DNA of 64,000 nt from Chlorokybus atmophyticus (Eukaryota > Plantae > Mesostigma and Chlorokybus algae), in NCBI GenBank assembly GCA_009103225.1, contig RHPI01000277.1, forward strand, positions 269,297-333,296. Reading direction: 5' to 3'. Each line of letters starts with the position of its first letter. The stretch's first letter is position 1. The translations under genes were made by a program, and so were the position numbers. Shown piece by piece: positions 1 through 64,000 of this stretch. The notes under the pieces are model-generated. The model ran no database searches. It saw nothing but the letters and a program-made list of their open reading frames with translations, and was not told the origin of the DNA.

Positions 1-212
1 GCACCAGCAGGCCTGAGGCCAGCTGCAGGCCGGGCATGCGCAGCCTGGTACAAAGATCGATTAGACAGCAGCACAGCCAATAGCAAATCGCACAGACAAT
101 ACGTGCCAGCAAGCACTTCGTTGCTGCAGTCGCATAGCATGCATAACCCGATGTGGCAGTGTCCCCCACGCATGCACGCCTTGCCCGGCTGAGTGGCATG
201 ATCTAATCAAAC

Positions 213-266
213 CTGCGTGGTAGCGAAGCTGAGAGACGCCGCCGCCTTCGCCGCCGCCGCCATCAT
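213..266 (-). CDS. Possible first exon of an unidentified gene running off the left window edge
   Basis: On the minus strand, ATG ATG GCG GCG GCG GCG AAG GCG... gives MMAAAAKAAASLSFATTQ followed by a GT donor (212-211). It lies head-to-head with CNX2. Downstream exons could not be resolved. Confidence 0.3.
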
Positions 267-714
267 TGGATGGTCAAACAAACTCACTGATGACTGCGAG
301 AAGCAAACCAGCGACACGTATCCACCGCAAACTCGCTGTTGACAGCCAACTCAATGCCAACTGGATTGTAGGGAAACCACAAAGTCGTCACTGCTATTTC
401 TCTTCCGTTTGGTCTCGAAGCGCCGGGCGGCCCCAGCGCAGGTCTTACTGTAGCAACGGACGTCATAGCGTTGCACAGACAGCAATGCAGCCGAAACAAC
501 CGGTGTAAGACCAGTCTGTGTCGTGGTCGTCAACTTGTGTCGTGGTCAAGGCCCTTAGCGACACTTGAGGGCCTTAGCGAGCAGATAATGAGAGCAGGAA
601 GCGCAAATGAGTCCGGCTTCGTATTTAGCGGCTTTTGGGACGACCGTGGAGACAATGAGACACCTTTTTTGGCCATGTTGCAACTAAATCCACTGCACAT
701 AGCCTTGGTCACTT

Positions 715-3112
715 ATGCTGGCGTCAGCAATGCGGGCGGCGGTGGCGGGGAGGGCCCTGGCGAGGGCCACAAAGGTTGGAGCTGGTGTCGCATGGTACAG
801 GACGGTGAGGTCGGTGACGACTGCGTCGCTGGAAAGTGGCGCTCAAGCGCTAGAGGAGGGTGAAGGCAGGTTATTGCATGAACAGCAGCAGCAGCGTCGC
901 CTTCGGGAGCTGGAAGCTGGCACAAGTGGGCGTAGTCCAGCATGGGGAATATATGCTGAGGCAGTAGATATCACCAGCCTTCCGCGCCAAGAATTACGTC
1001 AGCGAGAGGCGCATGCACAATCTCAGGCATGCAGCGATCCAAGCAATGTGGCCTCCTTACAATCCGTAGTCTAGCATCGCTGTAGTGCAACCCTAGACTA
1101 GCCACTGCATCATGCATTAGCTGTTCAAGCGTTGTAAATCACACAGAGGTTCCGTCACGTCTGCAGCGTTGTGATCAGCATTGCCGTTTGCAAGCTTGCT
1201 AGGAGTCAATTGCTCAGCGGAAGCTTGTGTATGGGATCGGTGCTGTAGGGTTTCGGTGTCCATGTTGAAGGGCAGAGTATACTGAATTACATGTACAATT
1301 ATGTAACGTGCATGCAGCCATGTAAGTTCATATCGGTAGAGCGTTCGGCCGTTCTGAGTTGCAGCACATGCAGAAAGTTTCGCTCCAATTTGTTTTGGTT
1401 CTGGCGCTCTTACCAGAAGTGTTGGCGGGGTCATGCATCAGTGGTTGCACATGCAGAAAGTTACGCTCCAATTTTGTCGATCTGGCGCATACGTAACAGA
1501 AGTGTTGGCGGGGTCATGCATGATACCTCTCCTGAATACACTGTGATTGGACTTGTGGGAATGGGATTCAGTCACTGAGGTGGTAAAGAAGTTGAACTCA
1601 TGTGCTGTCTGTTTGTTGCAGGGTTTGGTGAGCGACATGTTGATAGATTCTTTTGGACGTCAGCACAACTACTTGAGAATTAGTCTTACCGAGAAGTGCA
1701 ATCTGCGGTGTAGATACTGCATGCCAGAGGATGGAGTGGATCTAACGGAAAAGTCGCAAACGCTCACAACAGCTGAGGTACTGCGTTGTGGATTGTTGGG
1801 CCTTTTTAAGGTTGCATGCTGAGAGCAATGGCGTTACACAGCAACATGTAGGTTTTGCATGGTGCGCCTGTGCAGTGCCGGCACAAACATCACTGTAATA
1901 GTGTTGCACGCTAACTATCATGTCTGTGTGCGCAGGTGGTGCGAGTGGCGGAGCTCTTTGTGGCAGGGGGTGTAGATAAAATACGGCTTACTGGAGGAGA
2001 GCCAACAGTACGCCGTGACATTGTGGAGATAATGCAACATCTTGGCAGCTTGCCTGGCGTGAAGACGCTTGCCATGACCACAAATGGAATCGCACTTGCC
2101 CGCAAACTGCCTGCTCTGCAAGCTGCAGGTAGTTATGAGTGATTATCAAGCCAAGCATGACACACAAGCTGCAGGGCAGACTTTGCACTAAGCATGTATT
2201 GTCTGCTGCTGCTGCATTGATACTTAGGATTGCTAAATTGCGGCCTAACTGATGGTCTTCCCCGCCTGCAGGCTTGAACTTGTTGAATATAAGCCTTGAC
2301 ACACTAGTTCCAGAAAAGTTCGAGTTTCTCACGCGGCGGAAAGGGCATGACAAAGTGCTGCACGCTATTGACACAGCACTGCAACAGGGCTTCAGCCCGG
2401 TGAAGGTCAACTGCGTTGTGATGCGAGGGTTCAATGATGACGAGATACTGGATTTTGTGGAATTGACTCGACATCAACCAGTCAATGTTAGGTTCATTGA
2501 GTTTATGCCGTTTGACGGCAACGTCTGGCAGGTATGGGTCCAAGCAGTCAACTGCATGAGGTGTTGCATGGACAAGGAATCAGCCCAAATGTGCACTTTG
2601 CCACACTTTGATGTTTTGTGATGGCAACACAGGATCTCCTGTTGGAGCTGTTTATCCGGAGCTGTTATGAAAACAACTCATTGGCCGCAATTCTGCTCAA
2701 CCTCATGCATGTGTTGTGTGTGCAGGCCAACAAGATGGTGCCCTATGCGGAGTTGCTTGCGAAAATTAGGGAGAGACACCCATCCTTGCGCAGACTGAAT
2801 GACCACAAGACAGAGACAGCGAAGAATTTTACAGTAGACAGCTTCCAGGGCAGCGTGTCTTTCATCACATCAATGACAGAGAACTTCTGCAGCGGCTGCA
2901 ACAGGTTGCGTCTGATGGCCGATGGCAATCTGAAGGTGTGCCTGTTCGGTCCTGCTGAAGTAAGTTTGCGAGATGCCATGCGCACTGGTTCCAGTGATGA
3001 TACACTTAGAGGCATCATTGGTGCTGCGGTTAAGCGCAAGAAGGCAGCTCATGCTGGTATGTTTGAGATTGCCAGGACTCAGAACCGACCTATGATTCAC
3101 ATAGGCGGTTGA
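715..3112 (+). CDS. CNX2: GTP 3',8-cyclase (molybdenum cofactor biosynthesis radical-SAM enzyme, MoaA/MOCS1A/CNX2), multi-exon, with mitochondrial-transit-like N-terminus
   Basis: Exons encode [27 protein letters not shown] (CxxxCxxC; 1622-1777), KIRLTGGEP and TTNG (1936-2128), LNISLDTL...[22 protein letters not shown]...VRFIEFMPF (2272-2531), and [10 protein letters not shown]...KVCLF...RPMIHIGG* (2726-3112, with the C-terminal GG). GT..AG borders are visible. The end of exon 1 is uncertain. Confidence 0.95.
1364..1521. repeat. Two-copy ~83-bp tandem duplication in a CNX2 intron
   Basis: gcacatgcagaaagtt...agaagtgttggcggggtcatgcat starts at both 1364 and 1447. Confidence 0.85.
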
Positions 3113-3534
3113 AAGTGTTTATATGTATATGTATCAGTCAGTTACCAAGTGCGTTACTACTACTGCTCTCGCTGTTACCAACAGCTATCTATAGTGTTTG
3201 TCATTGCGGAACCGGTAGCACTACAATGTGTGTTGCGTTGCCTTCTGGCATTGCATCGCACATGGAGCACGCTGCTAGTAACCTTGTGAGTGGCGTATGT
3301 GGTGAGATTGCATACGGATTGCATAAAGCAAACTTGGAAGGCAAGTAAGCAAGTAGCAGTTCACAAGCAAGCATGAGCGCAGATTAGCGTCTGTTGTTTG
3401 GTCTTGACGAAGCGCACCATGTGGCTGTGATCGAGCAATTGGCACAATCGCAAGAGTTATTAAAGTTTTTGCAAGTCATCCAAGACGAGAACCTTTCCAG
3501 ACTAGTGGAAGCAGCTGAATTCTCAGATACTTTC

Positions 3535-3536
3535 AC

Positions 3537-3585
<49 letters not shown>

Positions 3586-3602
3586 TTCACATACACATAC
3601 AT
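3535..3602. repeat. (TACACA)n microsatellite
   Basis: Read directly from the sequence. Confidence 0.95.
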
Positions 3603-3974
3603 ACTATGCAAATAGCGTACATGAATGGCTTGTGCGGAGTATAGTGCGGTTCAGGATATGCACGAGATAGTTGAGGGCATGACACCCACAGCAACATACC
3701 GTACCATACCCCGTATATATATATACCAGCATGCAAGCGCGGTATAATACACCACCACCGGGCTATACACACTGTTTGTTCACACCTACAACACTAAACT
3801 ACTCTAGACCTCCCCTTGCGATAGCCACCATGGCGGTGCAAGCAGCGGCAGCAGTGGCGCGTGGAGGCTTTCCGTCGGCATTAGCACGTAGGCTGCACGC
3901 TGCAGCGGGTGCAACCAATGATGAGCTGAATGCAGCGGTGGCGGCCGCGCCGCTTGCTGCTTGTGGCATTGGGG

Positions 3975-4398
<424 letters not shown>

Positions 4399-4752
4399 TA
4401 TCACACGTTGTACATGATGTACAATCCACGCCAACAACACACATACTTACCTACTACTTCACATGTTCGACCACCAGGCTACCTACCTTATAAACTTTAT
4501 CACTACCCCCACGCTTTTGGTCATGCCACCATGCAAACGCAGTCATTTTACCTGCGCAGCCGTGGCATCATCCCCGACTTCATACATTGGCCAGGACGAC
4601 AATACGACTCCCCTTGCTCCTGAAGCCTCGACCGCTCACAACCCAAAATGCTGCGGCTTTGCGGTCGTATATTCTCGAGGTGCCATTTAGGGTTAGGGTT
4701 TGTTCAGACACAGCATGCAAACGTATGCACATCAATCCCTCATTGTCGCTCT

Positions 4753-4783
<31 letters not shown>

Positions 4784-4879
4784 CGCGAGTGTGCACGGAC
4801 CAAAGGCGGACTCTGCTCTTGTGCTACCAGCGCAGCGTCCGCCTCTCCCGCATTATCCCTCATGCTCACATGAGCATGA

Positions 4880-5342
4880 GAGACATCGTAAAGACGCTAG
4901 TGGTGTTGATATACTGAGCGTGTGCTGCTATGAGGTCAAGCGCTGCGCGTCGAAATTGCAGGCCATCTAGTGGCCATATAGGGTAGAACATTGTTGGACA
5001 CGCTGTGCCATGTGTGCGTGTGTCCGTCTGTGAGTGCGCTGAGCTTGATATTAAATGCGATGTGCAAGCAAGTGACAATAATACCTAACCAAACCCGTGT
5101 AACTGTACAAGTAGTAGTGATGCAGTATTAAGATATTCTGTCATCCAATGATACTACCAAGGTATGGGTGCATGTTATGATGGCGTAAGCGTGAGGGACA
5201 TCGTGGAGACGCTAGTGTTGCTGTGCTGAGCGTGCGCTGGTGGTGTTGCTGTGCTGAGCGTGCGCTATGAGGTCCAGGATGTGCATCAAGAGTGCAAGCC
5301 ACCCAGTGGTTACGGGTGCCGGGTAAAACATTGTTGAAAACT
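4880..5342 (+). repeat. Diverged ~300-bp tandem duplication whose second copy is split by the 14.5-kb transposon and resumes at 19890-20052
   Basis: Copy 1 reads ...cattgttggacacgctgtgccatg...aacccgtgtaa...tcatccaatgatactaccaaggtat (4990-5165). Copy 2 reads ...cattgttgaaaact at 5342, then gtgccatg...aacccgtgtaa...tcatccatatatactaccaaggtat at 19890-20051. Confidence 0.85.
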
Positions 5343-5896
5343 ACGTCACAAATTTTACACGGTGACTGACAAAGGACTAAGGGACTGACTGGTGCCTGAG
5401 CCTGCCTGCCGCTGCCTGAAATGTTACTATTGGACTGTTGGGTTTGCCGTTGGCTTGAGTGGACTAACGCAGACGGCCGCGGGCCGAAAGTGGTTGTCAG
5501 TAGCACTAACCGACCGAGAGTTGTCAACCAATTACCCTTTAGTCGATGTGCACAGACGGCCGTTAGCCGGTAGTTACAGACAACTGACAGCAATAGCCGG
5601 AAGTTTCTTTGCCGTTACACTGCTGTGAATATGTGACCTTTGCCGTTTGACAAAAGTTGGCAATTCTTGCCATAAGCCAACACTAACATGCCATGCAGCT
5701 TGTGCAAACCTTGGACTGATTGTTTGGTCTTGCACCTATAAGCCCACAATATATACACTGTACCGGCAGTGGTGAGAGTATGTCCACTTGCAGCTGAGCA
5801 ATCGACTTGCGCATGAAACTACCCTGTAACATTGAGTCTAGCTGTCGCACTCATGCGCAGCTTGTCAGCCCATGGTGCCTGCCTCAGAACTTCTCC

Positions 5897-6742
5897 TCAA
5901 ACCCCCTCCTCCTGTTCCTCCTCCGACAAGTCTTCAGCTTCAACATCGGAGTCATCTTCATCTACTGCCTCGCTCGCTGACAGTACAGCGGCTACTTCGT
6001 CCTTCAGCTTGAATGTAAGCGCCTCGCCGTGCACGCGCATGCGCTTGATGGTCGCTTTGAGAGTGACCACCTGCATTTGGTAATGCTGTAGGAGTGGCGT
6101 GCTGCCAGAGAACTAGCCCATCAGCATACACATGCTTACCTCGTCTTCCACTCTGTTGCACTCCGCCAGGCAGACAGTCAGCCTGCCGCTCTGCTCTCGG
6201 TTCACTCTGACCAACATGGCAATCTGCAAGCATACTGCTTAATTACCGCTGAAAACCATTAAATAGGTCATGAATACCCGTTCGTGGTACTCCGCAGCTT
6301 CTCCTTTACGACTTGTCAGCTCCCGCAAGCAGAAACAGGCTGTGCATTTGCGAGATTGGTCATGCTGTTCATGTGCATGACACTGGAGGTTGTGCATGAG
6401 GGTGTGCATGTGGTATTGACAGTGTATATCATGTGCAAGATACTTGAGGCTGTGCATGTGCAAGATAAAAGCACCTTAGCATGTGGCATTGACAGTGCAT
6501 CGTAACCCACCTTGGTTATGCAAGTCTTGTTTGGTCCCTTAAATCATGTCGCCGTGGTCGCAGCTGCTGGTGGGTCGGATGTTCTTAGAGGCAGTATTGT
6601 GGTGTGCCTTTGCCCACTCGGAGGGGGAGCCCTGTAAGATATCGCCCGAGTCACTGTTGTCATTGGCTGTGCCCTTGGTAGGCATGGTGGGGTTTGACAC
6701 CAAGGACACCCCTCCGGCACCCTGCCCGCCCTGTGCGAACAT
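5897..6742 (-). CDS. Spliced transposon cargo gene of unknown function with an acidic C-terminal tail; 5' part uncertain
   Basis: Exons joined by GT-AG borders read ...CFCLRELTSRKGEAAEYHER | IAMLVRVNREQSGRLTVCLAECNRVEDE | VVTLKATIKRMRVHGEALTFKLKDEVAAVLSASEAVDEDDSDVEAEDLSEEEQEEGV*. Confidence 0.45.
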
Positions 6743-6929
6743 GGAATTCACCCCGGACCTCGACCACAATGCCCACTACGCCCCTGGCAGCGCCGTCAAC
6801 GATCCACCAAACGCTACATACCCTCGGTATCACGCCCCTGTAAGGGCAAAGCTTGGCGGAGCTATCAATGGTGTTTTTATGCGCAGGCACAGCACTTGTC
6901 AATAGTACGAACTGCCATTGCCACTGTAC

Positions 6930-7059
6930 AAAGGTACCATTTCAATGGTACCTTTTGGCAAAGGCATCTTCGTACCATTGAAACGGTTCAATCAGGATAT
7001 ATATGCAGAGACTCACCCTGGACGTGCAATAGCTCGATTGTACCATAATAATGGTACAA
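6930..7059. promoter_or_regulatory. Cluster of palindromic GTACCAT-N4-ATGGTAC sites in the divergent spacer upstream of the transposase
   Basis: Exact copies lie at 6934-6951 and 7040-7057, with a degenerate copy at 6972-6989. Function is inferred. Confidence 0.5.
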
Positions 7060-7160
7060 CAGAGCCAGTGAATGGCGGCCAAGTTTCCCGCCTTTGGCAT
7101 GCAAGGGTAGCGGTGGCGGTGGCGGTGGCGGCGGCGGCGGCGAGTGTGCGTGTTGCTGGG

Positions 7161-7214
7161 TATGATGCTGGTTACATTGGCGACACCTGTGTCGCCAATG
7201 TAACCAGCATCATA
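7161..7214. other. Perfect 26-bp inverted repeat with a 2-nt loop
   Basis: tatgatgctggttacattggcgacac-ct-gtgtcgccaatgtaaccagcatcata, ending 21 nt before the transposase ATG. Confidence 0.9.
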
Positions 7215-7235
7215 TCCAAACATTAGTAGTGAGAT

Positions 7236-10200
7236 ATGGAAGTCCTTTGTCCGTATTGCCACATGCGCTTCGCCACACGCAGCTCGGTCTACATGCACAT
7301 TGTTAACAGCAGGGTGTGCAAGCAAATCAAGCTATATATCGGCCAGCGTCCATTACAGTACGATGCGGGTCATGTTGAACCGGGGAGTTCGATCCAGGAT
7401 GCGCACATGCTTGATGCTGAAGGATTCCTCTAGGAGACACACACAGAGCAGCAACATGAGGAGGAGGAAGTGAACAAGGGCTTTCAATGTGTGCGTGTGC
7501 CTGAGAAACCTGTGGCACGCCAACATGGAAGTGGAAGCGTCCCTTCGCACGCGTCGGAATCCAGGTGGTATAGCTTGGAGAATGCTCTTGCAGTGGCATT
7601 CGTGCAACAGCGGCTAAGGCATGTCGGCCTCCGACATGGGGCGGATCATCAAGTGCATCCAAAATGCACACTTCCTGACGGAAAGCTCCAGTGGGAGACC
7701 GGTGTGCATGTGGCCAGCTACCTCCGGACCACAATTGCTTTCTCTCAGTCTGAGGTGTGTTCACGGTGTGCGGTGCATGTGCTTCAACCATCAGAGCCAT
7801 GTCACATATGCACATGCGAGTGTGCTGGCGTATTGGGACTGCGTGACGGCTAACCTGCGCAAGCCTGGAGACCCTGAGGATCAGGACATCAGCGTCACAT
7901 ATATGCCGGCCAAGGTCTGTGAAATGCAGTACCTAATGCAGTATCAATGCAGTATCTATTTTGAGGCCAGCATGCCTGTTAATGCTCTTGGTCGGAGCAG
8001 GTATGGCTCACGTGGTTGTATGGCAATCCACATGCCGCTAATGGCTTCAATCTCCAGTACAGTGGTGACGAGCACAGCTTTGGCCATCCTTCCACGGGCG
8101 ATTGGTGGAAGGATGTGGAGGTGGATTTGAGGAGAGAGGTGGGGGAAGCGTGCTACTTGGCGCCTGCCATTCTGTACAGTGACAAGACCACGCTGGACAG
8201 CGCGGGCAAGCGCTCTGGCTACCCTCTGATGGCATTGCTTGCCAACTACAGTTGGGACATGTATGCTAGCAACATGGGGGTTGTTTTGATAGCGCTTCTG
8301 CCGGTGGTTCACGCAGTAGCCGGGCATCCCACCTGGGCGCAGGGCAAGAAATTGTTCTCCATTCAGAAACGTGAGATTTTTCATGACGCTTTCAAATGTA
8401 GTGTTAGGGGATGTGAAGTGGGCTAGTTGGGAAGGTCTACAACTTATCGACCCGAATGGCATCAAGCATCATGTGTTTCCCGCGCTTGCCAACTACATCA
8501 GCGACTTGCAGGTAGTGGGCATGCATGGTTGCAACCGGATGCAGCCTGCCAGCAATCAGTGCATGGAGGATGTTGTCAGCAGAGCATCAAAGTTTGTCAT
8601 GTTGTAGGAGACTGTCGCACTCGCATGCACTGTGTCGGGCAACCAAACACGACATCCTTACGATGTTTGTCTCGTCACAAAATCAGATTTGTTAGAGATG
8701 GATGAAGACCGGGAATTGAGAACCGAGGCCTTCTACACACCAGCAATACGTCAGCGCTGCGGGCGGACCTGCATAGCGGTGTTATAAATGCACACCAGAC
8801 AGCCAAGGCTTTCAAGCAAAACTCCATGTATGTTGAGGAGGTAATGGTCAAGTTACCGGCATTCGTGAGGATGAATGGCTTTCTGTAAAACCAGGCAATG
8901 TGGTTTGGCAACAGAATGCACTGTGGGGTTGGCGACAGTCGCGGGTGCCGGGAGCTGACTGCTACTCTCGTCTTGCCCCTGACGTAATGCATGTGCTGGG
9001 AGGCATCATTGACCACCTGCGTGCTGCTGTGTACGACGCTGCGAAGAAACAAATGTATCCATCCACGAGACAGACTGCAGGCCAGGCACGTGTATGGTGT
9101 TGCTTTTGTGTTGAACACAAAAGCCAACAACACGTGCTTACAAGCAGATGTGCACAGGCTGAATGCATGCAAGGCGACTCTACGGGTTTCGCACTTCAAG
9201 GCACCCACAAGCACAGTAGATTTCTTCCTGTCCGACCACTCCTTTCAGGTGGTGGAGAAAGTGGCGGTGCTGCAGCTGCTGCCGGTCCTTACAGACGGTT
9301 TGCTGCTCGACAACGAGGGCAACGATTTCTTCACCACTGCTGCCGCATCCTTTGCCCAGTGGAACAAGAAGTTGCTCAAGGTACATGATCACATTAGAGA
9401 GACCCTGACCTCAGCCGACAACGAGCTGGCTGCCTTTAAAGCTGCAGTGTTGCATCCGCTACAGTCGTCATATTCTGCACAAATGTCAGGTTGGAAGATT
9501 GACAAGATGCATCAGCTCACTCATTTTGGGCCGGCAATTGTCAGCAATGGACACACAGATTGGTTCAGCGCCAACCGCATGCCAAATTATCAAACGGCGG
9601 GCGCGTAGTGGCAACAACCGGAACTACCGGGCGCGTATCCAAAAGGCATGGAGCTGTGCGGAATATATGAGAGAGGATGGCATGGTCGTGGATCCCGAGA
9701 TGCGCTCGGTCATAGCGCAGGCGCGGCAGCAGTGCTGTAATGTAATGGAGAAGACGGACAAGTTGCTACGGATGGTTGTGCTGACAAGGAGGGAGTCCAG
9801 CCCGTACTGGAGCGGATCTGCGCGTAGCCGCCAAGTCGCCCTGAAGACTCCATTCACCAACAAGCTGCCTGCCACCCTGGACAGCTGGTTGAGGAGGGAA
9901 CAACTGGAGTTGGCCAACGGGTGGCGTGCTTTTCGCGTGGTGAACGGAGGCGCAGCGGTATACATGACATCAGGAGTCAGCATGCCGCGCGCAACTGGGA
10001 TGTTCCATGGGCGGCCTTGGTTCTCTACACTTGAGTTGGAAGGTGATGAGGACGGTGTGAACATAACGTGGTGGGCTCAGGCACTCCTTTTTCTGCGCGT
10101 GGTGGTGTGGGGTGGTAGCGGCGAGCGCGTATGGAAGGAGGTCGTGTTTGTCCGCTGGTACACGAAGCTGGATGTGACGAGCGACACAAAGTGCATCGCT

Positions 10201-10356
10201 CTGGAATGGGAAAAGCGACGAGGGGGTCCACATCTCGATGTCGTGACTCTGTAGCAAGTAAAAAGCATTGTCCAGCTGCTCCCCATGTTTGACATGGACA
10301 GCGCCCGTGTACAAGAGGGCAAGTATTGGGTGAACGTTCACTGCACTTCCACGTGA
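7236..10356 (+). pseudogene. Plavaka-family transposase, disrupted by stops and frameshifts, probably intron-containing
   Basis: N-terminal C2H2-like finger (CPYCHMRFATRSSVYMH). Family motifs: PAILYSDKTTLDSAGKRSGYPLMALLAN, REIFHD, DPNGIKHHVFPALANYISD, LAPDVMHVLGGI, KIDKMHQLTHFGPAIVSNGHTDWFS, RATGMFHGRPWFSTL, VFVRWY and VQLLP...YWVN. These match Plavaka motifs as I remember them. Confidence 0.85.
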
Positions 10357-10559
10357 CACATGTACTTGTCTCACTACTCTAAGTTTGGAGCATATTAGTC
10401 AGTTAGGCATTGCTAATCGTATGCTAAGACTTTTGCATGTGGATGTGTACGATACCGGGCAGCTGTCACTGCACAACTGTCACCACAATCGAATGTGCCA
10501 TGCAACAATCAACAATCAGTACACCGTGTGGCATTAAGCATCAATACAGCGCACCACAC

Positions 10560-11295
10560 TCAAGCCTTATAGTTCCATGACACAGGAGGGTAGTCACAGC
10601 GCATATCCATTGTCTTAAGCATAAGACGCCCTATGCACTCCGCCATTGCGGGAGGAACTGCATTCGCTATGGTATTGGCCGAGGTCATCCATGGCACTCC
10701 CAGCGCTGTTTGCCACGCAGCAATGCCGCCCCTGGTGCTTGGAAGGCCATAGACCGGGTACATTTGCTGTGGCGCGTTTGATGTCACGATTGTCTTTGCG
10801 CTAGCGGACAGGTGCGGCGATAGCAGTCCAATTGCCTTGCTCGCGTGCGAGCAGCGTGCTGGTGGGGTAGCTGCCACTGGCTGTGTCTTAAACAGACGGT
10901 GTTGGAAAGTTGATAGGCCAAACGTCGTGCCACAATGGGACAGATTGGGTCTGAATGAGGAGGCTGCTCCTGGCACATTCTCAATCACAAATTTGACTTG
11001 GCTTGCAAGCAGCAGATGTCGGACAAGCGGTATTATATTCTGGTGTCTCTAGGATGTGCAATGTGCCGCCCGTTAAGGTGCCGGGATAGCACCTGAATAG
11101 GCTTGGCATGGTGGACTGGCCCAGATGAGCTCGTACTCGCTCAGCTCTCCTGCACACACTCAGGGTGCATACATTACGGTGTTTGAAGGGCAGCGGGTAC
11201 TCAGAGGAGGGACTTATGTCCATCCCGACCACGTCAAAGCCTGCGTGGTATCAACTGACACTGCCACCGCCGTAGATTAGGTCGAGTGCCCTTGG
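10560..11295 (-). pseudogene. C5 cytosine DNA methyltransferase of phage/actinobacterial type; 3 stops and 1 frameshift
   Basis: Motif I reads RALDLIYGGGSVS*YHAGFDVVGMDISP..YPLPF. After a frameshift near 11150 come motif IV YELIWASPPCQAYS (Cys codon 11106-11108) and motif VI FVIENVPGA (10974-10982). The ORF continues with HCGTTFGL..QHRLF and ends with ALGVPWMT..IANAVPPAMAECIGRLML. Confidence 0.9.
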
Positions 11296-11810
11296 TCTGC
11301 GTGTGCGTCCAAGCTTGTTGTCAAATGGCGTGTATGTGGTCAAGGCTGGCCGTGGTGCTGGCCAGGGACTAACAATGATGCCGTCCGGGCTTACTTTGCG
11401 ACTGACGTTCTCCCCTCCGGCGCGCAGAACATGGCGTGCCCCGTCAACTGATGTGTACGCGAATACGTTGTGCCCTTTGAAGTTGATGGTTTGTGGTCGA
11501 TCACCGTCATCGAATACTATACGGTGCTGCCCTGCAAAGACATTTTCCATTGCACCATGCATATACGATGCGTCCTCAATCTCGCACGCCACGAAGCGAT
11601 GCTGACCTGACGCTTGCTTGAATGATTCCACAACGCCCGCATACCATTCCCCGTCCAGCGGCCAATGCACCTTGACACTCACACCGATCAGCAGCTCGCA
11701 TCCCAACTTGACTGCGTTTCGCAGCCGATGCAGTGCGCTGTCCAACGGTCGATGGTCTGCCTCCTCTACAGCGGTCAGGGGTTGGAACTGCCCACGCCCA
11801 CACTGTGGAA
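11296..11810 (-). pseudogene. Tudor domain (PDS5/MSH6-like) fused in frame to the N-terminus of the methyltransferase
   Basis: LLIGVSVKVHWPLDGEWYAGVVESFKQAS | GQHRIVFDDGD, with a probable short intron (gtcagc...tttgcag). The reading frame runs without interruption into MTase motif I (ORF 11251..11745). Confidence 0.75.
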
Positions 11811-11889
11811 GACTGCTCTGAATGCGACAACAGCTTCAACATGCATGAAATAAGCATACGCCCAACGTAATATGCAGTGATACGTCGCG

Positions 11890-12290
11890 GTCCACTCTGC
11901 CGAATTACCTCCACAGCATCCACCACTTGTGCACTAACCACATGTCCCAGTGTTATCCATGTGAAGAAGCGCATGGGTTCCCCTCGCCACTTGAAGCATG
12001 AGCGCAAGCACGATTCGCACACGCACTGCACGCAATGGAACAACTCGGGTTCCTTGCACAGCACTTGGCCGAGGCGGCAGCCAAACACGTCGACATTGTG
12101 TGTGGTGTGATGCCAGCAAGCAGCACTAAAACCGTGGCACACTGTCTGCACTCGCTGGCATTCGGTCAAGTGTGCTCGCATTTGCTGCCTACGGCCATTG
12201 GCACATACGTACGCATGGCATTGTGGGCACACCAAGCATGGTCTTCTAGGTGAAGGGGATTCAACTGCTGCCGCCGATATCATGCAAAAT
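11890..12290 (-). pseudogene. Cys/His-rich, possibly PHD-like segment upstream of the Tudor-MTase
   Basis: PCLVCPQCHAYVC...TECQRVQTVCHGFSAACWHH...GC...LC...FHCVQCVCESC lies on the same strand. The ligand spacing is not canonical. Confidence 0.35.
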
Positions 12291-12875
12291 AGGAATCGGC
12301 ACGGCTGCCCACAAACCGAGCGAAATTTTAGGGTATGGGCATCAATTTGGGGTTGCCAGCTTACGAATCCTAAATGGGTCAAACTTTGAGTGAAGCACGA
12401 CCATACCATGGACGCTATTGCAAACCCATGCATGGTACTACATCAACATGAATGGTTCTCCATCTGTTAATTGTACTACAGTACAAGGATACTCGCATAC
12501 TACCACGATCGTAAAGTAATATTGTGCTGTCATTTTTTGGAACCCAGAGCGCTGTCCGAGTTTGTTGCTGTCAACCACGCTCTGAACCAGCGAGGTATGC
12601 AAGCCATGCACTGACTCATGCGCCGGGCAGTCATCATACACATGTATAGCCATTGCTTCTGACAACAGCAGATCTCGGGTGCACCCTGCACCATACTGCA
12701 ACTATACATGTACCTACATGGTTCACAGCAAGCTAACACAAAACTGCAATACATGCACAATTGTCATCAAGGCGGGGGCCAAATTACCGCCGACACGTTG
12801 GCGTCTTGCATCAGGCGTCGCGACTAAAACGGGTGAGGTTGCTTGCAGAAGGGACACGTTTGTAGATTCTTTGAT

Positions 12876-13736
12876 TTATTTGCCACGGTCTTCTAATTTG
12901 CTATGATGCAGACATGGCACATCGCTTTCTTCCAACAAGGCGTCTCCCCATCCGCTGGGGGGGGGGNCAATGCAACAAATCAGCACACATGGTGCACGCG
13001 GGTGTGCAAGCTGCCTTTGCCACCAAACTCTATTATCGCGTTGCAGGCGTAGCGACTCCCATTCAAATGGCGCAGCATAACGCTCCACTGCCTGCTCGAT
13101 CACCTGACGCCCATGTGCCGCCATACACCACCTGCTGGTCTTGGTGGTCTCGTCCAGCATGCGTTTATCCAGGCCGTTGACATGGCTGTCGTCACTCGTG
13201 TACTCCCCCGCATCGCCATATTCTTCGAGCTTCCACAAAATCAGCTCGACGTGCCATATGACATACAGCCACTGCCAGCCAAAGCATGCCAAGTACAGCT
13301 CAAATGGTTTTACTTGCCACCCAGTAGGTTTGCTCAGGTAGTGGCACACATCTCGACCCGCATCAGTCGACATCGACAGGTACATCGGCCACAGCAGGTC
13401 GAAGTTCTGCTCCACGGATAGCTCTTGCACATCGCCGGGTTGCTGCGGCAGCAACAACACCATCATATCGAGGACGGCGAGGGGAACAACGTACTACGGA
13501 TGGTCATATTGTGTATGGGTTCCAACCGGCCAATTCCCAGAGGTCTGTTTGTAACGCACTCTCCACATTTGCTCCCACTTATTGCATACTTTCGTCACCC
13601 ACCTCGAGGCATGCCGCATGCGGTGATGCAGCGCGTCTTGCGCGTATTGTAGGGCGATCAACTTCTTTGCACTGCGAGTCAGCCCTTCAAAGCGTCTGCG
13701 CGTCGGTGCTTTGAGCTTAGGCAGCTCGTGCCGCAC
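12876..13736 (-). pseudogene. Unidentified Trp/aromatic-rich cargo coding segment
   Basis: Two protein-like ORFs (13494..13736 and 12876..13466) lie close together on the same strand, with an N at 12967. No family recognised. Confidence 0.35.
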
Positions 13737-13891
13737 TGGCTGTCTCTCTGGATGATGTTAAGCAGCCACTTGACGCTATAAACCCGCCTGTGCTACCTAC
13801 TCAGGACACACAGTCAGCCCCAGTGAGGCTTCAAGGCGCTGTGCTTCTTCTGACGTTGTAACGATGCCTCACCTTTCCTTTTTTTGTCCTC

Positions 13892-14990
13892 TCAGCGTCC
13901 TTTGTTCCACAACCTTCTCCTTTTTTTTTTGTCAACCTGCACATCTTGGCAGGCGCTCTCCGTGGCATTGTCACTCAAAGGAGGTAAGGCGTCATCTTCT
14001 TGCTCCACAGCCTTGCGCTTGTTGGTTGCCTCCCGTTCCTCCACGACCTCATGTTGCTTCATGAGGTTGAGCATGAAGCCTTTGTCTTTCAGCGCAGCTT
14101 TCAGAACACCTCGATCAATCTCTTTACCAACAAGACAGGCTGGGATCAATGTGGCAAGCTTAGAGGGAGAGGGCGAGCTACAGCTGCTTCTTGATGGAGA
14201 TGCCTCCGGATGGTAAGAGTGCGGTGGCAAGTGAGTCTCCGCGGCAGGAAGGGAGGGTGCTGAGTTGTTATTGCGAACATGTGGCTGTGGTTAAGGGGAG
14301 GCAGGATGTGCAGAACACTTGGCTACTTTCTGCCTAGCACACAAAGGCGAGGCCTGAGGCGTTGGCGCAGCACTGGGTTACAACCGGTGGTAGCGGGGAA
14401 TTGGCAACGCCATTCCGCCACACTCCGATTAGGTCTGTTACCTCCGGTGGCACTTCATGCATAGGCCACGACCACTGTTCGGTGCTTGCAGGCTTGAGGA
14501 GCCAAAAATGTGCTTCTGGCTCATCAGGAGCAGTGTTGCCCACCACCAGGACTGAGTTGGGGGCTTCTTTATTTCCAACCCAAACTGCGCTGCCAGGCCG
14601 TGGCCCACTCCCCATGCTCGCGCTGAACGGTCACGCAGCCAGTCAACAAGCCCAGCTTGTTGGCAAATATGGTCATCTGCAAGTGCTCGACGTATACATC
14701 TTTTCTCCGCACAATCTGTCGCACCTTGGCCATGGCTATGTCAATGTTGCAATTGACATCAGCCAACATGGTCGCAGGTTGTTTGTCGTAATACTGCGCC
14801 ATCTCTCCCGCGGCACCAGTGGCTCTGCAGAAGTCTAGGATTTCGCTCTCCACGCCTGCATCGACAGCCTAGGCGGTGACTTTGCGGAGAGTGTCCCCCC
14901 TGCCGTCGTCGTCCATGGTGTCTAGCATGGCTCAAAATCTGCTCGAGCTGAGGCACTTGTGATCATCCAGGACACCTTGCGCTATGGATG
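13892..14990 (-). pseudogene. OTU-like cysteine protease candidate with a charged, NLS-like tail
   Basis: VLDDHKCLSS (D-x-x-C; Cys 14953-14955), a central helix YVEHLQMTIFANKLG, and EAHFWLLKP (His 14508-14510), followed by KRKAVEQEDD...DKKKRRR. It contains two stops and a frameshift. Confidence 0.4.
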
Positions 14991-15241
14991 GCCTGGCGCA
15001 AAATACACAATGGTAGAAGCAATTACCATCCGTTGGCGCGTTTAAGTGGTCCCATGAGGCGAGCTGGCCACATAGCATGACTAATGGCATATGCGGGTTG
15101 CGGCCAGCTCCTGTGATGACTCGCTAGCAGGTGGTGACCCATGCTGCATGCGCATACAGCACTCAAATGGTGTGTCCAACTGTGGACGGCGAGAGTCACA
15201 GTGACTGATAAAGTACCTGAGTTTGGGGTTGACTCCCAGCT

Positions 15242-16600
15242 TCAACTTGCAGCGGGTGGGGTAAAATAGGTGCAGAAGCCACATCGGTTGTTGCATTGTG
15301 CTGTGGTCTCGCCGGTGGCGGCAAGAAGAATTGTTGCCCCGCAATCACCGGTGCTGCTCGTGGAGGAGATGGCAGTGCATGAAGGACTGGTGCCGCGGAA
15401 GGTGGTTGCGAGGGGAGCAGGAGCAGCAGGTGAGACCACTTGTGCGTGCAGCAAGGGGGGCTGTATACAGAACCCAAGATAAAATGGTTCACAATGTTGC
15501 AAAGGGTGAATATAAGCTTATGCAGTGCCTGACGCATTGTTACCAAGGCACGAGCATAAAAGACAGCGACTTACCTCAATGGCCCGTGGGCTGCATGGAG
15601 CAGGGGAAGCCATGGGGGCTGACAAGGTGGTATTGGGTGCACTCTCCCCGTCACCCTCAATCGCAGACTCGTCACGGAGCTCGTCAGCCATGGGCACATC
15701 ATGTGCCACTGCCCCAATGAACATGTCGGGATTCAACAGGCCAACATGCATGTTAAACTGATGCCGCATTGCCGCCGCGCCCATCAGCAAGTGGGATTGA
15801 AGAACCAGTTGATGGGATTGAATCCAGGCTTGCATAGGAGCTCCAACAGGACCTAGTGCACTATGGTGCTGTTAAGCAATCACATGTGGGTTAGCTGCAT
15901 GCTTGCGACACTGCAGTTGCAATAGTTAGCTGCATCACACCGTCATCAGTTGGTTGCTTCGAACAGTCACCTGCGGCATTGCTGGTTGATGCACGAATGA
16001 TTGCATGGACTGCGTTATTGCTGGTTGATGCACTATTGGTTAAATGCCAAATGAATGGCCACGCGCTCATGTGCTCAAACTTAGCCTACTTCGTTCGGCA
16101 CGCGCGCGCGACTTCGCACGCTCACGCACATCGCAGCATGCAAAGGTAGGCATGCATTAGAGGTGCATGCAGTCAACATGCACAGCGAGATTGGCAACAA
16201 CATACCGCCGCCCAGCTCTGTCTATCTGCTCTGGCTTCCGCAATGTCGGCTTGACTGTAGGGTGGGTATGGGTGAATAGTGGAGGCCTGCAGCCACGCTA
16301 CATGTATCACATGGACTGCGCTTAAAAACAAATTGCTCTTGCAAGGAAATGCATGTGGCTGTTGAGCGTACCTCTGCATTCCTTTGTGTTTGTTCCCACA
16401 GCCGTAATTAGTCCCGCATGATTTTGACAAGGGGCTCCAAGGATTGCAGCTCCTGATCCACTCTTTGTTGCAGAAAGCGAGCCACCAAGCAGCTCTCTGT
16501 GTGAAGATGGTCCTTAATGGCTTGCCTGCTGGTTTGTCCAATGTTGGTGATGCATGTTGGACAGCCCCATTGCTGACGCCTGCCATGATCCATGACGTGG
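15242..16600 (-). pseudogene. Upstream minus-strand cargo coding fragments, unassigned
   Basis: ORFs 16173..16586, 15518..15835 and 15242..15502 are on the same strand as the OTU-like and MTase segments. No family recognised. Confidence 0.25.
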
Positions 16601-16844
16601 CGCCGGGTAGTAGCTGGCTTCGCTGCTTGAACTCTTACGACCACAACTTCTCGCAAGATGTGCCACACCGCCGCCGCCGCCGCCGCCTCCTCCGACTCTT
16701 GGTCCTCCGCCTCCTAGTCGAACCCAGGCCCACTATGCCTGACATTCGACCCCATCATCAACCTGGTGCCCCTGCGTGCCATCATTCGCCACCAATGAAG
16801 CGTTTGGGTGAGTGCACGCTAACTCCCATTTGGGCTGATCGAGC

Positions 16845-16884
16845 AATGGCTCTGTCGTACCATCCATGGTACGACAGAGCCATT
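16845..16884. promoter_or_regulatory. Perfect 19-bp inverted repeat containing a GTACCAT/ATGGTAC pair in the second divergent spacer
   Basis: aatggctctgtcgtaccat-cc-atggtacgacagagccatt, with related partial copies near 16923 and 16998. Confidence 0.7.
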
Positions 16885-17187
16885 ATACGGCAATGGCTAG
16901 GGTTGGACGAGAGATGCCTTTGTCGTACCATAAATGTTACGACACAACCATCGTTACAAATGGTTGTACGAAGCATGGATGGCACGAATACATAAGTCGT
17001 ACCATCAACCATATGAGCAAGGACGCACTACAAGTGCGACTCTAGTGCGGGACACAAGACGTTCAAAACCGCCTCATTTTCGTTTTCGCGCCTTGTACAT
17101 TCGGGCGGGCCAACCGGCGGCGGCAGCGTTGGAGGCGGCAGCGCCACTATCAGCTACACAAGCGGCACCCGACTATCAGTTAGAGAG

Positions 17188-19013
17188 ATGCCTTGTGGTC
17201 CATCCGTAGGTGCACCTCGTCGTAGAGGTCGGTGCCAGTTGTCCATATTGCCCCCAGTGTTTAACCCGGCAACCGTCGCCAACCAATCGCAGCAAGACCC
17301 CGCGCTAACGCCCAGCACATCACAACAACTCCACCTGACACCGCAGTCGCAAGGGCAAGCTAGACTGCATGCGTTCTTGATGCACTGTGCACATTGCTTC
17401 TTGCTCAACTTCCAACTTGGATGCTTGCTTCTTTCATGACTGGCACAGTGACGCACTGCATGCGTTCTGGATACACTGTGCACGTTGTTCTTCTTTCTGA
17501 ACTGTGAGGGTTGCATCTTTCATGGCTGGCAGCATGACTCATGTGGTTATGCTTGCAGAGGGTCGATTGGAACCCCCAACCCAAACGCATTTGGCCGTGA
17601 CGTGGCAACCTCGGCCGTCAGCAACCCTTCTCCAAGCAAGTGGAAGATTGGCAACGAGGTAAGCACTGTGCGACACTGTGACACTGTGTGTATGTGTGTA
17701 ACGGATTGTTCTTCTGTGGACAGCATTTGCGAGATGCCGTCGTTGAAATCATAAACGGCCACTGGGTAGAGAGCCACGTTTATCCCAAGGAGGACACTAT
17801 TCGTAACGTCATGTGTCAGGTGCTGTGAATGCTTCATGACCGCACTGCACCGTGACACTGACCAACCTGCCCGTGACAGGTAGTTGGCTTCGACCATGAC
17901 GACGAGGCCGATGCGGCCAAGTTCTATGAGGTGTACTAAACTCCCGAGGAGTGCCCCTTCCACTGGAGTGTCGCCTTGAAGAAAGCTACGCAGGTCCGGT
18001 CTGAGAACGTCACCAAGATCAAGCATGTCCTTGAGAAGGAGTACAAGTGGACACTGTTTAACAGCAACAAGCGCAAGTGAGTTGGGTCCCTCACCACCAT
18101 GTCTGCTATGCAACACTGCCTTCTTACTCAGCCTCCATACACACGTACGCATCTCGCCTATTGTAACCAATTCAATCAGGCACATTGACGCCCTATTGGA
18201 CTCCGAGATTCAAAAAGCCCATATACGCGACGCGCTCCAAAGTAAGCCACAGGCACTATTTTAGCCTGGTGCAGGCTCAACTTCAACTATTTATATCGTG
18301 CTTAATGCCTTGTTGGTATGACTGTCGCAGACAAGTCATGGCGGAGATTTGAGGTGATCTACAACGCAGACTCGGAGCGGAGGAGATATCCATGAATGGG
18401 GCAACCCCATAATCTGGCAAATAATCGTGCAATGCTGATTTTACGCCGTCACTACATTTGGTCGCCGGCAGCTGACAGTCAACCACCTCGCATACCTGTT
18501 GCTTACGGTGAGCACTCTAAACTCCATCATTAGCAATTCAGGAATGCTGTAGCCCCAAACTACAGGCTTGTAGACGCGTTGCAGTGAATAGTGGCTTTCT
18601 AGCCCACTAAAACATGGCTGTAAACTACGCAGGTGGAGCGCATCCTAAAGGGCAAGGATGGAGACCCTCTCCTAGCTGCCAGCATGAACACACATGAAGA
18701 GTACCTCAGCGAAATCAACACCATGATCATGTTAATGAAGCGGGAGATGAGGCAACGGTACGCAGCCCTCCAGCCATTCACCTAAGTGAAACGACGCACT
18801 GCATCTTGTGTCGAGTACCTGCAAGATCCCAATCGACGCCGGCCGCAAGAAATAGCACCTCGTGACCCGCTCGCTGAGGCAGAAGCGGCATTTTATTGGC
18901 TGGCACAACCGTTTGAGGAGGAAGAGCAAGCTCCGGTGTCTCCCACACAGGACCCAGCGCGTGGTGCTTTGTTCCATGATGACGAGCAAAGCGATGATGG
19001 AGAGGAGCTGTAG
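17188..19013 (+). pseudogene. Spliced cargo gene resembling DUF6532-type transposon accessory proteins, with premature stops
   Basis: GT-AG exon chain: ...SKWKIGNE | HLRDAVVEIINGHWVESHVYPKEDTIRNVMCQ | VVGFDHDDEADAAKFYEVY*TPEECPFHWSVALKKATQVRSENVTKIKHVLEKEY ... WGNPIIWQIIVQC*FYAVTTFGRRQLTVNHLAYLLLT | VERILKGKDG...acidic end. The family match is from memory and is weak. Confidence 0.5.
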
Positions 19014-19384
19014 CGCAGTTGGTAGTCCGTGTAGCTGGTAGTGTACATAGCTACAAGTCTCTTGTGACTAAGTGTTGTGCATCTTAAACCAGCTCAGTCA
19101 ATCGTCATTATGCTCATGAATGTCAATACTTGCATCCCTATGATACAACAGAACTGCAGGCGTTCCAGTCACACCATCGAACTACAAGCCTTGGCAAGTG
19201 ACTGACACTGTACACATTTCAGGTACCTGTACACAGCACATGCACATCACGATGCTGGCAGTCAGTGACAGTCGCGTGTAGTCATGCTATGCAAATACAT
19301 ATATAACGACAGTTGGGCATCAGTCACCTTCAGTTGCTTAAAGAATGCCTTAGTTTATCGATAATTACCTAGTTGGTGCTTGTG

Positions 19385-19740
19385 AATTAGGCTTAGTCGC
19401 CTGCGCTAGATTGGTGTGTAACCTGCAGGTGCCTGTCACATACGCTAATCACCTAAGTAAGACTGATGTGTAAATTGCAAATGCCTGCTAAGTAGGTGTA
19501 GTCACCTGTTAAGGCTTGATGTGTAACTTACAGATGCCCGTTGATTAGTTGTCATCACCTAGTAATGCCTGATGTGTAACTAACAGGTGCCTGTTGATTA
19601 TATAACGTCACCTGTTAAAGCCTGATAAGTAACTAATATGTGGTTAATTATATAGGCATAGTCATCTGCTAAGGCCTGATAGGTAACTGACAGGCGCCTG
19701 GTAATTAGGCATAGTCAACTGTTAAAGACTACATGGTAAC
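19385..19740. repeat. Subterminal tandem array, ~53-bp unit, about 7 diverged copies
   Basis: The tcacct-type anchor recurs at 19397, 19449, 19502, 19555, 19608, 19662 and 19715. Confidence 0.85.
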
Positions 19741-20175
19741 AAAAAGGGCCTGATAGTAACGGAAGTTACTATTAAGTCCCTGTATTGAGATTACAGGTGG
19801 ACTGAGCCACGACAGTCTAGATTAATATCCTCAGGTGCACGGCCGTTGCTAATATTTAATCGGCCGGCAGGGAAAACATATTGCGACGTGTGCCATGTAA
19901 GCGTGTCCAACCGTGCGTGCGCTGGATTTGACGTTTAAATTCGTTGTGCAAGTCAGTGACAACAGTGATATATGGTAAAACCCGTGTAAATAAAAAGTAG
20001 TAATGATGCATTATTTAAATATTGTGTCATCCATATATACTACCAAGGTATAGGCTGACAAAGGATTGCTCATGCAAGCATACACAACAGCACACACAAC
20101 ATCACTTATAAAGGTTGAGGCAGCCACATAATTATTCCGATTGTTTGGAACAAGCGGCAGAGGCAACTAGGCTAG

Positions 20176-20224
20176 GTGCATGCTCTTAGCTAAGTGCATC
20201 ATGCACTTGGCTAAGAGCATGCAC
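20176..20224. other. 24-bp-arm inverted repeat with one mismatch
   Basis: gtgcatgctcttagctaagtgcat-c-atgcacttggctaagagcatgcac. Confidence 0.85.
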
Positions 20225-21404
20225 TGCCTTGCATGATGCAAGGCGGAAGTACAAGCGGACAAACAGGCACGGGCAAGCAGCAGACCTGGCGCAACAAGCC
20301 TATGGTCATCGGTCGTCTCCACCACCACCACAGCAACAGCAAGGAGGGCATCGATGGAGAGGATGACATAGCAGGGCGGGGTGGGATGCTGTGCTGTGTT
20401 GTGCGTTGCGCTTGCCATTGAAAGGCATCTGCGCCGCTTAGTAAGGTACGTTTGTTGGGACTTATGCAGTCGTGTACAGGCAAAGTCTAAATCTCACAAG
20501 GGATTGAAAAGGAGCAAGAGTGCAATGCTAACCAACGGGGCTACGTATGCATGTGTGTTCGCTATAAAAGTACGTAAGTGCAAATCCCGTGGCATGAGGT
20601 ATGCATATCAACATATCACATATTAGTTTGCTCGGCCCTAACATTGTATACTTGATTTACATTATACAACTCCACATCTGATTGTGTCGCGGCGTAACAG
20701 CTTGCCGTAAACTGTTGTGATAAGGGTTGCTATATTGCGAGCGCATAAATGCGTGGTGGGTAGCACATGGTCAAATGGATGGCATGTTAAACTAGATATT
20801 CTCGTTTGCGGGCAAGTTGCTTATTGTCTACACGTGACCCCGGTAGGAGGGTTAAAGGCAAGTGCTCTTAAAGCATTTGTATGCACGCATGTCATTGATG
20901 CTTACACGTGAGCGGCTTATCCCCTTCATTGCGGACGTTGAGCGGCTTGATTATAATCCTTTGCTAGTGCGTGACGTGCGCACTGCCGCGAGCGCGGTTG
21001 TCGGCGATGGTGCAGTGAGAAGGGGCGGCAGTACAGAGGCCGCGCCCGATCTTGGGCTTTCAACGAAGGAGCAGAATGTCGCGTTCGGTGGCATGACATG
21101 AAAGTGACGTGGCGAGCGCCGCTGGTAAAGTTGCTTGTAAATGAAAGTATAGTTGTGCGGCATTGTTGAACACTTGACACCTAATTAATTCTAACACTAG
21201 CATAGCGTATGCATCATTGTCATCCAAAATACACACACATGCTTAGTGTGCATACACATTGCATACAAGAACTAGCAAGCACAAACAACTTGCATGTTTA
21301 TTTAGTAGAGTCTATTATGCAATGCTATGCCAACTTGCATAGTGGGCCCCTGTATTGCACCCTATGCGGCAGCTTTTGTGGGCTAGCGAAGGTAACGAGT
21401 TGGG

Positions 21405-21452
21405 TGTGATGTGATGTGATGTGATGTGATGTGATGTGATGTGATGTGATGT
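21405..21452. repeat. (GTGAT)n microsatellite
   Basis: Read directly from the sequence. Confidence 0.95.
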
Positions 21453-21777
21453 AGGGATGTTTGGGTTTTGCCATTGATCGAGGGCCATGTGGTGTGACAT
21501 GCGTATAGCAATGCTGCTTTGAGTCGCAGAAGTTTGTCATGACAGTCGTGGGGCCGGATGACTGTAACAGTGAGCGGCGCTAACTGCAATGGGTGCACAG
21601 AGGCCGTAACGGCGGACGGCGCTAAATTTGCCTGCTTGAGAGCCGGCGGGGGCGGCGTAGTGGCTGACGTGATGGCTGTCGTCATGGTGCCGGTGGTTGA
21701 CAGGCTGTGATGCCAGCGTTGGTGTCTGTCAGGACAGCAGCTAGCGTCAGAGGTGGTTTAGCCACTGCTCCTTCAAC

Positions 21778-25485
<3,708 letters not shown>

Positions 25486-27874
25486 GCAGAAGCTTCCTTC
25501 CCTGCACAGCAATCTGTGCCAGCCACCGATGCACAGCCGGCAGCGTGCCATACATATGCGATTTAACACTTACATCAAGGCTGCGCGACTTACATCATGT
25601 GAAGGTGACTGCAGCTGAGGAAGGATATCCTGCACGGATGCATGCACAGGCCAGTGCCTGCGTAATGAGATAGAGCGGCTGGCAAGCACGCAGTGCAGCA
25701 GCGAGTGTTAGAGCCAGTTGCATCAAGTTGGTTATCTGTGAGGCAGCATATACATAGAACAACGCGTTGAGTTGCACTGCCAAGTAGCAAGTTGTGTATG
25801 TGGTCGCACCTAATGATGACTGAAACGCTGTGGTGGGTAGTACAAGCATGATTGGGTCTTGCATCTTGTTCGGTTGTTGACCCTATCGGGAGTATGACAA
25901 ACGGTGAAGCTCTTTATATCAATTGTTGGCCTGAAGTGTTTGTTTTCACTGTCTCTAAGGGGTCCTCTTGCAGGCTTTCATATTAAAGGCTGTCACTGCA
26001 TTACGCGACAGGGTAACTTGTAAAAATCAACATAGGACATCCCTTAGGATTGATTATAATACCACAACCTTTGGTACTCTTAAACACTAAAGCTGCAGTC
26101 TGCTGCCTACTGACCTATACCGTTTGGGAAACGAGCGATTGCAGCCGAGAAAACGATCAAGAGCCATGCCTAAAGATTAGGAGATAGACCAACTTAGTAT
26201 CCGCTGGCAGACCACGTGGCTGCAGCAGGTAGGAAGGTGACCGTTAGATAACGAGAGATAGCTATCTATCGGTTAAGGAAATTTAAACTAAGTCGCTGCA
26301 TTGGACTGCATGCACTACCAATGCACTGCACTGGGCTGCTGCATGCATGCATGCATGCATGCAGCTGCGTCCGCTGCAGGCTCACATGGAAGCTTTGGCA
26401 TAAACCATACTCTTGTAAACAGCACCATACATGGTCCACCTGCAGTCGCCATACAAGGTTCTATTACAGGCCATGCATGCACCATATGTGGTGGCATATA
26501 TAATACAAGCCATATTCCCCACATGTTACACCGTATACGCTATGCATTTATGCCATATCAAGGCTGGTGCAAACAGTTAACCATGCATGGTTCTCCAAAT
26601 CTACTGCCACACATGGCGTATACACAATTTTGACCATGCATGGTGTCACATGTACATCACCATATGCGGTGTATGGGGCGCAGCCGTATATGGCGTGCGT
26701 GATAGCCATACCTCTCGTGCATTGCTGCCATGCATGGTCTCAATATGCGATATAGTGTGGCCATAACCATGTACGGCCAATCTGGTGTGCATATGCATAT
26801 ACGTGGCCTTAAAGCATGCCACACATGCCGAATGTCATTACTTGCCAGCACTCAGTGTCATCTCACCCGTACATTTACACAATGGCAGTCAATGTCAGCA
26901 ATCGGGTGGATGGAACACAAGTGGCGTTACTTGCCAAAAACAAGTGGCAGGCGTGTTGTTGCATGCGCATAATGGCAATCAATATGATGGTTATAACGGT
27001 ATTATTCTTAAGGTCATGATCTAATCAATGTGATATTGCTTCTCTCTCTCTCAATGTCATGTTCAAGTGGTATGCAATTTCAGTTGCGTTGGTCAGCAAC
27101 GCAACAAGTTGTCATTGCTATGCAGAGTTAATTGCATTGACACGGCAAGAAGGCAGCCACATACGCATGCTAATAACATACCACCCTTGCTTGGGTGGGA
27201 GATAACAATTGTTCTGAACTTGAAGTTGTTGGAATAGCTATTCTCATTCAATCATTATGGAATTGAATTGATTATGGTTGCATACTCAGAGGTTGAGAGC
27301 CTCAACTTTTTTTGTCTCCTACTGAACAAGATGTACTCATGCTAATGATACACCACTTATGCTTAGTGGGAGACAACAAGTGCTCTCAACTTGCAACTTT
27401 ACAGTTAATAAAACAAGGATTGATTCTCATTGCATACCCTTGAACTTGTCTCCTACTCAAGAAGATGTACTCATGCTGATGATACACCACATATGCTTGG
27501 TTGGGAGACAACAGGTGCTCTCAACTTGCCATTATACGGTTAATAATACAATAGTAAATTCTCATTGCGTACCTCAAACGTGTCTCCTACTTAACAAGCT
27601 GTGCACATGTAATCACACACCGCCTATGCTTGGGTGGGAGATAACAAGTGCTCTTAATTTGTTTAACTAGCTATTTTAGTTTAATAAATGATTGTCATTG
27701 CATACTCCTGAACTTGTCTCCTACTCAACAAGATGTACACATGCTAATGACACACTACCCATGCTTGGGTGGGCGACAACAGGTGCTCTTAATTTGCTAA
27801 TAATACAATAGTAGTGATTAAGTATCATTACGTACTCCTGAACTTGTCTTATACTCAACAAGATGTACACTTGT

Positions 27875-29950
27875 GCGTCGCAAATTGTTTCCCCTACCGG
27901 CCGATGAAATATTGGCAACGGCCGTGCACCTGAGGATACTCATTTGGACTGTCGTACCTCGGTCCACTTGTAATCTCGATACAGAGACCCGAGTGTAACG
28001 GCCGTCACCATCAGTCGGCGGTCGTTTTAATAAAGGGACTGACCTAGACTGACAGGTACCTATTAAATACCCCATCAGTCAAGCAAAGGGGACTTGACCT
28101 AACTAACCGGTACCCAACAGTTAGGTACCGGCAATTGTACCTCGAAGGTATCCAACTATTAGGTACCTTAGGGGTATCTTATGGTACCTTCAAGGTACCT
28201 GGCATTAGTGTCCCCATACCTATCGGTACCATTCAGTCACGAGCAGGTACTGCATGTGATTGTCGTCAACCGTGAGAGACGGCAAGTCACAAGCTTACTG
28301 ATTCACAAATATATAATATAATATAATAACAATAAACATTGTAACATGTTGCTACGCTATAATGTAAACTACATTGAGCTACTATTACTACTACTACTAC
28401 TACTCTTACAACATTAAGCTACTACTACTACTACTATATATACTCTACCCTTATACTCAGGCGCCGCTCCTCCACTCTCCACTCCTTCGCGCCTGCGCCG
28501 CCGCTCCTCCTCCTCCGCCTCGCCGCTCCTCCTTCGCTTGGCCTGGTCGGCAAGAAGGGCGTCAACACAACGGCATCATACACACACATACAAAGAAACT
28601 CACCTACCATGCCGCCGCCGCCGCCGCCTGGCCTGGCTTGGCTTAGCCTGGCCTGTAAGAAGGGCGGGTTGCGCTGTTGCACTTAACATAATGCCATCAT
28701 GCACATGCAACTCAACTACTCTGTGTACACACATATACACAAACCCACCAACCGTGCCGCCGCCGCCACCACCGCCGCCGCCACCGTCGCCGTCGCCGCC
28801 GCCGCCGTCGCACAGCTGTCTTTGTAAATGAAGCCGTTCAGCGTTTGAAACGCTGCTGCATTTCAAACACTCAACGTCTTCAAGTTCAATGGTACAGTCG
28901 TACCACTAAAATGGTACGACAGCACTGTTGTACTATTGATGAGTATTATCTACCCCCGTTACAAGAATCACGTTTATCTTTAAGATTTTCATTCCACTAA
29001 CGGGGTTATTCTCTTAGCGTTGATAAGAATATATATATTTTTACCGTTTAAAGAATATATATTCTATTAATGGGGGTATTGACTGATAACCTTAAGCCAC
29101 GTCATCATATGCTGACATGGCAAAAATAAAAACTTTATTTTTCATGTATATATTGTATAATATCATACATGGCTTCTATTGTTGAAGGTGATGTTTATTC
29201 TAATATCAGCAAAATATCTATGCTGTTAACAAGGTATTCCCCCATTACAAGACTGACCCCACTTAGTATTTCAAGCCTTCTCTTTAGTCTTATTACGTAC
29301 AAGACTATTCCATTAACCGAAGATATTTGCCTGTAAAACGATTGGTTCTTTGTAAAACGATGATCGTAACGGGGTTATTCCCTTTAAGGGAAGTCTTTTA
29401 ACGGGGATAGACTGTACCGTATAGGGTACATTGATGGGACTGTTGTACCATCGCAATGGTACTATTGTTCCATAAAGTGTGCCGAGTATAACTAACCGGA
29501 CTGACAGGTACTCGCCGCCATTGCTCGTCCCTCTTAGGAGACTTAGTTGAGACTGAGTGGTCACTTGCTTGCCAATGTAGGTTGGTCGCCGCCGCGGCTT
29601 CTGTACGGCCGCCGGCCGGCCGCGGGTCAACTCCGACTCACCGGTATCGACCGCCGCCATTAGGGGCCTGAATATACACTTAATTGCCATTACAGGTAGG
29701 TCGCCGTTGCGGACGCAGTATGACCGGTGGTTGGCCGTCAAAATATGTTGGTGTCACGTCATCACCGGTAGGCAACAGTCCACTGCACTGTACGATCGGC
29801 GGTCGGCAATTGATTATTGTCCACAATACGCACCGGCAGTTTATTCAGTCTCTTTGTGGCCCAAGTCGTTATGTCCGTTAGGGTCAGATAGGGTCAGGCA
29901 CCCAACAGTCCCTCAGTCTCTCGTAAGTCACCGTGTAAAATTTGCGACGT
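27875..29950. mobile_element. Non-autonomous 2076-bp relative of the Plavaka element, inverted relative to it
   Basis: The ends are GCGTCGCAAAT and ATTTGCGACGT. 27875-27984 matches the reverse complement of 19780-19889, and 29890-29950 matches the reverse complement of 5343-5405. Removing the element restores cacttgt|aatgacac, as in the intact satellite unit at 30066. No transposase ORF is present. Confidence 0.85.
28381..28436. repeat. Interrupted (TAC)n microsatellite
   Basis: Read directly from the sequence. Confidence 0.85.
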
Positions 29951-30936
29951 AATGACACACCACCTATGCTTGGGTGGGAGACAACAAGTGCTCAAGTGGA
30001 TGATTAGCAATTAAGTTGATTATCATGCCATACTCCCTAACTTGTTTCCTACTCAACAAGAGGTACACTTGTAATGACACATCACCTATGCGTGAATGGG
30101 AGACAACAAGTGCTCTTATAATGATGGATTAGCATTTTTATAGTTGATTAACATTCCATACTCCTCAACATGTCGCCTGCTCAACAAGATGTACACATGC
30201 TAATGACACACCACCCATGCTTGGGAGACAACAAGTGCTCTTAACTTGCTAATGATACAATAGCAATGGTTAAGTATAGTTGCATACTTCTCAACTTGTC
30301 TCCCACTTAACAAGATGTATACATGTAATGACATACCACACCCATGCTTGGGGGGGACACAATTAAAACGAGTGCTCTCAACTCCTGAATTAGTACATGT
30401 GTACCATCTTGTCGGCTCAGGAATTGATTGTCATGGCATACCCTTCAACTTTTCTCCCACTCAACAAGATGTACACATGTAATAACATACCACTCATGCT
30501 TGGGAAGGAGACAACAAGAGATCTCAACTTCTTGAACTGGCTATTCCACTTCAATAATTGAATAATTAATTGTCATTGCATACCCTTCAATTTGTCTCCC
30601 ACTCAAGAAGATGTGCATGCCAATTACATACTACCCATGCGTAGGTGGGAGACAACAAGTCACTTGCACGGTGCTCCCAACTTGCAAAGTAGGCTATTCC
30701 ATTTTTATAATTCAATAGTTGATTGTCGTGGCATACCCCTCAACTTGTCTCCCGCTCAACAAGATGTACACATGTAATGACTGGGTAGAGGTCTGGCGTG
30801 TGCTACAGCAAGCCTAGTAGTGATGTACTCTCACTCTCTTTCTCTCGGCAGAAGCAGAGTCACTTGTACGCTTTACTGACTTGTGTGTGCGGCTCTTTTC
30901 TCCTCTGTGCGTTTCTCTGCCAGTGCGTGCGCGTAT

Positions 30937-30937
<1 letters not shown>

Positions 30938-30984
<47 letters not shown>

Positions 30985-31150
30985 NNNNNNNNNNNNNNNN
31001 NNNNNNNNNNNNNNNNNNNNNNNNNNNNNNNNNNNNNNNNNNNNNNNNNNNNNNNNNNNNNNNNNNNNNNNNNNNNNNNNNNNNNNNNNNNNNNNNNNNN
31101 NNNNNNNNNNNNNNNNNNNNNNNNNNNNNNNNNNNNNNNNNNNNNNNNNN

Positions 31151-31236
<86 letters not shown>
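30938..31236. repeat. (CT)n microsatellite spanning a 166-N assembly gap (30985-31150)
   Basis: Read directly from the sequence. Confidence 0.95.
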
Positions 31237-31239
<3 letters not shown>

Positions 31240-33858
31240 AAGCTTAAAATACTTGTGTGTGTTCAGTGATTGGGAATGGGGCAGTCATCGTCTCCAAGAT
31301 GTGCTAGCAGACGAACGACATGCAGAGTAGCTTGTTGAGGGCCTTTTGCGAGTCACAGCTGCGCCTCAGTGCTATACAGCAACAAGCGGTAGAGTTGCAG
31401 ACAGCCCCGACACTTTGCGGTAATGTGTGTGTCTGTGCGTGCGCGCGCGCGCACAGAGCACACGCGTCGTTGTCACATACTCAAGCGGTATTGACTTATT
31501 GCTCGCTGGCTATTGGATGTGCGCAGGCTCATTGCTATCATGTGCATTGTCCAACAATGCCTCTTGAATCTTCCCTTACGGTGTTATGTTAGGGTTAAGT
31601 GGTTAGGTTATTTCATGATTGTCTTGCTTGCACTCCCAAGATGACGGTTGTTTTGCGCAGGCACTTATGTTAGGTGGGTAGGTTAGTGACGTTGATTGCC
31701 GGACAGTGGCCATTGTGCGCTGATTGTGTTGCATTGTGGCAGGTTATGTTAGGGAGTTGGTAAGTGGGTAGGTGTGCGACGTTGACTGCCATTTAGTGTT
31801 TAATACCTGCGTGTAAGTTTGCGCAGTGGCAGTTAATGGCACATATAGTGTAGTGTTAACAGTTGAATACTATTCAACTTATGCATCTGGTAGGTGAACA
31901 AGTTAGCAACATAGATTGCCACTTGTGTATGTTGTGATGGAATATGAATGCTCTCTATGATGATATGGTGTTGGCTATAGCTATTGCAACGGCACTAAAT
32001 GCATAACATCAATTGGTATTCATGACCATTCATGGTTAATGTGTACAATTTGCATACTCGTCTCAACAGCCATGCAAGGTGTATATGTAGGATAGTGTAG
32101 TGTGGATACTTATCGCCATCCTTCGCATGTATGCAAGACCTTGTGGTGTGCATGGTTATGGTCATCCTTGGTGCGTATGCGTGAGAGTGTGATGTGCATG
32201 GTTATGGCCATCCTTGGTGTGTACGCAAGGCAGCTTGGTGTGCATGATAATAGCCATCCTTGGTGTGTATGCGCGAGGGTATGGCGACAACTACATGGCC
32301 ATGTGCGGTCGTGTACTTCACAACCGCTGATGGTGTGAACTTCTCATTTATATACCATTAGTATGGGTCGCAAACCGACAATGCGAACCATAAATGGTCT
32401 TGAGGTCTTTAACCCAGCCTTTGCATATATGGCCATGAGCATGGTAAAACCATAGAATGTATGGTTCCCGCAGCTGGAACCATATATGGTTTATACCCTA
32501 TCTTCCATGTGGCTGCTGCAAGCTGGGCTGCAGGGTGGTAGCATCTAAGGGAGCTACCAGTGCGCTGGTAGCTCCGTTGGTTTGGTTTTAAGCAATGCGA
32601 CGTAATCGATCACCGTTTTACTGCGGTTAAGTGTGCACCTGTGTAATTTGGTGCTTGCTGCCAGTCTGCAGTCTAGTGCTTCAAATCAAGTGTCGTGGTT
32701 TATGACTTACATCAGCAAACCTACGACTCATGGTAAATAGCACACGTTTGCTGGCATGTCACTATAACCGCAATTGCATTCTTTGTATGCTATATTGTTG
32801 TGCCTTATGCATGAGCAGGCGGTCGTGCATAAATGTAACCCGCTAGACATGCACACGTGCCTGCATGTCTCACGAGGTAGGCGAAGTAGTGGTAGTATAG
32901 CAGTGGAGGTTTTAGTGTACATAATCCCGGTGTTTGTACATTGGCAGTGTGTTGATGTGTGGAGCGTGTGCTTGCTGCTGCATGCGTGTGTCACACCCAA
33001 GCATGTGATAGCTTGAGCAGAACAGTACCATACTCCATTTGTAAACATTGCAAACTGTCAAATTAAGCCGACGGAGTAGCATGCATACGTAAGTATAGTG
33101 GCAAGACCGCAATGAAGGCGTTGATACACATTGTCACACCTTGCATCACACCGGCATACCCCTTCTACAATCACCAGCACTTGCAACCAAGAAGGGTAGA
33201 GCCATGGAGCTATGCCTGAGCATCAAATTGATCACAACTGTGAGTTATGGTTATACATAATGCTAATTTCATGTTGTGTCGTTGCGTGACTTGGTTGTTG
33301 ATACATTGATGTCTTTGGCTTGTGCTGCCCTTTGCGGCCATTAAAACTTATAACGTTACAAACATGCACAACATATCCGTAATAAAAACGTTAATAACCA
33401 TACGCAGATGCAACCGGTGCAACATGTACAGAATGTGGGTAGCATAATGCAACACATTTACTTGCCCTTATTTAGACAATGTGACTAGCAACAAGCTAAA
33501 CTACTTAGTCAATATATAAGCAGTGCACATTCATGTCACAACATAATCATATACAATAAATCTCAAGTGATCTACATTAACCCATGCCATCTTACTGCTT
33601 GTTGACACAATAATGCTGCCTTCGCTTATATGCAACATCTACATCCGATTGTGAAGTCCAAATTTAAGGCCTAGGTAAAGCGTAAGATTTGGCTATGCAT
33701 TGTAGGACAAAGGTAGTGGGCAAACAAATGAAGAGCACAAACCATAGGTAGCATACTCATATTGACCAGCATTGACAGTGATAAGTGCAGGATGTTATTC
33801 AGAATTGGCTAAGCACTGTCTTAGTGGCAAACATGAGTTACGATCGAAGCACCAGCAC

Positions 33859-36800
33859 TCAAACCAACATAGGTAGCACATCTACATGAAATAAATAGTG
33901 ACAACGAAATGAAGATGATGCAATTGCATTCGCCATGAAGTGCAGGCCGCTTGGCGTTATGTACACCGAACACATGTAGGCATCAACTAGCGTGGCAGCA
34001 CAAGGCCATGCTAGATGCTGCACTTCGTCTTGACACAATGGTGGACAGAACCACCCGAGCAGCCAGCACCAACACACAGCCAGCATGCAACTCTCAGTGA
34101 TCTGCCACCCCTTGCTATGAACTCCTAGAATAAACCTCATACGCCAACGCACGCACTCCATGGTGCTTGACAGTGTTGATCGTGGTGACATCGGGTGACC
34201 TGCCAGATCAGCAAATTGCCTAACTGACTGCAATGTGCCCATAGTACAACCATTCAAAATGCGGTCATGTTAAAACCATGCCTGCACGTAGTCAATGTGT
34301 ACCTGGAATGGGAGACGCGCTGTAGAAAGGTTGAAATGTCCTGCGTGTTGCAGAACCTCAGCAACAAAGGCACTACCTCAGTGCATGAGGCAACGACGGT
34401 TTCCCATGAAGCTTGCACCCCTTCCTCAAGCTCTTTGCTTAGCCAGCCTTTGTATCCGTGATCAATGGCAGCCAGCTGGAGCAAAGTCAGCTGTCTCATC
34501 AACAACGCATCTGCAGCCGCAGCCTCTCCAACACGACGCAGTATCTGGAAGACATTACCATGAGCTTGCAAGCGGCCGTATAGTGCTTCGATGACTGGCA
34601 TGCCTATGCAACAACAAGTAGCAAGCTGCACATTACAAACACGAACCTGAGAGATTGCAGCCAATACAGGCCACGCATGTTGTTGACCGGTTGCAACTGC
34701 GGAAAGTGGAGGTAGAAGATGTAAAAGCACTTTGTCCGACATCCTGTCATGCGCAACACTCTGCTGAGCGCTCACTGATAGTGCATGCAGCATGGTCCCA
34801 GCAGGTGACTGCAGACCTGATGCTGTTGTTACTGAGGAAGTTGTTGAGTACGTCACACGCCAGCAAGCTGGCAGGCAAATCGTCATAAGTTCCTGTGGCT
34901 GCTTTGCGCAAGGTCATCCCAGTGTACTGCAGAAGCTTGTCCAAAGACCCACTCTCCGCAACTGCCCGTAAAGCGTCTTCCTCATCAGTCATCTGAAGCA
35001 AAGCGGGCAGCAAGAAGGGGATGACTGTGCCGGGTTCCCCATCTGCTGTCTGCAACGACATGAGGTAGTCCAGCAATGACAACACCTGCATTAAGACTCA
35101 TGTGAGGACACTCGCCAACTTCGCCAAGGTAGACACTGGGAGACGCGTACAACCCTCTGCCTCACTATGAATCTGGAATGCGCATTGTTACAGAGCATGG
35201 TATAGGGATATGGCTAAATGCTCTTGCCTGTGGTCGATATGCTCCAGGGGCTTCAGCCAAGAAGCGTCCAAGCGACCTGCTGGCAGCCTGCCACACAATG
35301 CAGTTCGGTATTGTAACGTGAAGGCCAACACAGCTGCCCATCCCCATGCGAAATGTAAACCTCACAATTGAGGTGACATCATACAAGCTGCTTGCAGTGT
35401 CTAAGCTAATTGTGCTTGCCTGTAGCAAAGCTCCCTCTCTGATGCCAGCATCCTTTGCAAGCTGCAAGTACTCGATGAGTTCGCCATGAACAGTTGTGAG
35501 CGTGTCCAGAGACTTCATCAACACAGCATTGCTGAGCGCGGCTGAAGGTTGGTTTCGTAAAGGCACCAGCCCACCGGTCTCCACATCCATCTGAGCAGCT
35601 TGGCGTGACATAGCTTCGATCACAGCTTCCAGAAGCACGAAACAGGCCGAAAGCGTCTGCATAGCGTTGCATAGCAAAACGTCCGTCAATGTTAATGTTG
35701 AATGAAGTTGACTAGGCAATATTCACTCACCTGCTCATGTGTAGGAGCAGCAGCAAATCTGGAAACAGGGGGCTGAATAGGAGCTTGATCAGCCTCCTCT
35801 AAGTCATCATTGTCTTGCGTCTCTGCTGTTTCATAAGATGAAGATGGTGGCGCTGTCTGGGGTGGAGTTGACAGCTTTCTGGCGTCCAATCCCTCAGCAT
35901 CCGTAGGCACATCTTTCCGCACCTCTGCCTGCAAAAGCACTGAAACTTCCACCCTCACAGTCTCCAGCACCAATTGGAAGAAACGATTCGCTGGCATCCC
36001 TGCAGGTGTGCTCGTTAAGCTGTCAGCTGCTCGATCAATTAGCTCACACTGTCAAGAAGATAGCAGCTCAATGCCTAGGATATGCTCACCTTCTATCGAT
36101 CCCGATAGCCAGTCCACGCCACAGAGTTGCACGAGTGCCTGGCAGCGCACAACAGCACAGTGAAGCTGTGAGCTTTACACCCGCTTTTTTAAACAGGGAG
36201 AGTCGCTTTGGTTGTTGTTGCGATTCAATTTCTGCGTCAATGCTTACCTCAGCAACAAGAAGGGAGCTTTGCTTCTGCGCATGACCTACGCGGCTGTGCA
36301 ACAGTGTGCCAACACCGGTGCGCACGTCACGAGGCCATTGAGTATCGGGGTTAATCTCCAGATAGTGGAACAGGCATGCGGACTCGTCTGATGCAAGCAG
36401 TCGTTGCAGCAAAGCCAGCGCTTCAAACTTGAGGCGATCACTGTTGCTAGCGAAAGTCGCTGCAACAATCGGCACGATAGAAGCCAAAACCTAACACCAG
36501 ATGGGTACCCGAAATTACGGCAGTGCTGGCATCAAGAATTTGACACAGTCAAAAAGGCTGGCAATGCTTAGTGGTGATTGTGGCTCGCAAATTGCACCTC
36601 CGCATTCTCTTTGATGACTTGGTGCATATTGAGTAGCAAGCCAAGCAGCTGAACGGGGAGTGCAAGGTTGGTACGACCAGCTTGCATGGCCACATATGAG
36701 CAGATTGCAGGGATAGCACCGCTCTCACGGGCTATCACGAGCCCATCCGGTGCAGAGCTGCAAACAGCCACCATGCACTCCAATGCGTCTTGCGCTCCAT

Positions 36801-37354
36801 CTGAGCCCTCCTGCATGCATGTTGTTGAGTCGTTGTTGGCAACACCAACAAATTTCTCAAGATGATGCCTGCATGGTCAGCTAGTCAATGCTCACTCGCA
36901 TAGTGTCGAGCAGAAGAGGTATTTTTGTAAGAACCTCGTTGGAGCTCGCCACCTCTGGCAGCCGACAAAGAGCGCTCATGATCGACAGTGCTAGCTGACG
37001 ATAACCGGCCGCCATGGATCCGTCACCTACGCACCCATGCTTGTAACAGTGCTTTTGTTGCAGGTGAACTGGCATCCATCAAGCGGCTCATCACGTGTCC
37101 GCACCTCTGCTGGCAAGCAGTCTGTTAAGGAAGCGCCAGCCCATTGCATCAAGTACTCTACGCAAGGAGTCCGTGTCCGCTGGTGACACAAACTTAGTGA
37201 CTAGAAGCAGCCCGACAAGGCGCTGCTCATCTGTCTGGCCTCGAAGCAGCTGCAGGCACTGCTCCAAGCCCGCCTGCGTCGCTTCCGGTGAAGCTTGAGC
37301 CTGTCCGCTCGACTGAGGCTTGTCATCTGCTCTGTCCTCCTCCACACGCACCAT
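33859..37354 (-). CDS. NCDN: Neurochondrin family ARM-repeat protein, multi-exon; 3' end uncertain
   Basis: The N-terminus LEQCLQLLRGQTDEQRLVGLLLVTKF...RRVLDAMGWRFLNRLL is the family hallmark. Later exons read LALSIMSALCRLPEVASS.EVLTKIPLLL, KFEALALL, WPRDVRTGV..LLHSRV, LSACFVLLEAVIE, AASRSLGRFLAE and FLLPALLQMT. Confidence 0.85.
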
Positions 37355-39226
37355 GACTGCAACGACCACGTTGCATGTTGTTCTGGGAGGCATACTATGG
37401 ACTCTACAAGAAAGCCAACTGGTCAACTCAACAGCCCGAATCCCAAATTTTGGCCATCTTCAGGGCTTGACATGCGCATGTGGCACAATATCCGCTTGCA
37501 ACATGCAAGATTCAAACAGCTTGAGATGCACCTTGGACAGCTTGGCTGCAAACATACTAGTTGCAATGGTTACAGTCGGCCAGTGGGGGAGCCGCTGTAG
37601 GCAGCAACGTGCTGTGTAAGGTGAGCATGCTAAGCGGTGAACAAACGACGCTGTCACAGTCAAGTGCAAATGCTGTGGAACTTGGAGCGGCTGATTGGTA
37701 ACCAAGCCATACGCCGAGCAATGCACGCAAGTGTCCGATGATGCCTGTGATAAATAAAGTCCACAACGAGCAACATGCTCGTTTGTCATAGCAACGGCGT
37801 TGTGGTAGGGATAGCAATTCCAACCGCGTGAACATATGCGTGTAGTACAAGTATAACTGTGCATGGGTGTATGCAGGTATATGGCACGTCCGCTAACAGT
37901 GCTAAGCGAGGCAAAAGCGCCCTACTAGCCGCTGCTTTCCGCCGCTGCACACAAAGAAACACACACACACTCAACCACGCATGCATGCTTGGCTACCGCT
38001 GCCTGAGGCAAAATTTGAGTGCAGCATCTGCGGCATGCACCAGAAGGCACGTCTGCGAGCGTGACGTCCAGGCGTTGTACCTCTCCGGAAGCTGCGTACG
38101 CGCTTACCAACATGCTCAGCAGAAAGCGCCCATACACGCACTGCGCGCGTTCCTCAACCAATTCGCGTTCCTCTCCACCTGCTGCTTCTCCTCCGCCGCC
38201 TCACACCAGGAAGTCAAGGCAAATGTGAGTGCGTAACTTTTACTTATTATTATGCCGTCTATTCCGTGGCCCCACCTGCTAACATCTTCGTACACGCCGA
38301 TACACATCACAAACGGTGATGATATCAACGACGCGTTCTGCAGAGGTGACGCACCTCTCAGTCACCAAGTCTCGGTCTTACCAAGTTAGGTCATGCTTGT
38401 GTATAAGCATGGACTTTTATCCATGATTTCTCCTTTGCATGTTATTGCATTGAGTTGCGTAGTCGCGTGTAGTAATTAATGTGGCTATCTTGTGCATCTT
38501 TGTTTGTTTACCTGCATAGCTAGCCTATTAAGGGCAGCTTAGAGGCTAGTATACGACGTAGTAGTTAATTGATTCTTCGCTTCAGCCCAAGAGCGATTGC
38601 TTAGGCCTCCCCCTGCAATACATTAAGTTTTCCTGACATGTGTTTGCTTGTATTTGTGTTGCATGTGTGCACACATTTGTATGCTCAATGTGCATGTCTT
38701 TATACATGTTTGAGTATGTCACACCTGGAGATGTCCTATGGACGATCCAGATTCAACGAGGCTTGATCCAACGGCTAGTAACGTTTGTTCCTCGCCACCC
38801 AGCCAATCGGAGGCTGGACATTTACGGCACTGCGCGGCAGTTCCGCGCATTTGACGGTCCCAAACCGGACTTTGCCGGTCGCGACCTGTACTTTGATTAC
38901 TGTGATCATTTGTGCTTCATGTAACACTTACAATGTAAGTGTCACGAGTGTTTGAGGGTATTCTCACGCTCTATTTTCTTAGCTCTTATCGCTACTACCA
39001 TACCACAGAGTTCCACAGGGTACCACAGGGTGTGGACCCACCCGCTGTGGTACGGCCCCTCGCTTCCTACACAGCATTCACTGCCTTAACGCATGCGGCT
39101 ACCACAGCACTTCACGTATTGTGAATCAACGCTGAACGGAATGGACGATCAGTACCTTAACGCTCAGTAAAGTAACGAGCGTTACAACACCGATTTCACA
39201 CGCCAGTCATCTTTCTGAACGCTGCA

Positions 39227-39252
39227 ATGGGCGCCGTGGCGGCGGCGGCGGC

Positions 39253-39294
<42 letters not shown>

Positions 39295-41152
39295 TGACAT
39301 CTGTAATCACTTCTGCTTAAGGAACATTTCAGGGTCAAAACGCCTTGAGGACAGGACGTGTGGGGTGTGCGGGGCCGCGTTCAAAAAGCCGGCACACTTG
39401 CGGCAACACATGAGGTCCCATACTGGCGAGGTGAGGGCAAGGCATTTGTGTACACGTCTAGCTGGTGTAGTAACTCTTGCTACTGCTACGCACCGCATAA
39501 TCTTTATTAGTAGGGTTCGCCGCCCTGGTGCTTTACTGCTGTATCTTACATTGGCGCCCATTGCAGCAAGACTGGTTGTACACAGTCAGTCCAGTAGCCT
39601 GCATTTCAATGTCTATCACCACTTGCATTCCTTTTAGAACCGTTGTTGCCCTGGCTGAGTAAGAGCACGCATCTGATTTCCGTATGAAGCGCTGGTGAGT
39701 GTCAATATGGCAGACAAGCGCTTTCAACCCCGGCATCTACAGCCTTACAACTTGCCAATGAATGCCCTAACACTTGGCTTGTAACAGCATGAGTGTCGAT
39801 ATTCTCAGCTTCAACCATCAAAATTCACATTAATCTCTGTCCAGCACCGTTGTCATTATCAAGACAAGCTTGCATTATAATCGTTCGCTGCTTGTCAACC
39901 CATGATCACAGCATTGTCAGCATGCATATCCAAGCGATCAGCTAGTCATGTGCTCTGCAGCGGCCATATGTTTGTACGCATCCTGGCTGTGAGAAGAGCT
40001 ACACGAGAAGGGAGCATTTGAACAGGCATGCACAAACCCATATTGCGGAGGCTCCCCAGTTTGCGTGCTCCGTGCCAGGCTGTGGCATCACATGCAACAA
40101 CGGCGACAACTTTCTGCGCCACATGCGCCAGGTGATTTGCTGTGGGCTGAGCTGTGATGATGCCAAGCTGCTTGGGACATATCGTGAATGGCGCTAGATG
40201 TTGAGCTTGACGCTTGATGACTGTCATGCAACAGATGCATGGTCACGCGTTGTGTTGTGAGTACAATGGCTGCGGATTGTCCTTTGCTTCGGAGTATTAC
40301 CTCAACCTTCATCATGCACAGCATGCGGGGGTTAAGCCACATGCATGCGCAATATGTGGGAAACGTTTCAAATACCCTAGCATGCTGCAAAGGCACATGC
40401 TACATCATGAAGGTGCGTGAACAACTGCTTTGCCCAAGGAATTTCTTTTGCCGTCCGCTCACATTCTGTCCTCATTGAGTGTTAAGTGACAACCAAGTTG
40501 GCTATGCGCAGAGTCCAGCACATTCTTCTGTTGCGATGTTGATGGCTGTATGGCTTCCTTTCATAGCAAGCCAGACCTGCAACGGCATACGTTGGATGCG
40601 CATGGCACGCGCCGCTTCTCCTGTGAGCTGTGCGCGAAGCAGTTTACAGAGCGCAGGAAGCTTGCAGTACACATGCGTGTGCATATGGATGACAGGCCTT
40701 TGCTTGTCTGCTCCATAGGTGGCTGTGGCAAAGCTTATACAACGGTATGTGTGCAGCTTTGGCAGGCATTTGTTCGTGTCTGTGCACTAACTCATGTTCT
40801 GTGGCCACCAGCACAGCAACCTCAAAACGCACATCAGGGCGTACCATTTGCAAGAGAAACCGTACGTGTGCTCGCATTCCGGCTGTGGTGCTATATTTGC
40901 GCACAAACGCAGCCATGTGAATCATGAGCGGAAACGCCATGTTCCTTGTCTTAAGGTAAATGTGTGTAGGCTGTTTGCAAGTGCAAGTGATTAGATTCGT
41001 TATGAAACTTGCTTGCATTACATGCCTTGAGTTGCTTGTTGCTGATTGGCATGCAGGGGCCATGTGAAGGCAAGCGCCTTCGAACTGAAGTGTCGCAGCT
41101 GATGGACATTGTTGCTGTGTCACAGCATCAACAGTTGTCGCTACGCAAGTAA
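39227..41152 (+). CDS. GTF3A: Transcription factor IIIA-like protein with nine C2H2 zinc fingers
   Basis: Spliced exons give nine fingers (CGVC, CTHPGC, CSVPGC, CEYNGC, CAIC, CDVDGC, CELC, CSIGGC, CSHSGC) with TGE|RPY and EKPY linkers. Nine fingers is the TFIIIA count; orthology is inferred. Confidence 0.75.
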
Positions 41153-43348
41153 TGTACCTTGACGGTTTTGATTGATTGTGCAACAAGTAGACTTTAGGGT
41201 TAGCAGTGTTGCAGATACTCATCTGCTTGTAGTGCTTTCTAGTTAGGCGTGGTTATCACATTGCGGTTGTCGGCACATTGTGCAGTAGAGTATACGGTAG
41301 TACGTACTACAGAATGTGCAACGGCTGAACTGCTCGTTCAGCCAATTACATGAGCGGCGCATTATTCCTGTGCTCGCCTCTCTTAGTTGTGCTTATATAG
41401 AGCAGAACGCTTGACAAAGCACAGAAGATGCCACAGATCATGATGCAAGCTCGAATACGCAGCGAGTATGTTGTGTTGCAGTACAAGGTAGAGCAGAGCT
41501 TGCAGTGGTTGAAGTCGGCGCATGAAACAGGATAGAGGGGCAGCGGATATTGAAGGAGCAGCAAAGTGTACAATAGAACAAGGTTGTCCATGCAAGATTG
41601 ATTTTTTTTGAACGTGCATGAAACAGTGAAAGGTAACCGCGGGACACGAGTTGCCAAGCTGACAGCAATAAGTTGGAAAACATGGTCATCGTGTTGTCGT
41701 TGTCGTACTGCTGCATCGCATGCTCGACGAGGGTATACCTGCATTGCCGATAGCTACTGCGTTACCTGCGTTTTGCTGATGTTGTGGTCGTCGCTGCAGT
41801 CTTGCCACCTGCCTATTGCTATATGGGCAGAGCAGTTGCTACATCACTTGACTGCAATATAGTCTACCCTCGTTGTCATTATGGTGACAAGAGGTGTGTG
41901 GAGGCAATATATCACTATTACAACACAAGGTGTTGTGTTGTCATGTAACAGTTAATGGACATTTAAATGATGACATTAATGACAATCAGTCTTTGTAAGA
42001 AGCGTTATATAAACACGTCGATTCAATATCAAAAACGTGTGATCCATTAATTATGAGTCGTACATCTTTTTCCAATGACATTATTGATCACTACATGAAA
42101 ATGTTACTTGCCATTCCATCTAATGACAATGAATCACTTGCAAGGTATTGAAACCACAATTGTTGCCCTCGATATAATGATGCTTTTTACATAAGGAGCA
42201 TATTAATACCAATTGTGCTTACAGCGAATGGTATGATTATTATCAAGGGCTCGATTTGCCTCATGTAACATGGTCATAACACCTTGTCACTACTGGGAGG
42301 GTGTCATTAAAATGAGTGTGATTACAGCAAATGTAGGCTGTACACCCTTATATAATCCCCTTATGCTGTAAAACTGCTTTACCAAATGCTTAATGTTGAT
42401 AACAACAAGCAATAGCACGTGCCATTGCTTGTTAAGTGAGTGCGCATTGCATGTTCGCGCGCCTTACCAGCGACGCGTGAATATGAGTTGGCACGATATG
42501 ATATTACGGCAACAGACATGACAGTGTCCGATACGTACGACGTGTCAAGTGTTACACTTTTTCAACTCAACACGTTTGTACTGGAGCCTCCATGCATTAT
42601 CAGCATAGGCATTAATGGCAGCTAATTCGTCAATCTCAATATATTGCCTTGTGATGTTATCACTTATATATAAAATATATATAGCATAATATGTATACGA
42701 AGAAAATTGCAAGCTGGTACAAAGCAACGATGTATGAGACTGACGAATAAAGGTTTTACTATGAGTTCGGTGCAATATGATAGTGCTATCTGACATTGGT
42801 ATACTATGCATAAGTAATTATGTAAACATTGTTTGACAATCATTGACAATAGTTGTCAACTGTAGTTACATTGCTGGATGATGTCGTTGCCATGCATGTT
42901 TTGGCGTCGCTGTTTGCGTAGTTGTTGCACATTCGTGATACTGATTCAATAAACTCACAACTCGGAACCCAGTATCATATGTCTCGCATTGTAAGAGGAG
43001 GTTGCCAATCTCTTTACGTATGCATATAATTATTGTCAACGACTACTATTACTACTAGCAATTTAAAGCATACACCATTACGGTATATTATTTAATACCA
43101 AATAAGGCATACCACGTTGCACACAAACATACATAAGTCAGCTGTACAAGTGCTAATTAATAGCATACTTCAGGCTGGTTCCAGTTGAAATCTGCTTGCC
43201 TACCCTGTTGCGTGCTATTGCCCCTCAACCTCACTTGCACTCGGTTAGCTAAGCCACATAGCAGCAATTGCTTATGCTTTAATACATTATCTTCCTGCTT
43301 TTATTGTGGGTGCTGTTGTATGTCCTTGCATCCAAGCTTGCAAACATA

Positions 43349-43880
43349 CCGTATTTACCCCATTAGAGTTCCCCCTTTTTTATACAGTTCCCCTTGATCC
43401 CCCTTGACTAAGCAGGGGGGAACTCTGTACGGGGGGGAACATTATTCCAGCAGGGGAACTGTATTGTGTAGCATGAGGCGGCTGCCGATACTATCGGTAG
43501 TGATGTGAATACTGTGCCGTATCTGATTACGGCAGATACTGGCGGGCGAGACTGTAGATTCCCGCGATAACTACGGGTCATACTGCAAAGTCCCGCCGAA
43601 TGCATCATGTACATGCATGTGCTGCTATATGATACATCGATTACATTCAATCCAGTTATAACACATTCACTATTTTAGATTACACTATTATATATACACT
43701 ATACACTATGTATACACGCATACATACACTCTTTGATTAATGTATATCATGTACATATATACTGTTCCCTCCGAGGGGAACACTAAAAGGGGGGGGAACT
43801 CTATCGTGCAAATACAATTCCCCCCGTGTTTTAACGAGGGGGAACTCTATAAAGGGGGGAATTTAATGGGGTAAATACGG
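43349..43880. mobile_element. MITE of the Tc1/mariner superfamily (pogo/Tc2-like CCGTA ends), 532 bp
   Basis: TIR ccgtatttaccccatta...ttccccc / gggggaa...taatggggtaaatacgg, flanked by TA at 43347-43348 and 43881-43882. Internal GGGGGGAACT repeats; no ORF. Confidence 0.9.
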
Positions 43881-44849
43881 TACACGCTGACGCCAGTTCA
43901 TTGTGCTGGTGTCCATGATCACAACACAGTCTTTTCCTGCTGTCATGTGTCATCATGTGTCATCACATGTCCCCAGAAACAGAGCTATAGGATGTAGCCT
44001 GCTATAGAGCCAAACAGAAACTGTCTTTTGGCGGTTCACCGGCGTCTCACAACCCGCAGAAATTAGCTGAACTTCTCAGTCCAGCCCAACGAACCACGGT
44101 CGGACGGATGCTTCAGTGATGCAGCATTACGGAAGGGCCCGCAGCGGATGCTCTGCAGGCTGCTGCGCCGCTGCCCTGCTGCGCCAGCAGTGCTGCCCTT
44201 GTCAGCCGATTTGGCTGAGCTCAACCGCTTTTTGGATAGTTTAACCATTCCATTCAATTCTCACAGGGTGAGAGCACTATTTGATGATGCGGTAGAAGCT
44301 TACACAATGTCCGTCCGGCATGAAGGCGGGTTCACAGAAGCAGCGATTGCCGGTAGCTAACTGCTCATGGGCCGTCATGATGACCTCAAGGCAGCTGAGC
44401 TTCAAGTTGAAGCCTTCAACGCTGACGCGCGTTGCGCCGCAGCTGTTGCACGCCGCGGCCGGGCAGCCTCGGGCAGCCACGCTCAGCAACGCTACGGCTG
44501 CTGCTGTCCCGCCCAACAAGTTGTTGTGTACCAGATTGGTGCCAGTGACCGCCGTGGCGGCGGCGGCTGGTAAGCTCTGCTACCACCAGCTGGCTCAGTG
44601 CCTTGCTGGTTGAGTGGGGATCACATCGAGGCTAAGAAAGCGGAGTGCAGGTGGAGTGCCAGAAGCGAAGTCCGTTAGTGCTGTGTCAGCTCAGGCTTAG
44701 CCTGCTGGCAAGTGGGCCGGTAGTAGCAAGGAACCTGGCTCATTGGGCCGCTTGGTGTTAAAGAAGGGAATGGAATTGAAGGACGGACTGTGGGATCTTA
44801 ATTTATGGTGTAGGCTGTGTGTGTGAAGAGGGCGATTGCTGCAGGTGGT

Positions 44850-45359
44850 ATGCGCACGTCTCCCGGCGTGGCCGCCGGGATGGCGACAAAGGTGGCAACG
44901 CTAGCGGCGTGCGCGGTTCTTTCCGCTATCGCCATGCTGCTCGTCGAGCCGCAAATGCATGCCAGAGTCACATCAAGTAAATACATGGTTGCACGGTCTG
45001 TTGTATATTAGTCAACATGCACGGAACAGTTTTCCAACTCGTGCTTTGCATACTTATTGAGTACTTGTTCTAATTGGGTAGACTTAAAGCAATGCGAGAT
45101 GTTGTCACTGTTCATGCATTGTGTTCAGACGCACACTATGCCACAATTTAATATATCGCATTGCAGTATATCACAGTATATGACACTCAGTAGTGACGTC
45201 AGCACTTGGTGTAACCACATTGTTCAGTCGAATTCAAGCCGGGCTCAGTGAACGTCAGTAAGAACCTTATCACAAATCGATCCCACTTAGAGTTATTATT
45301 CTCGGTGTGCTGCGCCTACCTGTCAATGTGCAGCTGTGAGGCCAGTCTTGTGGCCCCCC

Positions 45360-45454
<95 letters not shown>

Positions 45455-47748
45455 NTACGTGCGGAGAGACTTCATGCAGTTCAAGCGCATGGGAGCCATC
45501 AAAGTGGACATACTGCGCAGACTGCTCCTTCGCGGTTACGATGTGTTGTTGACCGACGCGGATGCGTTGTGGCTCGGTGACCCGTGGCCGTTTCTCGGCC
45601 GCAAAGGCGTCCCGATCCGTCCTGAGGCTCATCTTTTCGCTAAGGCTGACATCCTTGTCACCTCGGACTGCATCAACATGGAACAGGACTGGGATCCCGA
45701 GCTTGTCATCACCGAGTTCAACACTGGTGTGGTCTTCCTTAGGTCAGTTTATTTATGCCATGCTGTGCCCATAAGCACCACCTGCGTGCTTAGTTGGCAG
45801 CAAGCATCCATTCATTAATGTGCAAGTTGTTACCACGTTGTCGCCAATCGAGGGAGAGATGCTGCTTCCGCAGGAGTAACAAGCAGACTGTTGCCTTTGT
45901 GACTGAATGGCGGGATCGTGTGCTTGTGATTAAAGATGGGCACGACCAGAAGTCGTTCAATCGCTTGTTGAGAGGTTGGTACAGCTGTGACACAGTTGCG
46001 AGGCAATTGCTGAAGGTCAGCCTCCTGACCGATGCTGCTTTGTGCAGGCGGCTACACCGAAGAGAATTTTGGTTGCGGTGAAGCTTCCTGTACCAAAAAC
46101 TTTGATGAGTATCCGTAAGCTTTCGTTCAAGCAACCATGCGTGTGAATCCGGGCAAAGACATACCTACGAGTGTGTTGGCTTGTTACAGTATGCCCACTT
46201 GTGTTGTGTGGACATCGCAGGCTTCTGCCAGTCGAGGCCATATATGAAGATGGGCGTCCAATGGACCTCAGCAAGTGGGTGGGGAAGCCCGGGCCGGGGC
46301 GCGACGAGTCACGTGCGCTCGCTCGAATGGCGTATCAAGTGCACAGAAGCAAAGGCTGGAGGGAAGTATACCACATGTGGAAGGGGAAGGCGATTGTTGG
46401 GGTGTTGCCACCCAGCTCGTTCCTCAATGGACACACGTACTTTGTCCAGCGCGTACACAAGTGGATGGATGCGCCTTTGTTGAACGTGCATTGCACCTTC
46501 CAATTTGGTGACTCGGGACGCTACATGTATGGCAAGCGCCAAAGGCTGCGGGAGACAGGGCTTTGGCTGATTGACTCGGAAACGTATTACTCTGAAGGCA
46601 ACTTCCTTCACGTTGTTGGCATTGATGACGTTGTTGCTAAAGCTGTGCTCAAAGGACATTACCCTCCCAGTGTTTACGAATGCAAGCCAAAGGAACTCGC
46701 AACCAATCCTGTCAATCCGTCCGGCACGGCCGAGAAGACGTGCTGGCACCCCACCCGAGTTATCCCATCCAAATTTGATGAGCCCGCGGATCTTCCGGAC
46801 CCTGCGCAGGCACATATAGATGTTCAGGTGAGAACCTCAGCCTGCTAATGATTAATTATAAGTGTGTATGCAGTGAGTCTTCGTACGGCGCAGGCGTGGA
46901 GCCAAGCTTCGCGCCGAGTTGTTTGTGCAGGGCGGTGCATGCATGTTCACCTGTCTTCTCGTGCAGGTGGCTCAAAGAGCGGTGTTGAGGAACGCGCTAG
47001 CCCTTTCTTATATCCTGAATCGCATTCTGGTCTTGCCACCGCTGAAGTGCTATTGCGATCGCAATTGGTGGATGAACACTGACTGCCGCATGCCAGCTGC
47101 TCAAGCAATGCCAATGCCGTAAGTGACTGAGTGTATTAGTAATGGTCTTACCTCAACTTTGTTGGTTGCATGCAGTCGTCCAGATTTACAGCAGATGCTT
47201 ATGTGGCCACCAGCGTAAAGTCTATGCTCGCTGCGTGTGTGCGTGCAAGCAGCATTGTCTTCATCAACGCAGTGCAACTTCGTATGTGCTTGCAGGTATA
47301 TCTGCCCCATGGACCATGTCTTTGACTTGGAGCCGTGGTACCTAGCGGGTCCCATGGATTTCAGAGAGTACTCGTTTCTGGACAACCCTCAAGTGCCCGA
47401 TGATGTGCGTAACTCCAAAGTCAAGCTGCAGCTGGCTGCAACTGCTGCTAAAGACGGCGTGGTCCGCATCCCATCAGGTGCGCACATGAATCTGTGTGTC
47501 TGTTTCTGCTGAACAGTACTTGGTTGTCGTTGGCACCTCACGTTTGATGCATCACAATGATCGTTTCTTCTGCTCTTGCAGATTTCAGGGAGGTGGACAG
47601 GGCTGCTGTGTCCGCGCGTGTTGCTGAGATCAGCGCAACTGACCTTCTAGCTTTCTCAACATGTGGTGTCGGCAAAGAAGGGGAAATCAACGACTTCAAC
47701 AAGTGGGTTGCAGGCAGATACAGCCTCCGCACATCCATCTGCAGGTGA
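44850..47748 (+). CDS. GT77 nucleotide-diphospho-sugar transferase, XEG113-like arabinosyltransferase; part probably missing at the poly-C gap
   Basis: N-terminal TM anchor (VATLAACAVLSAIAMLL), then MGAIKV..LL.GYDVLLTDAD (DxD), DILVTSDC, FNTG, HDQKSFN, GVLPPSSFLNGHTYFVQ, HCTFQF..GKRQRLRE, RILVLPPLKCYCDR and ICPMDHVF. The 3' end is uncertain. Confidence 0.85.
45354..45455. other. Poly-C run (94 uninterrupted C) ending in N; probable sequencing or assembly artefact
   Basis: C at 45361-45454 and N at 45455, directly abutting the GT77 coding sequence YVRRDF. Confidence 0.75.
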
Positions 47749-48916
47749 TGATAGAGCGCGGTGCTGGCTCATGCTCTTCAGATTTATCATGACATTGAGA
47801 ACACAATGTCAATTTTGGTTACACACTGTGCAGTCATGAAAGAAATCCTTACGTGAACCTGGAGTTGGAGAAGGGACGTGTGCGCGGTGAATCTGCCGAA
47901 CAAGTGTTTATGAAGAGGCTGAACTGCACAGGGCAACCTACGTCTCAACGACCTGTTGACATAAACCCTGCACCACTTCAGCTTTGTAGAAATTGATGAC
48001 ACTCTGCACGCCCTCAGCGTCCAATTCTTGGAGCCTTTTGTTTTCTAGGGCAACATCGCCACAGCACCAGTACACCGGCGCCGGCACGTGTACACATGGA
48101 ACCATTGACTGCCAGTGCAGCTTGTTGCAGCAAAGCTTACCATTGTTTGTAGCTAGCGGGCAAGCTGTAAAGGCAATTCAGCAGGCCAAGTTGGTTATCA
48201 AAGTGTAGACAGACTTCTGGCTGTAGGCTGTGCAGTGTCCAATTGGCCACAGCCTCGCCAGCCATGCTCAGTTTACACACACCAGTCAAGGCAGGTTACG
48301 CACTGATATGGCATTAGCATGCCAAGTCGTGTCGTTGGCTTTGACAGTGCATTTTTTTTATTGATGCTTGAGAAGATGGACAGACGGTTCAAGCATGTGT
48401 GTCCATTGGAGCAGCTGCTTGGACACGCATGCCAACATTCCCCGTACATGCATTCATACACAAGCACAGACAGCATGAAATTTGTAATGTGATTCATGCA
48501 CTGTGTGCACCCAGCACACCGACACGCACAGACAGAGGGGGAACCACTACTTTATGTACACATAGCATGTGCAATTTTGCACAAGAAAAAACCTATAACG
48601 AGTTCACATGACAGAACAAGGGCCCCCCAAAGCTGGAAGCTTCTTCTAAGCAAACCTGGAGGAAATGGTTAGGTGGGCAACAACACTCTGGTAACATTGC
48701 CACAATACTTGGAGGTCATTCAGCAACTCAAAGCGCCAGTACGCGCATCAATGTGCATATGACAAGCATACGTTTGGTGTTATGGAAACACACCCACACA
48801 GGTCGTCAGTAGGGTTCAAGTAGTAGTAGAGTAGAGGATTGTCTTTATAAAGGCTACAAACTAGACAGCATTGTACATTGATACAAGTTGTGCGCGCGCC
48901 ATATGATGGCAGCACT

Positions 48917-51900
48917 TTATGAGTACTTGGCAATTTCTTGAAGCAGGTAGTTGCTCTCTGCTACATAGTCAACAGGCTGAAGGCCCACAATAGTGACTCG
49001 CTGCCGCATCTCATTGTTGTACTCGCGCATCACCACCGACACCCTGCATAGGTTGAGTTGAAGTCACTGCCAGATCTCAACTCTCTCGGCAGAGCTGCAT
49101 GCTTGACCAAACCACTGGTGTTTCTTACCTAAATATGTATTCGTTGAACACAACATCCTGCAGCCTTTGCTTGAAGGCAGCTTCATCCTGCAGATGTGAC
49201 ACAGCTCAATACGGCGCTTGTTTTTCCCAAGTCAAAGAGTGGCACTGAGACTGTGATCAGCATTGCACAAAGGAACCCATCACATTCATTACAACTTACA
49301 GCTTGTCTTAAGTCGGCAAGCACGTCTGCAGAAATCTTAAGTATTGAAACGGCTTGGTCATGGAAGGTGACAACCCAGGAGTCCCCGGTGGCATCCGCCA
49401 CGCGCATGCTGACAATGTATCTGTGCAAAGCACTAATCAGCATCATGCGGACACAGATCCATGACTGTGATAATGTTTGTAAGCGTGTGCGGCACGTACC
49501 GGTGCTGGCATGACGGGTACGATTGCTGGCAGCCCTCACAATAGTGTTTACCGCCCTGGTCGTCTGTGACCTTCTTGTTGCAGCCCTCCTTTGGACATGC
49601 GTTGTACCACAGCTGCTGGTCGGGCTTTATGAACACAATCTTGGCCTTCAGCGTGAAGTACTCCGGCTGCGCACACACACGCACTATTGAGCATGGCACC
49701 ACAAGCACACAGCAATTAAGTAGATAAGTACAAGTACACGCAACTTCCTACCTTGGATTGGCCGACGCCTTCAGCAGTGAGTTCTTTGATGAATTTACGC
49801 TCGGTTGAGCCTCGCATCCCCTTGGATGCGCTTGGCATGCCCGCATTTAATGGTGTCAGCGGGGAGTGGCTGCCTTCTGAGTCCCACCTGTTGTCATAAT
49901 CCAAAAGTCAGGGTTTACTTAGTAGTTCGCAACATGTTGGCACTCGCACTCACCATCGACGAAGCTTCTCGGCCTCAGGCACTCCTGGTGATGTCGTCAA
50001 CTGACTTTTGGTCACTGTGGAGAGTGACACCCCTGCACAATCGCAGGTGACATGGCAGTTAGCATGCCGAAACTGAGCCGTACGCATGCATTACCATTGT
50101 TGTGTGGGCTCACCATTAAAGTCGTTAACACGCACGCCTCGCACCGCAACCACGTCATTTTCATTAACTGATGTGGCGGCATCCTCCGCCAGCTTGTTCC
50201 ACAAAGTGAGCTGTACTGTTCTTGAGCTGCAACACAGGACAGGCTCTTCATTGATAAAGACTACTTGGCACCAGAATATAGTGTTGCGGCTTTGTTGTCT
50301 ACTACCTCTCATCGGTGATTGTGATGTCCCTTTTCATCAGCTCGGTGCCATCGCTTTTCCTCTTTATTGAGCTCAGCGGACCGGCTTTTTGCACGACTCC
50401 CACCACGTCTGCAGTGCACAATCATCTTAGGCGCAGTTGGTAAGTTGTTCCGACGAAAACTGAGCAAACAAAGTGTATACCTATCAGTGGCACGCGGCGA
50501 ATGTCGCAACCTTCCTTTGGTAAGTGCAATCCCAATTCTTCAATCGGCACAAACTTGAAGACGGCGTCAGGTAGCTTCTGCGCATCGGCATCCAGGCATT
50601 CCTCCACTCTTGTTTCGTGCGTGAATGTCATCTCGTAGTGATTATTCAGGGAGGAGTATCGCCTGTCTGCCGGCTTCAGCTGCCCGTTGGTTATGAAATA
50701 CACCTATTCCAAACAGGCCCCAAACATCAAGCGCACTGCAGCAGGCTGCTTGCTGCAACTTTAATGCTCAGAATCACATGTGCACGACAATCACCTTATG
50801 CAGCTGCAGAATGTCAAACAGCTTGTCAGCTGTGTCCCTCCACGCTGTAGCTTGAATTTGGGTTCCCTGAAGGGTAGAGCCAGCAGTCAGTATGCTTGCC
50901 CCGCCATAGAGGGTAATTGGCGGTGCGGTATGTACCTCAAACTCACCTGCTCATCAGTCAGTTCCAAGGTGAAGACAGACCCCTCGCCCCGAGCAGAGCG
51001 GAATGTGCGCTTGTCCCCTTTGCTGGTAACTCTCGCGCGTATGGTCCATCCGCCCTGGTACGGGTTGAGAGACTGTATTGGGTGCACCCGACGCGATGCA
51101 GAAGGCATCCTTGTTGACGCGGCTGGCGGCGAGACACTGAAACCGCTAACACTATCAGCTTTTCTCTTCCAGTACAAGCAAAGAATGCAGACGACCTTTG
51201 TGATGCAGTCAAGAATAGTTCCTTTTGGCAAGAGTCAAACGCAAAAGCAGTGCAACGACAGTTGGACAGTAAAGACGTGACTTACTCTTGGGCTCGTTTG
51301 TCGTCTGTCTTGGGTGTGAACTCTGCGGTGCGGTAGCTTGTGCGTGCCGGGGTGACAGGCGCCGGGCTGCCGTTGTTGGTCATCATCTTCTTCAGAGGCT
51401 GCTGCTCTGCTGTAGACGGCATGGCCATGTGGGACGCACCCAACTCAAGCTCCTGCCCGAGCGACCTCTCCACTATATCCACGCTTGTGGCCACTGCAAC
51501 ACTGCAATGCAGGAAGCGTGCTGCTCAGTGAGTAAGGGGGGAAGCTTGTTGACGTGCATTGTGCTACTTGATGTGGTACTAAGCGGCCGTAAACTGTGAT
51601 GGTGGTATTGAAGCTTACTTGGCTTTGACGCCGTAGCGTTTGATGCGGATGACTCCAGTGTGCTGGATCCTGCCAGCATGGCAGGCTTCCCAGAGGTCAG
51701 GCACAATGCCTTTTTGGGTCTGATGGCCGTCCGACAGCATGCACCTGGCATTGGCGTCAAACGCAATCAGCTCAGCAACTGAGCATGCCTCCATCATACA
51801 GAATACACTGAGAGAACGTGTCCCATTGCTTACGTCAGAGAGTTTGAACCTTCTCTCAGCCTGGTAGGGTTCAGAACCTGCCAGCCCAACACAAACAGCA

Positions 51901-52044
51901 GTGAGCTGACTGACCAAGCGACCAAGCGAGCAATGGGGCAATGAGAACGCAGTAACGCACCTGCACCCTGTAGTCCACATCGACATCGGTAGAGAGCGTC
52001 TCCAACATCCTCGCCAAGCACCCGGGCGTTACTGCCGCGGCCAT
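48917..52044 (-). CDS. RPA1: Replication protein A 70-kDa subunit, multi-exon
   Basis: PIQSLNPYQGGWTIRARVTSKGDKRTF...GEGSVFTLELTDE (DBD-A), VYFITNGQLKPADRRYSSLNNHYEM, TVQLTLW..VAVRGVRVNDFNG (DBD-B), WYNACP.EGCNKKV..HYCEGC (Zn ribbon), YIVSMRVADATGDSWVVTF, and ...PVDYVAESNYLLQEIAKYS*. Confidence 0.95.
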
Positions 52045-52069
52045 GCTTACCGCCACTGCCGCCGCTAAG

Positions 52070-52202
52070 CCGCCAAAACTACACACTTTGATGGACACTT
52101 GGACGCAAAGATTGCGGGGAACTGCGGCATTTCAAATGCCCCGCTTTTGAACGTTTGAACGCTACCCGCGCAAAACGGTTTCCCGCGCTTTAGGGTTAGG
52201 GA
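52070..52202. promoter_or_regulatory. Short bidirectional promoter between RPA1 and the cupin, with E2F-type sites, CHR-like TTTGAA motifs and a telo-box-like repeat
   Basis: CCGCCAAAA (reverse complement TTTTGGCGG) at 52070-52078, TTTCCCGC at 52179-52186, TTTGAA near 52146 and 52154, and tttagggttaggg near 52189-52201. Confidence 0.5.
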
Positions 52203-52282
52203 TTGAGAGCGTGGCGGGCACTGACCCAACATGAAGCTTGTGTGCGAGCAGTTGTGTTTACCGCTCATTGGCGCTCTGGGCC

Positions 52283-52825
52283 ATGCTGGCGACATGCTTG
52301 TCGTCGGCGGGGGCGGCGGCGACGGCAACGGCGTCGTTGGCTCCGTGCTGGACGAGGGTTGCGGCGTGTCGGTTGGTGCTGCGTCAAGTTGACTTAGGCA
52401 TCAGTCGGCATAGGTGTGCAGAGCTGGGTGGCAGAAGGCAGGGCGGCAGCCTGAAGAGCATGAACGGTGGCGGCGGTGTGGTCGACACCGGCAACGTCTT
52501 TGAGGGTGTTGAAGGCGTGGTCGGCGGCGGAGAGGAGCAGTTGAATGAGTTGCTGGCTCGGCCTGGGGTGCGGATCGAGCGTATTGTGTCGCCGGCGGGG
52601 TCCGCCTCGCCGCCTGGTTTCTGGTACGACCAGCCTGGCGGCGAGTGGGTGGTGGTGCTCGTCGGCGACGCCGTCCTCCGCTTTGAGGACGAAGACCAGG
52701 CTGGCAAGGAGCCCCGCCGCCTCCGCCCCGGCGACTGGGTCTGGATTGTACCACACCGCAGGCACCGAGTCGACCAGACCGCCACGGATCAGACGACAGT
52801 GTGGCTTGCAGTGCATGTGGATTGA
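52283..52825 (+). CDS. Intronless bacterial-type cupin (RIERIVS/WYDQ family) with a possible N-terminal targeting extension; alternative start at 52460
   Basis: EEQLNELLARPGVRIERIVSPAGSASPPGFWYDQPGGEWVVVLVGDAVLRFE...LRPGDWVWIVPHRRHRVDQT..TTVWLAV in a single GC-rich ORF. Confidence 0.85.
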   Translation: MLATCLSSAGAAATATASLAPCWTRVAACRLVLRQVDLGISRHRCAELGGRRQGGSLKSMNGGGGVVDTGNVFEGVEGVVGGGEEQLNELLARPGVRIERIVSPAGSASPPGFWYDQPGGEWVVVLVGDAVLRFEDEDQAGKEPRRLRPGDWVWIVPHRRHRVDQTATDQTTVWLAVHVD

Positions 52826-54928
52826 CATGTCTGCTTTCGCCCTGCTTGCATGCAACAGGCACACATGCCTGCATCTATCCGTCGAACTGCTCGCAGGTGC
52901 GTTCCCATGGCGTGTCGCATTGGGTTAGACTTGGATGTGTACAGTCTTGAGTCTGATGTCTCGTGAACACATGTAACCTGCCTACCCTTGTACCAACTGG
53001 GTGCTGTGAAGTGGTGCAGCTTTGTATTGTGATTGTTTGAGTTTGCCTGCTTTCTCATCTGTCCATGGACTTTGCCTGCATGTAATTCACATGCACGCAC
53101 ACCCAGATGCAATGGTAAGGAGTTAGTAGCAGGCCAGCCATAGCTAGCTAGGGGCTTCGACTAGGGGGCGTGTGGCTATATGCACAGGCAGGAGGGCAAC
53201 AAAGCAGAACAATACCAAAAACTCTTTGGCAAAGAGCACCAGCAGTACCTGCGCGCCCACGACGTCAGCAACACTGCCGACCCCGCGAACCCAGCCAAAA
53301 TCAGGAGGCTCACAGAGAGTTACGTAATCAAGATCTGACACTCACTTTGCATGCCACTAGCCACACTTAGTGCCAGCGAAATCTTGAAACAATGAGCACA
53401 CAGAAAGAAGCGTGCACATGCAATGGCAGCATTCATTATGACGCGCACGCACGTAGATACGCACATGCAGGCAGTCACGCGCGCACCCCCACCCACCCAT
53501 GCATGAGTACACGTACGCATGCAGCACCAGCACACAAACACTAGCACACCTACCCCATTTGCACGTTCTGGACTCGCGCAGAGACAGACACAGAGATCAG
53601 CTGCCCTTAAACATACCCGCGCATACATATATGTGCGCGCGCAAGAGCACACACAATTGCACCTCGCATTGTATGTACAAGCTACTTGCATATACTGCAA
53701 CAATCCTTGCATCCTATTTGTTATACTACTCATACGCCAAATGCCTGTTACATCTTTTATATGCATCCTTTGTACATATGCACGCACATGAGGTCATGCA
53801 TGTCTTCAACTACTGCCAGCATATCATGTACACACGCACATGGGCATGCATGCACGCACGCATTCACAAGCAGCACATGTGTAAAGCGTGTGTATGCTTG
53901 TGCTGATGCATGCCATTCGCATTGTCCACACCATGCATGCTGCCACCGTACCATACCCCTTATATACATACACGCGCGCAAGCATAAGCACCAGCAGCAC
54001 ATACGCAAGTCTGCCCGCTCGCCTACTCGCCTCCCTTACGCCGTCTCGTATGCACTTAGATAGTGCATATAGTATGTCTTTGTCCCTCAGGGACAAAGAC
54101 CATCCCGTCCGGTGCTATTATGCTGTGCAGGCTGCCCCGTCCTTGATTGAACTTGTGTCTCGTGCCTTTGCTGCTTGCAATGTGTGTGCTTGTTGTGTGA
54201 GTTGCTTGGTGTGCTCTATTGCATCGGAACCACTGGAAAGCCTATACACACGCGCACAAGCACAAGCAACGCATTCGAACATGCATGCATCCACAAAGAC
54301 AAGTGCACACGCAGGGAAGGTGTGTGCCCGCACTCATGTGCACATGCGCTTTGGGTGTATATCTATTTCTGATGCTACTTGCACATCTGTATGTGCTTGT
54401 GTGTGCAGTGGTGGTATGCAAATTCCACGTACCGTGAATCATATCAATACCATTGCATGTTCACACTCACATGTACAACTTGGCTGAGCCCAAAACATAT
54501 GTGCATGCACACGCGCGCATATGGAAATTCACACACACACTATATCTGGGAGCTAACAGAGCACACTGCACAGCATAGTAGCACCGGACGGGTCGCTAAT
54601 GGTGGTGTTAGCCCATAAAGAAAGGACAAGCACAACGCAATGGGCATCAAAGATTCGCAGGTACGATTTACCTTACTTGCAGTGGAGGTGAAAATGAAGA
54701 GTGGGGCCTGTTTGCCCGCGCTGTGGCTGTTGCTCTCCTTTTTACACATATCATGCGGCGTATATATATAGGCTAACCAATGTGGCAATAACAATCGGCG
54801 ATTATCAGCTGCACACTCAAATACAGTCACAAATCAACAAGCAGGCAATTGATTATGTCAGGGGCAACAACTCATATATGTATACCAATCATCGCATGTT
54901 GTTGGCAATTATCTTATAGTCAGGTGGA

Positions 54929-55260
54929 GCGGTTGCGTTGCGCGATGTAGCCTTGGTTGATAGTTTGGTGAAGGCTGTTGGAGAAGAGAAGCTGATGCAT
55001 GGGGGCGTGGCGGCTAGCGTTGAGGCCATTACCACTGCAATAAGGGGTGAGTATGGCAAAACAGCCTCAACGTTTCAAATTCACAAGTTGTGGGGCGGTT
55101 GCGTTGCGCAATGTAGCCTCGATTGATAGACTGCTGACGGCTGTCAGAGAAGAGAAGCTAATGCATGGGGGCGTGGCGGCCAGCGTTGAAGCCATTGCCA
55201 CCGCAATAGGGGGTGAGTATGGCAAAACAGCCACAACGTTTCAAATCCACTAGTTGTGGA
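54929..55260 (+). repeat. Two-copy 166-bp tandem duplication of an exon-like segment
   Basis: gcggttgcgttgcgc starts at 54929 and 55095. Each copy carries an open frame ending in GG|gtgagt. Confidence 0.8.
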
Positions 55261-57751
55261 TACTACACAACTCTCTCTCGCTATCTAAGTGCGTGTGATC
55301 AAGGATGTCAATTGTGTAGCATGGGTATATTACGTAGCTCACTTATGTCACAACATCATTGACCTTCTTAACCTTATGGTCTGATTAGTGCGGTTTACAA
55401 TAACTTGCTAAATGCCACTATTTAATTGCTATGCAAAACCCAATTAGCACCAATGCATTGCACGTTTTGTGTTGCAATCGATGATGGTGGCGTGTCATAT
55501 GCACATGCTACCTCGAACACATGAAGACTAACCTGACAGATAGTGAACGGATAACTCTCCTTGTAACATGCATGATTTTCACGTAGTTTATTCAAAATGG
55601 GGAAACGAGAGAAAACAAGCGGGGCGGTCAAATAAACTAGGCTGATAATGGTATCTGATACTACTATCATCCTTAATGATTAAAAACTTGGAACTGCAGT
55701 TGGCATATCATGATATTACTTGTCACCACCCGTTTTTCAAGCACCAACCTTCACTTTTGCCCCATAACTGCAAATTAAATGTCCCCATAACGGCTCTTAG
55801 TCTTTATGTGAATGAACAAGGTCATTTTCAAACATGTGTTGCACAAACTCCCATGTGTTGTATTGCGCATCTGGTTAACTTGCAGGAGGGCACCGGCTAA
55901 ATCGGGTTGCGTGAGGGGGCAGCAGCACGGTGATATAGCTACAGATTCTGATGAGGATTATAACTCAACATCTTGTATATGCTGCTATACACTTGCCTTC
56001 TGAGCTTGTTGGCACTGTCAACAAATCGAGAAATTGAGCACCATGCATACGACTAAAACGATGCATGAGTGCTCACCAAGCTTGCTTGTGATCAGATCAC
56101 TGGTGTTATATAGCAACCGTATTTTGCAAATTGTTGTTACGATTGCCTGTGAGCTTGGTTTTAATATTGTGCATGATGAGTACTGGTTGCAGCATGCGCA
56201 ATGCTTAATTATAGTTTTTATTGCTTCTGGAGGGTTGCCAATGTAATGTTTGGGTAAGATATTTATGGATGCTACAAAGGCGTTTGCATTAATCGATTGC
56301 GCACCTGCTAAGGCTGTGTTACCTCAACGACACAACATCGGATTGAGACCTTGCCGGCAGCGGGCCATGAAGTTACTTCATGGAACCTTGCAAATAATGC
56401 CATCACGCCATTGTTGCTAAAGCAGCTTCGACCTCATCTTTAACAGTAATATCACTTTTAAACAACCGTGTTTATTAGTTTGATATCCGACCACTTGAGC
56501 AATGCAACGTGGAAGATTTGGAGGGTGTGCTTGTAATGCTCAAGCAGTTAAGATTGCAAAAACTGCCACTCTTTACAATGTGAGTGTCCAGCCATTGTCT
56601 TCATTAAAACACAGCCCTTGAATACATCAACACATAAAATCTTGATAACATGCGCAACTTTGTGGAGCAATCGTAGCAAGGAAGTGCAATTCTGACCGTC
56701 ATTGAAACATTGAACCAACATATCGTCATATTGAAAAAGCGGCTCGTAAAACTTGAGCACCGCATGATTTCGGTAAAACTCAGCAATTGCGGCAATTCAA
56801 CAATTATCATTCAATGATTGGTACGCGACCCTGATGATCACTTGATGGAAGAGTGCATATTTGTCAAAGGTGGTTGTTGGATAAAGCTAAGCGTGACATA
56901 TACTAGCCGATTGCGTGTGGTTTTATACACGCATAACATAGGTTGAGCATTGTTGGTTTGGGCTTGCTTAACTATTGCAATTATGAATCGTGAACACAAT
57001 GTCAACAAATGCGTCAAAGTTAACTCGCTCAGGGTTGAAAAATAATCATGTGCCAAAGACATGTAAACTATGAATGATGCGGAGCGAGCGGATGCCAACC
57101 ACTTAAACGTCACGCCCGTATACCAGCGGTGCTGGCATACGGGCACTGCAAGGTTATGTTTGCATTTGATGGTTGTACGCTTTTATAAGAGGTGGCATAC
57201 GGACATCCCAATGAATGGGAGGTAAATCGGTTTTTTGTTGCTGCAAATGCACATGGCAACCTCATAGCGCTTTGACACTCTTTCGTTAGCATGTGCGCGA
57301 GGCGTTGCAATCGACGTCACCAACTTTAGTAAAGGTGCACATGTAATCTCATGTGAGCATGTGTAAACTATGTGCGCGTGGGCACGAGGGCTCATGTACG
57401 CATGCATATGTGTGAGCCCATGTGCATGAGCAAATGCGCACACGGGTGTGCATGTGCATGTATGACCATGCACATGTGTGCAACAGCAATCATGCATCAA
57501 TGGTTGTGCAGATAAGTGCTTGTGTGCGCGTGATATGTGCGTGTAGGTGCTTATGTGCGTGTGTGCGAATGTATGCATGTGCGCATGCGTGTTTGCATGT
57601 GAGAGCTATGTGTACAATACGTATTATGCCTCATATGCTACAGCCAGGGGTGTCATACACAAGCATACACACGCTAGCATTCACCCATCACATATAGCGC
57701 ACGACAAGTTATATTCTTCACCGCCGAGCTATGCTATCTACACTACCAGTA

Positions 57752-60700
57752 CAACCCCACCACCCAACCCCAACTAGCACCTAACCAGCCCAGCACCCAA
57801 ACCGAACACAGCACAACCTGTGCGGAGGGCACTGGACCAGGCACTGCTGACGTCGGCAGTGCAACGCAACTATGACACAACCCAGCAAACCCTGCTGCGT
57901 CGCTAGCAGAGGGCGAGGAAGGAGGCGGAGCCAGGGAAAGAGGGAGGGGGAGTCCTGGTCGCCAATGTGCATGCTCTCTGCGTGACCGAAAGCGCCAACA
58001 ATTGACCAACGCCCATGTGGGCAGGTGATTACCAACTGCATATTGACAGCTGCATGTCTAACGGGGTAGAGGCAGTAGATTAGTGTGCTAATAATAGCCC
58101 GGTGGTCAATTAATTGTCATTTGTACGACACCTTGCATGTGTTGCTGCGTGCTGACTGAACTACACGTTGTGCATGCGCATGCATGTCCTGCATTTGATG
58201 TACACCGCACGCCCTGGCAGGCCGCACTGTGACCGTTCCAGGCCAGAGGCAAGTCGGGTTTGCCCACGCTTGTAAAGGTGTGCGCCCGACTACCCTATGT
58301 CAAGGCATAGGGAGATAGTTGAACCCTTGTACATAGCGTTAGGTGATGCATGACGGTTGCTAAGTATGCATAGGGTGCGAGACCGGGAGCACCATACATG
58401 TGTAGACAAGTAGAGACTAGTTGGGCCTCCACCCCGTTTGCCATGCAGGGCAACACAAGACGCGTACAACACAATGGCGCAGCCATTATGGAACTGGCAG
58501 CACATACAAGCCCATTTGCTGGATGTATATTGCCACTGGCAACTGCCCATACTCAGAAGCACGCCATTACATCCACCATGTTTTGGGCGTCACAACTCCA
58601 CTGTCGCCAGTGATAGAGCACCACATCATCTACGCCATTTACTTACTGACTGGCTCCCGCAAATGCTACGTTGGCATGACTGTGCCCGCTTTTCAACGCT
58701 TCCAAGGACACTGCAGAGCTGCTCACCACGCCCAAGCCACGCTGCTGGAGCGCGCCATGCGCACTACGCCAATGACCTCTTGGGGAGTTTCACCGCTGGA
58801 ATCAGTGCCGTTACGACACAATGAGACGCAGGCAGCTTGGCACAAACACGCCTCGCACAAAGAATGGTTGTGGGTGAAACGCTTGCGTACCTCAGCCCCA
58901 AGAGGTTACAATGTGGAGCACTCGCCATACGGACGGCCTCGCCTGCCAGCATGGAGACGCGCACACGGGCACACACAGCCACAACGCGCACCGAACCCAG
59001 CCAGGCAGAGTGTTTGGGTATCATGATTTCTTTCGGCGTATTCGTGACCTTACTGTGCGCATGCAGCAAGCGCGGTTTGCGTTGACGGACTTGCTGCGAT
59101 TCAAACTGACCAACCTGTACAAGATGCTCCGCATCCTATAGTACACAGCGTCGGAAGACATTCATGTGCAGCCAGCACATGCTGAAGCACTGCTGGCGAC
59201 GCTAAGGAGGTTGCTCAGCAATTATCCAACCGCCTTGCCTCACATTTGCAACCCCCGCCTACTCGTCACCTGTGCATTCGACAACGCAGCGGCAGACGAA
59301 CTACAACTGCAACAACTGCTGGCGCAACCCGCAGTACGAGCGGCCCTGCCACCACATGCCAGAACACGCATGGGAGTGCCGCTAGTGGTCTGGCGCTGTG
59401 GTAAAACGGTGGGACGCACAGTGTGTAACCGCACCTGCGAGGTGCTGCAGTCGCCCGCACAGCAGCAGTCGCGACTGCTGTCCGCACCCTGCACATGCCC
59501 TGAGCTAGCGGGGACAACCATAGTACATCCACAGCTAGGCCACGCTGTGACCCGTGACTACAGCAGTGTTACGACCTCGGAGGTCCTGCGGAAGATACTC
59601 AGCCGGGGGACCAAGTTTCGCAGCCTTGTATCAGCCGACATTCGCGTTTGTGTACCAGCGGTGACAGCAGCAGTGTACGATTTCGCACACCTCCTGGAGG
59701 AGCAGTGGGGACAGCCAATGGCAATGCAAGCATGGGCAACAACACTTTTGGCTTTGGTGCGCAACCGTGCTGACGCCATTGCCGATGTACCAAACAACCA
59801 GCGCCATTTGGACTCGGATGTGGTGACTGACAGAGATGCCGCGGCTTTGAGACAACTGCAGCAGCGGTACATCCTCACCGAGGTCGACAAGTGCAATGGC
59901 ACCATTGTGGTGGTGTGCAAAAAGTACTACGTGACATTCTTGGTGACGGAGCTGTTCACACCCACATATGAACGCGTGGACACGCCAAGCCATGTACTCC
60001 TGCAACAACACGCCACGTAGAACATGGAACACGGCTTTCGTGCAGTTGCGGAGCCACGCTTGCCTCTATATCTGCTGTTTAAATTGCACAAAAGTCCACC
60101 GACACCACGTTTTATCGCTGCTGCTTATAATACCTCGCTGACAGATGCCAGTAGGTGGCTCACCCGCGCATACCAAGTGATGCTGCCAGTGTGGCATGAG
60201 TGGTGGGCAGAAGCAGTAGGACTGCCAGCTGTGCGGCATAACTGGATCATGACAGATGTGAAGGCATTTGCCAGATTGCAGTGTTTCTTTAAGACCACAC
60301 GCACTGCACTACAAAAGCGCCAGCACCTGTGCCTGCAAACCTTTGACTTTACAACGCTCTATACTTCCATCAACCACTACGACCTGCTGCAAAGATTTGA
60401 TGATCTGGTCAGTGCCACTTTCGGGCTACAATGGCGACGTCACCGTGCCACGCATCTGCATATGAGTGTACAGCCAGACGCCTCGGTGCTGCATCAGTGG
60501 ACGGCAGCCTCAACGTACAGAACAGATGACAGTGGTAGCTGGCGCACCTTTACACCGACAGCGCTGCACGACACCCTAGCGTACCTGTTGCAGAACTTGT
60601 ACGTCCGAACAGCATCCGATGAAGTCTATCGCCAACGAATAGGGGTGCCTATGGGAAACAATGCAGGAGCACATCTGGCGAACGGCTACCTCCTGACCTA

Positions 60701-61803
60701 CGAACAACAGTTCGTGCAGCAGCTGCGCCAAGAAGGAGCCACGTCGCTGCTGCAACGTTGTACACAGGGAATCCTGCGCTACATTGATGATCTTTTTGTA
60801 GCAGACCTACCGGAGTTCCAAGAGCTATTGTCACACAAGGCACCAGGGACACCAGGCGGCGGTGTGTACCCGCGGCACATTGTGACAGTGTCACGTACAG
60901 CAGAAGGTACCACGCTACCATTTCTGGATTGCGCAGTGTTCTAAACGGCGGATGGCATATGCACCAAACTGTACTGCAAGCGCGACCTACCGGCGTACAG
61001 TGCTACAGCACGTCACCGCGCACCACTACCAGATTCCAACGTGGCCCGCTGTATCAAGCTGGGCGTGGTGCAATCGCAGTACGTGAGGTTTGCGCAAGTT
61101 TGCACTTATCGCACGCACTTCATCCAAGCCATGGTGGACCTGTTGGTGGCAATGCACAACGATGGACATCCTCTGAAACGTCTGTTGGCCACGCTGAGGC
61201 AGCAGATGCTACGCACCGGCAGCTACGCGTACTGTACACCGCCTCCACTGCTGTACCAGTTGGTGTATCAGGCGTGCAAGCGTCGCACCCCGCAAAGACC
61301 GCATGGGGAGCACGCTGTGTGGTAGCACAGCTTGCCCATGCCGGAGACGCAGGAAACCAACCCCACCACCCAACCCCAACCAGCACCTAACCAGCCCAGC
61401 ACCCAAACCGAACACAGCACAACCTGTGCGGAGGGCACTGCACCAGGCACTGCTGACGTCGGCAGTGCAACGCAACTATGACACAACCCCTGGTGCGTCG
61501 CTAGCAGTGGGCGAGGAAGGAGGCGGAGCCAGGGAGAGAGGAAGGGGGAGTCCTGGTCGCCAATGTGCATGCTCTCTGCGTGACCGAAAGCGCCAACAAC
61601 TGACCAACGCCCATGTGGGCAGGTGATTACCAACTGCACATTGACTGCTGCATGTCTAACGGGGTAGAGGCAGTAGATTAGTGTGCTAATAATAGCCCGG
61701 TGGTCAATTAATTGTCATTTGTACGACACCTTGCATGTGTTGCTGCGTGCTGACTGAACTACACGTTGTGCATGCGCATGCATGTCCTGCATTTGATGTA
61801 CAC
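57752..61803 (+). mobile_element. Penelope-like retroelement, Chlamys type (N-terminal GIY-YIG, CxC linker, RT), bounded by direct pLTRs
   Basis: Direct repeats at 57752-58205 and 61358-61803 differ by about 9 substitutions plus a small indel. The internal domain order is EN-CxC-RT. The flanks are CA/TG-rich. Confidence 0.9.
58421..61325 (+). pseudogene. PLE polyprotein (GIY-YIG endonuclease plus reverse transcriptase); one frameshift near 58980 and in-frame stops at 59139, 60018 and 60942
   Basis: IIYAIYLLTGSRKCYVGMT..QRFQGH..EWLWVKRLRTSAPRGYNV; APCTCP; ILTEVDK; LFKLHKSPPTPRFIAA; TFDFTTLYTSI; YRQRIGVPMGNNAGAHLANGYL; LRYIDDLF; LPFLD; TKLYCKR. Confidence 0.92.
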
Positions 61804-63098
61804 TACTCGCCTTGCACGTTAGTCACAAGCATGCAAGTGGCAAAGTTCATCATCTGCACAACGGCGCATGTGCCAGTGTGGACGGGCGTGTATGCATGCA
61901 TATGTTTGCATGCATGCGTGTATTCGTATGTGTATGCGCACAGCGCAAGTGTTCGTGCTGAAATCAGATGTAAAGAAAAAGTGCACTCAAGTTGTCGCCA
62001 TGGCTTGTTGACTCAACAATGCTTTGCGCGCAATGCCTTTGTCACAATGCAGCCGCTAAGTGTACCAATGGCAATGGTTCACCCTGCTTAACAGCAACAC
62101 ATCCAAAACGCAGGAGCCATTTTGCTGTGTAGCATAATATTGTTGTGTAGCGGTGTGCAGGGGCTTGCGGTGGTGGGGGTGGGATTGAAACTTTGCAACA
62201 GTGCATAACATTGTACGATGGTACATGTCTGCATGCCCATATACAGTAACTACATAGAGTGGCGACGATGCCAGGGTGGGCACCAATGGCGCATGGCCCC
62301 CCAATTACGAAGGCGGATGCAGCACTCGAGATAGACACCTCACGCAAGCTGCTCGCTAGTTGTGTTGTTCTGCAAGCATTGAGTGTGTGCTGGCATGAGT
62401 GCTAGGCATGGGTGGTGTGTGTACTGGGTGCTGTATCATACTGCTCAAAACGTGTAGATATGGGTTGTACAGGGTATGCGAGCGACTAATACAAGCATGT
62501 GCACAACATCGACCGCATGTAGCCAACACGTACCTGCATGCTGCACACACGACTTGTGTGTAGGCAGAAATGCGAGGACAACTGTGACATCATGCATGCC
62601 TATGTGGTAAGAGGTCCATTGTGGGCGTTGCGCACGTGCAACACCCAAACTATACTTACTAAGACAAGTGTCCCTCATTCAGTATGTGTACAGAAGTCTC
62701 CAAAACTATTCTACAACTGTCTCTTGTGATCTTATGTGCGTGGATGTGTATGTGCGTGTTCGTGTCGCTGAGAGCGAGACAACAGACCACATGACTGCGT
62801 GTACACATCTGAGCAAAGTTGCTAATCTGAAGCGCAGGCTCTGGTAGACGCCTGCAAACACAACAACACCTACCAACTCAACTACCCCTCCCAAACTGCA
62901 ACTACTAAAGCAACACTCGACCAGCAGCAACGCGCATTGCACCGCAACCCCATCCCAATGTCACCTCCCTATCGAGACACCATCACAATGCCATGTGCGC
63001 ACTGTGCCACAGTGACTTTGCCTTGTATGTGTGTGACTGGAACACACATGATGATGAGGACACAGGTAAATCGTGCCCCAAACACTCATGTGCCTTGC

Positions 63099-64000
63099 TC
63101 AGCTGGTGGCGTGCTCGTCAACCGGTGCATAGATGTCCATGTTGATCTTCCGCTTGAGGGTGTTCCTGTCCTCACTGCAACATCAACACAGTCAGCCACA
63201 TACACAAGCACACATGTATACACGCGCGCGCACGCACGTATGACAAACCCAACATGTAGACAAAACTGGAATATTTAACACAAGCAATCTGCACAATACG
63301 ATACAGGTGCCGACAACTCACAAACGACGTACACATCCCCACCTACCTGCCGATGTTGTTGATGTACCTCCTGGCGTCCGCATCCGGCGGGTCCATCGAC
63401 ATGGCCGCAACGGACGACGCAGGCGTGGCTTTGATATCGCGACTCCCCGTCATCGATACTTGCGGCGTGACGCCCATGGTGACGTCCCGCGCGGATATTG
63501 ACGACGCGGGCACCTGCACCTCCAGATGCATCGCAGACTCCGGCGGATAGGTCAGGCGCCGGATCTTGTGCGCGGGAGACTTGGGGGAGGACACGTCAGT
63601 GACATGGACGCCACCCACCACAACCACCTGGCGTGTTGGGATGTGTGTTTGCGTGCGTGTCCGTGCAGCTGCATGTGCGCGCGCATGTGCTACGCGCACA
63701 CGCAGTCTCATCCGACTACGCACGCACCGTGACAGAAGGGACTATCTAGTAAAAGCGACCCAACGCTGTTTGCCACGTACATGTTCTTGCGGTGGTTTCT
63801 CCTGCATGGACGGCGAGCCGATGGCGTACGTGGGCTTGGGGGCCGTCCTGGCGGGGGGACGGGGCAGGCGTGCGTGCGGGGTGGGAGCGGGAGGGTTGGA
63901 GAAATACCTGTGCTCAAGCGCCTGCATGAGAATGATGCTCAGTATCTGACTCGGGTATGCATCAGTTCAGTGTATGTGAGTGCATGTGCACCTGAGTGTG
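63099..64000 (-). CDS. CDKD1: 3' exons of CDK-activating kinase CDKD/CDK7; gene continues beyond the window
   Basis: The exon starting at 63921 reads ALEHRYFSNPPAPTPHARLPRP (typical of the CDK7/CDKD region after the kinase domain). It is followed by a middle exon and a last exon EDRNTLKRKINMD...*, resembling the plant CDKD C-terminal LKRKL motif. Confidence 0.7.

Follow-up and report, generated by a model that had tools for sequence, protein, structure and literature searches.

The window analysed here, a 64,000-nucleotide stretch of Chlorokybus atmophyticus DNA (contig RHPI01000277.1, positions 269,297 to 333,296), contains a 14,545-bp element with a GC content of 52.7% at 5344..19888 on the plus strand. 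We placed its ends by comparison with an empty paralogous host junction and with a 2,074-bp non-autonomous relative that lies in inverted orientation (27876..29949, minus strand) within a 134-bp satellite. Similarity between the two elements starts exactly at CGTC[A/G]CAAAT... (5344) and stops at ...TTGCGACG (19888). The left terminus (5344..5422, plus strand), whose inverted repeat begins CGTCACAAAT, aligns with the reverse complement of 29871-29949 over 61-81 bp at 78-84% identity. The right terminus (19750..19888, plus strand; last bases ...TTGCGACG) aligns with the reverse complement of 27876-28014 over 139 bp at 82% identity. Internally, the two elements have nothing in common; they share termini only. 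A first-pass annotation had bounded the large element at 5343-19889 with the support of a relative at 27875-29950. The matching termini proved real, and the relative does support the boundaries, as the similarity of both elements stops at their shared ends, but the coordinates of the large element were one base off at each end.

In the small relative the terminal inverted repeats match perfectly over 11 bp, and in the large element at 8 of 9 positions. Two CGGCCG sites lie just inside the left terminus (5474 and 5557), and the right terminus holds a CGGCCG pair 21 bp apart (19840 and 19861) that is conserved in the small relative (27898/27919), which also contains GTACCAT palindromes. A subterminal array of four to five 53-bp tandem repeats (19446..19741, plus strand) is present at the right end only. 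Patterns derived from the termini had no match in viral contigs; among metagenome contigs, no match came from the right end, and the three found with the left-end pattern were chance matches of 19-20 nt with no similarity beyond them.

The empty site is the junction of two host tandem-repeat units (4981..5020, plus strand). When the left and right flanks of the large element were joined, they aligned colinearly and without gaps to this preceding repeat-unit junction, between 5005 and 5006, and the element boundaries are therefore supported. What had been described as an interrupted host duplication is thus a host tandem repeat, although the boundaries drawn from it hold. The host paralogue comparison revealed no extra base at the insertion site of the large element, and the satellite insertion site of the relative showed two extra bases (TG..TA versus TA in the neighbouring monomer). 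Read from these comparisons, the target-site duplication would be 0 or 2 bp. We rejected counting the TA as element sequence, because both reference sites would then become shorter.

Within these ends, a transposase gene remnant occupies 7233..10254 on the plus strand, with a zinc-finger-like motif at 7248-7319 (a weak zf-C2H2 profile match, E 0.013) and a Plavaka domain at 8067-8535. The Plavaka profile PF18759 matched at 8016-8426 (E 2.7e-12, 47 bits against a gathering cut-off of 26.3; profile positions 82-189), and profile positions 190-235 continue weakly in a shifted frame at 8371-8607, confirming that a Plavaka transposase sits between the matching termini. The reading frame is broken inside the Plavaka domain. 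Relative to the large element, family contigs have 1 nt fewer at 8394 and 14 nt more at 9581. A homology search with 9499-10254 (plus strand) found no relative within the restricted length window searched.

Tail to tail with the transposase lies the remnant of a gene encoding a zinc-finger-like motif, a Tudor domain and a C5 methyltransferase (10560..12433, minus strand). The finger-like motif maps to 12229-12158 and the Tudor domain to about 11706-11470, both on the minus strand. The first half of the Tudor domain matched PDB 7DE9, of the PDS5C type, by sequence (E 1.8e-5; the sole solved match), with the aligned Trp and Tyr kept, and the second half (IVFDDGD) follows a 75-nt GT-AG intron at 11532-11606. 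This is the one intron backed by homology among the several spliced coding segments that had been proposed. The methyltransferase domain (about 11300-10560, minus strand) has its motifs in the usual, unpermuted order: motif I (LDLIYGGG), YHAGFDVVGMDI, PPCQ, ENV and ANAVPP. One open frame (11745-11254) contains both the Tudor domain and methylase motif I, so this is one fused gene and not two cargo items; the initial reading of a C5 methyltransferase and a Tudor domain inside Plavaka ends was correct in that both lie between the termini of a bounded element, but had listed them separately.

Consistent with this assignment, the methylase pieces are each colinear with PF00145-bearing relatives. 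A tblastn search returned 177 phage records (best E 5e-13), and 15 of the 15 matches listed fell under features annotated as DNA methyltransferase. There were 428 relatives at E<=0.001, and PF00145 was found in 6 of the 10 scanned. On the pieces of the decayed gene itself, PF00145 reached only a sub-threshold E of 0.14 for the PCQ piece and did not match the ENV-to-end piece. We modelled the ENV-to-end half (pLDDT 65) and found that all 20 chains with Z>=2 among 48,161 compared by VIA-align were C5 methyltransferases, aligned over their C-terminal halves; the Z-scores were low (best match M.HaeIII, Z 4.3) yet exclusively of this class. Foldseek gave nothing significant with this model, and the ENV-to-end piece had no match when its sequence was searched against the PDB. 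The gene is a PDS5C-type Tudor domain fused to a compact C5 cytosine methyltransferase of phage or giant-virus type.

We viewed the neighbourhoods of methylase relatives on three contigs, one unclassified, one giant-virus-like and one from a phage, and found no Plavaka gene near the methylase on any of them. The giant-virus-like contig, which bears the second-best relative (P0002), encodes a gyrase B/topoisomerase-type protein, a ribonucleotide reductase small subunit and a U-box protein. Together with Plavaka-flanked giant repeats in Amoebidium (PMC11244446), this raises the idea that the region is an endogenised giant-virus fragment that holds a Plavaka transposase. We regard this as extremely improbable: the roughly 50 pieces scanned contained no viral hallmark domain, inverted repeats delimit a unit of 14.5 kb from which a non-autonomous form derives, and both an intron and a Tudor domain of plant type are present.

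The remaining open frames of the element are less readily assigned. An orphan frame of about 293 codons (12879..13757, minus strand), which contains a single in-frame stop (13496-13494) and a single N, had no Pfam match, and a search with 12969-13493 (minus strand) found no homologue within the restricted length window. Next to it, three frame pieces with a basic tail form an OTU-like candidate (13895..15123, minus strand), with a Cys loop TDGNCFYH (Cys at 15021) and a His motif HFWLL (14510). Comparison with the PDB gave 20 weak matches, mostly to viral or other OTU domains (E 0.1-1.5); with the domain split across three frames there was no Pfam match (PF02338). The OTU-like label given earlier thus holds at the level of motifs, which are present, and not at that of profiles. 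An exon-like piece (16411..16713, minus strand) with a third CPxC...H...C zinc-finger-like motif (16563-16489) could form the 5' portion of the OTU-like gene. The right-hand region (17017..19010) contains unexplained open frames, among them plus-strand pieces with an acidic tail ending at 19010, and has no Pfam, protein atlas or homology support. For its 220-codon frame (17550-18209, minus strand), atlas recognition was low, no homologue was found within the restricted length window, and the single-sequence fold had a pLDDT of 36 and was therefore judged unusable. A DUF6532-like gene (PF20149), also proposed at first, found no backing in profile scans of any piece between positions 12.4 and 19.1 kb on either strand, nor in atlas, homology or fold comparisons. 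Across about 50 open-frame pieces from both strands, Pfam recovered only Plavaka, the weak C2H2 finger and the sub-threshold PF00145, and a regular-expression scan found no RING or PHD motifs.

Two sequence patterns link the parts of the element. Three CPxC-H-C finger patterns are present in the window, against 0.13 in shuffles, and each lies at the 5' part of an element gene. The palindrome GTACCAT-N4-ATGGTAC is matched five times in the window (0.2 expected), in each case in the small relative or in a spacer upstream of the transposase (6934..7057), and a second cluster of four GTACCAT half-sites, including one GTACCAT-N2-ATGGTAC, lies at 16857..17005. The first cluster has the transposase on its right and the second has the minus-strand zinc-finger exon on its left. 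Of the two divergent gene pairs proposed by the first-pass annotation, what stands is two GTACCAT clusters, each with one inner gene; the outer partner genes lack homology support.

These patterns bear on whether the element is a composite. In that scenario, a transposon that supplied the outer termini was later invaded by another element, which brought in the methylase/OTU block or, alternatively, the Plavaka gene, and the resulting chimera then spread. Termini unlike the published Plavaka end motifs (PMC12730594) and a right-hand third without recognisable genes would fit such an origin. However, the zinc-finger-like pattern and the GTACCAT palindromes are common to both sides, family-contig coverage is unbroken over the transposase-methylase spacer, and around the methylase block we found no internal inverted repeats or duplications, so that no separate insertion with ends of its own is visible there. 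A composite origin is improbable in our view, and even a chimera would qualify as a cargo transposon if it spread as one unit.

The copy at 5344-19888 is heavily decayed. Three premature stops (11253, 11075, 11051) and a frameshift near 11155 interrupt its methylase gene, which is also substituted at nearly invariant columns; most differences from the family contigs are C-to-T. By these lesions and the frameshifted transposase, the full-length copy is dead and is predicted to make none of its proteins. Being a set of pseudogenes, it has no means of imposing an epigenetic state, contrary to the suggestion that it might set its own.

The element family is multi-copy. Contigs of the family from one public run span 7300-13200 throughout at a summed depth of 118-439, whereas two diverged contigs reach about 4, and the transposase, spacer and methylase are alike in this high depth. 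This run, the only public one that contains the stretch, may derive from the source sample itself and behaves like DNA, in that its contigs cross the intron and show no joints. As the elements read in the window are one full copy and one short relative, linkage in further copies is read from contig depth. The depth also speaks to the alternative that the Tudor-methylase belongs to a host gene family and came to lie by chance between two solo termini. The spliceosomal intron and the plant-type Tudor domain would be expected of a host gene, but the methylase contigs are as deep as those of the transposase, the gene decayed together with the rest of the element, and the host flanks rejoin colinearly once 5344-19888 is removed; we hold this alternative to be highly improbable.

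We therefore consider it probable that 5344-19888 is a full-length, inactivated copy of a multi-copy, cut-and-paste Plavaka (CMC/EnSpm-related) transposon with a Tudor-C5 methylase as cargo. In intact copies, the transposase would bind the short inverted repeats and CpG-containing subterminal sites (the CGGCCG pairs and 53-bp repeats) and mobilise both the complete 14.5-kb element and short derivatives reduced to its ends. The Tudor domain, perhaps helped by the N-terminal zinc-finger-like motif, a type also present in the transposase, would bring the methylase to chromatin, where it would write 5mC, possibly on the element itself. The copy in the window decayed mainly through C-to-T changes.

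Elements that carry enzymes acting on their own silencing marks are rare test cases of the arms race between genomes and transposons, and Plavaka has been reported in streptophyte algae (PMC13519894). The first-pass annotation had held a Plavaka transposon with a prokaryotic-type 5mC writer in place of a TET eraser to be a configuration not known to have been described. This was too strong, given red-algal Plavaka with PF01555-SET and a 2OG-oxygenase, and a giant-virus Mariner with a C5 methylase (PMC3627910). Giant cargo Plavaka have already been described in red algae and fungi, so the novelty lies in the cargo, the Tudor-C5 methylase, and not in the kind of element. The giant Plavaka of Bostrychia and Chondrus (17-19 kb; PAG1-3 cargo) carry an N4/N6-type DNA methylase (PF01555) fused to SET, along with a ParB-like/2OG-oxygenase gene (bioRxiv 10.1101/2025.02.11.637652). 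The Chlorokybus element resembles them in its Plavaka transposase, large size, several DNA or chromatin accessory genes, internal tandem or inverted repeats and many, mostly degenerate copies. By contrast, it is 14.5 kb long with a Tudor-C5 methyltransferase, and no scanned piece contained the PAG cassette domains (PF01555 and SET of PAG2, or a PAG3-like oxygenase).

Fungal PlavakaB carries TET/JBP, makes 2-3 bp target duplications and has termini CATCA..TGATG or TGT..ACA (PMC12730594). It shares with the Chlorokybus element a Plavaka transposase accompanied by a cytosine-modification enzyme, and its target duplications are compatible with the satellite insertion site of the small relative. 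Whereas PlavakaB cargo removes 5mC, however, the Chlorokybus cargo would be predicted to write it, and the Chlorokybus termini (CGTCGC..GCGACG) match neither these motifs nor the CA..TG of the wider clade, the published motifs being those of fungal families only. Algal mobile elements with their own C5 cytosine methyltransferase are also known among LINE and DIRS retrotransposons of Symbiodinium and Klebsormidium, which encode Dnmt3-type DNMTs (PMC5890265); those enzymes are of eukaryotic type, whereas ours is a compact phage/virus-type enzyme fused to Tudor in a DNA transposon. Mariner-1_OLpv of Organic Lake phycodnavirus (PMC3627910) is likewise a DNA transposon with a C5 DNA methylase, but belongs to the Tc1/mariner superfamily, resides in a virus genome and pairs its methylase with a restriction-endonuclease-like gene and no reader domain. 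A virus-type 5mC writer fused to a reader would be a fourth solution, beside TET/JBP in Plavaka and relatives, the N4/N6 methylase-SET and the Dnmt3 retrotransposons, and a virus-type methylase in a eukaryotic transposon points to gene flow from viruses. For asking whether the methylase travels inside the element, the window provides cleanly defined termini, an empty site for reference and a non-autonomous derivative.

On what the methylase does for the element, we can only speculate. One possibility, which we rate as unlikely, is that the C5 methyltransferase of intact members, guided by its Tudor domain and perhaps also by the zinc-finger-like motif, deposits 5mC on the element or on selected chromatin. 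The CGGCCG pairs of both termini are one possible target, and the methylation state there would then control transposase binding or tie transposition to replication. In that case the life cycle of this DNA transposon would include an epigenetic writer encoded by the element itself. The Tudor domain of Arabidopsis PDS5C/RDM15 (7DE9), an H3K4me1 reader to which that of the element is likened by sequence, has the same WP.D..(W/Y)Y.G.VES core; in Arabidopsis it is part of a cohesin cofactor, whereas in the transposon it precedes a methyltransferase.

The limits of the large element, a Plavaka-type transposon carrying a Tudor–C5 methyltransferase gene, were set by its alignment to a short relative that lies in inverted orientation in the same window. 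A repeat search returned two inverted matches between the elements: 5342-5422 with 29871-29951 at the left (78% identity), and 19750-19888 with 27876-28014 at the right (82% identity). In alignments, the similarity runs precisely from CGTC[A/G]CAAAT to TTGCGACG, which places the large element (14,545 bp) at 5344-19888 and its short relative (2,074 bp) at 27876-29949. The first-pass annotation, which had described the methyltransferase-bearing stretch as bounded by matching termini, put its limits one base further out on either side. In the short element the terminal inverted repeat is perfect over 11 bp; in the large one it matches at 8/9 positions. Beyond the termini, sensitive blastn found nothing in common between the two except a GGC simple repeat; the short element is a non-autonomous relative that has retained only the ends. 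Its CpG content is not depleted (observed/expected 1.08, versus 0.73 in the large copy and ~0.7 in the rest of the window). The window is eukaryotic, with a GC content of ~50%.

The sequence around the large element is a host tandem repeat with a unit of ~340 bp (4873-5343 and 19889-20054), and the element sits exactly at the junction of two units. Its right flank, from 19889, aligned with 5006-5168, and the final 23 bp of its left flank aligned with 4981-5003. When 5344-19888 was removed, the joined flanks formed a colinear, gapless alignment across the boundary between the two repeat units before it, 5005/5006, which is an independent, paralogous empty site. The "interrupted host duplication" invoked in the first-pass annotation does support the boundaries, but it is in fact a tandem repeat of the host. 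The host site of the short element is a 134-bp satellite; units of ~134 bp extend over 27160-27875 and 29950-30800, and an assembly gap (a run of N) follows at 30985-31150. A neighbouring monomer with the rare ACTTG variant reads ACTTG-TA-ATGAC; in the monomer that carries the element the sequence is ACTTG-TG-[element]-TA-ATGAC, a gain of two bases, which is what a 2-bp duplication would leave if one of its halves had changed. The large copy showed no extra base relative to its host paralogue. The target-site duplication may be 0 or 2 bp; duplications of 2-3 bp have been reported for fungal Plavaka families (PMC12730594).

A profile check bore out the Plavaka transposase that had been proposed from the sequence: PF18759 matched the frame at 8016-8426 with 47 bits, above the Pfam cut-off of 26.3, and the match goes on in a shifted frame at 8371-8607. 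The N-terminal piece of the transposase contains a weak C2H2-type finger (Pfam). We compared the large copy with family contigs, that is, contigs, matching 7300-13200 of the element, of the one public sequencing run found to contain this sequence. These have one base fewer at 8394, 14 more bases at 9581 and other small indels. These differences show that the transposase of the large copy is out of frame compared with the family.

The methylase gene lies on the minus strand at 12433-10560 as a series of frame pieces with Tudor and C5 methyltransferase motifs. A single open frame (11745-11254) encodes a Tudor-like core and, at its end, C5 methyltransferase motif I. In a PDB sequence search, the first half of the Tudor-like part matched one solved structure, 7DE9 (E 1.8e-5), the Tudor domain of Arabidopsis PDS5C in complex with H3K4me1. 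The domain is split by a GT..AG stretch of 75 nt (11606-11532), and removal of this stretch restores the second half, ...GQHR-IVFDDGD.... Motif I is followed, in order, by the YHAGFDVVGMDI piece, PPCQ, ENV and a C-terminal ANAVPP motif, and each methylase piece aligned colinearly with the relatives found. The piece from ENV to the end matched 177 phage records, mostly of mycobacteriophages; all 15 phage matches listed fell under features annotated as DNA methyltransferase (E down to 5e-13). Among 1.84 billion representative proteins, the same piece found 428 at E<=0.001, with identity never above 49%. PF00145 was present in 6 of the 10 methylase relatives scanned, and the Tudor part was absent from all 167 compared. 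The contexts examined for these relatives were one unclassified, one giant-virus-like and one phage contig. In the best relative (P0001; 340 aa, 41% identity; 2028-3050 of contig L001), the ENV part and the C-terminal motif are separated by an inserted methyl-CpG-binding domain (PF01429, E 2.3e-6); the other genes on the 6.8-kb contig of this relative were unrecognisable. A structural model of the ENV-to-end piece, built with 23 relatives, had a pLDDT of 65, and Foldseek returned no significant match to it. Exhaustive structural alignment against 48,161 chains gave Z>=2 in 20, all of them C5 methyltransferases aligned by their C-terminal halves, with M.HaeIII at the top (Z 4.3), followed by M.HhaI, DNMT1, DNMT3, DNMT5 and DRM2. 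The Z-scores are low but the matches are exclusively C5 methyltransferases, pointing to that fold for the modelled piece.

It is unlikely that the methylase gene came in as a separate nested insertion. Within the large element, 5.2 kb separate it from the left end and 7.5 kb from the right, and a search of its flanks found neither inverted nor direct repeats belonging to it. The family contigs span 7300-13200 without a break, including the 300-bp spacer between the tails of the transposase and methylase genes, at a summed depth of 118-439 versus ~4 for two diverged contigs. This rough contig depth, from a run that may be the source sample itself, suggests that there are tens of copies of the element, with the transposase and the methylase repeated to the same degree. 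In a six-frame translation of the 64-kb window, the pattern CPxC-x12-16-H-x3-7-C had exactly three matches (0.13 in shuffles), all inside the large element: at 7248-7319 (plus strand) near the 5' part of the transposase, at 12229-12158 (minus) near that of the methylase gene and at 16563-16489 (minus) near that of a third minus-strand gene. Outside this finger-like motif the three genes showed no similarity to one another. GTACCAT half-sites numbered 24 versus 8 expected, with clusters at 6934-7057, at 16857-17005 and in the short relative. The finger-like motifs and half-sites that the parts of the element share are consistent with a single co-evolved unit.

The methylase gene is dead in the large copy because of stops at 11253, 11075 and 11051 and a frame shift near 11155, where 4 nt are missing in half of the family contigs. 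Over 5.9 kb, the large copy differs from the family contigs at 181 places: 98 with A or T in the window for G or C in the family, 28 with the reverse and 55 transversions. Half of the 26 listed places with window A/T for family G/C are in CpG context. Both inside and outside the element, CpG observed/expected is ~0.7 and TG/CA ~1.5. The excess of places with window A/T for family G/C, their CpG context and the genome-wide CpG deficit are consistent with deamination of methylated cytosines.

An OTU-like gene, also on the minus strand, is a candidate for further cargo. Its Cys loop, TDGNCFYH, with the Cys at 15021, and its His motif, HFWLL (14510), fall in pieces of differing frames. In the PDB, the Cys-loop piece matched mostly OTU domains, but weakly (E 0.1-1.5), and its pieces found no match in Pfam. 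The orphan frame 13757-12879 (minus) has one in-frame stop, and a homologue search with its part 12969-13493 found none within the length window searched. Open frames occur on both strands of the right-hand 2.5 kb, with no support from Pfam, the protein atlas, homology search or folding; the DUF6532-like gene of the first-pass annotation likewise received none from profile, atlas, homology searches or fold.

Cargo-carrying Plavaka elements are already known. Red algae have giant ones of 17-19 kb with accessory genes, including PAG2, in which a PF01555 DNA methylase is combined with SET, and PAG3, a 2OG oxygenase that has repeats close by (bioRxiv 10.1101/2025.02.11.637652); fungal elements carry TET/JBP (PMC12730594), and giant repeats in Amoebidium are flanked by Plavaka (PMC11244446). 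Plavaka has been reported from streptophyte algae with no mention of such cargo (PMC13519894). C5 methyltransferases are encoded by algal retrotransposons (PMC5890265) and by a giant-virus Mariner (PMC3627910). In contrast to the PF01555 methylase with SET and the 2OG oxygenase of red algae, the Chlorokybus element carries Tudor plus C5 methyltransferase. We found no description of this cargo in the papers searched that mention Plavaka; so far as these papers go, the kind of element is known and the cargo is new.

We propose that the whole unit, and end-only derivatives, would be transferred by cut-and-paste, and that intact copies would produce a chromatin-guided 5mC writer. CGGCCG sites number 20 versus 8 expected, half of them near the four termini of both elements: subterminal sites lie at 5474, 5557, 19840 and 19861 in the large element and at 27898, 27919, 27999 and 29606-29622 in the short relative. 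At the right end, the two elements share a conserved pair with a spacing of 21 bp. One idea is that these CpG-rich sites are a methylation target, and that their methylation could gate transposase binding.

Elsewhere in the window, direct repeats of ~430 bp at 57752-58185 and 61358-61783 (97-98% identical, 3.6 kb apart) resemble the paired LTRs of an LTR element that is small or non-autonomous, and two tandem units of 166 bp each, 89% identical, lie at 54924-55255.
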